Below are positions 1-64,000 of a stretch of 64,000 nucleotides of DNA, in pieces. Within the stretch, counting starts at the first letter, position 1, and the number at the start of each line of letters is the position of its first letter. The stretch is from a virus (lineage: Duplodnaviria; Heunggongvirae; Uroviricota; Caudoviricetes), in the IMG/VR virus record IMGVR_UViG_2675903313_000009. One strand, written 5' to 3'. Both the position numbers and the translations under genes were made by a program. Below the pieces are notes generated by a model, which did no database searches, was not told the DNA's origin, and saw nothing but the letters and a program-made list of their open reading frames with translations.

Positions 1-2
1 AC

Positions 3-248
3 TACGAGCAGCGACAGGCTCAAGGTCTTAATCGTATTAAAGAAGAATGGTCGTTAACCTTTACCAGATCATACAACGAAATTAATGCAATCGATGACTT
101 CCTGACTGAGCGATCAGGCGTTGAATCGTTCTATTGGGTTAATCCAAGAGGCAAGCAGATTGTAGTTGTATGTGACAGTCATACGGTCAAGCGATATCAG
201 GGGTACTGTGTCTTAACTGCTACATTCAGACAAGTATTTGAGGCTTAA
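3..248 (+). CDS. Minor tail protein M-like, C-terminal fragment (gene starts upstream of window)
   Basis: Frame-3 translation YEQRQAQGLNRIKEEWSLTFTRSYNEINAIDDFLTERSGVESFYWVNPRGKQIVVVCDSHTVKRYQGYCVLTATFRQVFEA* has no stop until 246-248 and sits directly upstream of the gpL-like gene, matching lambda tail gene order M-L-K-I-J. Confidence 0.6.
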   Translation, partial: YEQRQAQGLNRIKEEWSLTFTRSYNEINAIDDFLTERSGVESFYWVNPRGKQIVVVCDSHTVKRYQGYCVLTATFRQVFEA

Positions 249-297
249 GTATCTGGATAAGTAAGTACTAATTTACTATCATTGTGGCGCTGACAGG

Positions 298-1029
298 ATG
301 TTAGCGCCTACTTATTTCAAGGATGAAACAATGGGAATTAAAGCTGATATTCAGAGCTTATCTCCCTCTGCACTCATTGAGTTGTTCGTACTGGATATGT
401 CGAACACAACTTCAGGGGGGAAGCTATTCTTCCACGCCGGAACAAACGAACTGATGCAACCGGTCGTCTGGCAAGGAGTGACATACGAGCCGTGGCCAAT
501 CAAAGCATCAGGCTTTGACAAAACTGGCCAGGGAACGTTGCCACGTCCAAAAATTCAGGTATCGAACTTTGCCGGAACCGTCTCTGCGGAAGTTCAGGCG
601 AACGACGATCTTGTTGGCTGCCGCATTATTCGCAAGATGACGCTGGCTCGCTTCCTCGATGCCGTTAATTTTAAAGACGGCAACCCAACAGCAGATCCAA
701 ACCAACATTTCCCGGATGAAATGTGGTTTATCGAACAGAAAACTCTCGAAACTCATCAGGTTGTCGAGTTTGAATTGTCCAGTGTGTTCGATTTGATGGG
801 GGTGCAACTGCCGTATCGTCAGATCATTAAAAACACCTGCCCGTGGAAATACCGAGGGCCAGAATGCGGCTATACCGGTCCATATTTCGACAAAAATAAC
901 CAGCAGACGTCTATGTCTGGTGCTGATTACTGCACAAAACGTTATGACGCCTGTAATGCGCGTCGGAATTATTTTGCCAACGGAGTGATCCATTTTGGCG
1001 GGTTTATTGGAGCTACGCGATATGGGTAA
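298..1029 (+). CDS. Minor tail protein L (lambda gpL-like)
   Basis: Track ORF; motifs VVWQGVTYEPWPIKASGF and ARFLDAVNF plus a C-terminal Cys cluster (CPWKYRGPECGY...CTKRYDAC) match my memory of lambda gpL. True start may be the internal Met at 331. Confidence 0.85.
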   Translation: MLAPTYFKDETMGIKADIQSLSPSALIELFVLDMSNTTSGGKLFFHAGTNELMQPVVWQGVTYEPWPIKASGFDKTGQGTLPRPKIQVSNFAGTVSAEVQANDDLVGCRIIRKMTLARFLDAVNFKDGNPTADPNQHFPDEMWFIEQKTLETHQVVEFELSSVFDLMGVQLPYRQIIKNTCPWKYRGPECGYTGPYFDKNNQQTSMSGADYCTKRYDACNARRNYFANGVIHFGGFIGATRYG

Positions 1030-1819
1030 TAAAGCAATCCCTGAGCTTGGCTCTGATGTTATGCAGCAAATCTATCTCTGCGCCATAAATCGCTACCCTA
1101 ATGAAGCGTGTGGCTTTCTGGTGAGAACTAATGGCGACAAATATCGCTTTATGGAAGCGCGAAATGTTTCGGAGAACCCGCAGAACACTTTTGTAATGCA
1201 CGTTGACGACATTATGGCGGCAGAGGATGCGGGTGATGTTATCGCAATCTGGCATTCACATACTGATGAATCAGCAGAAGCATCTGATGCCGATCGTGCA
1301 GGCTGCGAAGCGACGGAAGTTCCGTGGATGATTCTGGCTATTCGCAAGAATGTTGAGGGAGATGCCCCTTTCCATTTTAGCGAGATGAATGTGATCACAC
1401 CTGATGGTTTCGAAATGCCATACCTGGGTAGACCGTATGTATTTGGCGTATTCGATTGCTGGATGTTGTGTCGGGACTATTTGAAGCGTGAGTTTAACGT
1501 CGAACTAAACCCGAACGCACACCTGCATATTCCATCGTGGTACACCGGCGATAACGACATTCTCGATCAGAACTACCGTAACGAGGGATTGGTGCGTCTT
1601 GCGCCCGGAACAGAGCCTCAACGTGGGGACATCTTCTTTATCCAATACGGGAAAATGCCTGACCACTGCGCGGTTTATATCGGCGATGGAATGATTCTTC
1701 ATCACCAGATCGACCGCCTTAGTTGTCGTGCTTATTACGGCGGGATGTATCAGAAACATACGACGCATCACTTGCGTCACAGAGACTTGCTCAAGGGAGA
1801 TGAGACGTGTCTGAGTTAG
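1022..1819 (+). CDS. Tail assembly protein K (gpK-like; MPN/JAMM plus NlpC/P60-like domains)
   Basis: ATG at 1022 overlaps the gpL stop (ATGGGTAA). JAMM-like HSHTDES...SDAD motif and a Cys/His motif (DCWMLCRDY ... H) later. Track ORF 995-1819 begins at an upstream alternative codon. Confidence 0.8.
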   Translation: MGNKAIPELGSDVMQQIYLCAINRYPNEACGFLVRTNGDKYRFMEARNVSENPQNTFVMHVDDIMAAEDAGDVIAIWHSHTDESAEASDADRAGCEATEVPWMILAIRKNVEGDAPFHFSEMNVITPDGFEMPYLGRPYVFGVFDCWMLCRDYLKREFNVELNPNAHLHIPSWYTGDNDILDQNYRNEGLVRLAPGTEPQRGDIFFIQYGKMPDHCAVYIGDGMILHHQIDRLSCRAYYGGMYQKHTTHHLRHRDLLKGDETCLS

Positions 1820-2400
1820 TTCATGTGCAGCTTGGCGGCCCTATGGCCAAACATTTTGGCCGCCACTGGCATCTAAAGGTGCGCAATACAAAACAGGCTC
1901 TGGATTTAATTGAGGCCAACAAGCCTGGGTTTAAAGCATGGATGAAGCGCAACATCAAAACCTATGACAGATACCACATCCAGATCACCAATAAACAGGG
2001 CCACAAGTGGTCTGTGGACGAGAGTGAATATCAGATGATGGGGCAGTCTGACAACATAGCCAAAATCCGCATTACCCCTGTTCCGCGAGGAAGCGGCGGT
2101 TCTGCTTTTGGGTGGTTTCAGACGGTAGTAGGAGCCGCTTTGTTGGTTGTATCGGCGGTAATGATGCCCGCTCTTGCGCCTCTCGGTTTGTCACTGATGA
2201 TGGGCGGTATAGCGCAAATCATATCTCCGCAAGCCACTAACGAAAGTGTGAGGCAGGCGGATAACTCGAACTCTTATTACTTTGATGGACCTCAAAACAC
2301 AACAAACCAGGGGAACCCTGTACAGCTTATCTATGGCGAGGAAATTTTAGTTGGCTCACAGGTCGTGAGTTCTTCTATCACCATCGATCAGCTTATGTAA
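1807..2400 (+). CDS. Tail assembly protein I (gpI-like)
   Basis: Position between K and J; 197 aa with a hydrophobic C-terminal half; overlaps the K stop. Confidence 0.7.
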   Translation: MSELVHVQLGGPMAKHFGRHWHLKVRNTKQALDLIEANKPGFKAWMKRNIKTYDRYHIQITNKQGHKWSVDESEYQMMGQSDNIAKIRITPVPRGSGGSAFGWFQTVVGAALLVVSAVMMPALAPLGLSLMMGGIAQIISPQATNESVRQADNSNSYYFDGPQNTTNQGNPVQLIYGEEILVGSQVVSSSITIDQLM

Positions 2401-2411
2401 TCAAGGATTTT

Positions 2412-5400
2412 TTGGACATGGAACAGTTCAAGAAGAAAAAATTACCGCTTCTTATTGCCGGTGCTGGTGGCAAGAAAAGTAAAAGCTCCAGCCGTACCCC
2501 GGTTGAAGCTGATGATACTGTCAATTCTCGTGCTATGGCAGCCATCCTCGACCTTCTTGGCGAGGGGGTTATCGGTGGCCTGGTAAATGGCGCAAAGTCG
2601 ATCTTCATCGACGATTTACCGATCTTGAATGAAGATGGCTCTTCCAACTTCAGCGGTATTACATGGGATTTTCGTGACGGCTCACAAGACCAGACGCCAA
2701 TGGCTGGTTTTGATTTTGTTGAAACGCCTAAGTCCGTAAATATTCAGCTTAAAAAAACACACGACGTTACGGTTTCAATCGATAACGATGAAGCTGATCG
2801 CGTTCGTGTCATCATGAAATTCCCCTCTTTACGTAGCGTTGATAAAAGCTCTGGCGATACAAATGGCACTACGGTGAAGTACAAATTCCAGATCGCCAAC
2901 GCAGACGCAACATTTTCTGATGTAGTGGCAGAAGGTGAGAAAAGCGTTGATATCACGCTAACGGCAAAGAAAACCGGCGTGTATTACCGTAGCCATGAGC
3001 TGAAACTGCCTAAGCCTGGTCGTGCATACAAGGTTAGGGTGATTCGTCTTACAGATGATAATAGTAGCCAGTACCTCTACAACGACACATGGGTTGATTC
3101 CATCGGTGAGATTGTCGACACGCCAATGAACTACCCTAACTCTGCTCTTGTTGGCTTGAAGGTCAATTCAGAGCAGTTTGGTAGCACAATGCCTTCCCGT
3201 TCGTATTTGGTGCGCGGTATCAAAATCCGAGTACCGTCAAACTACAACGAATACACCAATACTTATGTCGGCGTATGGGACGGTACTTTTAAGCTGTTGT
3301 CTTCTTCAAACCCTGCGTGGATTCTCTACGATTTGCTTACCAATACTCGGTATGGTCTTGGGCAATTTGTGTCGGAATCCATGATTGACCTCGGCCAGCT
3401 CTACCAGATTGGTCGATATTGTGACGAAGAGGTCGATGATGGCTTTGGGGGTAAAGAGAAACGCTTTGCAATCAATACGCAGATCACCAGTCGACAAGAC
3501 GCATACCGATTAATTCAGGATATTGCCGGTGCATTCCGCGGCATGGTGTTTTGGGCTGGTGGCATGGTTAACATCATGCAGGATAGCCCATCAGATCCGG
3601 TAATGATGTTTACCAACTCCAACGTCAAAGATGGACTGTTTACCTATAAAGGTTCTGCGCGTAAAGATCGCCCATCCGTTGCGCTCGTAACCTACAACAA
3701 CAAGGAGGACGGTTATAAGCAAAATATCGAGTACGTTGAAGATCAGGACGCAATGCGCCGTTATGGTGAGCGTAAAACAGAAGTCGTAGCATTTGGATGT
3801 ACAAGCCGAGGCCAGGCTCACCGAGTTGGTTTGTGGCTTTTGTATACCGCCAGAATGGAGTCGGATGTAATTACATTTACTGCCGGCTTAGACGCCTCAT
3901 TTCTGATGCCCGGTGAAACCGTTCTGATTCAGAACAAATATCGTGCAGGTAAACGTAACTCCGGTCGAATTGTGGAGTTTACCAAAAACAGCATCACTCT
4001 CGATGCGCCTGTGTCGTTAGCTAAAAGCGGCAGCTTTATTCGGATATTGAATCAGGAAGGCAAAATCGTTGAACGCGATGTTCTTGAAACTGGCGAAAAC
4101 ATAACAAAGGTTACGTTTTCAAAAGCCCTGTCGTCAGCGGAAACGCCTGTTTTGAACGGTGTCTGGACAATTACAGAACCAGATCTCGAACCTATGCGCG
4201 TTCGCATCGTTAACATCGCGCAGGGGGAAACGCCGGGTAGCTTTGACATCACCGCTGTTGAGAACAATCCGTCTAAATATGAGGCAATCGACAATGGTGC
4301 AACGCTGATCCCGCAGAATACGACGGTATTGGACCCAACTTACTCCAAGCCATCTAATCTGCAAATCACTGAAGGGACTTATCTCTCAAGCCCGGGCAAC
4401 CTGTCAGTAAAACTGACTGCAACATGGGAAGGAAAATCTCCAGAGTATTGGATCAGTTGGCGACGTTCTGATGAAAACAATGTATCGAACTGGCAATCGG
4501 CGCGTGTAACCGAAGAGCAATACGAAATCGTTAATGTCGCGGAGAATGGACGCTACGACTTCCAGCTGTATGCGGTTTCATTCAACGGTAAAAAAACAGA
4601 GATTATCAGTACCGTTTATCAGGTGTTGGGCACAATGACACCGCCGGATGCCCCAACGTCATTAACGGCCGTTGGAGACTATCGTAATGTGATACTGAAT
4701 TGGGTTAATCCAGATTCGGTAGACCTTGATCACATTAATGTTTACGCATCCCAGACCAACAATCTGGATACGGCGAAACTGATCGCAGAGTCTGCAAGCA
4801 CCACCTTTACACATGCTGGTCTTGGGGATAGCGAAACGTGGTATTACTGGGTTCGAGCATCGAACAAGCGAGGTATGTTAAGTCCTCCGAACTCAAACTT
4901 GGGTACAGAGGCGGCAACTCGCGATGTACTGTCGTTCCTGACTGGCAAAATTACATCTTCCGAGCTTGGTCAGGCTCTGCTTGAGGACATCAACAGCAAA
5001 GCCTCTCAAGAAGCAGTTGACGAGTTAAATGAGCATATCAACCAGAGCGTCGAATCTTTGGAGGGGGCGGTAAACGACGTTAAGGAAGATATAGCTGAAT
5101 TAGATAAGCAGTTCAGCGATAACCTCGCGAATTTTGAAATAAAATTCAACGAGCGTAGCGATGCTTTGGAGAACGCACAAACCGAGCTTAAAGGTGAGGT
5201 TTCGGCAACGATCGACAAGGTCAATGAAGCGTTTGAAAAAATTGATGCTACTGATGCTGCAATTGTTGAAATCGAAAACACCGTATCTGAACACGATAAA
5301 GCTCTCGCTAATACAGTCGAGGCAATAAAGGCTGCAAGAGATGAAGCGGCGGCTCTTATTGCTAAGGAAAGCGAGGCTCGTGTTGAAGGCGATGCTGCAA

Positions 5401-7142
5401 ACGCTAAACAACTGGAAGTGTTGCAGTCAACGGTAGAGGAAAGCTCCGCTGCCGTTGAAGAAATGAAAAAGACGGTTGCAGAGGTCGATCGTGCCAGTGC
5501 AGAACTGACTACGAACATTGAGGCGTTAGCCAAAACAAATATTGACTTGGCTCTTCGTCAAGATGAAGACCAGCACAAGCAGATGGTCAATAACGCGAAG
5601 ATCGCAACAACACAGAAAACCTTTGCTGATGATATGTCTGCAATGGCCACGAAGGTTGAGGAAATTCGCGTAGAAATTGGCGAAGACATTAAGGCCAGTA
5701 TTCTGGAAGAGTCCACCGCTCGTGCCGATGGCGATGAAGCGTTGGCAAAGCGTGTCACTCAGCTGCAATCTAAGTTTGAAGGAGATATCAGCGCGGCGAT
5801 TAGTACAGAGCAGGAGGCTCGTACATCTGCCGATGAAGCTCTGACGACACAGATCACTCAGCTTGAGTCGAAAGTAAGCAACGATATCGTCGCAGCTATT
5901 AAGGAAGAGCAAGAAGCCCGAGCAACGGAAGATTCGGCTCTGGCAAGCCAGATCACCCAACTTCAGGCAAAGGTTGATGATGATATTTCTGCTGCAATAC
6001 GTAGTGAGCAGGAGGCCCGAGCAAGCGGGGACTCTGCGTTAGCCAAACAAATAAACCAGCTTCAGTCAAAGGTTGACGGTGATATATCCGCTGCCATCAC
6101 TCAGGAGCAGGAGGCCAGAGCAAGTGCTGACCAGGCGCTCTCACGAGAAATTAACAGCCTGCGAGCACAAACCGGAACTGATATTGCCGCAGCGGTTGCT
6201 GTAGAGACAAAAGCAAGGACTGATGCCGATAGTGCATTGTCTACCCAGATTACGTCTCTTACAGCAAAAGCTAATGATCTCAAGGCGTCTCTTGCCAGAG
6301 AAACAACGGCTCGTGCAGATGGTGATACCGCTTTAACAAAAGAGGTTTCAAGTTTAAAAGCACAGACAGCGAAAGATATTAGTGCGGCCGTTGCAGTTGA
6401 AACGCAGGCTCGAACTGATGCTGACTCGGCGTTGTCGTCTCAGATCACCAAGCTGACCTCTCAATACAAAGAGGATATTAAAGCGGCTGTAGCAACCGAA
6501 ACGAAAACGCGTACAGAGCAAGATGCTGCATTGGCAACTCAAATCACAAACTTAGAGTCTCAAACGGCAGCCAACATTTCCGCGGCGGTCACAACTGAAA
6601 CGACAGCGAGAACGCAGGCAGATAATGCTCTGAGTGGGCGAATCGATACTCTGAAAGCAGAGGTGAATGGAAATACCGCGACAATTCAACAGCAGGCAAC
6701 AGCTATTGCTGATACCAACAAAAAAGTGTCAACCGCGTGGACGTTGAAAATGGAGACTTCAACGAGCGGAGGGCAGAAGTATGTTGCCGGTATTGCGCTT
6801 GGTATTGACACCACTGGGCTATCTCAGTTTTTGGTTCAGGCGGACAGGTTTGGTTTGGTCAACTCTGTTAACGGGAAGATCACAACGCCATTTGTTATCG
6901 AAAACAGTATCGCCTATATGAATGGAGCGTATATCAAGGATGGCACAATCACCAATGCAAAAGTAGGCGATCTGCAATCTACCAATTTTGTTAGCGGTAG
7001 ATCTGGATGGCGGTTCGGCAAAAATGGAACGCTTGAGATCAACGGTAATAGCGGCGGCAATGGGCGATTGGTTATAAATGGTCAGCGGATTGACGTTTAT
7101 GACGATAACAACGTCCTACGAGTAAGAATTGGCCGTCTGTGA
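2412..7142 (+). CDS. Host specificity / tail tip protein J (lambda gpJ-like) with a long central coiled-coil repeat insert
   Basis: 1576 aa; N-terminal and later blocks (FRDGSQDQTP, GCTSRGQAHR, KITSSELGQALLED, GQKYVAGIALGID..LSQFLVQADRF) match lambda J from memory; about 570 aa of heptad-rich tandem repeats lie in the middle. Confidence 0.9.
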   Translation: MDMEQFKKKKLPLLIAGAGGKKSKSSSRTPVEADDTVNSRAMAAILDLLGEGVIGGLVNGAKSIFIDDLPILNEDGSSNFSGITWDFRDGSQDQTPMAGFDFVETPKSVNIQLKKTHDVTVSIDNDEADRVRVIMKFPSLRSVDKSSGDTNGTTVKYKFQIANADATFSDVVAEGEKSVDITLTAKKTGVYYRSHELKLPKPGRAYKVRVIRLTDDNSSQYLYNDTWVDSIGEIVDTPMNYPNSALVGLKVNSEQFGSTMPSRSYLVRGIKIRVPSNYNEYTNTYVGVWDGTFKLLSSSNPAWILYDLLTNTRYGLGQFVSESMIDLGQLYQIGRYCDEEVDDGFGGKEKRFAINTQITSRQDAYRLIQDIAGAFRGMVFWAGGMVNIMQDSPSDPVMMFTNSNVKDGLFTYKGSARKDRPSVALVTYNNKEDGYKQNIEYVEDQDAMRRYGERKTEVVAFGCTSRGQAHRVGLWLLYTARMESDVITFTAGLDASFLMPGETVLIQNKYRAGKRNSGRIVEFTKNSITLDAPVSLAKSGSFIRILNQEGKIVERDVLETGENITKVTFSKALSSAETPVLNGVWTITEPDLEPMRVRIVNIAQGETPGSFDITAVENNPSKYEAIDNGATLIPQNTTVLDPTYSKPSNLQITEGTYLSSPGNLSVKLTATWEGKSPEYWISWRRSDENNVSNWQSARVTEEQYEIVNVAENGRYDFQLYAVSFNGKKTEIISTVYQVLGTMTPPDAPTSLTAVGDYRNVILNWVNPDSVDLDHINVYASQTNNLDTAKLIAESASTTFTHAGLGDSETWYYWVRASNKRGMLSPPNSNLGTEAATRDVLSFLTGKITSSELGQALLEDINSKASQEAVDELNEHINQSVESLEGAVNDVKEDIAELDKQFSDNLANFEIKFNERSDALENAQTELKGEVSATIDKVNEAFEKIDATDAAIVEIENTVSEHDKALANTVEAIKAARDEAAALIAKESEARVEGDAANAKQLEVLQSTVEESSAAVEEMKKTVAEVDRASAELTTNIEALAKTNIDLALRQDEDQHKQMVNNAKIATTQKTFADDMSAMATKVEEIRVEIGEDIKASILEESTARADGDEALAKRVTQLQSKFEGDISAAISTEQEARTSADEALTTQITQLESKVSNDIVAAIKEEQEARATEDSALASQITQLQAKVDDDISAAIRSEQEARASGDSALAKQINQLQSKVDGDISAAITQEQEARASADQALSREINSLRAQTGTDIAAAVAVETKARTDADSALSTQITSLTAKANDLKASLARETTARADGDTALTKEVSSLKAQTAKDISAAVAVETQARTDADSALSSQITKLTSQYKEDIKAAVATETKTRTEQDAALATQITNLESQTAANISAAVTTETTARTQADNALSGRIDTLKAEVNGNTATIQQQATAIADTNKKVSTAWTLKMETSTSGGQKYVAGIALGIDTTGLSQFLVQADRFGLVNSVNGKITTPFVIENSIAYMNGAYIKDGTITNAKVGDLQSTNFVSGRSGWRFGKNGTLEINGNSGGNGRLVINGQRIDVYDDNNVLRVRIGRL
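5000..6700 (+). repeat. Tandem coding repeats (units of about 33-36 codons) inside J: Q/E-rich coiled-coil modules (..QITQLQSKV.DDISAAI..EQEARA.AD.AL..)
   Basis: At least 12 consecutive similar units visible in the translation; antisense ORFs listed here by the track are artefacts of the repeat. Confidence 0.75.
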
Positions 7143-7235
7143 TGGTGGAAAAAAAAATTTATATCGGTAAAAATAGGTAAGTATTTACTTAATGGCGGGC
7201 AAGGTTGGCCCGCCAAATCAAGGAGCATATTCAAC

Positions 7236-10200
7236 ATGTGGTACAGGGAAGGTACTATCACATTTACACAGGGTAGCAATACTCTGGTTGGGGCAGGGAC
7301 AGCCTGGAATGTAACAGCTAATGGTGTGTTGCCGGGGATGATCGTCATTGGCCCCGACAATAAGCTGTATGAGATCAAGCGCGTAATAAGCGATACGAAT
7401 ATTGTTCTCTCAGAACCTTATACCGGCGAAACTCAGTCTGAGGTTCCGTGCCGAATCATTACGACCTATGAAGGCGACTTAACACAGTTTAGCGCGCGCT
7501 TTACTGCGCTAATGTCGCGTATGTCGGCTGATTCCAAGTCCATACGCAGTTGGTTGACTGCGCTGGATGAGGTGACAATCGAGCGTGAAGACGGTACAGA
7601 AGTGACCGTTAAGCCGCTAATGCAGATCGTCAACGAGCACAACGAAAACGTTGAGTGGTATAAAAATAACACTGACGCGATTGATGCTGCTGGCGACAAA
7701 GCTCGTGAGGCGGCGGCCAGTGCTGCCGCAGCAGCAAAAAGCGCCAATGTCGCTGGAGAAAAAGCCTCTCAAGCGTCTCAAAGTGCATCCGCTGCGGCAT
7801 CCTCACAAAGTGCCGCAAGTGCGAGTGCAACTGCTGCGAAAAAATCTGAAACGAATGCTGCAGCGTCACAAAAATCTGCAGCCACTTCTGCATCCACCGC
7901 GACCACGAAGGCGTCAGAAGCTGCCACCTCAGCCCGGGATGCGGCGGCCTCAAAAGAGGCAGCGAAATCATCAGAAACGAGCGCTGCCTCGAGCGCCGGC
8001 AGTGCAGCTTCCTCGGCAACGGCGGCAGGAAATTCCGCGAAGGCCGCAAAAACGTCTGAGACGAATGCGGATAACAGCGCACAGGCGGCAGCAGACTCAC
8101 AAACTGCATCGGCAAACTCCGCGACAGCAGCCAAAAAATCAGAAACCAACGCGAAAAATAGTGAGGCAGCAGCAAAGGTCAGCGAAACCAACGCTAAAGC
8201 GTCAGAGAACAAGGCGAAAGAATATCTCGACAAGGTCGGGGGACTCGTCAGCCCGATGACGCAATACGATTGGCCCGTTGTTACTGGTAATGAGTCTTTT
8301 TACATAAAGATCGCGAAACTTTCCGATCCCGGAAGCAACAATTGCCATGTAACGCTAATGGTTACTAACGGCGGTGACTACGGCTCCCCTTACGGAAACA
8401 TTGACTTTATCGAGATCTCGGCGCGCGGTCTGCCTTCTTCGCTTACTGCTGATAATGTATCTCGTTACCTGAGTATACGCCGTTTAGGGCCAACCGGGCT
8501 AATCAATAGCATGCAAATGCGTTACGGCCTGGTTAAAGGTGATGGCTTTATTGAGGTTTGGGCCTTCCAGCGTGCATTTATCAACGGCGCAAAGGTTGCG
8601 GTACTGGCGCAGACGGCACGCACGGAATTATACATTCCAGACGGATTTGTTAAGCAAACCGCCGCGCCTTCTGGATATGTTGAAGGCAACGTTGTAAGGA
8701 TTTACGACCAGGTAAACAAGCCGTCGAAATCGGATGTTGGACTTGGCAACGTAACGAACGATGCGCAGGTAAAAAAAACCGGCGATACAATGACCGGTGG
8801 GCTTACTTTTGCAAACGACTCAATCCTTGCCTGGATTCGGAATACTGACTGGGCGAAGATTGGATTTAAAAATGATGCCGATGGTGACACTGATTCATAC
8901 ATGTGGTTTGAAACAGGCGACAACGGCAATGAATATTTCAAATGGAGAAGCCGCCAGAGCACCACAACAAAAGACCTGATGAATCTTAAATGGGATGCTT
9001 TGTCTGTTCTTGTTAAAGCCCTTTTCAGCAGTGAAGTAAAAATATCGACAGTCAATGCACTGAGGATTTTTAATTCATCCTTTGGTGCTATTTTTCGCCG
9101 TTCTGAAGAAAGCCTGTATATCATCCCTACACGAGAAAATGAGGGTGAAAATGGAGATATTGGGCCATTAAGGCCATTCAACATCAACTTAAGAACAGGA
9201 GTTGTGTCTGTTGGTCATGGACTAAATGTTACTGGTGGCGTTAATGGTAGTTTGAACGGTAATGCTTCAACAGCTACGAAGTTGCAGACTGCGCGTACTA
9301 TTAATGGGGTGTCGTTTGACGGTTCTAAAAACATTGAGCTAACTCCAAGGTCTATAGGAACGATCAACTCAGCAACAATGTCTTTTAGTGGTGGTGCCGG
9401 ATGGTTCAAGCTGGCAACTGTAACCATGCCACAGGCCAGTTCCGTGGTTTACATAAGCCTGATTGGTGGTGCAGGGTATAACGTTGGCGCCCCGCAGCAA
9501 GCAGGCATCTCTGAGCTGGTTCTGCGTGCCGGAAATGGAAATCCAAAGGGTATTACTGGTGCATTATGGCGACGGACATCGGTTGGATTTACTAATTTTG
9601 CATGGGTGAATACATCCGGTGATACCTATGATGTTTATGTTGAAATAGGTAATTACGCCACAGGTGTTAATATTCAGTGGGATTATACCAGTAACGCCAG
9701 CGTAACGATTCATACATCACCAACTTATACAGCGAATAAACCAACTGGTCTTACTGATGGAACGGTATATGTCATTTACAGTTCGCACATTAAACCGACC
9801 GCCACGGATGTCGGCGCATTACCAATAACCGGAGGAAATCTCAACGGCGGTTTAACGGCTACTGGTGAGATCATTTCAAAATCGGCGAATGGTCTGCGCA
9901 TTGCCTATGGCAACTATGGATTCTTTATCCGTAATGACGGCGGCAGCACATATTTCATGCTAACAGCATCAGGAGATACATTAGGTTCATGGAACGGTTT
10001 GCGACCTATTACAATTAATAATACCAGCGGTGCTGTATCAATTGGTAATGGACTAAATGTGACTGGTGGCGTAAATGGTAGTTTGAACGGTAATGCTTCA
10101 ACAGCTACGAAGTTGCAAACAGCGAGAAACATCAATGGTGTTAAGTTTGATGGTTCAGGCGATATCAATATTAATACATTGGTATCTCGTGGCCGAGTTA

Positions 10201-11150
10201 CGGCGTTAAGCGGCTCTACTCAAGGCACTGCTGGCATTCAAATGTATGAGGCGTACAACAATAGCTACCCGACCACGTATGGCAACGTATTGCACATGAA
10301 AGGTGCGAGTGCTGCTGGTGAGAGCGAGTTGCTTATTGGCTGGAGTGGTACGAGCGGTGCACATGCGCCAGTTTTCATTCGCTCACGAAGAGATAACACA
10401 GGTGCAGCATGGTCAGCGTGGGCGCAGGTATATACCGCTAAGGATTCAATCCCTGGTGTGAATACAACTGGTAATCAGAACACTACTGGTAATGCCGCAA
10501 CCGCCACAAAATTGCAGACAGCAAGGAAAATTGCTGGTGTGGCGTTTGATGGCTCTGCCGATATAACTTTGACTGCGGCTAACCTTAATGCTTACACGAA
10601 AACAGAGGTAGCAAACCTTCTAAGTTCCTATGCAAGCAGATCATCACTGACAGGCTATAGTGGCAACCTGGATATTGTTGCTGAAACACTGGTTGTCAAA
10701 TCAGGCGGTAGTGGAGGGTTTGCTATATGGGATATTGGCACAACTACTAGCGGTGCCAATATGTACATTGATCCAAACCCAGGTATCAATACAGTTTGGC
10801 GTTCAACGTCTTCAAGGCGCTATAAAAAGGATATTGAAACATTACAAGATCGATATGCTGATGAACTTTTGTCATTAAGACCTGTTTGGTATCGTTCAAT
10901 TTGTCGAGGTGACCGAAAGAATTGGGGGTATTACGGCCTTATTGCTGAAGAGGTTGGTGAGATTGCCCCGCAATATGTCCATTGGCGTGAACCAACAAAT
11001 AATGATTCTCCAGAAGATATTTCCTCAAATGGTATGGTCGCTGAAGGAGTGATGTATGAGCGTTTGGTTGTACCACTCATTCATCATATTCAGCAATTGA
11101 CCAAAAGGGTTGAGGAGCTTGAAACGAAGTTAAATTCACCTAAAGAATAA
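7236..11150 (+). CDS. Side tail fibre protein with C-terminal intramolecular chaperone (S74-like autoproteolytic) domain
   Basis: 1304 aa; AGGAG RBS upstream; Ala/Ser-rich low-complexity stretch; motif [20 protein letters not shown] present three times; C-terminal block ([22 protein letters not shown]...GLIAEEV) resembles fibre chaperone domains. Confidence 0.8.
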
Positions 11151-11210
11151 ACAACTTCAATCGGGGCTGGAGCTAAACCAGCCCCTGCTTAAAAGTATAA
11201 GGATATATTT

Positions 11211-11465
11211 ATGAGCTATGGTGCACAGGTTTGGTCGCCATCAAGACAGGAGATGGTCAATGCGTTGGCCCCTGTTTATTACCTCGATTATTTTACTCCC
11301 TCTGGTTCAGGAAGTAGAACATATGAGGTTGAGGCGGGATTGGGAATCGACTATTACATAATGGACGTAACCAATGGAAAGTACACAAGTCTTACGGTTT
11401 CTGGAAATACCATTTCGTGGTCTGGAGCTAGTGGTAATTTAAACATATTGGTTTTTCAAAAATAA
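11211..11465 (+). CDS. Hypothetical protein (84 aa), tail-fibre-associated by position
   Basis: Track ORF with AAGGA-like RBS; no recognisable motif. Confidence 0.4.
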   Translation: MSYGAQVWSPSRQEMVNALAPVYYLDYFTPSGSGSRTYEVEAGLGIDYYIMDVTNGKYTSLTVSGNTISWSGASGNLNILVFQK

Positions 11466-12073
11466 TGTACGGAAGCAAGATATATCGATCTGACGGGAAG
11501 GTCTGGATGTCTCCTTCTTTGTCTCCTATCGTTTTTCAGAGAAAGCAGGTTGTTTCTTTGTCCGGCGGAACAGAGTTTAACACCAAAATATCTCCAGATC
11601 GTTCACCGATTATTTTTGTTGCCTATTCGAAAGCTGTTTCATTAATAGCCAACAGAATAGTGCGTAACAACCAGGTGATTTACAGTTTCGGAGGTCGGGG
11701 TAGCGACTCTAGTGCCACGATATACGTATTTTCGAAAGGTATAGCCAAAAAAGAAACTTGGGGCATGAGTTTTTTCAATGCACAAGGGGGGGAAATCTAT
11801 AATACGGCAAATATCCCACTTTCATTTACCTTTCTTAATAATACGGAGTGGAACAGCTCTGGAGGGCATGTTTTTGATTACCCTCCAGCGATAATCCCAA
11901 CATATGCGAATGTGTTCGCTGTTCCAGTACCGGGCGGAGCCATGACAATGGTTTATGGATATGCGGCGTATGGAAATACTGTTAGCTCGATATTCGTAAA
12001 CCAACTTAATGGCGGCCATAGTTTTAGCGTAAATGGCAGAGTACCGGTAATAAATAGAAATCTGTATAACTGA
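11465..12073 (+). CDS. Hypothetical protein (202 aa), Gly/Ser/Asn-rich; possible adhesin or fibre accessory
   Basis: Start overlaps previous stop; composition typical of beta-rich distal fibre proteins; no motif recognised. Confidence 0.45.
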   Translation: MYGSKIYRSDGKVWMSPSLSPIVFQRKQVVSLSGGTEFNTKISPDRSPIIFVAYSKAVSLIANRIVRNNQVIYSFGGRGSDSSATIYVFSKGIAKKETWGMSFFNAQGGEIYNTANIPLSFTFLNNTEWNSSGGHVFDYPPAIIPTYANVFAVPVPGGAMTMVYGYAAYGNTVSSIFVNQLNGGHSFSVNGRVPVINRNLYN

Positions 12074-12080
12074 TGAGTAA

Positions 12081-12314
12081 ATGATGAAAAGATTATTTCT
12101 AACAATAGCTGTTGTTCTCTCTCTTACTGGCTGCCAGAAATTGCCGACACCTATATGTTATGGTGAAGCTATCATTGGTGGACAGGAGACAGTCATACCC
12201 ATATATGCTGTTAAAAAAGTGAACGACTATACCTTATACAAAGCGGGTAGCATCTATAACTGGCGATGGGTTGGAGTAGGTGCTTTCTCATCAATCGGTT
12301 GCAATGCTGAATGA
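12081..12314 (+). CDS. Small lipoprotein (77 aa)
   Basis: N-terminus MMKRLFLTIAVVLSLTGCQ is a lipoprotein signal with lipobox LTGC; sits immediately after the fibre genes. Confidence 0.55.
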   Translation: MMKRLFLTIAVVLSLTGCQKLPTPICYGEAIIGGQETVIPIYAVKKVNDYTLYKAGSIYNWRWVGVGAFSSIGCNAE

Positions 12315-12383
12315 TAGGTAAGTACACACCTACAACAAAAGGGTGAAATGTGATATAAATCCGCCATCCCGATTTGACTTTTC

Positions 12384-12719
12384 ATGGAGGAAAACATGTC
12401 GAACGAGATGGCGGGCGTTACAACAGAGCAAGTTGAGCGTATTGCCGCGATCGTTGCTCGGGAGGTTGTTGGCAAATTAGGTAAAGAGCTACGTGAAGAA
12501 ATTGGCCAGGAGGTCAATGATCAGCTGAAAACCTACTTTGGTGATATGACCCCGGCGCAACATAGTATTCAACACTCCAATCTGGACAAACTCCTTAACC
12601 GGTTAGATTCCATCTCAAGTGGGTTCTTTGGCGGCATTGTTTCTAAAATAACGTCGTTCATTATTACCGCACTGCTTTTGGGGTTAGCCGCGTATGGCGT
12701 AAAAAGTGGACTGCAATAA
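12384..12719 (+). CDS. Putative holin (single C-terminal TM)
   Basis: 111 aa with hydrophobic helix ITSFIITALLLGLAAYGV near the C-terminus; directly precedes the putative endolysin. Confidence 0.4.
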   Translation: MEENMSNEMAGVTTEQVERIAAIVAREVVGKLGKELREEIGQEVNDQLKTYFGDMTPAQHSIQHSNLDKLLNRLDSISSGFFGGIVSKITSFIITALLLGLAAYGVKSGLQ

Positions 12720-12732
12720 CAGGAGATCAAGG

Positions 12733-13425
12733 ATGAAGACTCCGAGAGGCATTCGTAATAATAACCCCGGTAATCTTGATAAAGGATCACCGTGGCAAGG
12801 TCTGGTTGCGAATCCAGACGAACCGCGCTTTTGCACGTTTAAAGACCCTGTTTGGGGGATTCGTGCGCTGGCGGTGACTCTAATTACCTACCACGATAAA
12901 CGTCGCGCAAAAGACGGCTCAAGTATCGATACCATTCGTGAAGTTATTGAACGCTGGGCACCGCCGAATGAAAACAATACTGACGCCTACATTAATGAGG
13001 TGTCTAAAGCCGTTGGTGTAACCGCAGACATGATCATCGATCTGCATGATTACGACATCCTTCGACCTTTGGTTGAGGCAATCATTCGCCACGAGAATGG
13101 CCGAGGCCCGCTAAAAACGCTGAACACCTGGTATGCGGCAGAAGTTATTGAGGAAGGTCTGCGTCGAGCTGGCGTTGTTAAGCCGGTGAAAACCGTGAAG
13201 GCTGTTCCTGTAACTAAAGAAACCGCAGGCGCAACTGTTACAGCAGGTATTGGTCTGGCGCAGCTGGCCGATGTTATGCCGCAGGTTTCCGCTGCTATGG
13301 ATAAAGCACAAGGTCATATCTCTAGCGGGGATACAGTACGCATCATCTTCGGTATTGCCACTATTGTTGTGGCAGGATTCATTGCCTGGTCGCAGGTAAG
13401 AAAACACCAGAAAGGGATGGTCTAA
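12733..13425 (+). CDS. Putative endolysin / cell-wall hydrolase with C-terminal membrane helix
   Basis: ATG at 12733 preceded by AGGAG; conserved-looking N-terminal RGIRNNNPGNL block; assignment rests mainly on position between holin and spanin candidates. Confidence 0.4.
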   Translation: MKTPRGIRNNNPGNLDKGSPWQGLVANPDEPRFCTFKDPVWGIRALAVTLITYHDKRRAKDGSSIDTIREVIERWAPPNENNTDAYINEVSKAVGVTADMIIDLHDYDILRPLVEAIIRHENGRGPLKTLNTWYAAEVIEEGLRRAGVVKPVKTVKAVPVTKETAGATVTAGIGLAQLADVMPQVSAAMDKAQGHISSGDTVRIIFGIATIVVAGFIAWSQVRKHQKGMV

Positions 13426-13426
13426 T

Positions 13427-13678
13427 ATGCTAGGCAGCCTGATGACAAAGCTAAAAGTTGCTTTGATTACGCTGGCTGCCGTTCTTTTCGTTCTGGTCGG
13501 CGCTTACACGATGGGCGGAAATGCGGCGCGACGAGCAATGGAAGAGAAGGCAAAACAGGAAGACAGGAAACGACTTCAAAGCACAGTGGATGTCAAAAAT
13601 GAAACGGTTAATGAAGTGCGGCAAAAAGATGCCTCTGGTGTTCATCGCGAGCTGTTTGATAAATGGGTGCGTGATTAA
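13427..13678 (+). CDS. Putative i-spanin (Rz-like)
   Basis: 83 aa, N-terminal TM (LKVALITLAAVLFVLVGAY) followed by a charged helical region. Confidence 0.45.
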   Translation: MLGSLMTKLKVALITLAAVLFVLVGAYTMGGNAARRAMEEKAKQEDRKRLQSTVDVKNETVNEVRQKDASGVHRELFDKWVRD

Positions 13679-13826
13679 GACGCAGGCTCCAGGCGTGCTA
13701 TTCTGCGATGCTGCAAATCCTATCTATGTGAGTAGAGAGGATTTTATGACTGAGGAAACGGAGCGACAGTTGCTTATCCACAATACGATAGGTGAAAGGC
13801 TGTGTGAGTGGGGGCACCTGAACTGA
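13590..13826 (+). CDS. Putative o-spanin (Rz1-like lipoprotein) overlapping the i-spanin in another frame
   Basis: Internal start of track ORF 13521-13826; MSKMKRLMKCGKKMPLVFIASC carries a lipobox; the overlapping arrangement is typical of Rz/Rz1. Confidence 0.4.
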   Translation: MSKMKRLMKCGKKMPLVFIASCLINGCVIKTQAPGVLFCDAANPIYVSREDFMTEETERQLLIHNTIGERLCEWGHLN

Positions 13827-14050
13827 GTCGATGATTGATGAGTGGTCTCAGTTTACCTTTTATCCTAAAGATGGCATCTTCACTCATATACACGCCTGTT
13901 CACTCAAGCTCATGTTGAATCATTTAGTAATTTGATGTAGATTTATTAGGCATCCACGTAAGTGGGCACATACAGGCTACGCATCCTCGTAGCCTTCAAC
14001 CCCGAGAGGGGTGCCGCAATGACACTTGTGTTAACGGCTAAGGTGGATAT

Positions 14051-14470
14051 ATGCTAAATTATCATGACAATACGCGTTCTATGCAGACGATCCGCACCAA
14101 TACTGCGGTCATCGACAGCTTTCCTATGCGTATTCACAACAGTGAAGACGCAGTAGAAGTGCGACGTATGTTGTGCCGTGAATCAGCTAACCGCCAGCAC
14201 TTCATCGTCACTTTTAAGAGCGATGTGGCGCGTGCCGAAAAGATCTCTAATTCTACGTCACTGGTTAAACCGTTGGCCGAGGTTGTCGCTAACGGTAAAC
14301 GAACCTCTTTTGTTTTAGATGTTGCTGAACAATATCCTGACTTGAAGTGTTTAGATCGTGATATTTCTTCACGAATCAAACAAGTTGTAGAGTCTTTTAT
14401 GAAGAAATTCTGTAAAATCGATGATATGGAACCATCAACGGCACAGAATACTTCATGGCACCATCTCTAA
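14051..14470 (+). CDS. Hypothetical protein (139 aa)
   Basis: Track ORF; no motif recognised. Confidence 0.45.
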   Translation: MLNYHDNTRSMQTIRTNTAVIDSFPMRIHNSEDAVEVRRMLCRESANRQHFIVTFKSDVARAEKISNSTSLVKPLAEVVANGKRTSFVLDVAEQYPDLKCLDRDISSRIKQVVESFMKKFCKIDDMEPSTAQNTSWHHL

Positions 14471-15228
14471 TTGGTCAGGCGAACAGATTAATCCCTGAAA
14501 TAGAAGACTACAGCAAGGTCTTGTCTGAAATGCCGAGAGCGACGAGAATTATCGCTCTCGGTGAGTTCTATTTTATCTCCCGAGGTTTCGATCTAATTCG
14601 ATTTACCGAATACGAGCTTGTTGATTCGGCCTATGAACGCTGTATTGTTGGCGAGTGTCTTGAGTCATGTGATCCTGATTACCAAGAGCAGGAAGTTAAG
14701 CGACTCAAACGTGCTGGTTACACACCTCTTGAGATAGGAGCAGAAATTGAATCCTACAAGTTGCATGTGGGGCAGCCAGTCCAAACAGTCTTCCGCGTGG
14801 CCTACTGCGAGTTTCCAATCAAGGATAAATCTGGAGTAAAAGTCAGCGCCAAGCAGATTAGAGGGGTTTTTACTCATGCTGATTATATGGGATTAGGCAT
14901 CGCAAGTTTTGCTTACCTTTATCTCGTAGATAAGTATCAGTACTTGGTTTGCGATACGTTACAGACGGTAAAAGGCGCAACTCTTTGGGCTGTGAGTATG
15001 CGCAAACATGGACTGGTCGAAATTTACGATACGAAGAACGAAAATTTTATAGAGGAATTGGGTGAGGATGCCTGTGGCGTAAGTGGTTTTATTCCGTGGG
15101 ATATCGGTAAGTCTGACGGAGGCCAGATGCGAAGACGTGAAGAGTGGGGGACTAATAAAATCAATCTCACCCCAGGTGCTTGTACTCATATAGTGAACAT
15201 TCTGACTAAACGATCTATGAATCAATAA
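14455..15228 (+). CDS. Hypothetical protein (257 aa)
   Basis: Track ORF overlapping the previous gene; followed by a strong terminator. Confidence 0.5.
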   Translation: MAPSLIGQANRLIPEIEDYSKVLSEMPRATRIIALGEFYFISRGFDLIRFTEYELVDSAYERCIVGECLESCDPDYQEQEVKRLKRAGYTPLEIGAEIESYKLHVGQPVQTVFRVAYCEFPIKDKSGVKVSAKQIRGVFTHADYMGLGIASFAYLYLVDKYQYLVCDTLQTVKGATLWAVSMRKHGLVEIYDTKNENFIEELGEDACGVSGFIPWDIGKSDGGQMRRREEWGTNKINLTPGACTHIVNILTKRSMNQ

Positions 15229-15229
15229 A

Positions 15230-15250
15230 CCCGCTACGGCGGGTTTTTTG
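15230..15250 (+). terminator. Rho-independent terminator
   Basis: CCCGCTACGGCGGG hairpin followed by TTTTTTG. Confidence 0.75.
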
Positions 15251-15377
15251 TTATTAAGCCCCCCCTATGTACCTATCATTAAACCTTTACACCGCAGCCG
15301 TAGGCATTTAGGCTATATCACATATAAGAAAACAAGTTGTTTCAGACGATAATTATATACGCAAAGGGAACTCTCCA

Positions 15378-16046
15378 ATGACCAAGATCTTTGTGGTTGG
15401 CGGCACAAAGGGCGGGCCTGGCAAATCCACCGTTGCCCAGCAAATTGCCGTTTGCCTGAAAGTCAAAAAGAAGAAGAAGGTTTATATTACCGATATAGAT
15501 ATTCAGCGCACGACAACGAGCTGGTGTGAAGACCGTCGACAGAACGAAGACCTTGAGCTGATTCCTTTTGCATACGTTCAGGATGACATCATTAAGCACC
15601 TAAAATCGCTTCAGGGTAGAGCTGAGTTTGTAGTGGTAGATGCTGGTGGCTTCGACTCCGAAATTCAGCGACAAGCGATGCTGATGGCTGACGTTATCAT
15701 TATCCCGCTGCGTCCTAAGCGTCGTGATTTGAAATCTTTACGTGACATCGATCCTATTATCGACAATGTTCGCAATGTAAACGATAAAGTGAAGGTCCGC
15801 GCGGTCATGAACCAGTGCCCGGCTTTGCCATCACAAGTGTCTCGCATTCTGGCGGCTAAAGAGATTGTTGAGACGTTTGGCATCGAGTCTGCGCCAGTCA
15901 ATCTATATAACCGCAACGTCTATGATGATGCGGAAGAGTCTGGTCGTTCTATCTTTGAAATGACCGGTAGCGAGCGCGACAAAAAGGCGGAAGCCGAGTT
16001 TGAAGAATTTGTAGATTATCTGTTGAGTCTGGAGGAAGAAGAATAA
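15378..16046 (+). CDS. parA: ParA-like partition ATPase
   Basis: Deviant Walker A GGTKGGPGKST at the N-terminus; 222 aa, size of small type Ib ParA. Confidence 0.85.
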   Translation: MTKIFVVGGTKGGPGKSTVAQQIAVCLKVKKKKKVYITDIDIQRTTTSWCEDRRQNEDLELIPFAYVQDDIIKHLKSLQGRAEFVVVDAGGFDSEIQRQAMLMADVIIIPLRPKRRDLKSLRDIDPIIDNVRNVNDKVKVRAVMNQCPALPSQVSRILAAKEIVETFGIESAPVNLYNRNVYDDAEESGRSIFEMTGSERDKKAEAEFEEFVDYLLSLEEEE

Positions 16047-16405
16047 TGTCCATGAAAATGGGTGACCTAGCAAAGCGCAAAGAGCCTGATGCACCGGCTA
16101 AGAACACAACTCCTTTGCGCCAACCAGTCAGACCACAGGGACGCCCGACTCGTGGCAAAGAGAAAATTAAAAGCCGCACAATGTCACTGGAGGACGAATA
16201 CTTCGAACTGCTGGAGATGATGAAGTTCATCCCTCGCTTCGAGAAGTTCACTCGTTCTGACGTGATTCGTGCTGCTATTTTCCATCTTGCGGAGAAGACA
16301 CCGCAGGAAATCGAGGACATCGTGAAACTTAACGAGGCGATCACAGCTGCCGATGTCACGATGCGTACCGATGAAATCAAACGCGAGTTGATGAAGAAAG
16401 GTTAA
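16046..16405 (+). CDS. Small partition partner (ParG/ParB-like)
   Basis: 119 aa, basic N-terminus, overlaps the parA stop; fold assignment not verified. Confidence 0.5.
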   Translation: MSMKMGDLAKRKEPDAPAKNTTPLRQPVRPQGRPTRGKEKIKSRTMSLEDEYFELLEMMKFIPRFEKFTRSDVIRAAIFHLAEKTPQEIEDIVKLNEAITAADVTMRTDEIKRELMKKG

Positions 16406-16412
16406 TTTTATT

Positions 16413-16437
16413 GAGGTGCTGCTTGGCACCTCTTTCT
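16413..16437 (+). terminator. Rho-independent terminator after the partition operon
   Basis: GAGGTGC-TGCTTG-GCACCTC hairpin followed by TTTCT. Confidence 0.55.
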
Positions 16438-16449
16438 ATAGGTTCCCTA

Positions 16450-17169
16450 ATGCTCTACAAATATATTGGAAGTGAAGATTCGCAAAAAGTGTTACGTAAC
16501 CTCAAACGGTTTGTAGAGGACGGCACTATCTCTGCTAGCGCACCTTCTTCATTCAACGACCCATCAGAGTTCAAAGTTTCGATAACGATGGGAGGTACAG
16601 AAGTGGAGCACCGGAAACACTTTGAAGACAATGGATGTAAGGATTTTTCCTTTGAAGACTGGGATGCTGTAGCTCCTGAAGCTGCAAAATCGTTGGCTGT
16701 GGATTTGCGGAAAGAATCATTAGGGGCTTTTGGTGTGGTGTGCTTGTCACCAAACGAAGATAACATCTTGATGTGGTCACATTACTCAGTGTCGCATAAA
16801 GGTTTCTGCATAGGCTTTGATGATGATTTTGTTACCTCTATTGAGGGGTATCACAGCTTTGATAATGTGAAATATATACCTTCTGTTCCCGTGTTCGATG
16901 AAGTTACAGATGAGTTTAAGGTACTTTTTGATAAGCTCTTTTTCTACAAGCACGAATGCTGGAAATATGAGGAAGAACAAAGGGTTATTACTAAAAAAAT
17001 AGGCGCTCAGGCATTTGATAAGAAATATATTAGAGAGATCATTCTTGGACATAACGTTTCTCCTGAAGTAGAAGAATATGCCCGGACACAGCTAGACACG
17101 AGCATCGAGGTTTACAAAATGAGTACACCTGATGATGGTTATCTTCTTGTCAAAGAAAAGCTGAAGTAG
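16450..17169 (+). CDS. Hypothetical protein (DUF2971-like by motif memory)
   Basis: ATG at 16450 inside track ORF 16411-17169; begins MLYKY...; motifs FNDPSEF, MWSHYSVSHKGFCIGFD and ECWKYEEEQR resemble the DUF2971 pattern as I remember it (unverified). Confidence 0.5.
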   Translation: MLYKYIGSEDSQKVLRNLKRFVEDGTISASAPSSFNDPSEFKVSITMGGTEVEHRKHFEDNGCKDFSFEDWDAVAPEAAKSLAVDLRKESLGAFGVVCLSPNEDNILMWSHYSVSHKGFCIGFDDDFVTSIEGYHSFDNVKYIPSVPVFDEVTDEFKVLFDKLFFYKHECWKYEEEQRVITKKIGAQAFDKKYIREIILGHNVSPEVEEYARTQLDTSIEVYKMSTPDDGYLLVKEKLK

Positions 17170-17235
17170 CTCCAGACTTTCCTCAAATGATTATGTTGGG
17201 CGCTTTTCTTATTGAACTGGTTAGTGAGGCTAATA

Positions 17236-18408
17236 ATGGATTTGTTCTCAACCAAAATAGCAAAAAACAAGCTGCACGAATCTTTTAAACAGATTTATCA
17301 AGATAATACATATGCTCCAGTAAGAGAAGTGATACAGTCGTGGGGGCGTGGGTTACTGGAGCGTAGCGGTGAGCAGACTAAATTCGTTAAAGAGTTTCAG
17401 ACAACCTTCAATTCCGCCTTATGGGAATTGTATCTGAACGAAATGTTTATTCGTCTCGATTATTCTGTCGACTACACAAAAGACAGTCCCGATTTCTGTG
17501 TTACTACACCGTCAGGCTACCAGTTTAACGTCGAAGCTGTGATATCAGATCGGCCACATAATCCACCTGCAGGTGTTCTTTTTAGCGAATCAAAATTCAA
17601 ACATCAATCAACGCTAAAATTAATCGGAAAAATCAAAGACAAACATGATCTTTTTACAGGAGTTAATGGCAAAAAATTCCCGTACTCTACGATGTCTCAT
17701 GTAGTTAATAAGCCGTTTGTTCTGGCGCTTGCACCCTTTGACTCCGATTTATCATTGTCTCAAAATAACACAATCATCAATCGAGTGTTGTTTGGCATTG
17801 AGGAACCTACCACCAGAAATTTGGTGACTGGCAGCCAAACTAAAGTTACCTCAATCAAAAAGAATGAAGACGTTGAAATTCCATTAGGTATATTTACTAA
17901 CGACTCATATAAAGAAATAAGTGCGGTTATTTTCTCCACCACCGGCACTTTTGGAAAAGCCGTGGTTCAAAGCGGTATCGGTAGATATGTAAGGTCAACA
18001 CGATATCGAGCCATTGATGTGAATGATTTCATCGCCAATGAAGGGATGAAAAACGAGGGAAAGCACACACAAAGGATAGGACCTGATCATTTCATCACTA
18101 CATATCGGCATTTTTTAAATAACGAAGTCACTGGTGCGGATATTGTAGTTTGTCATTCCACTGCTCATGAAGAGACGCACTTTGACGGCCTTCATATTTA
18201 CTACAATCCTTTTGCGACAGTGCCACTGGACAGAAATATTTTCTTCCCCCCAGAGATAACTCATAATTTTTACGATATGGAAAAAGAACAGTCTGTTCAG
18301 AATCATCCTGATGGAGCGCTGGTATCTAGACAGGTTTTTGAACCAACTAGAGCACATTTTAGGTATATCATGAAACATTGGTTTCCAGGCTTTCTAAAAG
18401 ATGTTTAA
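17236..18408 (+). CDS. Hypothetical protein (about 390 aa), no recognisable domain
   Basis: Internal ATG of track ORF 17212-18408, preceded by a GAGG-like RBS; more AT-rich than the flanking modules; 66 nt downstream of the DUF2971-like gene, same strand. Confidence 0.5.
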   Translation: MDLFSTKIAKNKLHESFKQIYQDNTYAPVREVIQSWGRGLLERSGEQTKFVKEFQTTFNSALWELYLNEMFIRLDYSVDYTKDSPDFCVTTPSGYQFNVEAVISDRPHNPPAGVLFSESKFKHQSTLKLIGKIKDKHDLFTGVNGKKFPYSTMSHVVNKPFVLALAPFDSDLSLSQNNTIINRVLFGIEEPTTRNLVTGSQTKVTSIKKNEDVEIPLGIFTNDSYKEISAVIFSTTGTFGKAVVQSGIGRYVRSTRYRAIDVNDFIANEGMKNEGKHTQRIGPDHFITTYRHFLNNEVTGADIVVCHSTAHEETHFDGLHIYYNPFATVPLDRNIFFPPEITHNFYDMEKEQSVQNHPDGALVSRQVFEPTRAHFRYIMKHWFPGFLKDV

Positions 18409-18432
18409 GCATCCTGCTGGTTGAATTTGGAA

Positions 18433-18495
18433 CCTGCTTCTGTATATAAATACTAAGTTACTTATTATTATTTATACGGAAGCAGGTCTTTTTCT
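18433..18495 (+). terminator. Long AT-rich palindrome / terminator closing the cassette
   Basis: CCTGCTTCTGTATATAAATA ... TATTTATACGGAAGCAGG inverted repeat followed by TCTTTTTCT; loop contains TAAGTTACTTAT. Confidence 0.55.
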
Positions 18496-18596
18496 ATGCC
18501 AACTTCCCAGACACATTCCCTTCCGTTTCCACTTCCAAAAACTGCCACCAGTCGCTATCATCCGCTCATTGCAATAAGTAAGTAACTACCTATCTG

Positions 18597-19346
18597 GTGA
18601 GCCACATGAGCCAAATCTTTTTTGATACCATTGACAACGACCAGTACGACTTCATGACAGAGTGGAATACCGCTGTTATGGACAAGTGGGTCGCTGAAAA
18701 CATTGGTTTGTCGCGCTGCAAAGACGAGGCTGAACTCTTCGAGACGAAGTGGTTTGATTACCGCGATATGCATCCTCTCATGGCCACCTGTCTGTTTACG
18801 GAGGCGTACAAACGTCAGTACTCAAATATCATGCTGACGCACGGTCGCGAACACTTTGAAACAGCTCCGTTCACCACCGGGTTAAAACGCCTGCCTTATC
18901 AGGAGTTGTCGACTGCCAATAAAACGTCGCTATGGAAAGCACGCCAGTTTGCTGATCGCTATTGCTGTTCATACGACTACTTTATCTCCACGGTTCTTTC
19001 CGCAGCTGCACGGCGTCTGTGGGACAAGTTGCCGCGCCCACAGCATTTATGGCAGCCAGAACTGGTTGAGATATTCGAAGAGAAATTATCCAGACGCGCA
19101 ACAACCCGTCTGGATGACTCTCTGGTTAGCTTTAAGCATATGGGAGACATGCAGTTCAACCCGATTCAGGAAAGCTATTTTGAGTGGATTCTGGAGCGTT
19201 TGCGCATCATCCCCCGCAGCAAGCGCATACGCGCAATTTTCTCTGCTATCTGGCTAATGGAAATCGTTCCAGAGCGCCTTATTTCCGCCCACTTTCCAGA
19301 AGAACTGGAAGAAGCACGGCGGTTTATTGATCCCCTATCTAATTAA
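18597..19346 (+). CDS. Hypothetical protein (249 aa) preceding the helicase; possible replication accessory
   Basis: Track ORF (GTG start 18597 or ATG 18606); no motif recognised. Confidence 0.5.
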   Translation: MSHMSQIFFDTIDNDQYDFMTEWNTAVMDKWVAENIGLSRCKDEAELFETKWFDYRDMHPLMATCLFTEAYKRQYSNIMLTHGREHFETAPFTTGLKRLPYQELSTANKTSLWKARQFADRYCCSYDYFISTVLSAAARRLWDKLPRPQHLWQPELVEIFEEKLSRRATTRLDDSLVSFKHMGDMQFNPIQESYFEWILERLRIIPRSKRIRAIFSAIWLMEIVPERLISAHFPEELEEARRFIDPLSN

Positions 19347-19389
19347 CTAATACTAGAAAACAATTTGTTTAAAAAACAAAGGAAAGCAC

Positions 19390-20730
19390 ATGACCGAACT
19401 TTGCCATACAGGACGCGGGCTGTCCGAAGAGTTTGATGAAGATTTCCAGAACAGACTGACGGCATATTTTTGTCGTGATCACGAGTTTCTTACTCGTGCG
19501 GGAGATCTGGTTGTGCCTAGCCAATTTGCCAATGCGGCCAATGCCATATTGGTTAATATGGTTTCGGGCTATTACCGTATGTACAAGAGCGCGCCTTCTT
19601 CATCTGCGATTCTGGATATGCTTAAGCGCGCGAAACGCGATAAGACCATCCGTGAGGAACTCTTCCCGGATGTTGTTGCTGCGTTTAAGCGCATCCTTGC
19701 AGAAAAATTGTCTGATACCACGTACATGGTTGACCAGGTATCCACATTCGCAAAAAGTGTAGCGTTTGATGATGCTCTGATTAAAGCTGCTGAACTGAAA
19801 GAGAAGGGCGACTTTCAGGGGGCGATGGCAATCATGGCCAAGGTTCAGCAGATAGGCTCGAACGAAGCGACCGGAATCTATGACTACTACACCTCCGCAA
19901 GTGAGCGATTGAAAGCGCGTGAATATGAGGCTTCAGAGGAGTATGTGCCAAACAGCATTACAACTGGACTCCCTCTGCTCGATAGGTTGCTGTACCAAAA
20001 AGGCTGGGCGAAGCGTGAAATGGTGCTCTTCATGGGGTTCGCTAAATCCGGCAAATCGACCGCAATGGGTGAGTTTTCCATAAACGCAACGCTTGCTGGC
20101 TACAATGTTCTGTATCTCTCGCTGGAGGTTCACACCACCATTTTATCCGACCGTTTTGATGCAAGATTGTCGGAGACAGAAATGTCCAAGCTGGTGGAAC
20201 GGCGCGATGAGGTTCATCGTAAGTTGGCAGAGTTGGGAGCCACGAAGGGGATTGGTAGTTTGTGGGTGGTTGAGCGTCCGTCAGGAAGTATGTCACCGGC
20301 AGATCTGGACCGTATGCTTAACAGCATGAAAGCCAACGGCATGGTGCCTGACATGGTTGTTGTCGACTACGCAGATTTGATGCGTGCCAGTTATGACCTT
20401 CGTGATGATCGCGCCAACATTCGTAGTATCTACACCGATTTACGTGCTCTTTATGACAAGCATAACGTTGCTGGGATTACGGCATCGCAGACAAACCGTG
20501 AAGGTGGCGCGTCAGAAGTTGCCACAATGATGCACGCTGCCGACAACATCGAAAAAGTACGTATTGCTGACCTGGTAATAACGATCAACAAAACCGAAGA
20601 AGAAGAAGCGAAAGGAGAGGCTCGTCTCTACTTTGCTGGTTCACGTAACCAGCAGGGAGGGATCAGCATTCGCGTTAAACAAAACCTCGAACAAATGCGC
20701 TTCATTGAGCGAATCTTAGACGTTACCTAA
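19390..20730 (+). CDS. Replicative DNA helicase (DnaB family, RecA-like core)
   Basis: Walker A GFAKSGKST; 446 aa; conserved leader AAAGGAAAGCACATG upstream. Confidence 0.7.
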   Translation: MTELCHTGRGLSEEFDEDFQNRLTAYFCRDHEFLTRAGDLVVPSQFANAANAILVNMVSGYYRMYKSAPSSSAILDMLKRAKRDKTIREELFPDVVAAFKRILAEKLSDTTYMVDQVSTFAKSVAFDDALIKAAELKEKGDFQGAMAIMAKVQQIGSNEATGIYDYYTSASERLKAREYEASEEYVPNSITTGLPLLDRLLYQKGWAKREMVLFMGFAKSGKSTAMGEFSINATLAGYNVLYLSLEVHTTILSDRFDARLSETEMSKLVERRDEVHRKLAELGATKGIGSLWVVERPSGSMSPADLDRMLNSMKANGMVPDMVVVDYADLMRASYDLRDDRANIRSIYTDLRALYDKHNVAGITASQTNREGGASEVATMMHAADNIEKVRIADLVITINKTEEEEAKGEARLYFAGSRNQQGGISIRVKQNLEQMRFIERILDVT

Positions 20731-20811
20731 AAAATAAGCGTGGAGAACACCTCCACGCTTGATTCATTGGTGAAACAACTTTTCTTTTGCCAAACCACAA
20801 AAGAAAAACAC

Positions 20812-21993
20812 ATGAACCTTTATATTATATCAACATTTAGGTTGGTCACAATATTGCCTATTAAAAGTGGAATTATCGTGAGCGAGCTGAAAGAGCTAAT
20901 TACCGAATTAGATTTTGAACAATGGTTGGACACTGAAGGTATCGTTTATCGACGTGGAGGCGTGAGTGCTCGCGGTCGTGAAGTGAATATCAAGGAGTGT
21001 CCGGTATGTGGCAGCTCCAACTGGAAGGTATATTTCAATCTGACCAGTGGCGTCGGCAAATGCTTTGCTGGTGATCATCCCGAAGAGATTCAGTTCAATA
21101 AGCTGATCTTCCTCAAGCACTACAGCGGTAAATCACGACGACAGTTCGAGGAATATGTGCAGAACGCGCTGATCTCACAAGGATGGGCGCCGAAGAAGGA
21201 AGAGGTCGTGCTGGCCAGCAAGGTTGAACTCGAAGGGCCAGTAGCTCTCCCTCGACATTACGAACTCCCCATTGACGGTCGTCTTCCTGATTATCTGGTG
21301 GAGCGCCATATCTCCCCGGATCTGGCCAAATACTTTGATCTGCGTTACTGCGTCGAAGGCAAGCACGCATACGTCGATCCGTACACAGACCAGGTCAAAG
21401 GGCAGGTGTTTGATATGCGCATCCTGATACCGGTTTACGATCTGGATGGCGTGATGAAGACCTTCCAGGGGCGTGACATTACCGGTGCAGCAGAACGTCG
21501 CTACCTCTTTCCTATGCAGCTTCCAGCTTCAGGTAGGTTTCTCTACAACGGCCATAATGCAGTCGGCAAACAGACTGTAGTTGTCTGTGAGGGGGCGTTC
21601 GATGTTATGGGGGTCAAACGAGCTATTTTTGACGAAGAAACATTACGTGATTACGTGGAACCAATAGGAACGTTCGGGATGCATCTATCTGGTAACACCA
21701 CTCAGGATGCAGAAGATCAGCTGGGCGCGTTCCTGACGCTCAAGGCGCGTGGGCTACGTAATGTGATTATGATGTGGGATAGTGAAAAGCAGGCTATACG
21801 CAACACTATGGCCGCAGCCAGGCGACTGAGCAGTATTGGTCTTAATGTGAAAATTGCATGTTTGGGCGAGGAAGGACTCGACCCCGGCGATGCGACCCCG
21901 GGGCAGATTATCAAAGCCTACTATTGCGCAAAACCTTACTCACGACAGCTTGAACTTTTAAGCAAGGTAAAAGGCATAGCTGCATTAGTTTGA
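20812..21993 (+). CDS. DNA primase (zinc-binding plus TOPRIM)
   Basis: ATG at 20812 follows the conserved AAAAGAAAAACACATG leader; CPVCGSS..GKCF zinc motif and VVCEGAFDVMG TOPRIM-like block. Track ORF 20740 starts inside a hairpin after the helicase gene. Confidence 0.65.
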   Translation: MNLYIISTFRLVTILPIKSGIIVSELKELITELDFEQWLDTEGIVYRRGGVSARGREVNIKECPVCGSSNWKVYFNLTSGVGKCFAGDHPEEIQFNKLIFLKHYSGKSRRQFEEYVQNALISQGWAPKKEEVVLASKVELEGPVALPRHYELPIDGRLPDYLVERHISPDLAKYFDLRYCVEGKHAYVDPYTDQVKGQVFDMRILIPVYDLDGVMKTFQGRDITGAAERRYLFPMQLPASGRFLYNGHNAVGKQTVVVCEGAFDVMGVKRAIFDEETLRDYVEPIGTFGMHLSGNTTQDAEDQLGAFLTLKARGLRNVIMMWDSEKQAIRNTMAAARRLSSIGLNVKIACLGEEGLDPGDATPGQIIKAYYCAKPYSRQLELLSKVKGIAALV

Positions 21994-23130
21994 ACCAGTA
22001 TTAGTCACATACACATTGACCGAAAATGATTTAACTTCAGTATTGAAGTTGTCAGTCATTACCGCGAGGTAGGCATTTTTGGTATCTCTGAATTGCTTCA
22101 GGATGATTTGAACGTTATCTGTGCAAACAAACGAGGTAGCCAGATTGCCTCCTTTCTCTGAAAAATCCTTCAGGAATGTGCAGTCAACTTTGCCATCATT
22201 AGCGGTGAAGGTAGCATCATCACCCTGCCAGGTAAATGTAGCGTTAACGCCCTTATCAATGGATTTAGCAATAAGTCGCTGGGTGGCGGATTTTGTTTTG
22301 GCTTTGGAAGCCGGCGCTCGATATTTGCCGCTTTCTTTCAGTTCTGCAATGTAATCGCAGCCTCTTTTTTCTCCTTTATCGCAAGCAGTCTGATAAAGGT
22401 CGGCTGCTTTTTTATAGTCCTTTTTTACACCTTCCCCATTCTCATACATAATGCCAAGATTGGTTATGGCGTCGGCGTTTCCAAGTTCCGCTGCCTTTTT
22501 ATACCACTTAACTGCTTCTGCATCATTGCGTTTAACGCCTAACCCATCATCGTATAGTATTCCTAATCCTATCATAGCTTCTGAACTGCCTTGGTCTGCC
22601 GCCTTTTTGTAATAAGTAAAAGCCTTTTTATAATTCTTTTTAACGCCTTTACCATATTGGTAATACGCCCCAAGAACTGAAGTTGCTTTAACATACCCGG
22701 CATCAGAGGCTAGTTTGAAGTATTTAATGGCGAGTGCATGATCTACTTTACCAAGCAACCCCTTTTGATAAATAGCACCAAGATTGTTGTAGGCTCTACC
22801 TTCACGAGCATCCCCCGCAAGTTTGTAGTACTCAACAGCTTTATTTAGGTCTTTATCTACACCCTCGCCAAATGTGTACATAACCCCAAGTGCATAATAT
22901 GCTACTTTGTCTCCCTTTTCTGCAGCGAGATCAATCCACTTCTTGGCCTCAACTACATCCTTATCAAAACCATTGATACCATCAAAATAATTTGTCCCTA
23001 ACTCACTTTGTGCTGCGGTATCCCCTGCGGTAGCGGCTTCTATCAGCGTTTGTTTATTGTCTGCGTTAACGAATCCAGAGCTAAAAAGCAAAGTTAATGC
23101 CAGCAACGATGAAGATTTTATGTATTTCAT
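21985..23130 (-). CDS. Secreted Sel1-repeat (TPR-like) protein
   Basis: Start at internal Met (MKYIKSSSLLALTLLFSSGFVNA signal peptide) of track ORF 21985-23175; at least seven Sel1-like units (A..YY.LG..Y..G.GV.KD...A..WYKKAA). Confidence 0.75.
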   Translation of the reverse strand: MKYIKSSSLLALTLLFSSGFVNADNKQTLIEAATAGDTAAQSELGTNYFDGINGFDKDVVEAKKWIDLAAEKGDKVAYYALGVMYTFGEGVDKDLNKAVEYYKLAGDAREGRAYNNLGAIYQKGLLGKVDHALAIKYFKLASDAGYVKATSVLGAYYQYGKGVKKNYKKAFTYYKKAADQGSSEAMIGLGILYDDGLGVKRNDAEAVKWYKKAAELGNADAITNLGIMYENGEGVKKDYKKAADLYQTACDKGEKRGCDYIAELKESGKYRAPASKAKTKSATQRLIAKSIDKGVNATFTWQGDDATFTANDGKVDCTFLKDFSEKGGNLATSFVCTDNVQIILKQFRDTKNAYLAVMTDNFNTEVKSFSVNVYVTNTGSN

Positions 23131-23363
23131 ATTTTTTGTTCTGTTGATATAGGATGAACAGTTTAGACGCGGCAAGCGTCAAGTGTGCGAAAAAGGGTAC
23201 TTAAATTTAGTTAATATGTCAGCTTTGTTGATTTAGTTTATGGTCGGTAAAGTTACTAGGAAACTAATAACCATAAGAAATAGTACGCCATTTAATTATT
23301 GTGGCACTGCTCGTGTTTTGATTAACTAATACCTGCGATAAATATAAATAAAGGGAAGCCAAC

Positions 23364-23777
23364 ATGAGCAAAAATAAGCTGATTTTAACAGGAGCTTTAT
23401 TGTCTTTGTTTGCTTTAGTGGGGTGTAAGCCTACAGACGAGAAGGCTATTGCTCTGGGCCAACAAGCAATTGCGGATGATATGAAAGATCCCACGTCGGT
23501 GATGTTTAGGAAAGATAAGTTTGTCAGGACTGATCATGACGATGGGAGTGTGACAGGCTTTGTGTGCGGAGAATTGAACGCCAAAAATGGCTTTGGTGCA
23601 TACGTGGGCTATCACTCATATGTTGTTGAACTCGAAATGAAGCCAAAGGGCATGTTTTCGAAAGGGGTGGTATACAAAATCCTATCGAAGTCGTTGGCAC
23701 CTAATGATCCTCATGACTTACAGCGTTATAAGCAGGTCTACAGAAAGATGTGCAACAGTGAGGCTGTAGCTCATTAA
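23364..23777 (+). CDS. Lipoprotein (137 aa)
   Basis: Signal peptide with lipobox (LFALVGC). Confidence 0.55.
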   Translation: MSKNKLILTGALLSLFALVGCKPTDEKAIALGQQAIADDMKDPTSVMFRKDKFVRTDHDDGSVTGFVCGELNAKNGFGAYVGYHSYVVELEMKPKGMFSKGVVYKILSKSLAPNDPHDLQRYKQVYRKMCNSEAVAH

Positions 23778-23902
23778 TGGTGAATGCCGGGCAGACTATA
23801 AGCCCGGCATCTTCGTATAGGGAACTATTGCGCCTAAAATGATAAGTAGATACATACTTAGTTTTTTGTAAGAATACTTTCATCTGTTAGCTAGGAGTTG
23901 GT

Positions 23903-24679
23903 ATGAAAGACGAAATTCAGAAATTGGCCTGTGACATCATTGATAAAACAGGTTTAGAAATCAGCGAGGGCAGTCGACTAGACATCATTGGAAAGGCCGT
24001 CAATACAGCAATGAATCATATCGCTGCTCGTATGGACGAGATCCCGCTACCAGGGTTGCCTTATCTGAAAGTTGAGTTACACGTATGGGGCGAACCTTCT
24101 TGTGCACGGCGTTCTGCATTAGTTGTTTTTATTAGCAAAGAAAACCCGCTCAGTCTTAAAGTGCAGGTTGGAGCATGGCTTGATGGCAGAGTGATCTACA
24201 CAAATACCGTTTTTTGTCTTTCAAACGACGAAACTATTGAAGCGGCCATTCAAGAAGCAGTTCTAGCAATGCGCAGCAGCGGTTTGATGAAGAATAACTA
24301 CGAAGAGTACTTGCGTTCGATAAGTGGTGAAAAGACATTATCTCTGAAAGCAGATTTCGTTACCCCGAAAAATCTGTTGGAAGTTTTGATTAATAAAGGG
24401 GCTAATAGTGCCGTAAATGTAATCAGAGAGAGTGAATACGCGTCTCTTTGGGATATGTGCAAAAGCCAGTTGGATCTTGTGCATATCGTTGTAGATGCGG
24501 GGAAGGCTTGTGATGGCGTAATGGCGGAATTTACTGGGAAGATGGTCAGGATTGCTAACGAATTACCGATGATTAAACAAGAGGCTAAATCATACGCCAC
24601 CAATCATGTCACAGAGCTTCTTGCCCCTTATCGCTTAGAAAGCGATCAGCGCAAGATGATTAGCTGGGGAAGTTGGTAA
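23903..24679 (+). CDS. Hypothetical protein (258 aa)
   Basis: Track ORF; no motif recognised. Confidence 0.5.
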   Translation: MKDEIQKLACDIIDKTGLEISEGSRLDIIGKAVNTAMNHIAARMDEIPLPGLPYLKVELHVWGEPSCARRSALVVFISKENPLSLKVQVGAWLDGRVIYTNTVFCLSNDETIEAAIQEAVLAMRSSGLMKNNYEEYLRSISGEKTLSLKADFVTPKNLLEVLINKGANSAVNVIRESEYASLWDMCKSQLDLVHIVVDAGKACDGVMAEFTGKMVRIANELPMIKQEAKSYATNHVTELLAPYRLESDQRKMISWGSW

Positions 24680-24746
24680 GCTCTCTGTGTGTCGTTTTTT
24701 ACGCAAACAATGATAGGTAAGCACAAGATTATTTCTGGCGGTAATT

Positions 24747-25217
24747 GTGAAAGCTGATTTGTCAAAAATCCCTTCTATTTCAGGAAATAACGGTTATTCA
24801 CTTCGTTGTGAGGAAGTAAAGATAAACGGTGAGTCGGCATATTGCAGCTACTCCGTTTGCCAGCACACCATTCTTGCCTTCAAAGAAAACCGTCTTCCTC
24901 GAACTTCATTCCAGTCGTGCGCAACCGCTATCAAAGCAGGCAAATGCAAGGCGTTAAAAATGATGGTTGAAGAGATTCGTAAAGGAGAATCTCTGTATTT
25001 CGAAGATATGACCGCGCTCATTAAGGAGGTTGAAGAACGGAATAAACAAGCCAGAACTTTAAAACGAAAACGTGACAGTGTAACGATTAATAGCATGGTT
25101 AAGAAGAGCACCACATCACAAACAGCGATCACTGACGTGTATGCGGCGTTGCTTGAAGAAACAACAAAAGAAACACATGAGCAAATCGATCAACATATGG
25201 AGGTAAAACAACAATGA
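24747..25217 (+). CDS. Hypothetical protein (156 aa)
   Basis: Track ORF; its stop overlaps the ligase start. Confidence 0.45.
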   Translation: MKADLSKIPSISGNNGYSLRCEEVKINGESAYCSYSVCQHTILAFKENRLPRTSFQSCATAIKAGKCKALKMMVEEIRKGESLYFEDMTALIKEVEERNKQARTLKRKRDSVTINSMVKKSTTSQTAITDVYAALLEETTKETHEQIDQHMEVKQQ

Positions 25218-26536
25218 AAAAGTTGATCGCACTTAAGCATAAGCTGGACGAAATGAAAGCTATGGGAACCAATGCAAAAAAAGAGGCATTGGCCAACATG
25301 GATGACTTCGAGCAAAGCATGGTTTCATTGATGCTCAACCCTTTCATCCGTTTTGGGGTAAAGAAATACAAAGTGGCAGAGCCGCTTAGTGAGTCCATCC
25401 CAAGTGACGAAAAAGCCATTGATGTACTGAATAAGCTGGCCTCTCGCGAGCTAACGGGGAACGCAGCAATAGCTGCTGTTGAGTCTATCGTGGCGTCAAT
25501 GTGCGCCGATGGGCAGGACGTGTTCCGTCGTTTCCTCTTAAAAGACCCGAAAGCGGGTGTTGGGATTAGCCTATGCAACAAGGTTTTTGAAAATCCCATT
25601 CCGAAATTCGAGGTGCAGCTGGCGTCACCGTATAAAGAAAAAGGCGACAAATACCCCTTCAAGCCAAATCCTAAAGCAAAATGGCCGATGATTGGCAGCC
25701 TTAAGCTCGATGGTTTGCGAGTAATTTGCGAGGTTATTGTTGACGAAGAAGAGGTTAACTTCCTTTCTCGTACTGGTAATCCAATCACGTCTCTCGATCA
25801 CCTAAAGCCAGCCATGCTCGAATTAGGCAAACTTTCAGGCCACAAACACATCTTCTTCGATGGTGAAGGCACAGCCGGTTCATTTAACCAGTCCGTATCT
25901 GCATTGCGCAAAAAGAACGTGCAGGCAATTGGCGCTATTTATCATATTTTCGACTTCTTCCTACCGGAATGGCGAGCACAGGCTAAATCCAAAGAGTATG
26001 CAAAGACAGGTATGAAGCTGAAAGAGCGCCTGGCTATGCTGGTGGCGTTGTTCAAAAACGATCGCAGTGAAGGCTACACACAAGACATTCACCTGCATCC
26101 GTTCTATATCATCCATAGCCACGAAGACTTCATCGAACGCTTCATGAAACGCCTGGACGATAACGAAGAAGGGGAGATGGGCAAAGATCCGAACTCTGTT
26201 TACGAGTTTAAACGTACCCGCAGCTGGTGGAAGTTAAAAGACGAAGATTCAGAAGATGGTGAAATTATCGACTTTGAGCCGGGCGATCCGGACTCTGGTT
26301 TTGCCAACACGCTTGGAAAAATTGTTATTCGCCTTGAAAACGGTGTGATTGTTCGTGCGAGCGGCATTAAGCATAAATATCTGGACGAGATCTGGAACAA
26401 CAAAGAGAAGTACCGTGGTCGTATTGTCGAGGTTCATTGTCACGAGAAAACGCCGGATGGCAGCTTACGCCACCCACGACTGAAATGGCCGCGTTGCTTA
26501 CGCGATACAGAAGATCGAATCGGAGATAAAGAATGA
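25214..26536 (+). CDS. ATP-dependent DNA ligase
   Basis: Nucleotidyltransferase motif I KLDGLR (in IGSLKLDGLRVICEV); 440 aa. Confidence 0.85.
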   Translation: MKKLIALKHKLDEMKAMGTNAKKEALANMDDFEQSMVSLMLNPFIRFGVKKYKVAEPLSESIPSDEKAIDVLNKLASRELTGNAAIAAVESIVASMCADGQDVFRRFLLKDPKAGVGISLCNKVFENPIPKFEVQLASPYKEKGDKYPFKPNPKAKWPMIGSLKLDGLRVICEVIVDEEEVNFLSRTGNPITSLDHLKPAMLELGKLSGHKHIFFDGEGTAGSFNQSVSALRKKNVQAIGAIYHIFDFFLPEWRAQAKSKEYAKTGMKLKERLAMLVALFKNDRSEGYTQDIHLHPFYIIHSHEDFIERFMKRLDDNEEGEMGKDPNSVYEFKRTRSWWKLKDEDSEDGEIIDFEPGDPDSGFANTLGKIVIRLENGVIVRASGIKHKYLDEIWNNKEKYRGRIVEVHCHEKTPDGSLRHPRLKWPRCLRDTEDRIGDKE

Positions 26537-26712
26537 TGCTCGGTTGGATGATTGCATTTTTAGCAGTTGGTTTTTTCATAGGTATTGTGGTGATGTCCAG
26601 TTGCATCAATGACTACATTAAAAGCGGTGTTATAGAAAGACGCGGTCGTATTTATCGCATTGTAGAAATAACCAACACCGTGAAGGAGATTAAGGATGAT
26701 CGTATTAAGTAA
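26533..26712 (+). CDS. Small membrane protein (59 aa)
   Basis: Below track length cutoff; ATG overlaps the ligase stop (ATGA); TM helix then GRIYRIVEIT motif. Confidence 0.35.
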   Translation: MMLGWMIAFLAVGFFIGIVVMSSCINDYIKSGVIERRGRIYRIVEITNTVKEIKDDRIK

Positions 26713-26911
26713 ACGGGAGAAGGAAACGCTTCATGAAATCAGTAAGTGGCCGGAGTTCCCTGAGTACTGGAAGCCTAAAACGCGAGCTAAGTTAGAGCGT
26801 TTAGGGTTGGTTGCAAACGTTTCTGAAACGTGGTGTTCGGCCAACTACCAGTTAACTGATAAAGGGAAAGTATTGCTACAGCAATTAGTAGAATCAGGAG
26901 TGTTAAAATGA
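26696..26911 (+). CDS. Small hypothetical protein (71 aa)
   Basis: Track ORF with AAGGAG RBS. Confidence 0.4.
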   Translation: MIVLSKREKETLHEISKWPEFPEYWKPKTRAKLERLGLVANVSETWCSANYQLTDKGKVLLQQLVESGVLK

Positions 26912-27060
26912 TTCCATACATCTCATTAGCTTTTATGGGTGGCTTCCTTATCGGCTTCGGCATCTGTCGTGATTTAATTAAGCAGGAACTTAAAACCAAA
27001 ACACTGTGCATCGGAAAGCGTGTGTATCGGGTAGTTCATGAAACAAAGGTGAAAAAATGA
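26908..27060 (+). CDS. Small membrane protein (50 aa), paralog of 26533-26712
   Basis: ATGA overlap with previous gene; TM helix then GKRVYRVVHET motif. Confidence 0.35.
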   Translation: MIPYISLAFMGGFLIGFGICRDLIKQELKTKTLCIGKRVYRVVHETKVKK

Positions 27061-27347
27061 TCAATTTGACTTCTTGGAACTGGTGGTTGGCCACCTATTT
27101 CTTAGCGGCCGGAGTCGCATTCGCCTTTTACGTAGGTCAGTTAGTCGTAAAACTGTTGCTGATTAAATTTGCTAGTCATAAACGTATCGATGATGGTCTG
27201 TGGCGTCTTGGCACCCTGGTGGAAATTCGCTACGGGCAACTTAAGGAGAACGAAACCATTACTATCCAAGCGAAACGATTCACTGCCACCATTACAAGAA
27301 CACCTAGTCGTAGAGTGGCCTTGATCAAAAAAGTCACAACCGAATAA
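27057..27347 (+). CDS. Small membrane protein (96 aa)
   Basis: Track ORF; ATGA overlap with previous gene; N-terminal TM helix. Confidence 0.45.
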   Translation: MINLTSWNWWLATYFLAAGVAFAFYVGQLVVKLLLIKFASHKRIDDGLWRLGTLVEIRYGQLKENETITIQAKRFTATITRTPSRRVALIKKVTTE

Positions 27348-27737
27348 AAACATATTGATAAGTATTTACTTACTTATCTTTTGTGTATAAGATGACTTTG
27401 TTTTCGTTGAGACGCGACTGTTTGAACTTAAATACAAGTGCAAACGAAGAAGTCTATCTGGCAGTAGCCTAATAAGCCAAACACCAGCGAGGTCAGTTTC
27501 CAGCCTCGTTACCGAAATGGGACACACTGAGCGAGTGTGATTGCAGAACGCAGGAGGGAACATTCATGTTCCCTCCGATGAAGTAACAGAATGGGCGGTT
27601 GGTATATTTTCAACTCCATATGACTCCCGGATTCTTAGCCACTGACCGCCCATCCTGTTACGTCATTTTGTTCAATTATGTCGTTTATACTGGGTTAAAA
27701 AGCGGCGACGTAGCCCGGCTGGTATGGTTAGCCAGCA

Positions 27738-27859
27738 CACAACGTTGAGGCCATTACATTTTTATCAATTCTAAGGTTCTATTCACAGAGATACCGGCGA
27801 ACGTTGATATGTAACATGTTGGGCAAACATTCAATCGGAGTAGTGGCCTCAACGTTGTG
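27738..27859. repeat. Long inverted repeat (16-bp arms CACAACGTTGAGGCCA / TGGCCTCAACGTTGTG, about 90-nt loop)
   Basis: Perfect complementarity read directly; first of three related stems around the tRNA genes. Confidence 0.6.
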
Positions 27860-28125
27860 AAGACGGGATTGTTGTGTAGGTTTAACCACTGTTGCCATTG
27901 GTGCCTGTTTTCACAACAAATGATTCCATACATCACATAGTATAAATTACAAAGTAGGTGCTGTCCTCAGAAACATCATCTACTTAAAGATTTTGCCTTC
28001 TACTATTGAGCGAAGTCGAAAGCGTCTGGCACTAACGAAAAGTGCAAGTAGCGGTGCGTTTCCTGGCAGAAACTAAACCGTCGCGATTGGCACTGTTGAG
28101 TAATAAATACTGGCAGTGCTGAATT

Positions 28126-28200
28126 GATGGTGTAGCTCAGCGGTAGAGCAGTTGGCTGTTAACCAACTGGTCGGTGGTTCGAATCCACCCACCATCGCCA
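28126..28200 (+). tRNA. tRNA-Asn (anticodon GTT)
   Basis: Hand-folded cloverleaf: acceptor GATGGTG/CACCATC, anticodon loop CTGTTAA, T-loop TTCGAAT, encoded CCA. Confidence 0.8.
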
Positions 28201-28205
28201 ATTTA

Positions 28206-28292
28206 GGGGAGTTAGTCCGTAGAGGTAGCGGTGTAGACTGTAAATCTACTGTCATGGCGACTCGGGTGGTTCGACTCCATCACTCCCCACCA
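28206..28292 (+). tRNA. tRNA-Tyr (anticodon GTA), long variable arm
   Basis: Acceptor GGGGAGT/ACTCCCC, anticodon stem-loop GTAGA-CTGTAAA-TCTAC, T-loop TTCGACT, CCA end; D-arm not fully canonical in my fold. Confidence 0.65.
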
Positions 28293-28296
28293 AATT

Positions 28297-28372
28297 GCCG
28301 GTTTAGCTCAGTTGGTAGAGCAGTCGCTTTGTAAGCGAATGGCCAGCGGTTCAAGTCCGTTAACCGGCACCA
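28297..28372 (+). tRNA. tRNA-Thr (anticodon TGT)
   Basis: Acceptor GCCGGTT/AACCGGC, D-arm AGCTCAGTTGGTAGAGC, anticodon loop TTTGTAA, T-loop TTCAAGT, CCA end. Confidence 0.8.
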
Positions 28373-28373
28373 A

Positions 28374-28462
28374 CACAACAGGTAAGAGCATTGGGCGAAT
28401 CGGCGATACTGACCCACAAGGCCGTAAATCGATAGAGTCAGACCAGTGCTCTTACCGTTGTG
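28374..28462. repeat. Long inverted repeat (about 20-bp arms CACAACAGGTAAGAGCATTGG / CCAGTGCTCTTACCGTTGTG)
   Basis: Between tRNA-Thr and tRNA-Ser; one bulge and one mismatch. Confidence 0.6.
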
Positions 28463-28562
28463 ATGAATGCACAGGCTGATGTGCCGCAACTACAGTAGTG
28501 CGCGCTTTGCGGGGCTTGCTACAACCCTGTGTCGGAGTTCAGTACCGACCATCACAATAGCT

Positions 28563-28649
28563 GGAGAGTAGGGAGCATGGTGCTCAAGCGGTCTTGAAAA
28601 CCGTTCCATTGTGCAAACGATGATGGTTCGATTCCATTACTCTCCGCCA
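28563..28649 (+). tRNA. tRNA-Ser (anticodon TGA), long variable arm
   Basis: Acceptor GGAGAGT/ACTCTCC, anticodon stem-loop GCGGT-CTTGAAA-ACCGT, T-loop TTCGATT, CCA end. Confidence 0.7.
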
Positions 28650-28650
28650 G

Positions 28651-28729
28651 ACACAGCGTTGAGCGGTTTGGCCTTTTAATCAACTCGATTAAGACTCCGC
28701 TAACATAAACCAGACCGCTCAACGCTGTG
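28651..28729. repeat. Long inverted repeat (20-bp arms CACAGCGTTGAGCGGTTTGG / CCAGACCGCTCAACGCTGTG)
   Basis: Directly after tRNA-Ser; one mismatch; arm sequence related to the 27738 repeat. Confidence 0.6.
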
Positions 28730-28806
28730 ATAGATAATTACGGCAGACGTTCTTAACCATAGCTTGCTAACATCTTAGCAACACTTTTTTCAGCGCAAAA
28801 TTCAAA

Positions 28807-28826
28807 GGGGCTTCGGCCCCTTTTTT
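28807..28826. terminator. Bidirectional rho-independent terminator
   Basis: GGGGC-TTCG-GCCCC hairpin flanked by an A-run upstream and T-run downstream; lies between the tRNA cluster and the convergent gene 28842-30104. Confidence 0.7.
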
Positions 28827-28841
28827 GTTGAACAGTGCAAT

Positions 28842-30104
28842 TTACTTTACATAGTCGCCCAGTTTTAATATTTCGCGCTTATATTCTTTAACCATGCTAC
28901 TGGATTCAGTATAAATTCGATTTAAAAGATTATCGCTATCTTTATTCTCATTTATCTTAATGAGTGATAATTTAAATTCATAGTCATCAAATGCCACAAT
29001 CAAATGGTGGCCTGGGATTATATCTTCGTCACTCTTGAAGTATATATCTTCAAGTATGTAATCTAGTTGATTAGATTTTCTTTTCTCGATGTAATCTTCA
29101 GCCATAGCTATTACATCATTCCTGTCATTTAACCTGTTTTTTTCGGAAGGCACATCTTCGTAATGTTGCACGATTGAACAACCAATAAGGCGTGGGATGT
29201 AAACGTCAAAATGAGTAACTCTATCATTCGCGGTTTTAAGTTGTTCCTCAAAGTAGTTTCTTACATGTAAAGGCAACTTCTCAAAGTAATCATTAATTAT
29301 AGGAGAACAAGGAGTTTTATAATTCATAAGAACCGACGGTACGAGCTGTGGGCGTCGAAACATCCAGTCCCTTTTAACGTCCGATGGAACATAATAACTT
29401 TTAATGATATTATCAAAATAATTTATCATTCGAGATTTGAATATTTTATTGAATCTAAGGTTTATGAATGTATCCAGATAAGGCATATTTGAATAAGCAT
29501 CATCAAAAAATATTTCATCATTGAAAAAATCATATTTATTCAATAAACAACACAGTTTTTCCGAATTAATATGTTCACAATAATCGATTTTTAATCCAAA
29601 GATAGCAATGATCAACTTCATCTGAGGTGGGATTTTAAAAATTAATTGTGATACATACGCTCTTTTTTCCTTGAGACATTCCCCATCAATATAAAATGAA
29701 CTATCCACATACTCAAATATATTAATAATATGCTTCACATACTGTATTACCTCATGCTGTTTTACCAATGGGTAATAGAGTCTATGTAACTCATCGCTGT
29801 TTAAATTAATTTTGTGTTTATCGATAATTTGTTTTGCAAGAAGACATAACGCATCATGTTGATTTAATAAGGAATCAAACCATTGTTTAAATGCACTCTT
29901 TCGCATTTCGAACAATGATTCAGTTGTTAATTGAAGGGCTGAAAAAGCTGCTTTTGCACTTTTTCTCGCTTCGTAGGCATTCCATGCTGTTGCTATAAAA
30001 GCAAATGCTGTAGCCAATGTTCCAACAGTTTGACCATTTAAAACAACCCAATCCCAAAAAATAACGGTGAGCAGTAGTATAATAATGAAAATTAAAAAAG
30101 GCAT
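28842..30104 (-). CDS. Hypothetical membrane-anchored protein (420 aa), strongly AT-rich
   Basis: Only long ORF in a markedly AT-rich segment; N-terminal TM helix (MPFLIFIIILLLTVIFWDWVV...); Ile/Lys/Asn/Tyr/Phe-rich; no motif recognised. Confidence 0.6.
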   Translation of the reverse strand: MPFLIFIIILLLTVIFWDWVVLNGQTVGTLATAFAFIATAWNAYEARKSAKAAFSALQLTTESLFEMRKSAFKQWFDSLLNQHDALCLLAKQIIDKHKINLNSDELHRLYYPLVKQHEVIQYVKHIINIFEYVDSSFYIDGECLKEKRAYVSQLIFKIPPQMKLIIAIFGLKIDYCEHINSEKLCCLLNKYDFFNDEIFFDDAYSNMPYLDTFINLRFNKIFKSRMINYFDNIIKSYYVPSDVKRDWMFRRPQLVPSVLMNYKTPCSPIINDYFEKLPLHVRNYFEEQLKTANDRVTHFDVYIPRLIGCSIVQHYEDVPSEKNRLNDRNDVIAMAEDYIEKRKSNQLDYILEDIYFKSDEDIIPGHHLIVAFDDYEFKLSLIKINENKDSDNLLNRIYTESSSMVKEYKREILKLGDYVK

Positions 30105-30278
30105 GTATGTATTTCACTCTACTAACTATAAATTATTAGGCTAATGTTAACCAAACAATGCCTTAATTAATAGATTGATCGAGGCTTTAATAGCTTTATA
30201 ATGCAGACTGCAAAGATAAGTATGCACATACCTATCTTCTTTGTAAGTAAAGTTGCATATCAATTCTATGAGGTAACA

Positions 30279-30524
30279 ATGACGATCACTATCTACGGAC
30301 GAGATAACTGCTCATACTGCAAACGTGCGGTCGAGCTGGCGAAGCAACTAAAGGGACATGGCTACGGTGATTATGAGTACATCGACATCACCACTGCCGG
30401 TATCAACAAGGAAAAACTAAGTGAAATTGTTGGTAAACCGGTAGAGACTATCCCCCAGGTGCTGATCGATGGCCAGCCGATTGGCGGATACACAGAACTG
30501 GCTGCATACGTCAGCACCCTCTGA
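30279..30524 (+). CDS. Glutaredoxin (Grx1-like)
   Basis: Internal Met of track ORF 30201-30524; CSYC redox motif and GKPVETIPQVLIDGQPIGGYTELAAYV closely resemble E. coli glutaredoxin 1 from memory. Confidence 0.8.
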   Translation: MTITIYGRDNCSYCKRAVELAKQLKGHGYGDYEYIDITTAGINKEKLSEIVGKPVETIPQVLIDGQPIGGYTELAAYVSTL

Positions 30525-30530
30525 TTTTAA

Positions 30531-30554
30531 CGGCTCACAGGAGCCGTTTTTATT
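30531..30554 (+). terminator. Rho-independent terminator
   Basis: CGGCTC-ACAG-GAGCCG hairpin followed by TTTTTATT. Confidence 0.65.
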
Positions 30555-30734
30555 CCCACCAAACTCACTCCCATTTCCCTTAAAATTCAAAAAACAACGT
30601 CAAAATGATTCCATACCTACTATGTATGGAATCATTACTGAAAATGAGTTACTTTTACTCTTGATCCTATAAGAATCTATGCCTAATATACTGTTTACTT
30701 ATACAGTGAATCGGCGTAACTCGGTGATTGTCAT

Positions 30735-31838
30735 ATGAAAAATAGCTTTGACAGAGCACGCGCTGCGGAGAACACCTCAAAAGAGGCGATTGAGTATCTC
30801 GAAAGAGCATCTCAAATGCAGGCCGTTATGATCTCGCAGGTCAGCAATGACATGAGATTCTCGGACGCATTCATGTTATTCACTCGCTTATCTCTGCTGA
30901 TAACAAGACGTCGGCCAGAGATCGCTGTTCATTGTATTTTGATACATGTTTTGCCGCACATTGCCGATGTAAAAGTAAGTGACATTAATAGGTTCATGGT
31001 GAACCAACTGGTCAACCCACTAATACTGGATGGCAAAATTGTTATGGGCCGCCGCGTTTTCTCTCTGATGAAGCAGTTCCTTAGCTGGTGCGCCTTCCAG
31101 GGGATGATAGACGTGTCACCGTTAAACGATATGTCACTAAACAAAGTTGCCGGTGGCGCAAAGCCCACACCTCGCGAGCGGAAGCTGACCGACGCAGAGG
31201 TATGGGTGTTCTGGAATATATGGGACTACTTCAATGTGTGCGCTGGTACAAAATGGGCGGCCAGGCTGTGTCTTGTATCCGCAAGACGACCTGACGAAGT
31301 ACTGCGGGCTAAAAAAAGTGAGTTCAATCTTAAGCGTGGGGTTTGGAATCAAGGCAAGAGGAACAAATCTGCCCGTGAGCATTCGCTGCCTTTAAGCACA
31401 TTAATGCGCACATGTATTGAAGAGTTGTTCGAATACGGTAAAGGCAGCCAGTGGCTCGTGCCTTCGAATAAAAAAATCGGGAAAGACCTTCCTATGTCTA
31501 AAGTGGCAATAGCCCAGGCATTACGTCGTATCCTGGAACGACCAGAACTGATGGAGCTTGAGCCATTTACACCCCGAGACTTGCGCCGTACTGCGCGTAG
31601 TTACTTCCCAGCATTAGGCATAAGCCAGGAGGTATCACGCAAAATCATGAACCACAGTCTTGAGGGGATAGATCGAGTCTACGACCGGCACGATTATATG
31701 GACGAGATGCGAGACGCCTTAGAAAGTTTCTCGACGTACATCGCATCAATCGTAGAGCAACCGGATTTAGACGAAATTGACCACAAATTCAAGGGAGATC
31801 GTCTATCAACAGAGCTTATTCGTGTAAATTTTTCATAG
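30735..31838 (+). CDS. Tyrosine recombinase / integrase-like protein
   Basis: C-terminal half has catalytic-type blocks (..ARRPDEVL.., ..TPRDLRRTARSY.., ..NHSLEGIDRVYDRHDY..); the usual His of the H-x-x-R box appears as Arg; start uncertain. Confidence 0.6.
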   Translation: MKNSFDRARAAENTSKEAIEYLERASQMQAVMISQVSNDMRFSDAFMLFTRLSLLITRRRPEIAVHCILIHVLPHIADVKVSDINRFMVNQLVNPLILDGKIVMGRRVFSLMKQFLSWCAFQGMIDVSPLNDMSLNKVAGGAKPTPRERKLTDAEVWVFWNIWDYFNVCAGTKWAARLCLVSARRPDEVLRAKKSEFNLKRGVWNQGKRNKSAREHSLPLSTLMRTCIEELFEYGKGSQWLVPSNKKIGKDLPMSKVAIAQALRRILERPELMELEPFTPRDLRRTARSYFPALGISQEVSRKIMNHSLEGIDRVYDRHDYMDEMRDALESFSTYIASIVEQPDLDEIDHKFKGDRLSTELIRVNFS

Positions 31839-32219
31839 AGACTTTATGGCCTCAACAACCTTTTGTGATGCGCCTTTCTCTTTACCGAATCGCTCGTTAT
31901 ATGCAGCAAGAACCTGTTTTTCGTCCTCGTTAAGAGGAGCGGTGCCTTCTTTGTATAAAAATGCTGCGAGTTCAGGTTGGCGTTCTTCCAGCACCATCAT
32001 CATAAGACGACTTGGCTCAATACCCAGCGCCAGCGCCAACGGACGAACCTTATCGATAGGCAAAGGAATTTTGCCACTTTTAATTAAAGAAAGGTTGTTG
32101 GCATTTTTATAACCAATAAGTCTGGCTATTTGGGCCTGACTCATAGGTGAGGATTCAATCAGCCCTGCGATAAAAGCAGCATAGCGACTTTCTATAAATT
32201 CAATCTTGTTGTCAGACAT
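31833..32219 (-). CDS. HTH (XRE-family-like) transcriptional regulator, candidate repressor
   Basis: HTH-like segment MSQAQIARLIGYKNANNLSLIKSGK; divergent from a promoter region containing GGTAAGTGCTTACC palindromes. Confidence 0.65.
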   Translation of the reverse strand: MSDNKIEFIESRYAAFIAGLIESSPMSQAQIARLIGYKNANNLSLIKSGKIPLPIDKVRPLALALGIEPSRLMMMVLEERQPELAAFLYKEGTAPLNEDEKQVLAAYNERFGKEKGASQKVVEAIKSL

Positions 32220-32469
32220 TGTTACAACCTTTGCGCGTTCAATTCTCTCTGGTAAGTGCTTACCGATATTACATCAAAGGTTAGGGTTGTAAAGCTATTA
32301 TCATTTTTTCGATAGGCACTTAAAAGACCGGTTAAAGGCCATTGCACGGAGAAAAATTAGCCCAAAACAGGTAAGAAAATTAACTTGCATATGATATGAA
32401 TGTATTCAGTATTGATATAAATTTTAGTAGTATTCCTTACCATAGTATAAGTTAGAATGGATTGATTGA

Positions 32470-32682
32470 ATGAACACCACTATTTCCAGCCTAATCGCTC
32501 TTGAGATCGGACACGTACAGAAATTAGCTGATGAGTGTGTAGCTGACATCCTCACCGATCTACCGAATGAGCAGATTCAGGTTGGTGTGAATGACACAAC
32601 TGGCTTTATATTCGAACTTAACAACAAACGCTTCACGCTTCTCAATATCGGCTCCGGGTCTTTAGCCGTCAGAATCTGTTAA
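32470..32682 (+). CDS. Small hypothetical protein (70 aa)
   Basis: Track ORF divergent from the HTH gene; weak support. Confidence 0.3.
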   Translation: MNTTISSLIALEIGHVQKLADECVADILTDLPNEQIQVGVNDTTGFIFELNNKRFTLLNIGSGSLAVRIC

Positions 32683-32780
32683 CCCCTCTTCTCCCTGCGC
32701 GAATGGCTTAGTTCCCTGTTCGCGCAGTGCTACATTAAACACACTAGTAAATAATTTGTTTTCATAACAAAGGATTAGCC

Positions 32781-34889
32781 ATGTCTAAAAAACGTTCCAT
32801 CAAAGAGGTTCAGGACTTCCGTGACAGTGTAAAACGAGTAGTCGCTCTCCTTTCAGGTAAAAACATCCCTGTTGCAGAACGAGGGGACGACGCTTATGTA
32901 CGCTATAACGATGATGGAGAGCCAATTCTCGTAAACATCCCATCAATCCCGGATAACGCAACACCGGCATTGATGAATGCTGTGCGCGGATTTCTCGATC
33001 ATGAGGTTGCTCACATTTTGTTTACCGATATTCGTGTGTCCAACAAAATGAGAGAAAAAGGACGCGTTCCTTCCTGGTCGCTATGGAATGCCTTAGAAGA
33101 CGTGTTCATCGAGCGAAAAATGGGTCAGGTCTTTAACGGAACAAGACGTAATCTGATGGCAACTCAGCGCCTTATAATCGAAAAAGTCTTTAAACCAAAG
33201 GCTTCAGAGGCTATTGCTTATTGTGGCAAAGATCAGCGCGCGCTTTTTCTAAACTTCTTTCTCTGTCCGGTTGTAAGAGCCTGGGATGGCCAAGCACCGT
33301 TCGTAGATTTCATGGATGAACATTGGCCTGTCATTGAGAAACCAATTTCATTATTAAAAGAACATGGTATCGATGTGGCCGTGCGTAACATGTCTTGCAC
33401 CGAGGATTGTGTAAAGGTGGCTGCGACCATAGCTAAGATCCTCAAAGACACTGAAAGTGAAAGCAAAGGTAAGGAGTCAGCTCCGGGAAAAACTTCCGAT
33501 CCTTCAGACGCTGACCAGACGGATGCCTCTGGAGAAAACAATGAAGACAACGAAGATCATGAGACTCCCTCAGTGTTAGATAATTACAAATCTATCAAAT
33601 CAGAATCACATAGTAAGTACAAACATGATAATAACGACAGTGATGATTCAGATAATTCTGAATCATCAGAAACAATATTCGATGATACAGAAAATGATAA
33701 AGAGGTATCAGATTCTGATGCTTCTGATAACGCGGCGTCAGAATCATTAACCGCTGACCACGAAAAAAGAAAAACGACAGAAGACGGCTCTTCAGATATC
33801 CCAACTCCGTCAAAAATGAGTCTGGAAGAGGCTTTAGAGGAGTTGGATAGCATGGAAGATGAAGTCGGAGGCATGACAGAAGATGCGCTATCCGAAACGA
33901 TTAAAAGCGAGTTAACAGAAAGCTCGAAAAGCGAATACAGGCCATACAATCGCTCATACGACTTCATCGGCTCGATTGATCAGGCAGAAGCCCATATCAA
34001 ACGGCTTATTAAAACATTCTCCGATATTGATTTGGGAGGATATCCAATCAGCCGCTATCGCATCGTTCCTGAAGGCAACCAGCTCTTCGACAAATATATT
34101 GAAAAGCATCTTTCGTCAGGTGTTTCGTCGACGCTGGCAAAAGACCTGGAGCGAGCAATAGCAAGCAGAAACAGAGTTCAGTTTATACCGGGCCAGCGTC
34201 GGGGGCGCATTCATGGTTCTAGTATCTACAGATTAGCAATGAATGATGCTCGCGTGTTTCGTAAAAAAGAAGAATCTAAAGCCGTTAACGCCTGTGTTCA
34301 ACAAGTGATTGATTTATCAGGTTCAATGAGTGGTATAACGATTAAACTGGCTCTTGCAAGTGCATATACCATCGCCGATGCCCTTGATCGAATAAATGTT
34401 CCCAACATTATCACCGGCTTCACTACATTTGGTAGTCATATGGCGGCAGGAGAACTTAAGGCTGTCAAGTATGAGTTCTCTCGCTTTGAATCTTTAATGC
34501 TACCTATCATCAAAAATTGGAATGAAAAGGTAAATTCTCGCGAAGTTCGCTCACGTATGGGGTGCGTAGGCTACACATTCCCACTTCTTAATAACGTGGA
34601 TGGTGAAAGCATAGCCAGCCTTGCATCGTTATTTTCCGGTCGCATGGAGGACAGGAAGATCATGCTTGTTCTGAGTGATGGCGCGCCGTGGGCTGTTGGG
34701 AGAGGTTTTGACGCTCATTTGCGTTCAGTTGCGAAGCAAATTGAAACGCAGACTGATATTGATTTGATGGCAATTGGCATCATGACTGACGCACCGGAGA
34801 GATTTTACTCAAATCATGCCCTGGTAACGAGCGTTGATAGTCTTGGTTCATCTGTAGTTACTGAACTATCTCGTATCATTTTAAAGTGA
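32781..34889 (+). CDS. CobT-like von Willebrand factor A domain protein with acidic Ser/Asp-rich linker
   Basis: MIDAS-type motif DLSGSMSG in the C-terminal half; long disordered acidic region (DSDDSDNSESSE...); partner AAA+ gene follows. Confidence 0.65.
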   Translation: MSKKRSIKEVQDFRDSVKRVVALLSGKNIPVAERGDDAYVRYNDDGEPILVNIPSIPDNATPALMNAVRGFLDHEVAHILFTDIRVSNKMREKGRVPSWSLWNALEDVFIERKMGQVFNGTRRNLMATQRLIIEKVFKPKASEAIAYCGKDQRALFLNFFLCPVVRAWDGQAPFVDFMDEHWPVIEKPISLLKEHGIDVAVRNMSCTEDCVKVAATIAKILKDTESESKGKESAPGKTSDPSDADQTDASGENNEDNEDHETPSVLDNYKSIKSESHSKYKHDNNDSDDSDNSESSETIFDDTENDKEVSDSDASDNAASESLTADHEKRKTTEDGSSDIPTPSKMSLEEALEELDSMEDEVGGMTEDALSETIKSELTESSKSEYRPYNRSYDFIGSIDQAEAHIKRLIKTFSDIDLGGYPISRYRIVPEGNQLFDKYIEKHLSSGVSSTLAKDLERAIASRNRVQFIPGQRRGRIHGSSIYRLAMNDARVFRKKEESKAVNACVQQVIDLSGSMSGITIKLALASAYTIADALDRINVPNIITGFTTFGSHMAAGELKAVKYEFSRFESLMLPIIKNWNEKVNSREVRSRMGCVGYTFPLLNNVDGESIASLASLFSGRMEDRKIMLVLSDGAPWAVGRGFDAHLRSVAKQIETQTDIDLMAIGIMTDAPERFYSNHALVTSVDSLGSSVVTELSRIILK

Positions 34890-34984
34890 ACAAAACAGCC
34901 TTAACGATAAGTAACCACTTACGATATATAATGATATATTTATATAAGAAGTTGAACGCTCATTAGAGAACAAAGGAAAAACGC

Positions 34985-36220
34985 ATGACGACTACTGCAC
35001 TGCAAAATGAAAAAAATCCTTCTGATTACCTTGTTTGCAAGTGGTGCGGCAAATCATTTCACTATTTTAAGTCCCATGTAGCCAATGGTAATTGCGAGGG
35101 CATTCCTGAGTCAGTAAAAGATGCCGATCCTGACACCGTACTGAAAATGTACACAACGCAGTTTCCAGATGAACCAACGCTATCGAAAAAGGCACTTGAT
35201 GCAATTCAAGCTAAACGTGCCGAGCAAAAAAGCGAAATGGCCAAATCTTCTGGCTTGACCAGTAGCCCTGGCTACACAGGCACAGTTGAGTACAAGACAG
35301 ATCTGGTCGCAGCTCACGAACTGCTAAACGTAACGGTGGAAGAACTCGGAACAAAACGTGGGACGCCGCTCATGGTTAGCGTCAACGTCAATACGCCGTA
35401 TCCAGAGTTCGTTCCCGAAGTGAAGAAAGGCTACGTATATGGCGACTTCGAACTGATCAAAGATATTTTCATGATGCTTGAACTTGGCATACCTGGCTAT
35501 TTGTGGGGTCATGCAGGAACAGGCAAATCGTCATTGCCTACACAGCTATGTGCTTTGCTCAATCGTCCGTTGATCCGTGCCCAACATACAGCATCAATGG
35601 AAGAGGCACATGTTACGGGGCAAATTCTGGCGCGTGATGGCTCTACGTATTTCGAACCTGGCTTGCTTGCGCTCGCAATGAAGCATGGCTGGGTTTACCT
35701 CGCGGATGAATACGACTTTGCGTTTCCACAAATTCTTGGCGTGTATCAGCCAGTGCTGGAAGGTGAAGCGTTGGTCATCAAAGAGGCAACTCCAGAATGG
35801 CGTCGCATTACTCCGCATGAACGGTTTGCTTTCATTGGCACTGGCAACACGAACGGATCTGGTGATGAAACCGGCTTGTACCAGGGTACAAACATCCAGA
35901 ACGCCGCGAACTTTTCGCGTTTTGGCATCGTTTCGAATGTGAAATACATGAGCAAAGACGCAGAGATCAACATGTTGACAAATGCAGGCATCGTGGATGA
36001 ATACGCTGAAAAGATGGTTAAGTTTGCCGGTATCGTTCGCGATGGATACGAAGAACACCTCATTAGTCAGCCAATTGGCCCTCGTGAACTTTTGTTGTCG
36101 GCCAAGATTGGAATGATGCGAGGCGACTTTGTGACAGGTATTGAGCGTTCTTTCATTAACAAACTCCCTTCAGCTTCTGCACAAGCGGCTCGTGAAGTTG
36201 TTCAAAAAATATTTGGTTAA
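34985..36220 (+). CDS. CobS/MoxR-like AAA+ ATPase
   Basis: Walker A GHAGTGKSSL, Walker B-like VYLADEYD; N-terminal Cys/His cluster (CKWCGKSF..H..C). Confidence 0.7.
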   Translation: MTTTALQNEKNPSDYLVCKWCGKSFHYFKSHVANGNCEGIPESVKDADPDTVLKMYTTQFPDEPTLSKKALDAIQAKRAEQKSEMAKSSGLTSSPGYTGTVEYKTDLVAAHELLNVTVEELGTKRGTPLMVSVNVNTPYPEFVPEVKKGYVYGDFELIKDIFMMLELGIPGYLWGHAGTGKSSLPTQLCALLNRPLIRAQHTASMEEAHVTGQILARDGSTYFEPGLLALAMKHGWVYLADEYDFAFPQILGVYQPVLEGEALVIKEATPEWRRITPHERFAFIGTGNTNGSGDETGLYQGTNIQNAANFSRFGIVSNVKYMSKDAEINMLTNAGIVDEYAEKMVKFAGIVRDGYEEHLISQPIGPRELLLSAKIGMMRGDFVTGIERSFINKLPSASAQAAREVVQKIFG

Positions 36221-36222
36221 TC

Positions 36223-36426
36223 GTGCGTAAAGGATGTTTCGGCTCTCTTATCGCTGCTTCTGAAACTGGTAAGGCTTGTCTGGTGTGTCCAGACAAGCCC
36301 GATTGTCACCAATCAGCAAAAGAAGTTGCGATTTCGATGCATGGGAAGTTCGTAGGCTTCCCCAATGACAAAATCAAAAAAACCAGAAAGGTAAAAACAC
36401 ATGAAGGCACTGATGGTTCGAACTGA
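36223..36426 (+). CDS. Small Cys-rich protein (67 aa)
   Basis: CLVCPDKPDCH motif; overlaps the polymerase start; weak. Confidence 0.3.
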   Translation: MRKGCFGSLIAASETGKACLVCPDKPDCHQSAKEVAISMHGKFVGFPNDKIKKTRKVKTHEGTDGSN

Positions 36427-39400
36427 CTTCTCACTTGGGGAGTCGGCTCTAAAAGCAGAAAACGCGGTGAAGATTGCCAGAGAAGCTGGCTACACCGCTG
36501 TAATTTCAGCAGATAGCATGAATATTGCGAGCGTTATTCCACTACAACGTGCCGCTGGTGACGACATGGCGGTTATTTGTGGTGTGAAACTAAACATTGT
36601 TGATGATCCCACATACGAGCACCGGGCTAAACTTGCTAAAGAATCTATGAGATGTATGGAATCATTAGAGCGGGGACGTAACTACTCGTTTACCGCTCTA
36701 ATTAAAAATGAGCAAGGATATCGCGACATCTGCGAACTAATGACGGTGGCCAACACACGAGAACAGTTCTACTTTGTACCGCGTCTCTCGCTCGAAAAGT
36801 TGGTTTCTACATATGCCAAAGGCAACATCATCCTGCTCACTTCCGACATCGGTAGCGTGTTCCAACGCAACGATTTTGCAAAAATCATAAGCTCACTGAT
36901 TACAGCGGGCGGGAAAGACAACTTCTATAGTGTGGTTTATCCGCACCCTACCCCATTCTACGACCAGATTAACGTCCGAGCGATGAAAGTCGCCAGCGCA
37001 CTGAAAATAGAGCCAGTAGCGTTCTATCCCGCTTATTACGAATCGATCGACGATGCAGACATTAAAGACATTGCGCACATGGTTACGAACAACATAAAAA
37101 TCGACCAGCCGCATCGTCTGCGTATCCCCCACCAGCGAGATAACGCCATCAATGGTCGTCGCCATCTCCTTGAGGCGCTTAAAGCCTTCTCCGTTCGCAT
37201 GGATGTGCCGGTAACAGCTGCAATGGCCTCAACAACGCAGGACTCCATTATCGATGCCTGCACATGGCGCTGGCATGAATTGCCACCAGCACTGCCCAAG
37301 ATGGCAGACGACGAACCTGCAACGCTGATGAAACTGGCTGTTGCAGGGCTGCGTAAACGTCTTACCACAAAAGAGTTTGGATACACACCACCTGCTTCTG
37401 AGAACAGGGTTTATGTTGAGCGGCTAAAGTACGAAATGGACACGCTGACTCGCCTGGGATTCTGTGGTTACTTCCTGATGGTACGCGATCTGATGAATCA
37501 CAGCCGTGAAACTGGCATTCCTGTCGGGCCTGGTCGTGGTTCCTCTGCCGGTTCTCTGGTGGCGTGGTGCATAGGCATAACCAACGTCGACCCAATCCGT
37601 CACGGTCTTCTGTTTGAGCGTTTCATCAACCCTGAGCGTCTCGACTTGCCGGATGCGGACTTGGACTTCAGCCAGGCACGTCGCCATGAGGTGATCGAGT
37701 ATCTGAATGAACGCTACGGCGAAGATTACGTTGCAGGCATTCCGAACTTCACCTACCTGGGCGCAGCCTCTGCACTACGTGACACCGCTCGTATTTATGG
37801 TGTGGAGTCCGCAGATATGGCGGTATCAAAAGAACTGAAGAACGTCGAGGATGATAGCCTTCCATTGGAAGAGCTGCGCGAACAACTGGCAAGTCTCGAC
37901 AAATACGCAACAAAATATCCTGATGCATTCAATGCAGCCTGCAAGTTACAAAGCCTTATGCGTGGCTTTGGTAGACATGCGGCAGGGATGATCGTAGCAG
38001 GTGTTCCTCTAACAGAACGTACACCGGTTGAGCGCCGTGGTGACGCGCGTTGTATCGCATTTGACAAGCGTTACTGCGAGGCTATGGGCCTAATTAAGCT
38101 GGACGTACTTGGTCTGGCAACTCTCGATTTGCTCGATAGTGCAAAACGCTACATAAAAGAGAACACAGGTGAAGATATCAATCTTGATGCCATTTCTCTT
38201 GAAGATCGCAAGGTGCTGGATGGTTTTGCTGCTGGGTACACTCAAGGTGTTTTCCAGCTTGAATCAGGCCCAATGCGCAAGCTGCTTAAAGATTTAGGTG
38301 GTGGAATTGAGCCAATGAGCTTTAAAACGGTTGTTGCTACGACTGCGCTCTTCCGGCCGGGGCCAATTCAGTCAGGCATGTTGGATGACTATGTTTCTGT
38401 AGCCAAAGGCTTTATGACGCCGGAATCATTACACCCCGTTCTTGATGAACTTACCGCAGAAACAAATGGCGTGATTCTCTATCAGGAACAGACGATGAAC
38501 GCGACTCGATTGCTTGCTGGCTTCACAATGGCTGAAGCTGACGGCGTTCGTAAAGCGATCGGTAAAAAAGACATGGAAAAAATGAAGAGCATGGGCGAGA
38601 AGTTCATCGTTCAGGCTCAAGCTGGCTGGATAGACGTTGAGCTGGAAGATGGCACTACACAGCGCATTCACCGTGCGGAACATTTTAAATGCGAAGACGG
38701 AACTCTGAAAACTGTCGAAGAGGCACTTGAGTACGGCGCAAAACTACCTATAAACGCAGTACGCGTTACAGCGTCACATCCAGGGCTATCAGAGATGAAA
38801 GCGAAGGAGATCTGGACCGCATTCGAAAAGAATGGTGCCTACCAGTTCAACAAATCACACTCTGTTGCTTACTCCTTAATCAGTTATCAATCTATGTGGT
38901 TGAAAACTCATTATCCCGCGGAGTTCTTCGCTGCTGCTCTCACTATTCTTGGCGAAGATAAACACCAGGGGCTGGTTAAAGATGCGCTGACCTATGGTAT
39001 TCGCGTATTGCCACCAGACGTTAACGTGTCATCTAACCGAATCGAGATCCGCACGCTTGAAGATGGCAGCCAGGTGCTGTATGCGCCCTTCTCTGCTGTG
39101 AAAGGGTGTTCTGAGAATGGCTGCCAAGCCATCATGAGAGCGCGAGAAAAAGTTGGCGGCAAATTCGAGTCACTGGCGCAATTCGAAGAAGCTGTCGAGA
39201 AACGTGCCTGTAATAGTCGAGTGCGCGAATCGCTGCAAAAAGTAGGGGCGTTTGCATCCATCGAGCCAGGCAGTCTGCCAGCAACTGATCCAGAGCGCCT
39301 ACGCGACCAGGCTGAATTGATGGGAAACCTTGTCATAGACGCAGTTAAAGCCTCACGTCCGTTTGAGATGAACCCCAAACGTTCGGCTGAAATTAACGTA

Positions 39401-39919
39401 CTCATGACGCGGATGGCGGCTGAAATGGGCTTAGGTGATGAACTAATCCGCCCCAGCATTGGTATTAAGCCGAAAATCATGATCATTCTGGACAATGCGA
39501 ACGGCAATGATGCTCGAACCGGTTACTTTATGGAGAACGGATACGACGACTTTAAGGCCAAGCTATTGACGGCTGGAGATTTACGCATGGGCGATCTCTA
39601 TGTCACAGGTGTTTGCAAGAAGGTTAAAGACAAAGAAAAAGACTACACCAAAGACGAGATCGGCCAGTTCACCGACTTTATGCGTGAAGAGATCAATCTG
39701 GTGCGTCCGACCTATGTGCTGACGTGTGGCAGCCGGGCAACTTCATTGTTTAACAACAAAAACAAGCCATCCGATTTGGTCGGCAGGAAGGAGTATCTTC
39801 CAGACCTTGACGTTACTGTCTTTTACGGGTTTAACCCCAACATTCTTTACTTCAGACCTGAAGAGGGAGAACGACTAGAAGCGATATTAGCCGACGTAGC
39901 AGAAACCATTAAGACGTGA
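36401..39919 (+). CDS. DNA polymerase III alpha-like replicative polymerase (DnaE family, N-terminal PHP domain)
   Basis: 1172 aa; N-terminus MKALMVRTDFSLGESALKAENAVKIAREAGYTAV is PHP-like; blocks GPGRGSSAGSLVAWCIGIT and FERFINPER..LPDADLDF are typical of the pol III alpha core. Confidence 0.85.
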   Translation: MKALMVRTDFSLGESALKAENAVKIAREAGYTAVISADSMNIASVIPLQRAAGDDMAVICGVKLNIVDDPTYEHRAKLAKESMRCMESLERGRNYSFTALIKNEQGYRDICELMTVANTREQFYFVPRLSLEKLVSTYAKGNIILLTSDIGSVFQRNDFAKIISSLITAGGKDNFYSVVYPHPTPFYDQINVRAMKVASALKIEPVAFYPAYYESIDDADIKDIAHMVTNNIKIDQPHRLRIPHQRDNAINGRRHLLEALKAFSVRMDVPVTAAMASTTQDSIIDACTWRWHELPPALPKMADDEPATLMKLAVAGLRKRLTTKEFGYTPPASENRVYVERLKYEMDTLTRLGFCGYFLMVRDLMNHSRETGIPVGPGRGSSAGSLVAWCIGITNVDPIRHGLLFERFINPERLDLPDADLDFSQARRHEVIEYLNERYGEDYVAGIPNFTYLGAASALRDTARIYGVESADMAVSKELKNVEDDSLPLEELREQLASLDKYATKYPDAFNAACKLQSLMRGFGRHAAGMIVAGVPLTERTPVERRGDARCIAFDKRYCEAMGLIKLDVLGLATLDLLDSAKRYIKENTGEDINLDAISLEDRKVLDGFAAGYTQGVFQLESGPMRKLLKDLGGGIEPMSFKTVVATTALFRPGPIQSGMLDDYVSVAKGFMTPESLHPVLDELTAETNGVILYQEQTMNATRLLAGFTMAEADGVRKAIGKKDMEKMKSMGEKFIVQAQAGWIDVELEDGTTQRIHRAEHFKCEDGTLKTVEEALEYGAKLPINAVRVTASHPGLSEMKAKEIWTAFEKNGAYQFNKSHSVAYSLISYQSMWLKTHYPAEFFAAALTILGEDKHQGLVKDALTYGIRVLPPDVNVSSNRIEIRTLEDGSQVLYAPFSAVKGCSENGCQAIMRAREKVGGKFESLAQFEEAVEKRACNSRVRESLQKVGAFASIEPGSLPATDPERLRDQAELMGNLVIDAVKASRPFEMNPKRSAEINVLMTRMAAEMGLGDELIRPSIGIKPKIMIILDNANGNDARTGYFMENGYDDFKAKLLTAGDLRMGDLYVTGVCKKVKDKEKDYTKDEIGQFTDFMREEINLVRPTYVLTCGSRATSLFNNKNKPSDLVGRKEYLPDLDVTVFYGFNPNILYFRPEEGERLEAILADVAETIKT

Positions 39920-40044
39920 TCCCATAAACATGGCCTCTATGGCCATGTTTTCTCTTATCCCCTCATATCCCCTATCCTCGAACTCCTTGCCTTATCATCA
40001 CAATGATATAATCAATATAAGATGATAAGTAAAAAGGAAAGCAC

Positions 40045-40476
40045 ATGATCACCGATATTTACGAGAAAATAATGTCTGATCTCGAGTTTGACCGAGACAA
40101 TCTGGAGGAAGTCTGGCGTAGACAACCCCGCCTTTTAATGGAGTATGGCTCAAAACTCGCTCATGCAGAAAGAAGTGTCGCAGAGGCAAAACTTAACCTT
40201 GAAGCTGTTGAAGCAAAGCTATACGACACAGAGCGTAAGAACTTGAGTATGAACGGCATTAAGTTCAACGAATCTGTACTGGACGCTAAGGTTAAAACAA
40301 ACCCACAGTATCTGTCTAAACGGCAGAAGTTGGATGAAGCACGGCACATCGCAGACATATACAAACATGCTGTCGCCGCCTTTTCGCATCGCCGAGACAT
40401 GATCGTTCAGGCGTCAAAGATGGCCATCGTTGAATTAGAGCGATTAGGCTCTGAACGCTTTATTACTCCCCGTTGA
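40045..40476 (+). CDS. Hypothetical helical protein (143 aa)
   Basis: Track ORF with the conserved AAAGGAAAGCACATG leader. Confidence 0.5.
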   Translation: MITDIYEKIMSDLEFDRDNLEEVWRRQPRLLMEYGSKLAHAERSVAEAKLNLEAVEAKLYDTERKNLSMNGIKFNESVLDAKVKTNPQYLSKRQKLDEARHIADIYKHAVAAFSHRRDMIVQASKMAIVELERLGSERFITPR

Positions 40477-40593
40477 TTTTTGATAGATAATAAGTATGTA
40501 CTGATCTATTATTTAACAGCTCGAAAGAGCCACGAATGAACGAAAGCCCAACGCGCATAGCGCCATCGGCCAAATCACAACAAGGAGAAACAC

Positions 40594-41622
40594 ATGTCTA
40601 AGACATTACTTGATTTGCTTAACAAAACTCGTGAAGACATTGCCGCCAAACGTGGTAACAACGTTGATCTGACTCGCTTAAAAGACGGCGTCAACTATAT
40701 CCGCATCTTCCCGAATAAAGACGACCCAAACGGTAAGTTCTTCCAGACTTTCGGTATGCACTACGTTAAGTATCAGAACGAGGAAGGTAAAGAAGCAACC
40801 AACGCTTATATTTGTGAGCAACATACTCACGGTCGCGCTTGTCAGCTATGCGAAATGGTGATGGAAGGTCGCGCTCGTCACAAGGGTAACAAAGCAATGG
40901 AAGAACGCATCGGTCAAATGCGTGCCACTCCTCGCTACCTGGTCAACGGCATTCTTTCTGCTCGTGAGGATTTCGCAGATGCTGAGAAATGCCAGTTAAT
41001 CGAGCTGCCGTCTACTGTATTCGATGATATCTGCAAAGCAATCACCGAAGACATCGCTGATGATATCGGCAATCCACTGAGCAAAGAGGAAGGCTACGCA
41101 TTCCTGATTAAACGTACTGGCTCTGGTCGCGATACCAAATATGACGTCTCGCCTAAGCGTAAAGTCTACAAAGGCGATATCGAAGATAAATTCTGGAACA
41201 CCCAGCATGATCTGATCGCATACGCAAATCAGGCTGATGAAACTCGTCTTCTGTCGACAGTTCGCACTATGGGTCGTCTGATTGGCATCGCTGCACCAAC
41301 TGCCGCAGCATCTGCACCAGCAATTTCCTCAACCGCGAAAACATCGGCTGCGGCACTACCTGGATTTGGCTCTGTCACTGGTCATACAGAAGGAGCGACT
41401 GCTGTAGCAACCGCTCACACCCCAGCTTCTGAACCAACCAGTCTGGTTGATGAAGAAATCCTCCGTGCCGTTGAAACTGAATTTAAACCAGAGGCAAGTT
41501 CCGCTGCCGTTGCCGTATCAGTCAAAGAGTCTGAAGCAGTCGCAGCGACATCTGTAGCAACCGCATCTGCGACGGAAGATGAAGGTCTGGATGACCTACT
41601 GAGAGAGCTGGACTCTCTGTAA
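40594..41622 (+). CDS. Putative ssDNA-binding protein (gp32-like: zinc site plus acidic C-terminal tail)
   Basis: Cys/His cluster CEQHTHGRACQLC and strongly acidic C-terminus (EDEGLDDLLRELDSL); sits with FEN and RecA genes. Confidence 0.5.
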   Translation: MSKTLLDLLNKTREDIAAKRGNNVDLTRLKDGVNYIRIFPNKDDPNGKFFQTFGMHYVKYQNEEGKEATNAYICEQHTHGRACQLCEMVMEGRARHKGNKAMEERIGQMRATPRYLVNGILSAREDFADAEKCQLIELPSTVFDDICKAITEDIADDIGNPLSKEEGYAFLIKRTGSGRDTKYDVSPKRKVYKGDIEDKFWNTQHDLIAYANQADETRLLSTVRTMGRLIGIAAPTAAASAPAISSTAKTSAAALPGFGSVTGHTEGATAVATAHTPASEPTSLVDEEILRAVETEFKPEASSAAVAVSVKESEAVAATSVATASATEDEGLDDLLRELDSL

Positions 41623-41641
41623 TCCCATTACGTGACCAGTA

Positions 41642-41667
41642 AGGCGTCTACGGACGCCTTACTTTTT
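41642..41667 (+). terminator. Rho-independent terminator (GGCGTC...GACGCC family)
   Basis: AGGCGTC-TACG-GACGCCT followed by TACTTTTT. Confidence 0.6.
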
Positions 41668-41682
41668 GGAAGGAATGTACCG

Positions 41683-42627
41683 GTGAATTATCTCTTCGTA
41701 GATGGCAATAGCCTGGGTTATTACCACCAACAATCTGACAAATTGCACAACGGCGAAATGGAAGTACAGGCTGCTTTCGGCTTTGTTAAGAACGTCCGTC
41801 GTTATGCCTCCATCCTCCATGCCCGACCTATGATTCTTTGGGATGGATTTAGTGACAAGCGTCGCGACTTTTACCCGGACTACAAAGCAAATCGCGACGA
41901 CGATCCTGATATGAAAAAGATGAAGGAAGGCTTTGCTATCCAGAAGCCATACATCCTCAAAATGATGACCGCGCTTGGAGTTACCCAACTCATTGCAAAA
42001 GATGCAGAAGCGGATGATCTGGCCGGGCTGCTGGTAGCCAGCATTGCACCGCAGCCAATCGTTGAACACATCTATCTGTTAACAGGCGATAGCGACTGGC
42101 TTCAGTTAGTTCGCGAAAACGTAAGCTGGGTAAGCCTGCGCGAAGACGCCAAAAACAAGCAGGTTAATTTTGAGCAATTTGCGGAGCTGACAGGATTCGC
42201 TACTCCTCGCGCATTTTTGGAAGCAAAAGCATTACAAGGCGATAAATCGGACAACATTAGCGGTGTTGGTGGCATTGGTGCTGGCGGTGCGAAAGAGCTG
42301 CTGCATGAATGGGGAAGTGTCGCAACGATGGTACGCGGCATCAACGACGGCTCAATCGTGGTTGACAAAGGACGCCATAAGACCGCCTTCAACAAACTAG
42401 CGAAGAATGCCTTCAACGAGAAAACAGGCTGTCGAATGCTCGAAGCGTTCAAGAGAAACATCACGCTAATGAACCTGATTGAGACGAAGTTTCCGCCTAC
42501 CGAAATCGAAACAATCAAAGGCAATCGTGACGTGAAAGCATTCGAGCAACTGTGCTACGAGCTGAATTTCCGTTCGTTCCTTGAAGACCTTGAAGTGTTT
42601 GTTCTTCCATTCGAAAGGTATTGCTAA
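41683..42627 (+). CDS. 5'-3' exonuclease / flap endonuclease (FEN, PIN-like)
   Basis: GTG at 41683 preceded by GGAAGGA; N-terminus NYLFVDGNSLGYY and later acidic clusters typical of FEN-family nucleases; the track ORF start at 41632 lies inside the terminator hairpin. Confidence 0.8.
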   Translation: MNYLFVDGNSLGYYHQQSDKLHNGEMEVQAAFGFVKNVRRYASILHARPMILWDGFSDKRRDFYPDYKANRDDDPDMKKMKEGFAIQKPYILKMMTALGVTQLIAKDAEADDLAGLLVASIAPQPIVEHIYLLTGDSDWLQLVRENVSWVSLREDAKNKQVNFEQFAELTGFATPRAFLEAKALQGDKSDNISGVGGIGAGGAKELLHEWGSVATMVRGINDGSIVVDKGRHKTAFNKLAKNAFNEKTGCRMLEAFKRNITLMNLIETKFPPTEIETIKGNRDVKAFEQLCYELNFRSFLEDLEVFVLPFERYC

Positions 42628-42893
42628 TGCTTAAATCGATTATCAATGGCGCTACAACCACCCCTGCCCAACTGGCAAAAGAGATTGTCTTTTATCACGG
42701 TGAGTACGCTGTCATCGCACTGCCGTCAATTCTAGGCGCTGCCGGAATGAAAGCGACAGATCGCGAGTTTGGATTAGTCAGCGAGCAGGTCGTAAAAATC
42801 CTCGCTCGTGTATCCAGACTCCTTAACCACGATGCGATTGTATTCGATGAATCCGCCGCTTTAAAACGAATCAACGAAACAAAAGGAGCCTGA
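42621..42893 (+). CDS. Small hypothetical protein (90 aa)
   Basis: Track ORF overlapping the FEN stop; weak. Confidence 0.35.
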   Translation: MLMLKSIINGATTTPAQLAKEIVFYHGEYAVIALPSILGAAGMKATDREFGLVSEQVVKILARVSRLLNHDAIVFDESAALKRINETKGA

Positions 42894-42895
42894 TC

Positions 42896-43969
42896 ATGGC
42901 AAAAGGAAAATCCGCACTGGCACTTGCTCTGAAAAAGAAAATCGGTAGCAACGACGAAATTCAGAAAGTAACTCATTGGATTGATACAGGCTTTCCACCG
43001 TTAAACAAAGCTATTTCTGGTCGTTACGATGGCGGCTTCCCATGTGGTCGTATCGTCGAAGTATTCGGTCCTCCAAGTGCAGGGAAAACGTTCCTTGCAA
43101 CAGCAGCGATGATCTCCGCTCAAAAACAAGATGGTCTGGCGGTATTCCTCGATCATGAAAACAGTTTTGACGTTGGCCTGGCTGTAGCCAATGGCCTGAA
43201 CGCAGATGAGGATGACGGTCAGTGGGTATACAAGCAGCCTGACACCTTCGAAGACTCTGTAGAGTTGATCGGCACAATACTTAAATTGGTACGTGATGAA
43301 GAGCTTATCCCTGAATCAGCACCTATCTGTATCGTGGCTGACTCACTTGCGTCTATGGTTCCGAACTCCAAAGCCGAGAAGTTCGAAAAGATGGCTGAAG
43401 GCACTGCCAAAGACAAAGATCAGCTAAACATGAACGACAATACGGCACTGGCTCGTGCGACAAGTGCGAACTTCCCTACTCTGGCTTTGTGGGCACGCAA
43501 ATACAACGCCTGCATCATCTTCTTGAATCAGGTTCGCACAAAAATCGGTGTAATGTTTGGCGACCCTACTACGTCGCCAGGTGGAGATTCACCGAAGTTC
43601 TACGCTTCTGTACGTATCCGTCTTGGTGCATCGGTGATGAAGGATGGTAAAGAGAAGATCGGCCAGGACGTAGGCGCAGAATGCATCAAAAACAAAGTTG
43701 CACCACCGTATGGCAAATGCACCTGGAAATTCTACTTCGATCCTACTCGTGGCCTCGACGTTATCGAATCGCTCGTCGAGTACATGCTGGAAGAAGGATA
43801 CCTGCCAAAGAACGCCAGCGGGCGAGTTGAAATTGGTGACAAGAAATACACCAAATCGCAGATCGTCGAGATGTATCGGGAGAAGCCACTGGCTGAAATC
43901 ATTGCGGCTTTGCAGGCAATCGACGACCGAAGAGCAAAAGACAACCCCACCGAGTCAGTAGAAGAGTAA
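42896..43969 (+). CDS. RecA/UvsX-family recombinase
   Basis: Walker A GPPSAGKTFLA in a RecA-like context; 357 aa. Confidence 0.75.
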   Translation: MAKGKSALALALKKKIGSNDEIQKVTHWIDTGFPPLNKAISGRYDGGFPCGRIVEVFGPPSAGKTFLATAAMISAQKQDGLAVFLDHENSFDVGLAVANGLNADEDDGQWVYKQPDTFEDSVELIGTILKLVRDEELIPESAPICIVADSLASMVPNSKAEKFEKMAEGTAKDKDQLNMNDNTALARATSANFPTLALWARKYNACIIFLNQVRTKIGVMFGDPTTSPGGDSPKFYASVRIRLGASVMKDGKEKIGQDVGAECIKNKVAPPYGKCTWKFYFDPTRGLDVIESLVEYMLEEGYLPKNASGRVEIGDKKYTKSQIVEMYREKPLAEIIAALQAIDDRRAKDNPTESVEE

Positions 43970-43975
43970 ACACAA

Positions 43976-43998
43976 GGCGTCCACAGGACGCCTTTTTT
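43976..43998 (+). terminator. Rho-independent terminator (GGCGTCC...GGACGCC family)
   Basis: GGCGTCC-ACA-GGACGCC followed by TTTTTT. Confidence 0.75.
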
Positions 43999-44061
43999 AT
44001 CTCTTGAAAATATATAAGTACTTACTTATTATTTTCGCATAACAACCACATAGGAAAACAC

Positions 44062-44262
44062 ATGATCAAAATCTATCTATTGGCAGTAGCCACAGGCGTT
44101 TCAGTGGCTCTCATCTACGGTTTACTGGTTCCGTCGCTGATTTCTACCAAGAGTGATTTAGCCGTCATGTTTGGAGTTATCGTTGGTTTTGGTGCTCCTG
44201 TAATCGGTCTTATTGCTGGTCGTAAGTTTATCAACTCATTAATCAAAGCAAAGGGGAAATAA
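44062..44262 (+). CDS. Small two-helix membrane protein (66 aa)
   Basis: Two hydrophobic segments; conserved GGAAAACACATG leader; immediately upstream of the SPFH gene. Confidence 0.5.
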   Translation: MIKIYLLAVATGVSVALIYGLLVPSLISTKSDLAVMFGVIVGFGAPVIGLIAGRKFINSLIKAKGK

Positions 44263-44265
44263 GTA

Positions 44266-45096
44266 ATGAAGAAAGGTTTACTTGCAGTTGCTCTGGCGGC
44301 TATTTGCACAATGGGTCTTACTGGCTGTGATCGCGTGGAGCCTGGATACGTTGGCATCAAAGTAAACAAATTAGGTGAAGACAAAGGGATCGGTGAAGTG
44401 GTTGGCGTTGGTCGCCAATGGACAGGTCTTAACACCGAACTTTACGTATTCCCGACCTTCAAACAAATGAAGACCTACGACGAGCCGTTCACATTCCAGA
44501 TGAGTGACGGTACTGCTATTGGTCACAAAATTGGCGTTGCGTATCTGGTTAATCGTGACAAGGTAACGACGGTGTTCCAGACCTATCGCAAAGGCGTAGA
44601 CGATATCACCGAATCAGATCTGCGTCAGAAAATTGCCGACTCTCTAAACCGTTTGGCCAGCCGTATGACCACTGACTCATTTATCGACGGTGGTAAGGCG
44701 CAATTGCTGGACAACGCACTGAAAGACATTCAGAAAGAGATGTCTCCGGTTGGTATTGAGGTACTGAGCCTGTCATGGGTTGGAAAGCCTGATTACCCAA
44801 AAACCGTCATTGAATCTATCAACGCCAAAGTAACGGCTAACCAGCGTACTCTGCAACGCCAGCAGGAAGTTGAACAGCGTAAAGCTGAGGCGAATATGCT
44901 ACGTGAACAGGCTAATGGTGAAGCTGATGCTATCCGTGCTCGTGCGCAAGCAGAAGCAGACGCCATTCGTCTGCGCGGTGAAGCTCTGCGTCAAAACCCG
45001 AACGTTATGGAGCTGGAAGCCATCAATAAATGGAATGGCCAGTTACCGCAGTACATGACTCAAGGGGCTAACACTCCTTTCATTACAGTGAAATAA
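44266..45096 (+). CDS. SPFH/band-7 domain lipoprotein
   Basis: Lipoprotein signal (AICTMGLTGC); central SPFH-like region; C-terminal Ala/Glu/Arg/Gln-rich coiled coil typical of the family. Confidence 0.7.
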   Translation: MKKGLLAVALAAICTMGLTGCDRVEPGYVGIKVNKLGEDKGIGEVVGVGRQWTGLNTELYVFPTFKQMKTYDEPFTFQMSDGTAIGHKIGVAYLVNRDKVTTVFQTYRKGVDDITESDLRQKIADSLNRLASRMTTDSFIDGGKAQLLDNALKDIQKEMSPVGIEVLSLSWVGKPDYPKTVIESINAKVTANQRTLQRQQEVEQRKAEANMLREQANGEADAIRARAQAEADAIRLRGEALRQNPNVMELEAINKWNGQLPQYMTQGANTPFITVK

Positions 45097-45113
45097 CTCC
45101 CCTTAAAAGTTCA

Positions 45114-45138
45114 GGCGTCCAGTTGGACGCCTTTTTTA
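45114..45138 (+). terminator. Rho-independent terminator (GGCGTCC...GGACGCC family)
   Basis: GGCGTCC-AGTT-GGACGCC followed by TTTTTT. Confidence 0.75.
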
Positions 45139-45187
45139 TCGCAATTATCTTATTAAGAAAACAATTTGTTTAAAAGGATAAGAAAAC

Positions 45188-45613
45188 ATGACAGTTATTA
45201 AGAAACTCTACGATGCCGCAAACGTGGCTCTGGATGTTATTGATGATGAAGTAGCAAAAGGCTTTCCTGAACCTGATTGGGCGCATCAGCTACGAAACGC
45301 TATCGCAGAAATGACCCCACCAGATCCAACCCCCGACGAGACAGACTGGCAGCGATTCATCCGTATGTACGCTCAGGAAATAGGTCCAACGCCAACGGCA
45401 GAGCAGGCAATGCTGCTGAAATACTTCAAAGAGGCGGGAGAGGATTTACCAATTGATGACTCAGCATATTGGTTCCACTGCGCATGGCGTAAGTATGACG
45501 TGATATTCACACAAGGCATGGGAAGCAAAGATATGGTTGTGTGGCATCTACTCCATATAGACACAGCCGTTGACAGAGTTATTGAACAGTTTTTCCCTAA
45601 CCAAGAAGATTGA
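45188..45613 (+). CDS. Hypothetical protein (141 aa)
   Basis: Track ORF preceded by the AAACAATTTGTTT palindrome and RBS. Confidence 0.5.
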   Translation: MTVIKKLYDAANVALDVIDDEVAKGFPEPDWAHQLRNAIAEMTPPDPTPDETDWQRFIRMYAQEIGPTPTAEQAMLLKYFKEAGEDLPIDDSAYWFHCAWRKYDVIFTQGMGSKDMVVWHLLHIDTAVDRVIEQFFPNQED

Positions 45614-45668
45614 TCGCCTATTCATAACTAACAAAATAAGTAAACACTAACCACAAAAGGAAAAACAC

Positions 45669-45944
45669 ATGAGAGTTTTAGTTCGAATCGTTACCAGCAC
45701 TGTCTATGACGTGTTTCCGCTTTTTATGGTCAAAGTCGATGGCCTTAACGATGAAGAAACTGACGCGCTGATCCAGCGTACTCTTGTTGAATATACAGGT
45801 CATGACGCTGATTCAGTGATGGTTGATGATGATGGTGTTTGTTGGCATAACGGCAACTGTTGGTACGTAGAAGAGACTCAACAAATCAGTAATGAAGATG
45901 CTGAACATCTTGAGCGTATTTTAAGCATCAGCACTTTTGAGTGA
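45669..45944 (+). CDS. Hypothetical protein (91 aa)
   Basis: Track ORF with the conserved AAAGGAAAAACACATG leader. Confidence 0.45.
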   Translation: MRVLVRIVTSTVYDVFPLFMVKVDGLNDEETDALIQRTLVEYTGHDADSVMVDDDGVCWHNGNCWYVEETQQISNEDAEHLERILSISTFE

Positions 45945-46159
45945 GTTTACAGTAAAGTTTATATAAGTTAGTATCTACCTATCATGAAGATTTTTATTGA
46001 ATACTTGTTACTCATCGTTTCAATAGCTTTTGTCATCGACTGCATTTTCACTGGTGTCATTCGTAAAGTCTTTTCCCCGGTGCACGACGTAGTCATAAAC
46101 GCTTTGGCTATCGTGCTCGTATTTAATTCAGCATTTGATGTAATCAAAGAGGTGGCAGC

Positions 46160-46495
46160 ATGAAGACCATCCCATTCGCGCTGTTGTTTCTTTCTTCGAT
46201 CGTTGTGGCCGACACCACTGTTTATCAGTGTGAAATGTCTGTAGCCGACGTTAAGAATGGCGCTCTTACCGACGTCATAAAAGCACCATATGGAGCGATG
46301 GTCGTAGACAGCGGCGACCAGTTCTATATTGTGCGTGACGATCGAGTGTTGTCATCCCCATATCTCACAAATCGTAATGGCAAATTAACCGGCGTCGGAG
46401 AAGACCACTTCGTATACAACAAATACAAGGGCTTTTATGGCGTTCACGCTTCTCAGCAAAGCTACCTTTTCGATGACTGCAAGGAGGTTGGGTAA
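46160..46495 (+). CDS. Secreted hypothetical protein (111 aa)
   Basis: N-terminal signal peptide (MKTIPFALLFLSSIVVA). Confidence 0.5.
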   Translation: MKTIPFALLFLSSIVVADTTVYQCEMSVADVKNGALTDVIKAPYGAMVVDSGDQFYIVRDDRVLSSPYLTNRNGKLTGVGEDHFVYNKYKGFYGVHASQQSYLFDDCKEVG

Positions 46496-46707
46496 TGGCA
46501 TTAACACTGGCAGGTCTGGAAATCGAGAAAACAAGCGGCTACTGGCGTGCTAAGGGTTTCAAGCAGCCTGGCATTCTTGAGCGTCTGGAACGTGAAGATG
46601 GGTATATCGTCCACCAGCGGCGTGAATGGCGTATGTACGATCCAGAAACAGGAAAACTGACTACAAAAGCCGGAACACTTTGGGGTCTGTTAAAGAAAAT
46701 ACACTAA
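46495..46707 (+). CDS. Hypothetical protein (70 aa)
   Basis: Track ORF overlapping the previous stop. Confidence 0.4.
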   Translation: MALTLAGLEIEKTSGYWRAKGFKQPGILERLEREDGYIVHQRREWRMYDPETGKLTTKAGTLWGLLKKIH

Positions 46708-46753
46708 ATGCAAACTGACTGCGGCTCGTTCCGCAGTCATATTTCATAGTCGT

Positions 46754-47289
46754 CACCGCTGACAGCATACACAATCAACTACCGCTGATAGCATATCGAG
46801 AGTCTATATCACCGCTCACAGCATACTTTACTCGATTTTTTACCGCTGGCAGCATACTTAAGACATTGCATGAATAATGTGTACCGGTATGGGTATAACC
46901 AGAACAAAATTACCGCTGGCAGCATACGAAGGTCTGACATATACCATTAATTACCGCTGATAGCATATCCAAACAAAAATTCCTCAATAAAACACCGCTG
47001 ACAGCATACGTTCTATCAGGGAGCAGCAGGCAATAAATGCCTTTCACTACAAGCAATCAGCGCAATAGCAATAGAATGTTAGTGAGCGCAAACCTATATG
47101 GAATGCACTCTTCGAGGTTAGTAACCACTGGGGAGGTATGACAGAGCATTGAGTGGTGATAGATGATTTACCGCTCACAGCATACGTTTATCTCACTATA
47201 CCGCTGGTAGCATATCTTTAACCGTTCACAGCATACTTTTCAGAAAAATAGCCGCTGATAGCATACATTTCACCGCTGACAGCATATCA
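46754..47289. repeat. Iteron array (about 12 copies of ACCGCTG-R-Y-AGCATAY) downstream of repA, incA-like
   Basis: Copies read at roughly 46754, 46781, 46811, 46842, 46912, 46953, 46994, 47170, 47200, 47221, 47251, 47272, in both orientations and irregularly spaced. Confidence 0.85.
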
Positions 47290-48381
47290 AAGCAGTTTGA
47301 GACTATTGGAAAGGATCTCAATCATCTTGATATTTTCAGGCGTCAAATTCTGCGAAAGTTCGGTTATCTTGTTGATAATGTTCTGTTTGGCATCAATTTC
47401 CCCAGCTTTCTCATCTGGTTTTTTGGGTTCGATGTCTTCAGGTTTTGGCGGTGCGACTTTGAGTTTTGGATTGCGGCTGTGAATCTGGATATAGATCGAC
47501 CGCCCTCGCTTAATCTCGCTGTATTCGAGATAGCCCAAATCTTGGAGAGCTTTTAAGCCGTTACGTATAGTCTGATTCTGCGAGCTGACATTCCTGCTAC
47601 TCAAATTGAGTCGCGCACGTAATCGAGCAAGCGATACCGGCGCAGGCTTGGTTGGAAGACTTTCGATGAAGGTGTACAGAGCCTGTGCTGTTTCTTTGCG
47701 TGGTAGCTTATTGATAACCTTTAACTGCAAAAGAACCTTATGGTCAAAGCGATATAGTTCGGCCAGCTTCGGTTCTGCATAGAACACCACCGTATCTTTC
47801 TGCTCGTTGTAGTCCACGCTATTGATGAGGTGCACCATCAGAAGCGAGATCTTGTTAGAGCCGTCGACATTCTTTTCTTCATACGTTCTCTGAAAAGACA
47901 GAGTTGTACGCATGATCTTCAAAAGACTGTTTGTAAGCCGGTCGCGGAGTGTTTTGCGGATCTGTGACGATGGATAGCCACAAAACTTCGCAAATTTCGT
48001 GATGCTTAACTCGACACGACCGTTAGGTTCGCCGTATTCTGCCAGCGAACGCACAACGCCCACCCACGTTTTGAAATCATGATCCATGTCGAGACGAGGA
48101 CCGGTTATCTTGATATCGGAATAACCTTCAGAACGGGCTACTTCGAGCTGAACAAGCTCCTTTGAAGCATCGATCTCATTTGGCTTATTACGCTTGCTGT
48201 ATTTTGTCCCCTTGAGCGTGGGCACGAACAACCCCAGCCGCATCAACGCAATTGGTTGGACTGTATTGTTGCTATTAGGGACAAGTTCCCCTGTGTACAA
48301 TTCAAGGGAACCTTCTTCAAAGTTGTCGAGATTATCTTCTACTTCTTTGTTATTTTTACCTTTTTTATTTTTTGTGGACAT
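47287..48381 (-). CDS. repA: Iteron-binding plasmid replication initiator (RepA-like)
   Basis: Start taken at internal Met (MSTKNKKGKNNKE...) of track ORF 47287-48501, because the upstream extension is encoded by the iteron DNA; flanked on both sides by iterons. Confidence 0.7.
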   Translation of the reverse strand: MSTKNKKGKNNKEVEDNLDNFEEGSLELYTGELVPNSNNTVQPIALMRLGLFVPTLKGTKYSKRNKPNEIDASKELVQLEVARSEGYSDIKITGPRLDMDHDFKTWVGVVRSLAEYGEPNGRVELSITKFAKFCGYPSSQIRKTLRDRLTNSLLKIMRTTLSFQRTYEEKNVDGSNKISLLMVHLINSVDYNEQKDTVVFYAEPKLAELYRFDHKVLLQLKVINKLPRKETAQALYTFIESLPTKPAPVSLARLRARLNLSSRNVSSQNQTIRNGLKALQDLGYLEYSEIKRGRSIYIQIHSRNPKLKVAPPKPEDIEPKKPDEKAGEIDAKQNIINKITELSQNLTPENIKMIEILSNSLKLL

Positions 48382-48400
48382 GTGGACACCTTTGTCATTC

Positions 48401-48503
48401 AACCGCTGACAGCATACTTGATTTGCCGCTGGCAGCATACCAAAAACAGTTGGCAGCATACGGCGAACCGTTGACAGACTATCAATTACCGCTGGTAGCA
48501 TAC
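48401..48503. repeat. Upstream iteron cluster (4-5 copies of ACCGCTG..AGCATAC), origin iterons
   Basis: Copies at roughly 48401, 48425, 48449 (partial), 48467 (degenerate), 48488. Confidence 0.8.
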
Positions 48504-48539
48504 ATGAACATGGCTTCAGACCAGTCGTGGCGCGGCTTA

Positions 48540-48620
48540 CAGCGATCGGGGATCTTATTTGATCTATACAAGGATCTATCTATGGATCTCTTTATTAGGA
48601 TCTATCCTGTGGATATGTGA
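48540..48620. promoter_or_regulatory. Putative origin core: six GATC sites in about 60 bp within GGATCTAT-type repeats, then a DnaA-box-like TGTGGATAT
   Basis: GATC at about 48544, 48551, 48561, 48573, 48585, 48599; CTGTGGATATG at about 48605-48615; immediately beside the upstream iterons. Confidence 0.6.
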
Positions 48621-48702
48621 ATAATTAAAACAGGCATTTACTACCTTCGGCGCACCTGGTGGGTTATCGTTGCCTCGGCTAACAATCACAGAAAAATGAC
48701 AT

Positions 48703-49356
48703 ATGGATCTAAAACGCACGCGCTGGGTTCGTCGTCTTGAAGACGGCTCCTACACTATCGAATCAAATTCCAACCTGAATAAGCAGAAGTTGCTTTGTGA
48801 CATCTGCGGTATAGCGGCGAAGTGCCCGATCTACGAAACCAGAATTAAACTTGATAAGGCTGGTGTGAATTTTCATTTAAACAGTTGCATCAGGTACGTT
48901 CCATTGCTCGCATTTCGTAAACCGATCATCGGATTGGATGCCCCCTACTTCAACACACTCCGTTCAGGTGTGACGTGGCGAGATCGTTTATCACCAGACA
49001 AGCTGATTTGCCTTGTATCCGCAGACACAGGGAAAATCATCCGTTTTGGGAAAGTAGACAAGGTTTACTCAGGTCCAGTAGACGAAATGTTGCGAAAACA
49101 CAGCCGGTTTAATCATCTCTGTATGGGGGGTGAGAAAATCGAGAAGGTAGAAGAAGTGATCCGCAAATCCTACGGACACTTCCTAACCAAAGATAGCCTG
49201 CTCACCGCAATCTACATCAGACATGTAAAACGTGAGTTCGACCTCGAATACCACAGTGAAGAAGAGCTTAACCTTGTTGACCCACGTCCAAAAGCTGGCG
49301 TCATAAGCATAAACGCAGCGCGTAACGCGCGTAAAAAGCCCTCCGACACGATTTAA
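48703..49356 (+). CDS. Hypothetical protein (217 aa)
   Basis: Track ORF; Cys pair CDICGIAAKC near the N-terminus; no motif recognised. Confidence 0.5.
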   Translation: MDLKRTRWVRRLEDGSYTIESNSNLNKQKLLCDICGIAAKCPIYETRIKLDKAGVNFHLNSCIRYVPLLAFRKPIIGLDAPYFNTLRSGVTWRDRLSPDKLICLVSADTGKIIRFGKVDKVYSGPVDEMLRKHSRFNHLCMGGEKIEKVEEVIRKSYGHFLTKDSLLTAIYIRHVKREFDLEYHSEEELNLVDPRPKAGVISINAARNARKKPSDTI

Positions 49357-49503
49357 ATGGTTTAGTAGGCCCATCCACAAACAAAAAAAGAGCGCTCGTT
49401 ACATAGGCGCTCATTGGCTTTTAGAACTTTTCCTGTTTAAAATTTACTCATCCAAGTAATGGTAATCCTTTAAGAGACAAACCCTCAAAACTAATACAAC
49501 TAT

Positions 49504-49761
49504 TTAAATAAGTTTTCTATCCACAAATAGTTGTCGAATTTTATTAAATTCATCGGAGGGTAAATCTTTAATTTTTTCTGAACATGCTCCTGCAAATGTG
49601 ATCAATTTGGCTTTTTGCATATGGTCAAATTTATTTTCTACATTTCCACCTCGAGGAGCGTATTTCACTTCATCATCTTTTATTTCTAGAACGACCCGTT
49701 CTTGATTCGTATGGGTCTTGTACAATCCACCAACAACAATATTTCTTTCATCAATAGCCAT
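49504..49761 (-). CDS. Hypothetical protein (85 aa)
   Basis: Track ORF in an AT-rich intergenic island, convergent with the previous gene. Confidence 0.4.
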   Translation of the reverse strand: MAIDERNIVVGGLYKTHTNQERVVLEIKDDEVKYAPRGGNVENKFDHMQKAKLITFAGACSEKIKDLPSDEFNKIRQLFVDRKLI

Positions 49762-50052
49762 TGATAATCAATCCTTTTTCAATTTGGAAAATTCCTCTTA
49801 TACGGTAATTGTTGATAATAAAAATATCAAATGATACATGACCCATGAGATAGTTCATTCATATGTAACGATGAGACTTTTGCCTACCATATACATCTAA
49901 GCACTTCAATGAAACTCTAGCCGCCTTGTAAGCAATCCATTCAACAATTTTGGTAGGTATTCACTTACCTATTTATTTTGTAATACTATGCCTGTTGATG
50001 TTCTTCTGTGCCGTGCTGTGTTGGTTGCTCACCTCTCGAGCAAGCTTAAGAT

Positions 50053-51168
50053 TTGTATCAAATAACCACAAAGGAAAAACACATGACTTTGCCATACGGC
50101 GTCATTTCTGACTGCCACTACCACAAATGGGATGCGTTCTCCACGACGAACGCTGAGGGGCTTAACTCCAGACTTGAAATACAGTTGGAAGCAACGAAAG
50201 AAGCAGCCATCGCCATGAAGAAGGCCGGTTGTAAGTACATGTTGGTTGCCGGTGATACATTTCACGTCCGAGGAACTGTGTCCCCTTCTGTTTTGCATTA
50301 CGTAACTGAAACGTACAAGTGGATTATCAACGAGCTTGATCTGACAGTAGTAATGCTGGCCGGTAATCACGATCTTGAAACCAACGATTCATTATATAGC
50401 GCCAACGCAGCAGCATCGCTGAGTTCTATCGGCGTGGTAATCGTATGTGGCAAGCGCCCACACTCAATAAAAATTGGTGATGTGACTGTCCACCTGATTA
50501 GCTGGCGTAACAATCATGCAGAGCTTATCAGCGATCTGAAAGCATTACGTAAGAGCGTAGAAGGTGATAATCATGATGTTGTTATCCATACATCCATTAA
50601 CAAAGCCATTCCAACAATGCCTGACGTCGGTATCGATGCGCAGGAGTTAAAGGATATCGGCTTTCGTCTCGTGCTTAGTGGGCATTACCACAACCATAAA
50701 GAGGTCATTCCTGGAGTTATCAGTGTCGGTGCGCTGACCCATCAAAATTGGGGAGATGTTGGATCTCTGGCTGGTTACATGATCGTAAACCCGGACGGCA
50801 GTTTCAGTCACTACGAAACCAGTGCGCCTAAATTCATTAACCTGGAAGATTATGTTGCCGATGACCAAATTCGCGGCAACTACGTGCGTTTCCGCGCCGT
50901 AATTGAGAACGATGAAGAAGGCATTAAGTACCAGAACATCCTCAAAACAATGGGTGCAAAAGGTGTCGTGTGCAACTTCATCCGTAAGTCATCAATGATG
51001 GAAGGGACAGCAAGCACAACGGAAACCAGCAAAATCGATAGCCTGGGAGAGTCGGTATCTGCTTATTGCAAGATTGTCCACGATACTGACGGCGGATTTG
51101 ATCTAAGCAAGTTGGATATTTTGTGTCAGGAAATCCTCACCGAAGCGGAGAGTTCGGAGGCTGTGTGA
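50053..51168 (+). CDS. SbcD/Mre11-like nuclease (calcineurin-like phosphoesterase)
   Basis: Motifs GDTFHVRG, AGNHD and GHYH; the likely true start is the ATG 30 nt into the ORF, which follows the conserved AAAGGAAAAACACATG leader. Confidence 0.8.
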   Translation: MYQITTKEKHMTLPYGVISDCHYHKWDAFSTTNAEGLNSRLEIQLEATKEAAIAMKKAGCKYMLVAGDTFHVRGTVSPSVLHYVTETYKWIINELDLTVVMLAGNHDLETNDSLYSANAAASLSSIGVVIVCGKRPHSIKIGDVTVHLISWRNNHAELISDLKALRKSVEGDNHDVVIHTSINKAIPTMPDVGIDAQELKDIGFRLVLSGHYHNHKEVIPGVISVGALTHQNWGDVGSLAGYMIVNPDGSFSHYETSAPKFINLEDYVADDQIRGNYVRFRAVIENDEEGIKYQNILKTMGAKGVVCNFIRKSSMMEGTASTTETSKIDSLGESVSAYCKIVHDTDGGFDLSKLDILCQEILTEAESSEAV

Positions 51169-51209
51169 GGCAAAGTCGTTATGGGAGCTTTCGAGACTTT
51201 GCCATCACG

Positions 51210-51401
51210 ATGAAAAGACTTGAACGAGGCCAGACGGTGATGTTTCACAAGCCCTACCCGCCACAAGGAAATCCCGTAGCGTTTTATCTTGGAAGGTTAA
51301 CCAGAAAAGGCGTATTGAGGCGCAGATCCTTCCCGGCGCATACGGAGTTCAGATTGAAAGAAGGTCAAAAGCTAACACACGGTATCAAAGGTGTTATATG
51401 A
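51210..51401 (+). CDS. Small basic protein (63 aa) between the SbcD-like and SbcC-like genes
   Basis: Internal Met of track ORF 51123-51401; its stop overlaps the SbcC-like start (ATGA); weak RBS. Confidence 0.3.
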   Translation: MKRLERGQTVMFHKPYPPQGNPVAFYLGRLTRKGVLRRRSFPAHTEFRLKEGQKLTHGIKGVI

Positions 51402-53314
51402 AGTTTTTAAAGCTCCAGGTTGAGAATTTTATGGCTATCGCCAGCGCGGAGGTCGAGTTAGATCAGCGTGGTTTAGTGCTCATTCAGGGTGTTAATAGTG
51501 ATGATAGTTCCGCATCAAGTAATGGCTCTGGAAAGTCAACGCTAATGAATAGCCTGATGTGGTGTCTTTATGGCGAAACAGCTCATGGTGTGAAGGGTGA
51601 CGATGTGTTGTCTACCGACCATGAAAAGAACTGTCGTGTTGCAGTAACCATCGAGGATGAAGGCAAGAGATATGCGATCATTCGTCACCGTAAACACAAA
51701 GAGTTCAAAAATCGGCTTATCGTTCGTGGTGAAGACGGCGATATGACGAAAGGCAAAGATGCGCTGACGCAAGAGTTCGTCGAGCGTCTGATCGGTGCAT
51801 CTAAAGAGGTTTTCATGGCTTCCATCTATGCGAGCCAAGAAGCTATGCCAGATTTACCTGGAATGTCCGACAAAAACCTCAAAACCATCGTAGAAGAAGC
51901 CGCTGGCGTTGACAGACTGACACGCGCCTACGCTATTGCTCGTGAGCGAGCTAATGCAGCTGCCGCACGTATGGATGTGGTTAAAACCAAATTGGAGTCG
52001 ACAATCTCGACCATTGAGGCAACACAGTCAGAAATTGAGTCAGCGAAAGCCTCCTCTGAATCATGGGAGCAAGAGCGTTCTAAACGTTATGACGATGCCC
52101 TGGCTGGGCTGGCCAGTGCCGAAGTTGAGTTAACGGAAGTTGAACTTGAGATCCGCACTCTTCCCGAACAGATCCGTGATACCGAGAAGGCAATCGAAAG
52201 TGAGCGCAAAAAGTTAGCCTCAAAAGAAGAACATGACGCCAAGTTGCTCAAAGTTCGTGGTGCGATAACTGATATTCGGGCAAGCATCAAAGCTACAGAA
52301 AATAGTCAGGCTGATGCAATGAACCGCGCGCGTAATTTTAAGACCAAAGCAGAAGAGGTTGGTACTAAAGTGGGATCACCATGCCCTACTTGTGGCAAAG
52401 CCTACTGCGAAGAAGATCTATCAACGGTGAAGGAGAATTTCATTGAACAAGCACGTCAGGAAATTGGTCAGGCGAAGACACTTGCAGAGGCAATGGCTAA
52501 ACACAAAACGAATCTTGAGAAAGCGTTAAGCATTGAGTCTGCCCTTGTTAAAACGACACCTGATGTAACGGCTATCATTGCCCGGATTGAAGAGCTTACG
52601 AAACAACTCTCATCTTTGCGTCATCGTGAGAAGGAGGTTGTTGCTATTGAGTCTCTTGTGACTCGTGCTCGTACTGAGGTCGATCGTATATCAAAAGAGA
52701 TTAATCCGTTTATTGCTCTTATCGCCAGACACGAAGATAACCTGGTATCCAGTAAGTCTACCTTCAAGTCCTTAAAAGATGAGTTGAAGGCTATTCAGGA
52801 ACAAACGTTGCTATTGGAAAAAGCTCGTCAGGTCTACTCTCCTGCCGGGGTGCGTTCTCATATTTTGACGTCTGTTACGCCTTTCCTGAATACACGCACT
52901 GCCGAGTATCTCAATACGTTGTCTGACGGGAATATTACTGCTGAGTGGTCGACGATGGATGTCACTAAAAAAGGTGAGTATCGCGACAAATTCAACATTA
53001 GTGTGCAGAAGAAAGGTTCAAGTAAGTCGTTCCAGACCCTCTCTGGTGGTGAGAAGCGGAAGGTTCGCATTGCGTGTTCTTTGGCATTGCAGGATCTGGT
53101 TAGCAACCGGGCGAGTAAAAACATCGATTTGTTTATCGGCGACGAAATTGACGATGCACTCGATACAGCCGGTCTTGAACGCCTCATGGGTATTCTGGAG
53201 TCCAAAGCTCGCGAGCGAGGTACTGTGCTGATTATCTCCCATAAAGAGATGAAGTCATGGTTCCGGGAAACTATTACGCTGGAAGTTAAAGAGGGGCGCA
53301 GCTATGTCGTTTAA
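51398..53314 (+). CDS. SbcC/Rad50-like SMC-family ATPase
   Basis: Walker A GSGKST, zinc-hook-like CPTCGK within a long coiled coil, signature LSGGEKRKV, Walker B LFIGDEIDDALD. Confidence 0.85.
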   Translation: MKFLKLQVENFMAIASAEVELDQRGLVLIQGVNSDDSSASSNGSGKSTLMNSLMWCLYGETAHGVKGDDVLSTDHEKNCRVAVTIEDEGKRYAIIRHRKHKEFKNRLIVRGEDGDMTKGKDALTQEFVERLIGASKEVFMASIYASQEAMPDLPGMSDKNLKTIVEEAAGVDRLTRAYAIARERANAAAARMDVVKTKLESTISTIEATQSEIESAKASSESWEQERSKRYDDALAGLASAEVELTEVELEIRTLPEQIRDTEKAIESERKKLASKEEHDAKLLKVRGAITDIRASIKATENSQADAMNRARNFKTKAEEVGTKVGSPCPTCGKAYCEEDLSTVKENFIEQARQEIGQAKTLAEAMAKHKTNLEKALSIESALVKTTPDVTAIIARIEELTKQLSSLRHREKEVVAIESLVTRARTEVDRISKEINPFIALIARHEDNLVSSKSTFKSLKDELKAIQEQTLLLEKARQVYSPAGVRSHILTSVTPFLNTRTAEYLNTLSDGNITAEWSTMDVTKKGEYRDKFNISVQKKGSSKSFQTLSGGEKRKVRIACSLALQDLVSNRASKNIDLFIGDEIDDALDTAGLERLMGILESKARERGTVLIISHKEMKSWFRETITLEVKEGRSYVV

Positions 53315-54047
53315 ATTAAGTCGCTCGCAGTTTTTGCAGGTATTTGCAGTGATGCAGTCGATAAAACTGATCAATGGGCATACTTCCAATGGTGCGGCTC
53401 CACGTATTCTGTGGGGCAGCAACAATATTGACGGAGTACAATTCGCCGCGTTGCTTGGTCTAATATCCGAGACGCCATTGATGCAAAGTTTGAAATCACT
53501 ACCACCTGGATGTATTGCGCCGATCCTGATTAATCCTTTTGTTGAGGGGGGATATCTTCCCAACGTCGGGCCTGGGTTTATTGCATCCCATGAAACTGAA
53601 GATCTTAACATTAATAGCGAAGGGTTCTTTGGGGGAATGGGTGCGCATCACTGTATGGCTTTCACGAACCTTATTCGACTTGCCAATAAGCGGGTGGATA
53701 GTTTGGCATCGCCAGGTGATGCTTTTACTGGTTTCCTTATCCAAAGGAGGGATAAAAAGTACAGTGCGGACAAACTACAGTTTGTTGGTAAGTATGGAGA
53801 AATGGTAGAAATCGAACTTCAGCTCCCTCATGTTTTAGCAAACGATAGTGCAGACAGTCGGAGGCTGTTGGGCATCATGCGTCATTTCATAGCAAGTGGT
53901 GTTAAACATGCCGCAGATAAACGTGTCACGCAGGAAAATGAGTATTCAGACTTTGCAAACTATCCCCAACCAACGTTGCAAACGGCAATAGTAGCCAATT
54001 CGTTGGAGGCGAGATTATTGGAAAACCCTATATGGGGAACATGGTAA
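53304..54047 (+). CDS. Hypothetical protein (247 aa)
   Basis: Track ORF overlapping the SbcC-like stop. Confidence 0.5.
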   Translation: MSFKLSRSQFLQVFAVMQSIKLINGHTSNGAAPRILWGSNNIDGVQFAALLGLISETPLMQSLKSLPPGCIAPILINPFVEGGYLPNVGPGFIASHETEDLNINSEGFFGGMGAHHCMAFTNLIRLANKRVDSLASPGDAFTGFLIQRRDKKYSADKLQFVGKYGEMVEIELQLPHVLANDSADSRRLLGIMRHFIASGVKHAADKRVTQENEYSDFANYPQPTLQTAIVANSLEARLLENPIWGTW

Positions 54048-54056
54048 GGAGACTAT

Positions 54057-54626
54057 ATGAGTAAAAAAATCAGCGTAGTTGGTGTTGATCCCTCAATGAG
54101 CAACTTTGGGCTTGCTGTGGGCACTTTAGACCTTGAGACGGACGAACTTGAGATTCACGGCCTTACTCTTGTTGAGACTAAAGCGGGGAGTAACAAAAAG
54201 ACCGTTCGTGTGAACAGTGACGATCTGCGCCGAGCCAGTGAAATATGGCGTGTTGCGAAGCCAATCATTGATAAGGCAAATATGGTTTTTTGTGAGCTAC
54301 CGGTTGGGAGCCAAAACTCTCGTTCGCAGACGTCTTACGGTATTTGTATCGGTGTACTTGCGTGTGTGGATAAGCCATTGATCCAGGTTACTCCAAACGA
54401 AATCAAGCATTTTGTCGGCAATAAACTTACTACATCGAAAGAAGAGATTATCCAGTGGGCTACGAAAAAACACCCTAAAGCACCGTGGCTGCGTCGTAAG
54501 CAATCTGGACAGGATGTTCTCGTGAACAAAAACGAACATTTGGCTGATGCGGTGGCTGCCATCCATACCGGTATGCAAACAGATCAGTTCCGCCAGGTGC
54601 GCGATGTTCTTAAGTCTCTCATTTGA
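54057..54626 (+). CDS. Putative RuvC-like Holliday junction resolvase (RNase H fold)
   Basis: N-terminus KISVVGVDPSMSNFGLAVG resembles the first catalytic strand of RuvC-like resolvases; later acidic residues; not verified. Confidence 0.5.
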   Translation: MSKKISVVGVDPSMSNFGLAVGTLDLETDELEIHGLTLVETKAGSNKKTVRVNSDDLRRASEIWRVAKPIIDKANMVFCELPVGSQNSRSQTSYGICIGVLACVDKPLIQVTPNEIKHFVGNKLTTSKEEIIQWATKKHPKAPWLRRKQSGQDVLVNKNEHLADAVAAIHTGMQTDQFRQVRDVLKSLI

Positions 54627-54660
54627 TTTCATTGATAGGTAAGTGCTTATCTATTAACAT

Positions 54661-54692
54661 GGGCCACTATATTTAGTGGCCCTCTTTATTTG
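54661..54692 (+). terminator. Rho-independent terminator
   Basis: GGGCCACTA-N-TAGTGGCCC hairpin followed by a T-rich tract. Confidence 0.6.
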
Positions 54693-54699
54693 GTGATAC

Positions 54700-57015
54700 A
54701 TGATAAGCATCGTAAAACGTAACGGCCAAACAGAGCCGTTATCCGAAGAAAAATACAACCGCGTCGTAATGTATGGCGTAGAAGGCATTCGTGGTGTAAG
54801 CGCATCCGCTGTAGCAATGGGAGCTGCGGCCAGCATTTTTGATGGGATTACCACCAGCCAGTTGCATGAGGCTTTGGTTAAATCTGCCGCTGATTTGATC
54901 TCACCAGAAGCACCAAATTACTCACAGGTGGCTGCCCGCCTGAACATTTTTAAAATCCGCAAAGATGCCTTCGGTCGTTACGACTATCCGAACTTCTACC
55001 AACACATTGTCAAGAACGTTAACAAGGGCGTTTATGACAAGGATTTGCTGACACATTATTCGTTTGAAGAGATCGAAGAACTCGGCAATTACATTAAGCC
55101 GAAACGTGACGATCTTTTTGGCTATGCAGCTACGGTGCAGTTGCAAAGCAAATACCTCGTTCAAAACCGTGTTACTGGTGAGATTCATGAGGGGCCGCAA
55201 CATATCTATATGCTGGTAGGCATGTGTCTGTTCCAGAATTGGGAAGACGACTGCGCTGGCAAAACACGTATGGAGATGGTCAAAGGTTTCTATGACGTTA
55301 CAAGTACGTTCAAACTGTCTCTGCCCACACCAATCATGGCCGGCGTCCGTACTCCAACCCGTCAGTTCTCCAGTTGTGTGCTGATTGAGTCTGGCGATAG
55401 TCTGAAAGGGATTAGTGCAGCTTCAGCCGCAATTATCGACTACGTTTCACGTCGTGCTGGAATTGGTATTGGTTTTGGCCGTATCCGTGCGCTGGGCAGC
55501 GAGATCCGCAATGGTGAAGCCACCCATACCGGAGTTATTCCATTCCTGAAGCATTTCCAGACGGCTGTTAAATCTTGTTCGCAAGGTGGTGTTCGTGGTG
55601 GCGCAGCAACAGCGTTTTACCCGATCTGGCATCTTGAAGTTGAAAGTCTGCTGGTGGTGAAAAATAACCGTGGTATTGATGAAAACCGCGTTCGCCATCT
55701 TGATTACGGCGTCATGAGTAACCGTCTAATGTACCGTCGACTCGTCAGAAGCGAGAACATCACTCTGTTCAGCCCGCATGATGTGCCTGATATGTACGAA
55801 GCCTTCTTCACAGACCAGGAGCTGTTTGAAAAGCTGTACCATAAATACGAAGCCGATGATTCAATTCGCAAGAAGTCAGTACCTGCCATTGAGCTGTTCT
55901 CATCTCTGATGCAGGAACGAGCGTCCACGGGCCGAATTTATATTGCGAACGTCGATCATATTAATGAGCATGGCGCTTTCATTCCTGCTCTTGCACCTGT
56001 CCGCCAGTCAAACCTGTGTATGGAGATCACCCTACCCACCCGTCCACTGGCATTTACCGACGACCCGAACGGTGAGATCGCGCTATGCACTTTATCCGCT
56101 TTTAACCTCGGAGCCATCCGTTCACTGGAGTCTCTTAAAGAGGTGGCGTTCTATGCCGTTGCTGCACTGGATTCGTTACTGGATTATCAAGACTATCCGA
56201 TGGAGGCAGCCGAAGTGCCTGCCAAAGCTCGTCGTAGCTTGGGAATTGGTGTAACCAACTTTGCTTATTACCTGGCAAAGAATGGCGTTCGTTATTCTGA
56301 TACCGCTGGCAATAAACTGGTGCATGAAACGTTCGAAGCTATCCAGTATTACCTTCTTGATGCCAGCTGCCGACTTGCCGAAGCAAAAGGTGAGTGTGAC
56401 TGGTTTGAGCAGACCAAATACGCAATTGGTCAGTTGCCGATCGACCATTACCGTTCTTCATTAGACGAAAGTGGCGAAACAAACTTTGAGTTAAAGATGC
56501 CGTGGGAAGAACTGCGTGAACGTATTGCAAAATACGGCCTTCGCAACTCCACACTGACGGCACAAATGCCATGCGAGACTTCCAGCCAGATCACTAATTC
56601 CACCAACGGCATCGAACCGCCTCGTGGCCCGGTGTCAGTGAAATCTTCTAAGGACGGCATCGTCAAGATGGTCGTGCCTGAGTTTGAAAAACTGAAGGAA
56701 CAGTATGAATACCTGTGGGATATGCCGGACAACCGCGGCTATCTGACAAAGGTGGCGATCATCCAGAAGTTCTTTGACCAGGCTATTTCGGCCAATACCA
56801 ACTATGACCCTTCTCGCTTTGAAGGCGATAAAGTCCCAATGATGACGCTACTGTCAGATTTGCTTCTCGCCTACAAGATGGGAGTTAAAACGCTTTACTA
56901 CCACAACACCAGAGATGGTGCAGGAAAGCGTGATGACGACGAACCGCAGAATCCACTGGCGCAAGCTGTAGCCGTCGAGCCAGAAGATGAGTGCGACGGA
57001 GCCTGCAAAATCTGA
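54700..57015 (+). CDS. nrdA: Ribonucleoside-diphosphate reductase class Ia, alpha subunit
   Basis: 771 aa; N-terminal ATP-cone, long blocks matching E. coli NrdA from memory (YLVQNRVTGEI, PTPIMAGVRTPTRQFSSCVLIE, SQGGVRGGAAT, SNLCMEI) and C-terminal CDGACKI. Confidence 0.95.
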   Translation: MISIVKRNGQTEPLSEEKYNRVVMYGVEGIRGVSASAVAMGAAASIFDGITTSQLHEALVKSAADLISPEAPNYSQVAARLNIFKIRKDAFGRYDYPNFYQHIVKNVNKGVYDKDLLTHYSFEEIEELGNYIKPKRDDLFGYAATVQLQSKYLVQNRVTGEIHEGPQHIYMLVGMCLFQNWEDDCAGKTRMEMVKGFYDVTSTFKLSLPTPIMAGVRTPTRQFSSCVLIESGDSLKGISAASAAIIDYVSRRAGIGIGFGRIRALGSEIRNGEATHTGVIPFLKHFQTAVKSCSQGGVRGGAATAFYPIWHLEVESLLVVKNNRGIDENRVRHLDYGVMSNRLMYRRLVRSENITLFSPHDVPDMYEAFFTDQELFEKLYHKYEADDSIRKKSVPAIELFSSLMQERASTGRIYIANVDHINEHGAFIPALAPVRQSNLCMEITLPTRPLAFTDDPNGEIALCTLSAFNLGAIRSLESLKEVAFYAVAALDSLLDYQDYPMEAAEVPAKARRSLGIGVTNFAYYLAKNGVRYSDTAGNKLVHETFEAIQYYLLDASCRLAEAKGECDWFEQTKYAIGQLPIDHYRSSLDESGETNFELKMPWEELRERIAKYGLRNSTLTAQMPCETSSQITNSTNGIEPPRGPVSVKSSKDGIVKMVVPEFEKLKEQYEYLWDMPDNRGYLTKVAIIQKFFDQAISANTNYDPSRFEGDKVPMMTLLSDLLLAYKMGVKTLYYHNTRDGAGKRDDDEPQNPLAQAVAVEPEDECDGACKI

Positions 57016-57020
57016 CATAT

Positions 57021-57050
57021 GGTGGGGGATATCCCCACCTTCTCTTTGAT
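57021..57050 (+). terminator. Hairpin/terminator after nrdA
   Basis: GGTGGGGGA-TAT-CCCCACC hairpin followed by a T-rich tract. Confidence 0.5.
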
Positions 57051-57121
57051 TTGTAAGCCTTGTTTAAACACATAAGATAACAACTTGTTTAAACGCACCA
57101 AAAAAGAAAAAGGAAAAACAC

Positions 57122-58264
57122 ATGTCATATTCAACGTTCCGTTTGGGTGCTAATGATGCAACCAAAGAGCCTATGTTCCTCGGACAATCTGTCAACGTGG
57201 CACGTTACGATCAGCAAAAATACCGTGATTTTGAAAAGTTGATTGAACGTCAATTGTCTTTCTTCTGGCGGCCGGAAGAAGTTGATATTTCGAGCGATCG
57301 TATCGACTTCAACACGAAGCTGCGGGACCACGAACGTCACATTTTTCTGAGCAATCTCCGTTATCAAACGTTACTCGATTCAGTTCAGGGACGTAGCCCA
57401 AATGCAACGCTGCTGCCGCTTATCTCTATTCCTGAACTGGAAACGTGGGTTGAAACGTGGTCTTTCTCTGAGACTATCCATAGCCGCAGCTACACCCACA
57501 TTATTCGTGGCATGGTGGACGATCCGAGCATTGTTTTTGACGGTATTGTTACGGATGAAGAAATCATCAACCGAGCGATCAGTATCTCTGCTGAATATGA
57601 CAGGCTTTATGGGATGACCTGCGAGCGCCAGTCGTTAGGTGAGAAGGAATTTGAGCGTCTGTACGTAAATGAATATGGCTGGGAGCCATACCCTTTGCAC
57701 CGTCAGCTTTTCCGCACATTGGTGTCCATTAATGCGCTTGAGGCGATCCGTTTCTATGTAAGTTTTGCATGTACTTTTGCCTTTGGCGAACGGAAGTTGC
57801 TTGAGGGTAACACCAAAATTATGCGCTTTATTGCCCGTGATGAAGCTCTGCATTGCGAAGGAACTGAACGCATGATCCGCTTCATGCGTACCGGTCGCGA
57901 AGGTTTATTGTGGAAAGAGATTGCTGCTGATGAAGAAAACGTCATTTACGACACCATGAAATCAGTCGCCGAACAAGAAATGAACTGGGCAGACTATCTC
58001 TTCAAAGATGGTTCGATGATTGGTTTAAACGCGGATATTCTCAAAACGTATGTAAAATACCGCACCAATCTGGCTATGAATCGTCTTGGCCTGAAGGCTT
58101 TATTTCCAGAAGTTACCACTGATCCGCTGGTCTGGATGAACAAGTGGTTGTTAACCGACACACTGCAAATTGCACCACAAGAGGCAGAGCAAAGCACATA
58201 TCTGGTAGGTCAGATCGATTCTACCGTGGATAAGGCTTCTCTAAGCCAGTTTGCAGACCTGTAA
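57122..58264 (+). CDS. nrdB: Ribonucleoside-diphosphate reductase class Ia, beta subunit
   Basis: 380 aa; long blocks matching E. coli NrdB from memory ([83 protein letters not shown]). Confidence 0.95.
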
Positions 58265-58341
58265 ACCGATACAAAGCATTATGTGGCCTGGCAACGCTGG
58301 GCCACAATGGATCACAAGAATTAAGAAGGAACAAAACTAGC

Positions 58342-59211
58342 ATGAACTTTACCAAACTGACTGACCACCTGAAACTTGCCACCGATCGACTCATTGGATT
58401 TAAGCCAGAACCATATGAGTTGCATGAAGGCCATGGTGTAGCCACTGAAAGTATTTACAAGATGGTCGATCAGTTTCATGAACTCTTCCAGCATCCGAGA
58501 CGCGTTATGCCGACACCAGAGCTGCTTCGTCTCCGTGCAAGCCTGATTCATGAAGAAGCTGTAGTGGAAGGTATTCCAGCCGCAATGAATGGGGATATTG
58601 AGCAACTGCTGGATGCAATGGCCGACTTTTTATACGTTGGTGTTGGTACGATGGTCGCCATCAAAGGTGGTATTTCTACCGGCATGACTTATTACACGCA
58701 GGAACAGAGCATTGATCGCTTTATGCAGACAATTTTTGTGCCTGGTAACACTGTTTTCGATGATATGGCAATGCCATTTCAGGAAGCTCGTGAGGCGTCA
58801 TGTATGCTCGAAGAGCTGGCAGATAAACTTGAGAACAAGACTGTTAAGGATTCTGAGCTGATTCAGGAACTGCGCCGTGTAATGAACAAAATCTATGTGG
58901 CGTGCATGATGACCTATCGACTGGCTGATTTCCTCGGTATCAATGTCGTCGAGCTGGTTGGCGAAATTCATCGGTCCAACATGACAAAATTATGGCCTGC
59001 AGATGCCAAAGAGCGTCGCCATGCTGTGGCCAACTGCAAATACGACTCTTCTGACCTGGGATTTCGCCATGCTGATGGCACCGATAAGATGATCGGTTTT
59101 CGAATTTCCGATGGAAAGATTCTGAAGTCTCCAACCTATAGTGATGTCGATTTATCCTCCTTTGTTGAGCAAGCTAAAGCCTCAGCAATGTACGGAATGA
59201 TCAAAAAATAA
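58342..59211 (+). CDS. Hypothetical protein (289 aa); N-terminal region with MazG/HisE-like acidic pattern
   Basis: E-rich helices (LIHEEAVVEGIPAAMNGDIEQLLDAMADFLYV) resemble all-alpha NTP pyrophosphohydrolases; tentative. Confidence 0.35.
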   Translation: MNFTKLTDHLKLATDRLIGFKPEPYELHEGHGVATESIYKMVDQFHELFQHPRRVMPTPELLRLRASLIHEEAVVEGIPAAMNGDIEQLLDAMADFLYVGVGTMVAIKGGISTGMTYYTQEQSIDRFMQTIFVPGNTVFDDMAMPFQEAREASCMLEELADKLENKTVKDSELIQELRRVMNKIYVACMMTYRLADFLGINVVELVGEIHRSNMTKLWPADAKERRHAVANCKYDSSDLGFRHADGTDKMIGFRISDGKILKSPTYSDVDLSSFVEQAKASAMYGMIKK

Positions 59212-59355
59212 TTGTAGGTAGTTATCTATCTGTGTATATTGCGTTGGCGCGTTAAATTTCTGAAACAACTATTCGTTTTTGGTGGCCTGTGGCCACCATT
59301 TTTTTATCTATCTGGTCTTGTTCTCTCAATAAATGTAAACTCACACAATGAATAA

Positions 59356-60486
59356 GTGATTACTTATCTTTGTGAGGTTTTTGTGTCACTCCTTTTGAAT
59401 CGTGAGCATACGAACGGTCAGGTAACAAACGCATCGTATGCAAAAGTTATTGAGACGGTGCTTAAAAGCGGCGTGCAGGCTGATGATCGCACAGGCACTG
59501 GTACTTTAAGCACCTGCTACGTTCCCTCTTACTACATGCTTACTGGTGGGACTGTGCCGCTTATTTCTGGAAAGGCGGTAAATCTTAAGCCACTACTTGT
59601 CGAACTTGAGTGGTATCTGAAAGGCACGGGCAACATCCAATTTCTCAAGGATAACGGCGTTAAGATTTGGGATGCATGGGCCGATGAGAATGGCGATTTG
59701 GGGCCGGTTTACGGTAAGCAGTGGCGTCGATGGGAAGATACCCGCATCGTGAGCCATAGTGAATATCTGAGCAAGATCGATACTTTCCGTGAACGCGGGT
59801 ACAAAGTCGAGGGATACCTGGGTATCAGTGAAGATCGCGTAGTGCTGTCCCGTGAAATCGATCAGCTACAGCGTATTGTCGATACACTGCGCACGAACCC
59901 TACCGATCGTCGCATCATGCTTAACGCATGGAACGTAGGCGAGCTTGAGGATATGAAACTGCCACCTTGCCACTTTGTCTTCTCTTTGTGGAGTCGTGAG
60001 CTTGATTTTGAAACCCGTTTAACGATGGCAACTGACATTGGTCTTCAACACAGTCGCCTCGGTTATGAGTCTATCTACACCAAGATGCTATACGATCTGG
60101 AGATGGACGGCAGTGTTACTGAAACTGAACTGGATGAACTTGGAATCCCCAAACGCATCCTCAACTCCTGCCTCGTACAGCGTAGCGTAGACACTTTTGT
60201 TGGTATGCCATTCAATATTGCTGGCTATGGCATTCTCACTCATTTTCTCGCGAAGATTACGGGTCACATGGCCGGTGCATTTGTGCATTTTGGCTTTGAC
60301 GTGCATTTGTACAACAACCACATGGAAGGTGTGTGTGAGCTAATGCAACGACAGGCTCCAGAGCATTCAGATCCGGTCGTTATATTCCCTAATGAATGGT
60401 CTGAGCTGGATGATTTCAAATGGGACGAGATTCTTATTCTTGGCTATGCCCCTCTACCGTGGATCAAGGTTCCAGTGGCGGTGTGA
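59356..60486 (+). CDS. thyA: Thymidylate synthase family enzyme with two insertions
   Basis: Blocks DRTGTGTLS, WDAWADENGDLGPVYGKQWRRW, NAWNVGELEDMKLPPCHFVF, GMPFNIAGYGILTHF match ThyA; 376 aa versus about 264 aa; GTG at 59383 after a GAGG RBS is a likelier start. Confidence 0.8.
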   Translation: MITYLCEVFVSLLLNREHTNGQVTNASYAKVIETVLKSGVQADDRTGTGTLSTCYVPSYYMLTGGTVPLISGKAVNLKPLLVELEWYLKGTGNIQFLKDNGVKIWDAWADENGDLGPVYGKQWRRWEDTRIVSHSEYLSKIDTFRERGYKVEGYLGISEDRVVLSREIDQLQRIVDTLRTNPTDRRIMLNAWNVGELEDMKLPPCHFVFSLWSRELDFETRLTMATDIGLQHSRLGYESIYTKMLYDLEMDGSVTETELDELGIPKRILNSCLVQRSVDTFVGMPFNIAGYGILTHFLAKITGHMAGAFVHFGFDVHLYNNHMEGVCELMQRQAPEHSDPVVIFPNEWSELDDFKWDEILILGYAPLPWIKVPVAV

Positions 60487-60487
60487 T

Positions 60488-60901
60488 ATGGCAAGAGGTA
60501 TGTATGTCTTATGCGAAATTGAAGGTGTGCTGGCAAATACCAGCCATCGTAAATCTGTATCTGACTCGGATGCAGGCCAATTCATTGCCGGTGATGAACT
60601 CATTTTCCCCACCAGCCGTATGTTGCGTGGTTTTGCTCGCTCAGGGGCTGAAGTGGTGCTTATCAGTAGCCGCTCTGAAACTCTTGAAGCGCCCACTAAA
60701 CGATGGCTGAAAGATTTTGGTGTTGATTACGACTGGCTTCATCTCGTACCGAATAGCACTAGTTATGAGAAGCATATTAAGCGCACATTAGCGGAGCATA
60801 AAGGCGATCTGCTTATCGCTGCGCTGGTGCACGATCCTCGACTCCGTGCCGCTTTAGCTGACTCTCATCATAGACCGGTCATCTATGAGGTGAGCATATG
60901 A
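60488..60901 (+). CDS. Hypothetical protein (137 aa)
   Basis: Internal ATG of track ORF 60392-60901, immediately after the thyA stop; no motif recognised. Confidence 0.45.
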   Translation: MARGMYVLCEIEGVLANTSHRKSVSDSDAGQFIAGDELIFPTSRMLRGFARSGAEVVLISSRSETLEAPTKRWLKDFGVDYDWLHLVPNSTSYEKHIKRTLAEHKGDLLIAALVHDPRLRAALADSHHRPVIYEVSI

Positions 60902-61374
60902 AGATGATAGCTGCTGTTGGCCGTAACTATGAGATCGGCATAGCGAACGAACTGCCCTGGCGTTGTTCTACCGATCTGAAGCTATTTAAGAGACTCACCA
61001 AAAACGCCACTGTCGTTATGGGGCGTAAAACGATGGAAAGTCTCAAACGCCCTCTTCCAGAGCGTCATAACCTCGTTTTGACGCGCTCGCATGGCTTTGT
61101 ACCAAATGGATTCTACCCTGCTGGTGTGGATGATGTGCTACGATTACCAGAGCCTGTGTGGGTGATTGGCGGGGAACAAATTTACTCGCTATTCATGCCG
61201 CATGTTGAAGAGATTTGGCTCTCTCACATCGGCGTTGATGTACCAAACGCCGATGCATTCTTCCCGACAAGCATGATGCGTAACTTAGGCTTTGTGCCTG
61301 TTGAAACAGTTTTTACCCAACGAGCCAGCGAGGAAGAGCCTGGCTTTTCGCAGATCGTATACAGAAGGTCGTAA
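60898..61374 (+). CDS. Dihydrofolate reductase
   Basis: 158 aa; N-terminus MIAAVGRNYEIGIANELPWR and size typical of DHFR; sits beside thyA. Confidence 0.85.
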   Translation: MKMIAAVGRNYEIGIANELPWRCSTDLKLFKRLTKNATVVMGRKTMESLKRPLPERHNLVLTRSHGFVPNGFYPAGVDDVLRLPEPVWVIGGEQIYSLFMPHVEEIWLSHIGVDVPNADAFFPTSMMRNLGFVPVETVFTQRASEEEPGFSQIVYRRS

Positions 61375-62018
61375 TGGATTACCGGATTGGGATCACTGGT
61401 GCTCAGGGCAGTGGGAAAACAACCCTGGCAAAATATATCGACAAACATTACGGAATCCCTTACGTGGATGCTGGGGTCGGAAGTTTGATGAGCCGACTCG
61501 GTGTTCGAGTAGGTGAGTCTATGCCTCTATATGAGCGGCTTCAGATTCAAATGGAAATAGCAAAGCATATAGAGCTACTTACGCGTGGTGTTGAAGGCTT
61601 TGTTATCGATCGCACACCTGCTGATGTTATGGCCTACACGTTGGATTTGGTCGGCCATACCAATGAAGATCGATGTATTGAGTTAGCCCTCGATATCGAA
61701 AAGTTTTGCCACAAAACTGCTATTTCAAATTTTAACGCCATTGCTGGCCTACGCCCGGGGGTCGCTCTCTCAGAGCGAGATTACTTGCGGTCACAACGAG
61801 CATCATTAGACCGTCTGTATGTCGCTCGTATTGATGCGTTGATGTGCGGGGAACTGACAAAAATTCACCTGCATCCGCAAAGGGGAGATCTGCAAACCTT
61901 CGTCGTTTCCAACCGGTATCGCACAGTTGAAGCAAGAGCCAGATCAGTAATGAGAATGCTCGATAACGCGGTAGAAAAGATAGAAAACCGCTTCTGTGGC
62001 CGAGTAACCGTTCATTAG
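61374..62018 (+). CDS. P-loop nucleotide/nucleoside kinase-like protein
   Basis: Walker A GITGAQGSGKTTLAKYI at the N-terminus; 214 aa; context of nucleotide metabolism genes. Confidence 0.5.
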   Translation: MDYRIGITGAQGSGKTTLAKYIDKHYGIPYVDAGVGSLMSRLGVRVGESMPLYERLQIQMEIAKHIELLTRGVEGFVIDRTPADVMAYTLDLVGHTNEDRCIELALDIEKFCHKTAISNFNAIAGLRPGVALSERDYLRSQRASLDRLYVARIDALMCGELTKIHLHPQRGDLQTFVVSNRYRTVEARARSVMRMLDNAVEKIENRFCGRVTVH

Positions 62019-62079
62019 AAATTGTTCGCCTCTTCGACATTGCGACAATAAAACTCTCAAAATGGGTTAAGGATAAAAA

Positions 62080-62499
62080 ATGTTTAGTGAACTGTTGCTT
62101 GAAGATGAACTGGATCGGAAAACAACAGAGGCTTTGATTCGTGTAGCGGACGAACATTCCCGGTCGCTTATGAGCGATCGAGAGGCTCGTCTGGCTATTC
62201 GTGCCATATTCGAAACTGCGCAGGGGCTTGTTGGTACACAAGTGGGTGAAGCCATTAACATCGCCATGTCTCAGTTCAGTGAAGGCAGTAAAAAGCCTCT
62301 GTTTCCTATGCATTTGATGCTGGCTGGTGGCACGGTGCTTTATATCTCTGTTTGTCTGGATAGCAACCAAATCAATATTCTCAACACTGTGTCAGGTAAG
62401 TGGAAAGATCCGATTGTCTGTGAAACCAGTGAAGAAACTTTGAAAAAAGCGGCTCAATTTGTACGTAGCGCACTACTTAAGGGCGCTAAGAAGTTGTAA
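62080..62499 (+). CDS. Hypothetical protein (139 aa)
   Basis: Track ORF with a GGA-rich RBS. Confidence 0.45.
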   Translation: MFSELLLEDELDRKTTEALIRVADEHSRSLMSDREARLAIRAIFETAQGLVGTQVGEAINIAMSQFSEGSKKPLFPMHLMLAGGTVLYISVCLDSNQINILNTVSGKWKDPIVCETSEETLKKAAQFVRSALLKGAKKL

Positions 62500-62508
62500 G
62501 GAGTTCTG

Positions 62509-63066
62509 ATGACAACGATTGTTGCAGGCATCGATATCGAGTCTACGGGACTGGATTTCCTTGCTGGTCATAAAATTATTGAAATCGCAATTACCCGCTA
62601 TGAACTGGAGACACAGAGACATATTGATAGTCTGGAGATGCGTTTTAACCCTCGCAGAAACATAGATCCGAAAGCTCAAGCCGTTCATGGCATTTCATTG
62701 GAACAGCTCGCAGCTGAACCTTTGTTGTCAAATCATGCCAGCGAAATTGGCGCTTATATGGGGGCATGTAGTGTGTGGGTTGCTCATAACGGCGAAGCAT
62801 TTGATATACCATTTATTCGACACGAGTTTTCAGGGTATGGAGTAAGACTGCCAGAAGTTCCTGTTATAGATACTATGTTATCGGGATTGTGGGCCACAGA
62901 AGACGGTAAACGTCCCCGCCTTGAAGAGTTGGCCTTCTCTCTTGGCTTTATATACGATCATGCCAAAGCACATAGTGCCTTATATGACACAAACTTAATG
63001 ATGCAATGCTTCTTTAAGGCACGTAATAAGTACGGATTTTTTAAATTACCCTCTGAAATTGTGTAA
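62509..63066 (+). CDS. DnaQ-like 3'-5' exonuclease (DEDDh family)
   Basis: Exo I IVAGIDIESTGLD, Exo II WVAHNGEAFDIPFI, Exo III HSALYDT. Confidence 0.75.
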   Translation: MTTIVAGIDIESTGLDFLAGHKIIEIAITRYELETQRHIDSLEMRFNPRRNIDPKAQAVHGISLEQLAAEPLLSNHASEIGAYMGACSVWVAHNGEAFDIPFIRHEFSGYGVRLPEVPVIDTMLSGLWATEDGKRPRLEELAFSLGFIYDHAKAHSALYDTNLMMQCFFKARNKYGFFKLPSEIV

Positions 63067-63074
63067 AACAAAAG

Positions 63075-63115
63075 CCTGCTTTAAAGAGAGTTTGAAGCAG
63101 GCTTTCTTTTAAAGA
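63075..63115 (+). terminator. Rho-independent terminator
   Basis: GCCTGCTT-loop-AAGCAGGC hairpin followed by TTTCTTTT. Confidence 0.6.
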
Positions 63116-63226
63116 ACAGTCGCCTTTCAATCATTTCCTGCCTGTATTTAATACTTTTCCGCCTGATAGGTTTAGTCAAAATGCAGCCATCGAAACGCAA
63201 ATGTAACCAAACAGAAGGAGACTTAC

Positions 63227-64000
63227 ATGAGTTCGGTTGAAAATGTAATGACAAATGATGATCTGGACGAGCTGACAGCCATGTTGCAATCACTTGATGA
63301 ACCAGTAAAAAAAGCTGCACAGGTTGAAAATACTGATGATATTGACGATCTGCTGCTCGGCCTAGATGCTGGCGTAGCCATGAGTTCTGATGATGTTGCC
63401 GAAGAACTGTTCAATGAAGAAAAAGCAGGTGATTTCAGCTCTACTTTAAATGAGTTGGAGTTAGCGCATGAGCCTATAAACGTAATTAACGCTGAAAGTG
63501 TTGAAGCTGCCGAAAACGAGCCAGAACAATTGGGATTTATTGAGGTTGAAGAGTGTGTTGAGGTTAATGATGAATTAAAAGTTCAACAGTCAAATGATAG
63601 CAATACAAATAAAAAAGCTCGTACTGCAAGAGGTCCTCGTTTTACTTTAAGTGATAAAGATGATTCGTTTTTCAATAAAGCGGGCTTAGAAAAAGATATT
63701 TTCTTAGACGCTTACGATAACGCGCCTGTCAAAGCAAAGGATAAGATATTAAACCTTCTTAATTGGTTTAGCGGAGGTCCAGATATTAGTGTTTACACGG
63801 TAATTTCCATGAGACACCTTCTCACAGAAAAGAAGGCTACAAGTAATAGTATTAAGATTGCTTTAATGAGCAATCCAGAAAAACCGTATCCGCTTAACAC
63901 TGCGTCAACTCAGGCTGGGCAAATGATGGCTGTATTTCCAGCGACAGGAATTGCCGTTAGAGACGGTGGAAATCTAACATTGAACGAAGAATCACCGATC
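63227..64000 (+). CDS. Hypothetical acidic protein, 5' part (runs off the window end)
   Basis: AAGGAG RBS then ATG at about 63227; open frame to the window end (at least 257 codons); very acidic N-terminal 110 aa; not in the track because no stop lies in the window. Confidence 0.5.
   Translation, partial: MSSVENVMTNDDLDELTAMLQSLDEPVKKAAQVENTDDIDDLLLGLDAGVAMSSDDVAEELFNEEKAGDFSSTLNELELAHEPINVINAESVEAAENEPEQLGFIEVEECVEVNDELKVQQSNDSNTNKKARTARGPRFTLSDKDDSFFNKAGLEKDIFLDAYDNAPVKAKDKILNLLNWFSGGPDISVYTVISMRHLLTEKKATSNSIKIALMSNPEKPYPLNTASTQAGQMMAVFPATGIAVRDGGNLTLNEESPI

Follow-up and report, generated by a model that had tools for sequence, protein, structure and literature searches.

A pair of genes lodged between the partition and replication genes of a phage-plasmid raises the question of whether the two make up an undescribed defence system or are passengers of kinds already known. 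The pair lies in a 64,000-nt stretch of DNA (here referred to as the window), and the original prediction, made by reading the sequence, took it for terminator-insulated accessory cargo at a module boundary, with a DUF2971-like first gene, a second gene lacking any recognisable motif, and the makings of an undescribed two-component system. The features on which the analysis turns are the following.

15378-16405, + strand: left flank, consisting of parA (15378-16046, 222 aa) and a parB-like gene (16046-16405, 119 aa)
16413-16437, + strand: small GC-rich hairpin (stem 16413-16432, then TTTCT), called as terminator-like
16450-17169, + strand: gene 1, encoding a DUF2971/PDC-S31 protein of 239 aa that starts MLYKY
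17170-17235, + strand: spacer of 66 nt between gene 1 and gene 2
17236-18408, + strand: gene 2, encoding a PD-T7-5 homologue of 390 aa
18433-18495, + strand: long AT-rich palindromic hairpin (18433-18486/7, then TCTTTTT), the right boundary of the slot
18597-20730, + strand: right flank, encoding a 246/249-aa protein (RefSeq start 18606), followed by a DnaB-like helicase (19390-20730)

Gene 1 and gene 2 are co-directional with an intergenic gap of exactly 66 nt, and the ORF coordinates bear out this part of the prediction. The MLYKY start had also been read properly; the left end at 16411 had not, being the TTG of a mechanical ORF within the hairpin, while the ATG at 16450 is the start used in RefSeq and in all homologues. 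On either side the backbone is well preserved: parA (its product is named AAA family ATPase in RefSeq) and the parB-like gene are 90-100% conserved over 80 related loci, and the 249-aa protein of the right flank is 86-99% conserved among related loci. KacT/GNAT-type toxin-antitoxin pairs are found immediately upstream of parA in relatives. Homology with relatives stops between 16406 and 16473 and restarts at 18421-18432 (SSU5, Cyrano, pGMI17-003_2, and Cronobacter pCS1). Composition changes along with it, e.g., the GC content of gene 2, which had been singled out as AT-rich, is 0.394, but gene 1 is equally so (0.404), against 0.47-0.49 in the neighbouring genes. The cassette as a whole has roughly 40% GC versus 49% for the flanking genes, and only 3.5% of equal-sized windows are equally AT-rich. 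For RNA elements in and around the cassette, Rfam gave sub-threshold noise only.

What the two genes encode was assessed by profile searches and structure prediction, both of which had been suggested as checks. The assignment of gene 1 to DUF2971 held, as its protein scores 30.2 bits against Pfam PF11185, above the gathering cut-off of 22, and contains the blocks FNDPSEF, MWSHYSVSHKGFCIGFD, and ECWKYEEEQR. It is also matched in full length (residues 2-234, E 4.5e-38) by PADLOC PDC-S31 (PDLC04990), a computational candidate that was mentioned in none of the papers found in a literature search. The structure model is confident, and its best fold match is DarT-like, i.e., the DarT/Tpt1-like ADP-ribosyltransferase (ART) fold; the conserved Tyr of motif II and the ExE of motif III, both described for the DUF2971 family, are present, with H111, Y112, E174, and E176 as candidate catalytic residues. 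A validated DUF2971 system is Aristaios (Grafakou et al. 2024), a single-gene Abi system of 316 aa with an ART fold, encoded on a lactococcal plasmid, which has a validated abortive-infection phenotype and blocks phage transcription. Gene 1 shares the Pfam domain and predicted fold of Aristaios and is likewise a single gene on a mobile element; Aristaios differs in its Gram-positive origin and its length (316 versus 239 aa), and the likeness is one of domain and predicted fold. By analogy with Aristaios, gene 1 would, once infection is sensed, most likely ADP-ribosylate a nucleic acid or an essential protein using NAD+, an action that most likely would abort the infection. The likeness to DarT, the DNA ADP-ribosyltransferase toxin of DarTG, is one of fold only: sequence searches found no sequence-level similarity, gene 1 has large helical inserts that are absent from DarT, and the neighbouring gene 2 has a nuclease fold. 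With neither a sequence match nor an adjacent DarG macrodomain antitoxin, the cassette was not classified as DarTG.

For gene 2, the view that it is motifless and undescribed did not survive. Its protein matches the PADLOC PD-T7-5 model (PDLC04110; E 1.8e-139, 462.6 bits), with residues 1-371 aligned to positions 1-342 of the 346 in the model, and 293 of 384 residues (76%) are identical to the validated PD-T7-5, both proteins being 390 aa long. PD-T7-5 was described in E. coli UMB0934 as an anti-T7 system consisting of one gene (Vassallo et al. 2022, Nat Microbiol), which defended E. coli against T7 when cloned by itself together with 119 bp of upstream sequence. The validated protein was located as the one between exact matches of the published cloning primers, which map to a version in a chromosomal ssrA island (locus L006) and not to the window, ruling out that it came from a phage-plasmid. 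The structure model of gene 2 is confident as well, with a PD-(D/E)xK-like fold as the best match, a nuclease core at about residues 60-250 that contains the invariant E64, D79, D86, E100, and K136, and a beta-rich C-terminal domain. The (D/E)xK position has no canonical Lys and reads E100-A-V, and K136 may take over that role. The HHpred match reported for PD-T7-5 by Vassallo et al. 2022 (residues 49-107) falls in the same region as this core. Thus, gene 2 belongs to PD-T7-5 on both full-length homology and its PD-(D/E)xK-type nuclease region. The window allele differs from the validated one in three respects: it lies in a phage-plasmid slot rather than an ssrA-adjacent chromosomal island, it is preceded by an intact DUF2971 gene where the validated locus has a decayed remnant, and its upstream DNA diverges from 21 nt before the ATG, so that gene 2 does not have the validated promoter. 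The nuclease module is shared with PD-T7-1 (Vassallo et al. 2022), whose model matches the N-terminal 240 residues of gene 2 (E 4.4e-42). This match covers only positions 108-347 of the 452 in the model, the C-terminal domains differ, and PD-T7-5 fits far better. Homology predicts that gene 2 confers protection from T7-like phages, with cleavage of nucleic acid as the most likely mechanism, and its C-terminal beta domain may act as a sensor or regulator.

The two gene identities are backed by PADLOC, Pfam, and PHROG matches, with no NCBIfam match for either protein and no sequence-level link from either family to solved structures. Rather than forming an undescribed system, both genes belong to known kinds of defence gene: gene 1 falls in PDC-S31 and in DUF2971, the family of the validated Aristaios, and PD-T7-5 and PD-T4-3 have already been reported on SSU5-group phage-plasmids (clade J) from a DefenseFinder screen. 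That the cargo is of the defence type was rightly anticipated, as both genes fall in PADLOC families; the defence role of the window alleles themselves is predicted from homologues, of which PDC-S31 is a candidate only.

Whether the pair is a self-contained transcription unit depends on the two hairpins. Both are present where insulating terminators had been proposed, but the right one is a backbone repeat and the left one abuts the start codon of gene 1. The left hairpin folds with -14.6 kcal/mol (z = -2.5 against shuffles) and ends only 17 nt before the gene 1 ATG, leaving no space for a cassette promoter behind it. It is specific to the present cargo type (other cargo types have different hairpins there and empty slots have none) and is probably a terminator or attenuator of parAB. 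The right hairpin is more stable (-27.6 kcal/mol, z = -4.45, equalled by 0 of 200 shuffles), and a search of the window for its pattern gave a single occurrence where 0 were expected. It was rejected as part of the cassette, since it is a dispersed backbone repeat that is kept in empty slots and has two more copies on the same plasmid, outside the window; it is also found 3' of PD-T7-5 in unrelated prophages. In the spacer (17170-17235), no + strand terminator was called and the fold is no better than that of shuffles (z -0.13). Gene 2 has a GAGG Shine-Dalgarno sequence 8 nt upstream of its ATG, and the two genes are probably co-transcribed. A promoter scan of the cassette detected no cassette promoter; weak promoter-like sites with 9/12 matches lie inside gene 1 (17015-17042 and 17093-17120). 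We infer that read-through from parAB across the small hairpin probably provides low-level joint transcription, which would halt at the backbone palindrome.

The position of the cassette is informative in its own right. The slot extends from the stop codon of the parB-like gene to the palindromic terminator of the backbone that precedes the replication genes, and across 79 related loci it was found to hold at least 14 architectures. These include a PD-T4-3-like GIY-YIG gene (25 loci), a 352-aa protein (15), DUF2971 alleles alone (9), KAP NTPase/PDC-S49 (7), DUF2971 with other partners (5), the DUF2971 and PD-T7-5 pair (4), and PD-T7-5 alone (3), while five loci are empty. Among 712 plasmid records with the same flanks, the present cassette occurs in 11 only, and DUF2971 is in the slot in 18 of the 79 loci and 309 of the 712 records. 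The DUF2971 alleles diverge to 27-54% identity, as opposed to 81-99% for the flanks. Variability among relatives is what accessory cargo at a phage-plasmid module boundary had been expected to show, and with conserved flanks, mutually exclusive variable cargo enriched in defence genes, and empty sites, the slot is a hotspot. The P2-type hotspots of temperate elements (Vassallo 2022, Rousset 2022) likewise have a fixed position between conserved backbone genes, and their short AT-rich cassettes carry defence genes that exclude one another as well as many unknowns; unlike these, the present slot sits in SSU5-type phage-plasmids. A literature search found no paper that describes the arrangement of parB, cargo, palindrome, and replication genes as a hotspot. 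Two recurrent kinds of cargo, the 352-aa protein (15/79 loci) and membrane-protein pairs, have no match in any library and are better candidates for new systems than the present cassette.

The same survey bears on two other roles for the pair. Gene 1 might be an ART for host takeover or anti-defence that serves the phage-plasmid itself, like phage-encoded ARTs, with only gene 2 as defence cargo. DUF2971 homologues do occupy the slot of about 300 SSU5-like plasmids from many genera, the family is known in tailed phages, and gene 1 lies directly 3' of the partition operon without a promoter of its own. This role is nevertheless improbable: most relatives have bona fide defence genes or nothing at that place, the divergence of the alleles relative to the flanks is typical of defence cargo, gene 1 matches a PADLOC defence-island candidate model, and Aristaios, the validated example of DUF2971, functions in defence. 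Less probable still, to the point of being very unlikely, is an addiction module of the toxin-antitoxin type, placed beside the partition genes and stabilising the plasmid state, with gene 1 as a DarT-like toxin and gene 2 as its antidote. The DarT-like fold, the adjacent parAB, and the toxin-antitoxin pairs upstream of parA in relatives would suit such a module, but gene 2 has a nuclease fold instead of a macrodomain or known antitoxin fold, PD-T7-5 acts in defence by itself, and empty slots are viable. Moreover, DUF2971 alone (9/79) and PD-T7-5 alone (3/79) both occur in the slot, and hence neither is the obligate antidote of the other.

The reading preferred here, with a probability of about 0.72, is that the cassette is exchangeable hotspot cargo in which two anti-phage genes of known kinds are stacked head to tail. 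It is the best reading because there is single-gene precedent for each gene; each would be able to act alone, and together they would shield the lysogen, and hence the phage-plasmid, from competing phages. Independence of the two is further indicated by 107 PD-T7-5 homologues at 26-60% identity, none of which has a DUF2971 or AbiGi neighbour, by the pairing of a different gene with a DUF2971 allele from the subclade of gene 1 (52-54% identity), and by the absence of fusion (Rosetta-stone) proteins among 374 retrieved proteins. Close relatives of gene 2 in Enterobacterales point the other way, being usually preceded by an ART-like gene (DUF2971 or AbiGi). Of 12 contexts from the clade with identities of 73% or more, 9 have such a gene in intact form upstream of PD-T7-5, and two of the three loci with a lone PD-T7-5, including the validated one, retain DUF2971 remnants. 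This is more linkage than simple stacking predicts.

Such linkage would be accounted for if the two genes formed one cooperative system, in which the partner with the ART fold can be exchanged (DUF2971 in this cassette, AbiGi at other loci) and senses, marks, or regulates, and the PD-T7-5 nuclease executes, a lone PD-T7-5 being only partly active, e.g., against T7. The layout recalls that of AbiG from Lactococcus (AbiGi and AbiGii), with co-directional genes for proteins of roughly 240 and 390 aa, in this order. The cassette is not itself an AbiG system, as Pfam and PADLOC searches at E up to 1 matched gene 1 to neither PF10899 nor PADLOC AbiGi and gene 2 to neither AbiGii nor AbiEii, and AbiGii is reported to be without a recognisable fold whereas gene 2 has a nuclease core; only the analogy of layout is kept. 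Three allele pairs, those of the window, L087, and L090, have DUF2971 upstream of a close PD-T7-5 relative, co-directional and at a distance of 41-89 nt. AbiGi takes the upstream place in at least six contexts, namely, a Proteus lambdoid prophage, Yersinia prophages, a Serratia P2-like prophage, and loci L176, L178, and L184. The AbiGi and PD-T7-5 genes have diverged together as one unit (83% and 87% identity), and no terminator separates gene 1 from gene 2. An AbiGi HMM built here matches none of the DUF2971 proteins, while hhalign aligns the two families distantly (probability 67%, E 5e-5) with a shared YE-x-E-x-R motif. As distant homologues, they suggest that a conserved neighbour position was held while its occupant was displaced by a distant homologue. 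A literature search found no paper on AbiGi-PD-T7-5 coupling.

Gene 1 and gene 2 may thus be functionally coupled, although cooperation as one system is doubtful on several counts. Validated PD-T7-5 is active without an intact partner, DUF2971 and AbiGi are each also found alone or with other neighbours, and a PD-T7-5 homologue with 67% identity has Lit in place of the ART-like gene. DUF2971 is frequent in the SSU5 slot in any case, fusion proteins are lacking, and since pairs move as units, the independent pairing events are few (about two). A partner conserved throughout the family is ruled out, as the 107 more distant homologues have heterogeneous upstream genes. At locus L183, a 239-aa protein upstream of a 64% identical homologue was judged by eye to be an R-STS-ExE ART, which Pfam, PADLOC, a PDB sequence search, and hhalign did not support. 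The proposed two-component nature therefore fares unevenly: each gene occurs and works alone elsewhere, but an ART-like gene does precede PD-T7-5 in most close relatives.

A broader form of cooperation, no less tentative, would make Enterobacterales PD-T7-5 one half of a mobile two-gene module with an exchangeable ART-fold upstream partner and a conserved 3' palindrome. Such a module may hop among SSU5-type phage-plasmids, P2-like, lambdoid, and Mu-like prophages, and chromosomal islands, and its ART may ADP-ribosylate phage nucleic acid or a host factor and in this way license, extend, or back up cleavage. In that case, PD-T7-5 as published, a single gene, would be what is left of a decayed module, retaining part of its activity.

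With two stacked defence genes as the preferred reading, the cassette itself adds little by way of discovery, both families having been described and PD-T7-5 having already been listed on SSU5-group phage-plasmids. The recurrent pairing of ART-like genes with PD-T7-5 and the DUF2971 remnant at the validated locus do raise the question of whether ART and nuclease cooperate in defence. One by-product of the analysis is the recognition that SSU5-type phage-plasmids have a well-defined hotspot for defence genes between the parB-like gene and the replication genes. As such phage-plasmids are frequent in clinical E. coli, Shigella, Salmonella, and Klebsiella, the cargo of the slot bears on the phage susceptibility of these bacteria, including in phage therapy.

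The window is 100% identical to a 111.9-kb E. coli plasmid that also encodes tail, capsid, portal, and terminase genes, and the regions flanking the cassette are 81-95% identical to Salmonella phage SSU5, Escherichia phage Cyrano, and Klebsiella phage-plasmids; the element is an SSU5-type phage-plasmid. The original observation of two co-directional genes with hairpins on both sides was confirmed:

16413-16432, then TTTCT: left hairpin stem, GC-rich, directly after the parB-like stop (16405)
16450-17169, + strand: gene 1, 239 aa (MLYKY...)
17236-18408, + strand: gene 2, 390 aa
18433-18487, then a T-run: right palindromic hairpin, long and AT-rich

Gene 1 starts at ATG 16450 in RefSeq and in every homologue; the start formerly placed at 16411 is the TTG of a mechanical ORF and falls within the left hairpin. 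The 66-nt spacer between the genes contains a GAGG Shine-Dalgarno sequence, and no + strand terminator was called in it. As anticipated for gene 2, and equally for gene 1, the GC content is low (~40% versus 47-49% in flanking genes), an AT-richness matched by only 3.5% of same-sized windows across the 64 kb.

Both hairpins are real: the left one is called as terminator-like (-14.6 kcal/mol, z = -2.5), and the right palindrome folds at -27.6 kcal/mol (z = -4.45; 0/200 shuffles equally stable). The insulation attributed to them nevertheless fails. The left hairpin ends just 17 nt before the gene 1 ATG, and a search of this gap for promoter-like sites gave none, which rules out an insulated unit with a promoter of its own. 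The right palindrome is backbone, because homology to relatives, which ends at 16406-16473, already restarts at 18421-18432; in empty slots, i.e., those without cargo between the parB-like gene and the replication genes, it lies ~35 nt past the parB stop. Each cargo type carries its own small GC-rich hairpin directly after this stop, differing in sequence (window 16406-16449; equivalent positions in loci L003, L004, L005, L014, and L179), and empty slots lack it and use the palindrome instead. For DUF2971-type cargo, the small hairpin ends 17-20 nt 5' of the ATG, which suggests expression by attenuated read-through.

The palindrome follows the pattern CCTGCTTC[CT]GTATA...TATAC[AG]GAAGCAGG and is dispersed over this phage-plasmid in three or more copies, e.g., outside the window at 15860-15919 and 44897-44962 of L218 (NZ_CP107145.1). 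It also occurs in L093 (~7195-7260), L216 (~5500-5570), and L176 (~4195-4260), and in E. coli genomes it is plasmid-borne at 1170 of 1172 places (median of 5 places per genome). Unrelated prophages, both lambdoid and P2-like, have the same palindrome after PD-T7-5, so that it seems to travel with the cassette. It may be a terminator, a protein-binding site, or a recombination site.

The expected DUF2971-like nature of gene 1 was borne out by a score above the Pfam gathering threshold and a full-length match to the PADLOC candidate defence model PDC-S31 (E 4.5e-38), which by sequence place it in this family; it also matches phrog_1762. AlphaFold, given 60 homologues, models it with very high confidence (pLDDT 96.1). 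Its invariant residues are D37, P38, W109, H111, Y112, H116, G118, Y142, K167, W171, Y173, E174, and R178, with E176 almost invariant. This pattern agrees with DUF2971 as published: a family of the H-Y-E clade that resembles ADP-ribosyltransferases (ARTs) and is akin to DarT and AbiGi, in which a Tyr is strictly conserved and an ExE motif occurs. Experiments have validated one DUF2971 protein from lactococci, Aristaios, as a single-gene abortive-infection system, in which transcription of the phage is blocked.

Gene 2, in which no motif was recognised earlier, indeed has no match in Pfam or NCBIfam, but shows an end-to-end match to the PADLOC PD-T7-5 model (E 1.8e-139), with residues 1-240 also matching the PD-T7-1 model; on this similarity it is a PD-T7-5 member. 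E64, D79, D86, E100, and K136 are invariant across 48 homologues and fall in the same stretch as the weak PD-(D/E)xK-type HHpred matches reported for PD-T7-5 by Vassallo et al. (residues 49-107). The PD-T7-5 of Vassallo et al. is one CDS of E. coli UMB0934; in a promoterless low-copy vector, and with ~120-140 bp of DNA kept on either side, it was confirmed against T7. The published cloning primers do not match the window; they match exactly, at 7903-7936 and 9321-9338, a chromosomal island adjoining ssrA (L006, E. coli 118UI), where they enclose a 390-aa protein 76% identical to gene 2. No ART-like gene was found in this island, and therefore a close relative of gene 2 protects alone. A DefenseFinder screen has already reported PD-T7-5 from SSU5-group phage-plasmids in E. 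coli and Shigella.

In PLSDB, the flanks are common to 712 records and the whole cassette occurs in 11. In 80 IMG/VR loci fetched via ParA, the slot was taken as the stretch from the parB-like gene to the conserved 249-aa gene. At least 14 architectures occur among the 79 usable loci: an antisense GIY-YIG protein matching PD-T4-3 (25/79), an unknown 352-aa protein (15/79), DUF2971 alleles alone (9/79), a KAP NTPase matching the candidate model PDC-S49 (7/79), membrane-protein pairs alone (4/79) or with DUF2971 as in SSU5 itself (3/79), PD-T7-5 alone (3/79), and DUF2971 with the 352-aa gene (2/79). The pair of the window is present in 4/79 and the slot is empty (192-208 bp) in 5/79. The slot is thus a defence hotspot, variable and defence-rich as expected for cargo at a module boundary; no literature describing the SSU5-type slot as a hotspot was found. 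Several cargo families have no Pfam or PADLOC match, namely the antisense 352-aa gene (e.g., L012-L018, L042), the two-gene membrane-protein pairs of the SSU5_035/036 type and two divergent variants (L002 1903-2947, L051, L049 6478-7645, L060 3370-4540), and a lipoprotein-like 225-aa protein (L080 5828-6505). Undescribed defence genes are more likely to be found among these unmatched families than in the cassette.

Other features were observed on these elements. Directly 5' of parA, a KacT/GNAT toxin and DUF1778 antitoxin are present in Cyrano (L003 1-596) and Cronobacter pCS1 (L005 1-474), and two hypothetical genes take this position in the window (14051-15228); it may be a second variable site, across the partition genes from the first. 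A further accessory insertion may be the convergent gene at 21985-23175 (- strand, AT-rich, 41% GC), which follows the primase-like gene directly and encodes a secreted-looking Sel1/TPR-repeat protein of 396 aa. Outside the window, host-like metG (methionine-tRNA ligase) and apbC lie beside the S24 peptidase/repressor region (L218 29992-33283; NZ_CP107145.1 80991-84282). The 21-nt motif ATAAGTAAGTAACTACCTATC, just 5' of the 249-aa gene (18574-18594), recurs at 27357-27377 (-) and 45963-45983 (+) with 90% identity (E 0.009 within the window) and might be a common promoter/operator element or chance.

The first proposal of defence cargo at a module boundary is right. The best reading of the cassette is that of two autonomous defence genes that simply co-travel; an undescribed two-component system, as first proposed, is unsupported, given the known families and their single-gene precedents. 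Linkage of the two genes is favoured by the close PD-T7-5 clade (≥73% identity; 12 contexts), where DUF2971 is upstream in three (the window, L087 with 73%/80% identity, and L090 with 54%/76%), and an AbiGi-family gene lies 65-89 nt upstream in six (a Proteus lambdoid prophage, Yersinia prophages, a Serratia P2-like prophage, L176, L178, and L184), AbiGi and PD-T7-5 co-diverging (83% and 87% identity). DUF2971 also matches a 43-sequence AbiGi alignment by profile-profile comparison (probability 67%, E 5e-5, 134 colinear columns, including a common K...[WF]xYExExR motif), with a probability of only 9% when the alignment is shallow. PD-T7-5 is alone in the remaining three contexts (the E. coli ssrA island, Cronobacter-type SSU5-like, and Salmonella SSU5-like elements), two of which keep DUF2971 remnants. 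The Cronobacter slot retains the DUF2971 start (ATGCTCGACAA), and L006 has a colinear trace of the C-terminal 52 residues directly 5' of PD-T7-5 (35% identity, tblastn E 0.002 against 17 kb), interrupted by three in-frame stops. As L006 7422-8035 consists of a stretch with 74.5% identity to the SSU5-type DNA 5' of parA and then this decayed C-terminus, the chromosomal locus seems to descend from a phage-plasmid slot that once held both genes.

Against coupling, however, independent pairing events are few (~2), because pairs move as units, and DUF2971 is frequent in the SSU5 slot anyway. The upstream genes of 107 PD-T7-5 homologues (26-60% identity; one genome per species plus viral contigs) are heterogeneous and none of these homologues has DUF2971 or AbiGi in its flanks, same-subclade DUF2971 (52-54% identity) is partnered with a different gene, the commonest enterobacterial AbiGi stands alone, and a search for fusions of the two families found none. 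In one PD-T7-5 homologue of 67% identity, Lit (Peptidase_U49) takes the upstream position. Owing to the few pairings, the commonness of DUF2971 in the slot, and this Lit alternative, coupling is considered unlikely. The Lit-like protease, another abortive-infection gene in the position held elsewhere by the ART-like gene, lies 46 nt 5' of PD-T7-5 (L181 2013-2954, L182 663-1604; PADLOC Lit E 5.5e-14).

The family membership of both genes, the predicted folds, the hotspot context, and the sufficiency of the 76%-identical PD-T7-5 against T7 are shown; the mechanism that follows is proposed. Transcription would enter from parAB, damped by the small hairpin, and run through both genes until it stops at the backbone palindrome. 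Gene 1 would be an NAD+-dependent ADP-ribosyltransferase, silent until infection; by then modifying nucleic acid or an essential factor it would abort the infection, in the way proposed for Aristaios and DarT. The likeness to Aristaios is meant as one of action, not of orthology. Gene 2 would cleave nucleic acid via a PD-(D/E)xK centre (D86, E100, the Lys possibly from K136), with its C-terminal beta domain as putative sensor or regulator. The lysogen, and hence the phage-plasmid, would benefit.

Among known systems, AbiG was rejected because neither gene matches the AbiG models, and DarTG because a macrodomain is absent. Both genes belong to known families, and the hotspot is apparently undescribed in the searched literature; the more novel remainder lies in a possible ART-nuclease coupling and in the unknown cargo families of the slot.

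Follow-up and report, generated by a model that had tools for sequence, protein, structure and literature searches.

Small membrane proteins of phages

In the Bacillus phage phi29, DNA replication is organised at the membrane by p16.7, a small early protein that is encoded together with replication functions. Its N-terminal transmembrane (TM) segment anchors it, its C-terminal part is cytoplasmic, and it contains a coiled coil as well as a helical domain that binds DNA. Other small membrane proteins act against competing phages; at the inner membrane, T4 Imm and P22 SieA prevent incoming phages from delivering their DNA. For takeover peptides that perturb the membrane or the divisome, the type I toxins and SPO1 gp56 are the comparators.

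Here, we describe four small genes, o1 to o4, which follow the DNA ligase gene in a 64,000-nucleotide window belonging to an E. coli SSU5/pHCM2-type phage-plasmid (approximately 98% identity to phage Cyrano). Three of their products are membrane proteins that would resemble p16.7 in the N-terminal anchor, the predicted cytoplasmic C-terminus and the replication operon context. In contrast to the helical domain of p16.7, the tails of these products are predicted to form β-hairpins, and both the host and the replication mode differ; no sequence or fold relationship between the two systems is expected. In clinical Enterobacterales, SSU5-type phage-plasmids rank with the most common extrachromosomal elements, and the approximately 680 PLSDB plasmids carrying o3 include S. 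Typhi pHCM2 and Y. pestis pMT1. Nearly all the small genes of these elements are unannotated or named 'hypothetical', and our literature search returned neither a functional study of the o1-o4 genes nor a lytic-cycle transcriptome or proteome of any SSU5-like element.

An overlapping gene chain at the end of a replication operon

The original prediction placed four small genes, overlapping head to tail, after the ligase gene. All of them were found on the + strand: o1 (26533..26712), encoding a bitopic membrane peptide of 59 aa; o2 (26696..26911), a soluble protein of 71 aa; o3 (26908..27060), a second bitopic membrane peptide, of 50 aa; and o4 (27057..27347), an N-terminally anchored membrane protein of 96 aa. 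Upstream, the + strand ligase gene (25214..26536) encodes a 440-aa ATP-dependent DNA ligase (Pfam DNA_ligase_A_M, E 1.2e-12; phrog_114, E 1.8e-125), whose TGA stop codon overlaps the ATG of o1. The predicted ATGA overlaps were seen at the ligase/o1, o2/o3 and o3/o4 junctions, while o1 and o2 overlap by 17 nt. Since the stop of a 156-aa ORF on the same strand (24747..25217; annotated CYRAN_35; phrog_5055, function unknown) overlaps the ligase start at 25214, the chain begins one gene before the start originally proposed. Shine-Dalgarno (SD) sites (GGAG, AAGGAG, AGGAG and AAGGTG) precede the o1-o4 starts with a spacing of 6-8 nt. As read from the annotated coordinates, approximately one-fifth of the adjacent same-strand gene pairs of Cyrano overlap, and the five overlapping junctions in a row constitute its longest such run.

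Compared with their SSU5, Yersinia pMT1 and Klebsiella homologues, the four ORFs have dN/dS values of 0.08-0.22 (o1, 0.11-0.15; o3, 0.17-0.22), at dS values of at least approximately 0.8 that are saturated or near-saturated; all four thus evolve under purifying selection. The order and overlaps of the genes are identical in the SSU5 and pJN2-26 annotations and are also annotated in pMT1, pHCM2 and one Klebsiella plasmid; o1 is not annotated in Cyrano. Each product matches one PHROG family over its full length (E 1e-36 to 1e-57), namely, phrog_4381 for o1 (E 3.6e-39), phrog_4054 for o2 (E 1.7e-45), phrog_6302 for o3 (E 1.4e-36) and phrog_4507 for o4 (E 5.4e-57); all four families are labelled 'unknown function', with no co-occurrence or topology recorded. 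Judging from their sequences, o1 to o4 are almost certainly genuine protein-coding genes, and they form the distal end of a replication-gene operon comprising ORF156, ligase, o1, o2, o3 and o4. From the ligase start to the o4 stop, the + strand revealed no promoter-like site and just one weak hairpin, and no promoter-like site was found on the - strand within 26500-27350.

The o1 and o3 peptides form one duplicated family

Both peptides consist of a TM helix with a GxxxG motif followed by a basic tail. In o1, the helix spans approximately residues 3-25 and the tail contains RGRIYRIVEIT; in o3, it spans approximately residues 2-20 and the tail contains IGKRVYRVVHET. The common basic motif anticipated in the original prediction reads GRIYRIVEIT in o1 and GKRVYRVVHET in o3, and its similarity was upheld by BLASTP, profile-profile comparison, shuffling and intermediate sequences. 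In a direct BLASTP comparison, the peptides matched with an E value of 3e-5. Their Smith-Waterman score of 53 was matched in none of 5000 global shuffles and in 11 of 5000 when the TM and tail segments were shuffled separately. The profile-profile comparison (hhalign) gave 81% probability and an E value of 1.2e-5 over 49 gapless columns. Additionally, when the window was searched as 1123 six-frame ORFs, each of the two family profiles ranked the other peptide first among its non-self matches (E 0.012 and 7e-4), and the runners-up fell near E 0.5.

A profile search of 1.84 billion representative sequences returned only 23 short proteins, among them intermediates between the two peptides. The o1-clade profile matches o3-like proteins at E 7e-8 to 3e-6 and the single-copy form at E 3e-10, and the o3-clade profile matches an o1-like protein at E 5e-6. 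The resulting family comprises peptides of 50-63 aa with an N-terminal TM helix bearing the conserved GxxxG and a basic tail. Its merged alignment is gapless over the full length (49-50 columns), with invariant M, R39, Y41 and R42 and near-invariant G13, G17 and T47. The tail core G-[KR]-R-[IV]-Y-[RK]-[IV]-V holds the only invariant residues other than the start, i.e., R, Y and R, and the strongest constraint on the peptides falls on this structured soluble tail, not on the helix.

Given these alignments, o1 and o3 are very probably true paralogues, as had been proposed. This family was not previously recognised as such, and PHROGs splits it into 4381 and 6302. Because distant relatives carry either one copy, placed between ligase and o4, or a tandem pair, we attribute the o1/o3 pair to a duplication. 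Convergence of unrelated TM peptides, through composition and a short chance motif, would draw on the shortness of the peptides, their pairwise identity of just 26-31%, the modest result for the tails alone (300 of 20000 shuffles, 1.5%, reach the score) and the separate PHROGs listing, but it is hardly tenable against a full-length, colinear and gapless alignment with coinciding invariant residues, reciprocal best profile matches, intermediates linked at E 1e-6 to 1e-10, single-copy and tandem forms at the same locus, and a probability of 0.3% for the peptide profile against the unrelated TM protein o4, the negative control in the same hhalign test.

The o4 protein and the conserved peptide-o4 unit

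The original prediction missed three features of the locus: o4 is a third membrane protein, a peptide and o4 together are a conserved unit, and o2 is an optional, likely winged-helix component. In o4, a TM helix at approximately residues 9-36 is followed by a long helix and a C-terminal β-hairpin. The AlphaFold2 (AF2) model, of low confidence (pLDDT 64), places a helix at residues 6-60 and strands at 67-71 and 76-80; a Foldseek search with this low-confidence model returned nothing (best E 4). Homologues of o4 in distant relatives were connected through transitive links at E 9e-17 to 1e-7. We also considered o4 as a third paralogue of the peptides and rejected this on the basis of Smith-Waterman shuffles (p approximately 0.05-0.7) and the hhalign value given above. 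Searches of Pfam, NCBIfam, PADLOC and PDB sequences yielded nothing significant for o1, o3 or o4. The RefSeq name of o4, 'C-type natriuretic protein', has no support in an NCBIfam or Pfam match; it is spurious and is corrected here.

Among PLSDB plasmids, o1 is present in 532 and o3 in 682. Of 74 assessable IMG/VR loci, 58 show the arrangement lig-o1-o2-o3-o4 and 13 show lig-o2-o3-o4, and o3 lies immediately 5′ of o4 in all but one (73/74). More distant relatives present lig-o1-o3-o4, lig-peptide-o4, o1-o2-o4, or peptide-o4 without ligase. The constant unit is thus at least one peptide plus o4, and this is probably also a functional unit. Two 'orphan' PHROGs become one duplicated peptide family that is always accompanied by a third membrane protein, a unit that can be tested. 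The o1 gene is often lost, and many E. coli plasmids lack it. In Klebsiella, a deletion joins ligase codons 1-75 to the C-terminus of o2 at a common ELLE-coding stretch and leaves o3-o4 still coupled to an upstream ORF. Since the peptide and o4 remain where ligase has been deleted (L009, L017), the tie to ligation itself appears weak. The module is not essential: a Moellerella relative with a ligase of 56% identity does without it, and decayed versions occur in some Klebsiella and IMG/VR copies (L008, L079).

The optional gene o2

Based on its structural model, o2 is probably a winged helix-turn-helix (wHTH) protein. The AF2 model, like that of o4 of low confidence (pLDDT 70), contains helices at residues 6-17, 27-36 and 55-67 and strands at 39-41 and 51-53. 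It was built on a shallow alignment, since the concatenated o2+o4 query returned mainly o4 relatives, with o2 sequences only as fusion or frameshift products. In Foldseek searches against the PDB, the top matches were the winged helices of MarR, RovA, DtxR and AspA, all weak (E 0.1-0.7, TM score approximately 0.5), and nearly all of the top 50 were wHTH proteins. The sequence matches, also weak, point to the same fold: Pfam HTH_45 (E 0.18), the C-terminus of Csa3 and, in PADLOC, only the wHTH parts of the Csa3/CARF models (E 0.0015-0.03). The model resembles MarR/PadR-like proteins in its H-H-H-wing-H order, and the sequence has the wing signature Y-Q-L-T-x-K-G; unlike them, o2 has only 71 aa and no ligand or dimerisation domain. 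The gene is absent in L012, L015 and L018; it is optional in the module and lies between the peptide copies in one lineage only.

Topology and expression

Topology was derived from Kyte-Doolittle hydropathy and positive-inside charge counting. On these grounds, o1, o3 and o4 probably adopt an N-out/C-in orientation with basic cytoplasmic tails. The peptides would then expose just 0-7 residues, all uncharged, outside the cytoplasm, and o4 up to 17. In published RNA-seq data from the LF82/Cyrano lysogen, o2-o4 (CYRAN_37-39, at 5.0-7.6 normalised counts) and ligase stay at background (5-8 normalised counts), whereas the repressor reaches 96 and CYRAN_43 reaches 7084; o1, being unannotated in Cyrano, is not among the genes counted. 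The authors' moron list for LF82 does not contain o2-o4 (PMC9928086).

Proposed role in the replicative phase

We infer that the locus encodes an inner-membrane complex that faces the cytoplasm and acts in the replicative phase; this is our best reading, with about an even chance of being correct. Coupling to the helicase, primase and ligase genes suggests that o1, o3 and o4 are made in replicative or lytic development and not in lysogeny, and it is to the replicative programme that we assign the module. Translational coupling would yield the three proteins in fixed proportion, alongside the products of those genes. Their TM helices, through small-xxx-small motifs, could then pack into a small inner-membrane complex. 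That this putative complex is hetero-oligomeric is a tentative proposal, whose likelihood falls somewhat short of even. It would present basic β-hairpins to the cytoplasm and there hold or modulate a partner, for which the replicating phage DNA or the replisome would be the likeliest candidate. This would give a membrane tether with a logic like that of phi29 p16.7; a role as a DNA or replisome tether specifically is doubtful. Should DNA or the replisome prove to be bound by the tails, phi29 and its membrane-anchored organisers of replication would have a Gram-negative counterpart in this module. Alternatively, the partner could be a host factor, making the complex a host-takeover device.

The structural reading of the original prediction (a coupled chain, two paralogous single-TM peptides and a basic motif) is borne out by these results, and its functional suggestions are partly compatible with them. 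Host takeover in the replicative phase is possible and overlaps our preferred reading. Exclusion by a resident prophage and regulation of the holin are both disfavoured, given the background expression in lysogens and the position of the lysis genes, approximately 9.4 kb away.

In superinfection exclusion, these membrane proteins would stop incoming phage DNA from crossing the inner membrane, whether made by the prophage or soon after infection begins. The exclusion proteins T4 Imm and Sp, P22 SieA and HK97 gp15 are likewise small inner-membrane proteins that are often accessory and variable, and the module consists of small membrane proteins in an early or accessory-rich region. In distant relatives, anti-defence and restriction-alleviation genes (Tad2-like, Acb2/Tad1 hairpin and Lar) lie a few kb downstream of it, and its variable copy number and frequent loss of o1 are typical of accessory genes under conflict. 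However, the module shares no homology with those four proteins, no PADLOC or Pfam match was obtained, and the SSU5-type genes are silent in lysogeny. Furthermore, the conserved part is the predicted cytoplasmic tail, and the few uncharged residues that the peptides would expose outside do not fit exclusion proteins acting in the periplasm. We therefore regard exclusion as unlikely.

The same low likelihood attaches to the proposal that the peptides and o4 are small membrane-active toxins, host shut-off proteins or cell-division inhibitors, which would depolarise or disturb the inner membrane, or interfere with the divisome, as the phage takes over its host. In their length of 50-60 aa, single TM helix with small-residue motifs and basic tail, the peptides resemble small membrane toxins; Hok, TisB and ZorO are also single-TM peptides of at most 60 aa, and silence in lysogeny is what a toxic product would need. 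In contrast to these type I toxins, the module has no dedicated promoter or antisense RNA, and a conserved antisense promoter was not found. Its genes lie inside a long, coupled multi-gene operon rather than at a stand-alone toxin/antisense-RNA locus, and the conserved basic tail, not the helix, is the most constrained part of the peptides.

A role in lysis timing, as holin, antiholin or holin accessory, is very improbable: o4 does combine an N-terminal anchor with a small C-terminal domain and weakly matches the holin family phrog_2359 (E 0.02), the sole such match in the module, but this match covers its TM segment only, no Pfam holin match was found, the prediction puts basic tails in the cytoplasm, and the genes are coupled to replication genes, with a complete holin/endolysin/Rz/Rz1 cassette (CYRAN_22-25) located upstream in the structural region.

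Repeats and dispersed elements around the module

A 16-nt direct repeat flanks o1 on the + strand. Its left copy, GGAGATAAAGAATGAT (26522..26537), comprises the SD site and start of o1, and its right copy, GGAGATTAAGGATGAT (26685..26700), those of o2; the copies are identical at 14 of 16 positions. The o1-less variants (L004 and 13 IMG/VR loci) join exactly at this repeat.

The start of o3 coincides with one copy of a dispersed element of approximately 20 nt, AAATGATTCCATACATCTCATTAG (26906..26929, + strand), which spans the start codon and codons 2-5 (I-P-Y-I). In 43 distinct sequences, codons 2-5 are synonymous-invariant, but so are a few other codons, and this invariance is therefore only suggestive of a constraint on the DNA. 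The conservation of the o3 N-terminus may come in part from the overlapping DNA element rather than from protein function. It is quite unlikely that the peptide(s) and o4 are a new membrane module that tethers or organises the genome or replisome through the hairpin tails and whose expression or gene content is tied to this element.

Two candidate regulators were not supported. The first was o2 as a binder of the element, which lies next to the o2 stop codon but persists in genomes without o2. The second was an antisense small RNA transcribed from the noncoding copy of the element and repressing o3 translation in the manner of a type I toxin-antitoxin system. A promoter-like site on the - strand (27967-27939) could yield an RNA complementary to the o3 start, but it is not conserved in Cyrano or SSU5, and no T-run terminator was seen after it in the window sequence. 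Moreover, other copies of the element form a DNA palindrome or run in the opposite direction.

The analysis additionally exposed two neighbouring features: a tmRNA-like gene and a candidate family of recombinase sites. The tmRNA-like gene lies just 3′ of o4, at 27.35-27.94 kb, and is apparently unreported; ARAGORN did not call it at default thresholds. Its candidate tag would leave proteins with the C-terminus ANEEVYLAVA. Near its 3′ end is another copy of the 20-nt element. Further occurrences are a lox-like palindrome (30604-30636) beside a tyrosine integrase and a reverse-oriented copy inside the PolIII gene. Since the element is found at the o3 start, near the 3′ end of the tmRNA-like gene and in the integrase palindrome, it could be the target of a site-specific DNA-binding protein that regulates this part of the genome or rearranges it.

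Gene set and operon context

Salmonella phage SSU5 shares 78% identity with the window and Klebsiella phage pJN2-26 shares 75%, and a more sensitive search recovered 791 PLSDB plasmids that carry related DNA, from Klebsiella, Escherichia, Enterobacter, Salmonella (pHCM2), Yersinia (pMT1) and others; these similarities identify the window as an SSU5/pHCM2-type phage-plasmid. Its replication module carries helicase and primase genes, two unknown genes and an ATP-dependent ligase gene, after which four small ORFs follow on the plus strand, o1 (26533-26712), o2 (26696-26911), o3 (26908-27060) and o4 (27057-27347), located where the original prediction placed them. An ATGA at 26533-26536 joins the ligase stop to the o1 start, o1 and o2 overlap by 17 nt, and ATGA overlaps recur at the o2/o3 and o3/o4 junctions. 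The overlapping chain begins one gene earlier than predicted, since a 156-aa ORF (24747-25217) overlaps the ligase start. A good Shine-Dalgarno site lies 6-8 nt upstream of each o1-o4 start codon. From the ligase start to the o4 stop, the plus strand has no promoter-like site and just one, weak hairpin, so that o1-o4 should be carried on a single transcript. Based on the gene coordinates of Cyrano, a phage-plasmid ~98% identical to the window, about one-fifth of its adjacent same-strand gene pairs overlap, and five consecutive overlapping junctions are the longest run in its genome; translational coupling is in itself nothing unusual in a phage.

The same four genes, with identical overlaps, are annotated in SSU5, pJN2-26, pMT1, pHCM2 and a Klebsiella plasmid; the Cyrano record leaves o1 unannotated. 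Comparison with these relatives, for which synonymous sites are at or near saturation (dS ~0.8 or more), gave dN/dS values of 0.11-0.15 for o1, ~0.08 for o2, 0.17-0.22 for o3, ~0.10-0.12 for o4 and ~0.02 for the ligase; o1-o4 are under purifying selection at the protein level in the given frames. Full-length matches were obtained to PHROGs 4381 (o1), 4054 (o2), 6302 (o3) and 4507 (o4), each labelled 'unknown function', and searches of Pfam, NCBIfam, PADLOC and PDB returned no relative. In many entries of RefSeq and PLSDB, o4 is called 'C-type natriuretic protein', an identity unsupported by the Pfam, NCBIfam and PDB results; the name looks like a propagated annotation artefact.

Predicted topology and structure

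o1, o3 and o4 each contain one strongly hydrophobic 19-residue N-terminal window (Kyte-Doolittle 1.8-2.9), preceded by 0-7 essentially chargeless residues in the o1/o3-type peptides and by 17 uncharged residues in o4. Their C-termini are basic, with charges of +9/-6 in o1, +10/-3 in o3 and +13/-6 in o4. Based on the positive-inside rule, these features predict an N-out/C-in orientation for the three proteins, with the conserved tails in the cytoplasm and almost nothing in the periplasm. The AF2 model of o4, from a shallow alignment (pLDDT 64), consists of one long helix spanning residues 6-60 and a hairpin at the C-terminus. That of o2 (pLDDT 70) has a helix-helix-helix-wing-helix order, and nearly every PDB structure that Foldseek matched to it is a winged-helix DNA binder (RovA, MarR, DtxR, AspA); since these matches score weakly, the winged-helix reading of o2 is probable rather than proven.

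Paralogy of o1 and o3

Pairwise support for o1 and o3 being paralogous is modest but consistent. BLASTP aligned them at E 3e-5, and their Smith-Waterman score was matched by none of 5000 global shuffles and by 11 of 5000 shuffles that treated TM and tail composition separately; the corresponding test on tails only gave 1.5%. The homologues collected for both peptides, all from SSU5-like elements, yielded family profiles that aligned over 49 gapless columns (81% probability, E 1.2e-5), and the best non-self match of each profile among 1123 six-frame ORFs of the window was the other peptide. The other TM protein, o4, was negative in the same shuffles and profile comparison; therefore, TM composition was ruled out as the source of the o1/o3 signal.

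Beyond the start, the only invariant positions of the merged alignment are those of R-x-Y-R in the tail motif, and the helix glycines four residues apart (GxxxG) and one threonine are near-invariant. Searched against 1.84 billion representative proteins, the merged profile matched only 23 short proteins; thus, the family is narrow. Intermediates occur among these matches, such as MMIPYI...RRRVYRVVEIT, with an o3-type N-terminus and an o1-type C-terminus. Additionally, with the o1-clade profile, o3-like proteins scored E 7e-8 to 3e-6 and one single-copy form scored 3e-10; with the o3-clade profile, an o1-like protein scored 5e-6. Alignment, shuffles, reciprocal best profile matches and intermediates all uphold the paralogy and shared motif originally proposed, and on these comparisons the motif is the conserved core of one family, split in two by PHROGs.

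Variation and distribution of the module

On contigs encoding the intermediates, the peptide family is always directly downstream of the ligase in 104-112-kb SSU5-like elements, except in the ligase-less locus L017, which has a single peptide and o4. Among the other related loci compared, L012 carries ligase-o1-o3-o4, with tandem paralogues and no o2; L013 carries ligase-o1-o2-o3-o4, with an uncalled o3 that starts at TTG; L015 and L018 have the ligase, a single peptide and o4; and L019 has o1-o2-o4. The 80-96-aa proteins downstream of the peptides are o4 homologues (transitive BLASTP, E 9e-17 to 1e-7). Of the 74 assessable o4-containing IMG/VR loci, the full five-gene order is present in 58, o3 lies immediately upstream of o4 in 73, and o1 alone is absent from 13. 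In PLSDB plasmids, o1 was found in 532 and o3 in 682.

A 16-nt direct repeat, GGAGAT[A/T]AAG[A/G]ATGAT, flanks o1 (26522-26537 and 26685-26700), with a Shine-Dalgarno site and a start codon in each copy. The o1-less variants, which besides the 13 IMG/VR loci include many E. coli plasmids, owe their form to this repeat, as they are joined precisely there (e.g., 1620-1640 in the related locus L004), leaving the ligase coupled straight to o2. The final residues of o1, KDDRIK, also echo the ligase C-terminus, EDRIGDKE. This suggests that o1 arose, or gets lost, through recombination at duplicated translation-initiation regions.

A widespread Klebsiella variant (1803-2050 in locus L009; 2290-2535 in L011) has lost ligase codons 76-440 along with o1 and the larger part of o2 by deletion, and those plasmids are therefore without the phage ligase. 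The remnants are fused in frame at a common GAGCTGCTGGAG (ELLE-coding) stretch; thus, o3 and o4 remain coupled to an upstream ORF. A Moellerella relative, with a ligase 56% identical, has none of the o1-o4 genes, and the module is decayed in a few copies (L008, L079). Together, the arrangements, counts, deletions and Moellerella absence point to a constant unit of at least one peptide plus o4, with o2 as an optional insertion and the whole module accessory rather than essential.

In distant SSU5-like relatives, anti-defence or restriction-alleviation genes (Tad2-like, Acb2/Tad1 hairpin, Lar, NinH) were observed a few kb downstream of the module (L013 8594-9381; L015 6962-7636; L017/L018 8168-8689); its surroundings there are therefore an accessory or counter-defence neighbourhood.

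Expression and possible function

In per-gene RNA-seq data for Cyrano in its E. coli lysogen LF82, normalised counts are 5-8 for the ligase and o2-o4 (CYRAN_36-39), the level of the structural genes; those of the repressor and the moron CYRAN_43 are 96 and 7084 (PMC9928086). The ligase and o2-o4 are missing from the published list of lysogeny-expressed morons (PMC9928086). Taken with the operon structure, this background expression of the ligase and o2-o4 assigns the module to the replicative or lytic programme; literature searches found no published transcriptome of an induced or infecting SSU5-like phage.

The data establish a duplicated bitopic peptide family with o4 as its constant partner, silent in lysogeny as far as o2-o4 are concerned and predicted to be co-translated with replication genes. 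We propose that the peptides and o4 would assemble, via small-xxx-small motifs in their helices, into a small complex in the inner membrane, whose basic beta-hairpins would point into the cytoplasm and there hold or modulate a partner. Because of the operon context, replicating DNA or the replisome is our first, tentative guess for this partner. The tethering logic is likened to that of phi29 p16.7, a parallel for which we claim no homology. A host factor as the target, which would amount to the host takeover originally suggested, is about as likely. Exclusion, another of the suggested roles, is rather doubtful: lysogen expression and the predicted topology disfavour the prophage type, leaving an early-lytic type as the possible form. 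Action as membrane toxins or division inhibitors is similarly doubtful. Holin regulation is very unlikely, given a complete lysis cassette ~9.4 kb from o1-o4 and a sole holin match that is TM-only (E 0.02).

Databases already list the proteins, as hypothetical proteins and as PHROGs of unknown function. New here are the merging of two families into one, their history of duplication, the unit of peptide and o4, the topology prediction and the timing. On present evidence, the o1-o4 set is uncharacterised and belongs to the broad category of small membrane proteins of phages; it does not represent a system of a new kind.

Neighbouring RNA gene and dispersed element

Directly downstream of o4 (27348-27940, plus strand) lies a conserved, highly structured RNA gene of ~480 nt, with many compensatory base changes in several hairpins. 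Its plus-strand frame at 27440-27475, GCA AAC GAA GAA GTC TAT CTG GCA GTA GCC TAA TAA, encodes ANEEVYLAVA and two stops, which strongly resembles the enterobacterial tmRNA tag (ANDENYALAA in E. coli ssrA). Variants in 86 related loci include ANEDTYLAVA, ANDNQYLAVA, ANEDAYLAVA, ANDTQYLAVA, ANSDVFLAAA and ANEDSYLAVA, and no start codon for the frame is conserved across the related loci. Default ARAGORN and Rfam gathering thresholds missed the gene; relaxed to 70-80% thresholds, ARAGORN reported a permuted tmRNA with exactly the ANEEVYLAVA tag. No canonical tRNA-like domain was seen in it, and the records inspected do not annotate it; we consider it a candidate tmRNA. An exhaustive 2014 survey of plasmids and viruses found ssrA only in mycobacteriophages and none in such plasmids or phages; outside its dataset, ssrA was noted in Bacillus phage G and, as TLD only, in DS6A (PMC4131195).

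A dispersed 20-nt element, AATGATTCCATACATC[T/A]CAT(T)AG, occurs at four places in the window: at 26906-26929 (+), containing the o3 start codon; at 27918-27940 (+), in a noncoding stretch ~200 nt upstream of tRNA-Asn; at 36645-36667 (-), antisense within the PolIII-alpha gene; and at 30604-30636, as a perfect palindrome, AATGATTCCATAC-CTACTAT-GTATGGAATCATT, with 13-bp arms and a 7-bp spacer, ~100 nt upstream of a tyrosine integrase gene (30735-31838). No further copy was found in the window or in Cyrano 1-100 kb, with 0 expected by chance. The element persists in every relative, with one copy at the peptide start and one downstream, and the downstream copy is retained also in those whose coding copy has diverged; the noncoding copy is absent from Y. 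pestis pMT1. Inverted 13-bp arms around a 7-bp spacer are the layout of a tyrosine-recombinase core site, which suggests a candidate core site plus half-sites. The DNA separating the noncoding copy from the integrase palindrome (27941-30603) is a variable region, holding four tRNA genes (for Asn, Tyr, Thr and Ser) plus a minus-strand 420-aa ORF (28842-30104) in the window, three tRNAs and other small genes in Cyrano, and one tRNA followed by a cobT-like gene in SSU5; in pMT1, the caf1R/F1-capsule locus starts ~500 bp after o4. The gene at 28562-28649, called tRNA-Ser(tga) by ARAGORN, has tRNA-Sec as its best Rfam match (47.3 vs a gathering score of 47 bits) and is probably an ordinary long-arm tRNA-Ser.

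What the first reader, a model, noticed from the sequence alone, without database searches (positions are those of the whole stretch)
27738..28729. Family of three long, related inverted repeats interleaved with the four tRNA genes
Arms of 16-20 bp with near-perfect complementarity occur at 27738/27844, 28374/28443 and 28651/28710. The first and third share the core CACA-R-CGTTGAG. They sit before tRNA-Asn, between tRNA-Thr and tRNA-Ser, and right after tRNA-Ser. They are far longer than ordinary terminator stems and lack T-runs, so they may be RNA-processing determinants, small structured RNAs, or remnants of a repeated mobile element.
Basis: seen in the sequence. Interest (0 to 1): 0.5.

Follow-up and report, generated by a model that had tools for sequence, protein, structure and literature searches.

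The report
Conserved phage RNA hairpins flanking tRNAs
The three long inverted repeats are real copies of a conserved, strand-specific RNA hairpin found in many enterobacterial phages; they most likely mark where RNase III cuts a multi-RNA transcript, as its relative in the E. coli dicF operon appears to do.

Summary
There are three 19-20 bp stems at 27738-27859, 28374-28463 and 28652-28729, all on the + strand. Shuffled windows give about 0.01 such hairpins per strand.

The window is an SSU5-like phage-plasmid. The hairpins lie in a roughly 1.5 kb non-coding island with four tRNA genes and end at a terminator at 28804-28830.

A covariance model built only from other phages finds all three, at 64, 39 and 28 bits, always better on the + strand. 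In that family 14 of 19 stem pairs covary. A U-G wobble, a bulged A and a U-U mismatch are conserved.

Hairpin 2 is fused to a second conserved domain at 28457-28561 (75 bits). This domain is a junction fold with tRNA-like topology and complementary loops.

The hairpin-plus-domain module occurs in P1, lambdoid phages, and prophages of Enterobacterales and Aeromonas. No Rfam family matches it.

A family member lies upstream of dicF in E. coli K-12 Qin, where the published RNase III-dependent 5' end of the 190-nt DicF species maps inside its 3' arm.

Best reading: these are RNase III processing or stability hairpins of a phage tRNA/ncRNA operon. The reasons for the conserved sequence and for the attached domain remain open.

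The parts
27738..27859 (+). Hairpin 1, a CACAAC-type 'domain A' hairpin of the GTTGAG subtype: 20-bp stem with an 82-nt loop.
   Evidence: Model R1 scores 38.9 bits on + (E 6e-8 over 64 kb) against 22.0 bits on -. The Klebsiella phage p4727 orthologue keeps the stem through compensatory changes (GGCC/GGCC to GACC/GGTC; ATTAC/GTAGT to ACTGG/CCAGT) while the loop diverges.
27854..27917 (+). Short closing-stem domain after hairpin 1. GUUGUGAAGA pairs with UUUUCACAAC, re-using the 3' arm GUUGUG of hairpin 1. This gives a CACAAC / GUUGUG / CACAAC arrangement.
   Evidence: Inverted repeat I9 and fold. p4727 keeps it as GTTGTGG...CCCACAAC. Model R2 does not detect it.
28126..28372 (+). tRNA-Asn (28126-28200), tRNA-Tyr (28206-28292) and tRNA-Thr (28297-28372).
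   Evidence: ARAGORN; Rfam tRNA at 75.5, 41.6 and 69 bits.
28374..28463 (+). Hairpin 2, a canonical domain A: CACAAC-A-GGUAAGAGCAUUGG ... CCAGUGCUCUUACC-GUUGUG.
   Evidence: R1 scores 64.1 bits on + (E 3e-14) against 41.4 bits on -. Absent from phage Cyrano, present once with a different interior in CMS-2020a/SCU-107, and present as two modules in CMS-2020a/SCU-175.
28457..28561 (+). Domain B, a junction fold. It has a closing stem P1 (GUUGUGAUG/CAUCACAAU), an AAU junction, P2 (GCACA-GGCUGA-UGUGC), a variable P3 and P4 (GUCGG-AGUUCAGUA-CCGAC). The P2 loop GCUGA is complementary to the P4 loop UCAGU.
   Evidence: R2 scores 75.2 bits, E 1e-16, and is the only convincing hit in the window.
28563..28649 (+). 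tRNA-Ser (UGA).
   Evidence: ARAGORN.
28652..28729 (+). Hairpin 3, domain A of the GTTGAG subtype: 20-bp stem with a 38-nt loop and no domain B after it.
   Evidence: z -9.2. R1 scores 27.6 bits on + against 16.8 bits on - with filters off. Outer pair 5 is changed on both sides relative to hairpin 1 (A-U to G-C). The arms are identical in p4727 while the loop diverges.
28804..28830 (+). Intrinsic terminator that closes the non-coding island.
   Evidence: 8-bp GC-rich stem plus T-run. The next gene, 28842-30104, is on the - strand.
27577..27667 (+). A fourth long hairpin (about 25 bp) in the same island. It is not a member of the CACAAC family.
   Evidence: I1; fold -36.5 kcal/mol, z -5.5. R1 scores only 15-16 bits, equally on both strands.
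27440..27475 (+). tmRNA-like tag reading frame (ANEEVYLAVA, then two stops) at the start of the island. This is a side observation.
   Evidence: Frame, length and stop codon are conserved in SSU5, pJN2-26, p4727 and P1. Rfam tmRNA hits are weak. ARAGORN makes no tmRNA call.

Best explanation
The three inverted repeats are RNA hairpins on the + strand. They are copies of a conserved phage element, here called the CACAAC hairpin or domain A.

They are transcribed together with the four tRNAs as one polycistronic non-coding transcript. That transcript ends at the terminator at 28804-28830.

Their roughly 20-bp stems most likely serve as RNase III cleavage sites. Cleavage would cut the precursor into pieces: the upstream RNAs, the tRNA block, the domain-B RNA plus tRNA-Ser, and the terminator tail. 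The half-stems left behind would protect the new ends. RNase P and the 3' exonucleases would then finish the tRNAs.

Shown here:
- the hairpins exist;
- they belong to one family whose stem is maintained by compensatory evolution;
- the family is strand-specific;
- it is widespread in phages;
- it often abuts tRNA 3' ends.

Inferred:
- transcription of the hairpins in this genome;
- RNase III cleavage, by homology with the Qin dicBF hairpin;
- the stabilising role of the half-stems.

Unexplained:
- why the outer CACAAC/GUUGUG pairs, the bulged A, the U-U mismatch and the U-G wobble are conserved in sequence;
- what the fused tRNA-like domain B does.
For: The structure is real and non-random.

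Family membership is shown with a model built from other genomes. H2 scores 64.1 bits, H1 38.9 bits and H3 27.6 bits, each 11-23 bits above its reverse strand.

Covariation in the 40-sequence seed is strong. 93.6% of cells are paired and 14 of 19 pairs change on both sides. 0 of 500 shuffles reach the observed values, and slid controls give 35-61% paired.

The context points to RNA.
- The island lies on the same strand as the upstream genes and ends in a terminator.
- In 131 related loci, tRNAs within 1 kb lie on the same strand 118 times and on the opposite strand 24 times.
- 19 hairpins start 5 nt or less after a tRNA-Thr or tRNA-Ser 3' end.

There is an experimental anchor.
- R1 finds a member at L133 2671-2761, between ydfC and dicF in E. 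coli K-12 Qin (32.2 bits, E 2e-7).
- Its 3' arm is 2739-2758.
- RNase III makes the 5' end of a 190-nt DicF species by cutting between positions 813 and 814 (10.1101/2023.04.14.536235).
- Counting 190 nt back from the DicF 3' end at 2935 gives about 2746.
- Counting 813 nt from the predicted dicBp start at about 1938 gives about 2751.
- Both positions fall inside that arm.
- The same paper reports loss of the upstream ydfABC RNA in a strain lacking RNase III, which fits a protective half-stem.
Against: There are no expression or cleavage data for this phage-plasmid.

The link to RNase III rests on one homologue. It also rests on my conversion of published lengths and positions into coordinates, which is good to a few nucleotides at best.

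A generic RNase III site would not need the strong sequence conservation seen here. The exact 24-nt domain-B motif occurs in 41 species representatives. Nor would it need a fused tRNA-like domain. The family may therefore have another, primary role, such as a protein-binding scaffold or an sRNA chassis.

Most family members in the sample have no tRNA within 1 kb (72 of 133), so tRNA maturation cannot be the general function.

The P1 region that carries four to five copies scored as non-essential in a CRISPRi screen (PMC10695390).
Confidence: 0.5

Rival explanations
1. The hairpin and domain B together form a stable non-coding RNA chassis. Its conserved stems display variable 'cargo' loops: the interior of domain A and P3 of domain B. 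The cargo could be decoys or mimics of host RNAs, or base-pairing seed regions. RNase III cleavage would be incidental or only one maturation step.
For: - The interiors of A and of P3 are hypervariable in length and sequence between near-identical scaffolds.
- Some interiors carry T-arm-like hairpins such as GGGTTCGAATCCC or GGGTTCATATCCC.
- One P3 type resembles 16S rRNA helix 11.
- The scaffold sequence is extremely conserved across genera.
- Some copies have their own promoter and terminator (L083-type).
- Domain B shares its layout with Rfam STnc100 and with PasD, which are Hfq-bound prophage sRNAs seen on Northern blots (PMC8550237; 10.64898/2026.05.13.724894).
Against: - The variable loops could simply be unconstrained.
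- Similarity to STnc100/PasD is below the family threshold (34.4 bits against 47; R2 gives only 13.4 bits on PasD2).
- No target or partner has been identified.
- Hairpins 1 and 3 of the window lack a canonical domain B.
Confidence: 0.25
2. The repeats act at the DNA level. They would be terminal inverted repeats of a miniature mobile element, or attC-like folded recombination sites used by a tyrosine recombinase to insert or delete tRNA/ncRNA cassettes.
For: - The module shows presence/absence and copy-number polymorphism between close relatives: 0, 1 or 2 copies between tRNA-Thr and tRNA-Ser.
- CACAA(C/T) is found on both sides of the module and once at the empty site in Cyrano.
- The outer boxes ACACAAC/GTTGTGT match the attC R''/R' consensus RYYYAAC/GTTRRRY at 6 of 7 positions (my comparison).
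- A tyrosine recombinase gene lies at 30735-31838.
Against: - The elements are asymmetric. The conserved wobble is G-U on one strand and would be A-C on the other. R1 scores are 11-30 bits higher on the strand shared with tRNAs and domain B.
- The stems are near-perfect, without the unpaired central spacer and extrahelical bases of attC sites.
- The recombinase does not match the integron-integrase model and gets only a generic integrase-domain hit.
- Lambdoid and Qin copies lie far from any integrase.
- The Qin copy is a documented RNA processing site.
- The Cyrano junction is not an exact deletion between the repeats, because 3 extra nucleotides differ.
Confidence: 0.07
3. The repeats are bacterial Y-RNA-like (YrlA-type) or other tRNA-mimic RNAs, or decayed tRNA genes.
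For: - A long terminal stem with tRNA-like pieces (T-arm-like hairpins) in some interiors recalls YrlA architecture (PMC4201824).
- Domain B has tRNA-like topology.
- About 46% of domain-B copies are followed by N-CCA within 0-4 nt, against 22% in shuffled tails.
Against: - The Rfam YrlA model gives no hit on the elements. Its only weak hits, 25.6 bits against a threshold of 69, fall on true tRNA pairs.
- The GNCGAA Ro-binding motif is absent from the arms.
- No Ro60/TROVE gene was noticed among the ORFs checked near the island.
- ARAGORN and the Rfam tRNA model call nothing in the hairpins.
- T-arm-like cargo is absent from all three window hairpins.
Confidence: 0.05
4. The repeats are transcription terminators, attenuators or pause hairpins.
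For: They are stable hairpins downstream of tRNA genes, and in lambdoid phages the module often sits right after a terminator.
Against: - No T-run follows any of the three.
- Stems of 20 bp with 38-82-nt loops are unlike intrinsic terminators.
- A canonical terminator follows at 28804-28830.
- tRNA-Ser lies downstream of hairpin 2 and would not be expressed if hairpin 2 terminated transcription.
Confidence: 0.03

Closest known systems
RNase III processing hairpin upstream of dicF in the E. coli K-12 Qin dicBF operon (Faubladier et al. 1990, as cited in 10.1101/2023.04.14.536235 and PMC5069750)
   Same: It is homologous by covariance model (R1 32.2 bits, higher on the + strand). It has the same outer CAUAAC/GUUGUG pairs, about 19 bp of stem, the U-G wobble at the same position, and sits in a prophage non-coding stretch next to a small RNA gene. 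A domain-B-like element follows dicF (R2 32.9 bits). Its 17-bp closing stem contains the position expected for the reported RNase III-made 3' end of the 72-nt DicF species.
   Different: In Qin the hairpin flanks an sRNA rather than tRNAs, and hairpin and domain B are separated by dicF. The literature I could read describes a cleavage site, not a conserved element or family. Cleavage of the window's hairpins has not been tested.
Phage RNase III sites in polycistronic transcripts (T7 R1.1-R5, lambda N-leader and sib, T4 tRNA precursor; from my own knowledge)
   Same: These are also long stems between functional units of a phage transcript. Cleavage separates the units and leaves protective half-hairpins. 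T4 offers a precedent for RNase III acting on a tRNA-cluster precursor.
   Different: There is no sequence relationship. T7 sites have internal loops. The present family has conserved primary sequence, a large variable apical region, and a fused junction domain.
Rfam RF02076 STnc100 and the PasD sRNAs of EPEC prophages
   Same: Domain B, and especially its P1c/Qin variant, shares several features with them: a closing stem ending in UGGUG, a GAAU junction, a 5' hairpin, a 3' hairpin CCGGGAGGCACCCGG, and the closing strand CACCA. Both occur in prophages near Q and the lysis genes (10.64898/2026.05.13.724894).
   Different: All scores are below the gathering threshold. They are 30-34 bits against 47 on the variants, and the window's domain B gives no hit at E up to 10. 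STnc100 and PasD have their own promoter, a single-stranded seed and a terminator, and no preceding CACAAC hairpin.
Bacterial Y RNAs (YrlA, RF02553)
   Same: YrlA also has a long stem formed by the two ends, plus tRNA-like pieces. Phage copies of YrlA are known.
   Different: There is no GNCGAA motif, no Ro60 gene nearby and no model match (PMC4201824).
Integron attC sites
   Same: attC sites are imperfect palindromes of similar length (about 57-141 bp). Their conserved outer AAC...GTT boxes resemble the boxes here, and they flank cassettes that vary in number.
   Different: The stems here are near-perfect, without the unpaired central spacer or extrahelical bases of attC sites. No integron integrase is present. 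The elements are strand-specific in the sense expected for RNA and co-oriented with transcription.

Membership tests
   R1 hits on the + strand: H2 64.1 bits, H1 38.9 bits, H3 27.6 bits. The arms can be read directly.
   All three window hairpins have the U-G at that position. The + strand exceeds the - strand by 23, 17 and 11 bits. In the seed, pair 21-117 is U-G in 28 of 40 sequences.
   Met for H2 (R2 75.2 bits). H1 is followed only by a short stem that re-uses GUUGUG. H3 has none. Solitary hairpins also occur in P1-like arrays.
RNase III processing site | About two turns of mostly Watson-Crick double-stranded RNA. | tested here: met
   Stems are 19-20 bp, with at most one wobble and one bulge.
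RNase III processing site | rnc-dependent ends inside the stem in vivo, or cleavage in vitro. | not testable with these tools
   Evidence exists only for the Qin homologue. The reported 190-nt DicF 5' end (cut between 813 and 814) maps to about L133 2746-2751, inside the 3' arm at 2739-2758.
Intrinsic terminator | Short GC-rich stem with a small loop, followed by a U-tract. | tested here: not met
   No T-run follows any of the three. The scan finds only 28804-28830 in the island.
tRNA or tRNA pseudogene | Cloverleaf detectable by ARAGORN or the Rfam tRNA model. | tested here: not met
   Only the four tRNA genes are called.
YrlA (bacterial Y RNA, RF02553) | Model score of at least 69 bits, a GNCGAA motif in the 5' strand, and a Ro60/TROVE gene within about 4 kb. 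| tested here: not met
   There is no YrlA hit on any hairpin. Weak hits of 25.6 bits fall on adjacent true tRNAs in P1-like loci. The motif is absent from the arms. Criteria are taken from PMC4201824.
STnc100 (RF02076), considered for domain B | Model score of at least 47 bits. | tested here: not met
   No hit in window 26500-30000 at E up to 10. Variants of domain B in P1 (33.4 bits), L062 and L069 (33.0 and 30.1 bits) and Qin (34.4 bits) are all below threshold.
Integron attC site | R''/L''...L'/R' boxes with an unpaired central spacer and extrahelical bases, and an IntI integrase. | tested here: not met
   The outer boxes match 6 of 7 positions, but the stems are continuous. The nearby recombinase gets only a generic integrase-domain hit and no integron-integrase model.
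Miniature inverted-repeat transposable element | Terminal inverted repeats flanked by a target-site duplication, in either orientation, with copies scattered in the genome. | tested here: not met
   Only three copies occur in 64 kb, all in one island and on one strand. Orientation is tied to tRNAs. The CACAA repeats are part of the RNA helices, and the empty site in Cyrano is not an exact excision product.

The most novel reading that the evidence does not exclude
The hairpin and its partner domain B constitute an undescribed class of phage non-coding RNA. It would be an ultra-conserved two-part scaffold, made of a long helix plus a tRNA-shaped junction locked by a 5-bp loop-loop contact. The scaffold would present hypervariable inserts, such as tRNA T-arm-like or rRNA-like pieces or antisense seeds. 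Phages and prophages of Enterobacterales would exchange it as a cassette and use it against host or rival-phage functions. It would sit within a larger 'RNA island' that also holds tRNAs, DicF-like sRNAs and a stand-alone tmRNA-like tag template.
Probability: 0.2. Interest if true: 0.8.

Novelty: new member of a known kind. Interest (0 to 1): 0.5.

Why it matters
If the reading is right, tRNA and small-RNA clusters of P1, SSU5-like phage-plasmids and lambdoid prophages share a common, portable punctuation element for RNase III. That would help explain how these non-coding islands are matured, and why they recombine so freely between unrelated phages.

It also gives a name and a searchable model to sequences now left blank in RefSeq or mis-annotated. 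In P1, the region under the minus-strand ORFs 'plp' and 'upl' is largely made of these modules.

The strong sequence conservation of the attached domain B across genera suggests a specific host partner. Finding that partner could reveal a new phage-host RNA interaction.

Tried and rejected
Rfam. Five searches were run on the window, P1, HK629, Qin and 23 related loci. No family covers the hairpin or the canonical domain B. Hits to microRNA families reflect only long hairpins.

Hammerhead or other ribozyme. The CUGAUG in P2 lacks the rest of the hammerhead core, and no ribozyme model matched.

YrlA, integron attC, MITE, terminator and pseudo-tRNA. All were tested and failed (see the membership tests).

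Literature. Ten full-text searches were run, including exact sequence strings. None found a description of the element. Faubladier and Bouche 1994 (PMC205167) is not held.

P1 CRISPRi data show only that the region is non-essential.

The Gifsy-1/RtcR lead was tangential and was dropped.

CCA after domain B. It is enriched (46% against 22%) but not universal, so it is not a defining feature.

BLAST of module interiors against the E. coli rrnB operon gave one hit only.

tmRNA. ARAGORN finds nothing at normal thresholds. At 60% it returns the ANEEVYLAVA tag among many spurious calls.

PasD2 locus. R2 scores only 13.4 bits and there is no R1 hairpin, so PasD is at most a distant relative of domain B.

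Two coordinate slips of mine cut the 5' ends of two rows in alignment A3. They do not affect the pairs reported.
Full report
**Identity of the window and the observation**

The region 27400-29000 is 94-98% identical to SSU5-like phage-plasmids of E. coli: Escherichia phage CMS-2020a and phage Cyrano. It is about 84% identical to Klebsiella relatives.

The finding lies in a non-coding island of about 1.5 kb (about 27348-28840). The island follows a DNA-ligase gene and several small + strand ORFs. It ends at a strong intrinsic terminator at 28804-28830, and the next gene is on the other strand.

ARAGORN finds tRNA-Asn, -Tyr, -Thr and -Ser at 28126-28649.
- Their stems are 19-20 bp.
- Folding energies lie 5.4 to 9.2 standard deviations below shuffled controls.
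- None has a T-run.
- A purpose-written scan finds only these three CACAAC-type hairpins in the 64 kb window.
- Shuffled windows give 0.01 per strand.

**Comparison with close relatives**

An alignment with four relatives shows three things.

First, the arms are conserved while the interiors diverge. In Klebsiella phage p4727, hairpin 1 keeps pairing through two-sided changes, although its loop is shortened and different. Hairpin 3 has identical arms and a diverged loop.

Second, hairpin 2 is part of a larger unit, 28374-28561.
- The unit is missing in Cyrano, where tRNA-Thr and tRNA-Ser are 8 nt apart.
- It is present once in CMS-2020a/SCU-107 with quite different interiors.
- It is present as two tandem units in CMS-2020a/SCU-175.

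Third, the changes between these units are compensatory. Examples are GTGATG/CATCAC to GTGGTG/CACCAC, GTCGG/CCGAC to GCCGG/CCGGC, and GAGC/GCTC to GATC/GATC.

**The same unit in unrelated phages**

Sensitive BLAST with 28373-28562 hits three kinds of phage.
- Phage P1 at 95% identity over 115 nt, inside the leader of the ban operon. There the minus-strand ORFs plp and upl are annotated.
- Lambdoid and P22-like phages, between the Q antiterminator and the holin gene.
- Siphoviruses, in a small + strand island within the tail genes.

P1 carries four copies of the hairpin, and some P1-like contigs carry five.

RefSeq annotates nothing under 667 matching E. coli records.

It also matched 41 species-representative genomes. 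Most of these are Enterobacterales, such as Erwinia, Pantoea, Rahnella, Serratia, Edwardsiella and Klebsiella. Aeromonas is also represented.

**Domain A, the hairpin**

I aligned forty non-redundant hairpins from those contigs, with none from the window. I counted pairs against the structure 6 bp + bulge + 13 bp.
- 93.6% of cells are paired.
- 14 of 19 pairs change on both sides.
- None of 500 shuffles reaches any of the five measures.
- Sliding the partner strand drops pairing to 35-61%.

The outer CACAAC/GUUGUG pairs are nearly invariant. The 3' half of this helix was part of my search pattern, but the 5' half was not.

Three irregularities are conserved:
- an unpaired A after the sixth pair;
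- a non-pair at pair 9, mostly U-U;
- a U-G wobble four pairs from the top.

The covariance model R1 built from this alignment finds hairpin 2 (64.1 bits), hairpin 1 (38.9 bits) and hairpin 3 (27.6 bits, filters off) on the + strand. Their reverse strands score 41.4, 22.0 and 16.8 bits.

The three repeats are therefore members of one family, and they are read on the + strand. The fourth long hairpin of the island, 27577-27667, scores about 16 bits on both strands and is not a member.

**Domain B**

The sequence after hairpin 2 belongs to a second conserved element (alignment A3; counts). It has these parts:
- a 9-bp closing stem whose 5' strand is GUUGUGGUG, which re-uses the 3' arm of the hairpin;
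- an AAU junction;
- a 5-bp hairpin P2 with loop GGCUGA;
- a region P3 of about 35-130 nt that differs completely between copies;
- AA, then a 5-bp hairpin P4 with loop AGAUCAGCA;
- the closing strand CACCACAAC.

The P2 loop GCUGA is complementary to the P4 loop UCAGC in every sequence. In CMS-2020a/SCU-107 both sides change (ACUGA with UCAGU).

This topology has a closing stem continuous with the 3' hairpin, a 5' hairpin whose loop contacts the 3' loop, and a variable arm between them. That is the topology of a tRNA. This is an inference from secondary structure, not a tested fold.

Model R2 gives 75.2 bits at 28457-28561 and nothing else convincing in the window.

Because GUUGUG can pair either with the upstream CACAAC or with the downstream CACAAC, the module contains two mutually exclusive helices. 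Hairpin 1 is followed by a short stem of the same kind (27854-27917). Hairpin 3 is not.

**Context**

In 131 related loci my scan found 133 hairpins.
- 61 have a tRNA within 1 kb. Those tRNAs lie on the same strand 118 times and on the opposite strand 24 times.
- 19 hairpins begin within 5 nt of the 3' end of a tRNA-Thr or tRNA-Ser.

These loci are not independent, because many are P1-like.

Other copies start a few nucleotides after an intrinsic terminator or after a small GNRA-like hairpin. Some domain-B copies have their own promoter and terminator. DicF-like sRNAs lie immediately downstream of domain B in several loci, and P1 has a dicF-like region upstream. In the 41 species-representative loci, nearly every domain-B match has an R1 hairpin ending at its start.

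The element is thus a component of phage 'RNA islands'. It is often, but not always, next to tRNAs.

**The experimental anchor**

Scanning the E. coli K-12 Qin dicBF operon with the two models gave two hits.
- A domain-A hairpin at L133 2671-2761, between ydfC and dicF (32.2 bits on +, 20.0 on -).
- A domain-B-like element at 2955-3085, between dicF and dicB (32.9 bits). Its closing stem is extended to 17 bp.

Ragunathan et al. (10.1101/2023.04.14.536235) confirm earlier work by Faubladier et al.
- A 190-nt DicF species depends on RNase III.
- The upstream ydfABC RNA disappears in a strain lacking RNase III.

I converted these reports to coordinates in two ways. DicF ends at L133 2935, so a 190-nt RNA starts near 2746. 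Counting 813 nt from the start predicted downstream of the TTGACC-17-TAATCT promoter (about 1938) gives about 2751. Both positions lie in the 3' arm of the hairpin, 2739-2758.

PMC5069750 further cites an RNase III-made 3' end that gives a 72-nt DicF. That places the cut near 2954, within the 5' strand (2947-2963) of the long closing stem of the domain-B-like element.

These coordinate conversions are mine and carry an uncertainty of a few nucleotides. Within that limit, the two RNase III sites of the only studied locus coincide with the two helices of this module.

**Mechanism proposed**

The island is transcribed on the + strand. RNase III cuts the three roughly 20-bp stems, as it cuts stems between units of T7, lambda and T4 transcripts and around rRNAs (my own knowledge). 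This separates the upstream RNAs, the three-tRNA block, domain B with tRNA-Ser, and the terminator tail. The remaining half-stems buffer the new ends against exonucleases. RNase P and the 3' exonucleases then complete the tRNAs.

I put this at about 0.5. The structural family itself is close to certain. What is not explained is the conserved primary sequence and the attached domain B. These point to an additional specific partner.

The main rival (0.25) is that the module is chiefly a stable scaffold for variable inserts.
- Some interiors carry T-arm-like hairpins.
- One P3 type resembles 16S rRNA helix 11.
- Domain B shares its layout with Rfam STnc100 and with PasD, Hfq-bound prophage sRNAs. 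The similarity is below threshold.

**Alternatives rejected**

- Terminators: there is no U-tract.
- tRNA pseudogenes: nothing is detected.
- YrlA Y RNAs: no motif, no Ro60 gene noticed among the ORFs checked near the island, no model match.
- attC-like or MITE-like DNA elements: strand asymmetry, continuous stems, no integron integrase, and orientation tied to transcription. The copy-number polymorphism and the CACAA repeats keep a small probability alive.

**Novelty**

RNase III hairpins in phage transcripts are a known kind, and the Qin site has been known since 1990.

I found three things that appear undescribed in Rfam 15 and in the searchable literature:
- this site is one member of a conserved, widespread hairpin family;
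- the family is fused to a tRNA-shaped domain;
- the family is present next to tRNAs in P1 and SSU5-like phage-plasmids.

The library lacks most subscription journals, so an older description cannot be excluded.

Noticed in passing
window 27440-27475 (context 27395-27530): There is a tmRNA-like tag template: GCA AAC GAA GAA GTC TAT CTG GCA GTA GCC TAA TAA, which reads ANEEVYLAVA followed by two stops. For comparison, the E. coli tmRNA tag is ANDENYALAA. An A-rich ...AAAUACAAGU leader precedes it. Frame, length and stop are conserved in SSU5 (ANEDTYLAVA), pJN2-26 and p4727 (ANDNQYLAVA), and P1 (ANDDLMMVAA). SSU5 has no in-frame start codon. Rfam tmRNA models give only weak hits, and ARAGORN finds no tRNA-like domain.
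   Followed up: partly
window 27577-27667: A fourth long hairpin (about 25 bp, z -5.5) is not related to the CACAAC family. Its arms are conserved in SSU5-like relatives but its loop is not. In the window, the loop contains TTCAACTCCAT, which resembles the T-arm 3' half of the tRNA-Tyr gene.
   Followed up: partly
L133 (E. coli K-12 NC_000913 1646500-1651500) 2671-2761 and 2955-3085: The dicF gene of prophage Qin is flanked by a CACAAC hairpin and by a domain-B-like element with a 17-bp closing stem. The published RNase III-dependent ends of the 190-nt and 72-nt DicF species fall in these two helices, by my coordinate conversion.
   Followed up: yes
L005 (phage P1 NC_005856 68302-71416) about 760-1900: The P1 ORFs plp and upl, annotated on the minus strand, overlap a + strand array of hairpin/domain-B modules downstream of tRNA-Asn and tRNA-Thr. 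They may not be genes. RefSeq E. coli plasmids annotate nothing there.
   Followed up: partly
L082 1953-1999 and L064 (P3 of domain B): One type of variable insert resembles 16S rRNA helix 11. It is 29 nt at 90% identity to E. coli rrsB, and an Rfam small-subunit rRNA model scores it at 36.7 bits.
   Followed up: partly
L134 (E. coli E2348/69 NC_011601 739800-744200) 1357-1530; Rfam STnc100: The Hfq-bound sRNA PasD2, and STnc100, begin with a scaffold that resembles domain B: (C)AUGGUGAAU, a hairpin, then ...GGGAGGCGCCAUG. A single-stranded seed and a terminator follow. This suggests that domain B and these sRNAs share ancestry.
   Followed up: partly
window 30735-31838 (+) and 28842-30104 (-): A tyrosine recombinase (Pfam Phage_integrase, not an integron integrase) lies 2 kb downstream of the island. 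Between them is an AT-rich 420-aa ORF with no Pfam or NCBIfam match. Cyrano has a different arrangement at that position.
   Followed up: partly
window 32367-32443 (+) and 52292-52399 (+): There are weak model hits: R1 11.3 bits (E 0.43), containing ACAGGUAAG...CUUACC, and R2 12.2 bits (E 0.51), containing CAGGCUGAUG. They are probably chance.
   Followed up: no
window 27553-27576: A perfect 11-bp palindrome with a 2-nt loop (GGAGGGAACAT / ATGTTCCCTCC) lies just upstream of the fourth hairpin. The stem is kept with different sequence in relatives.
   Followed up: no
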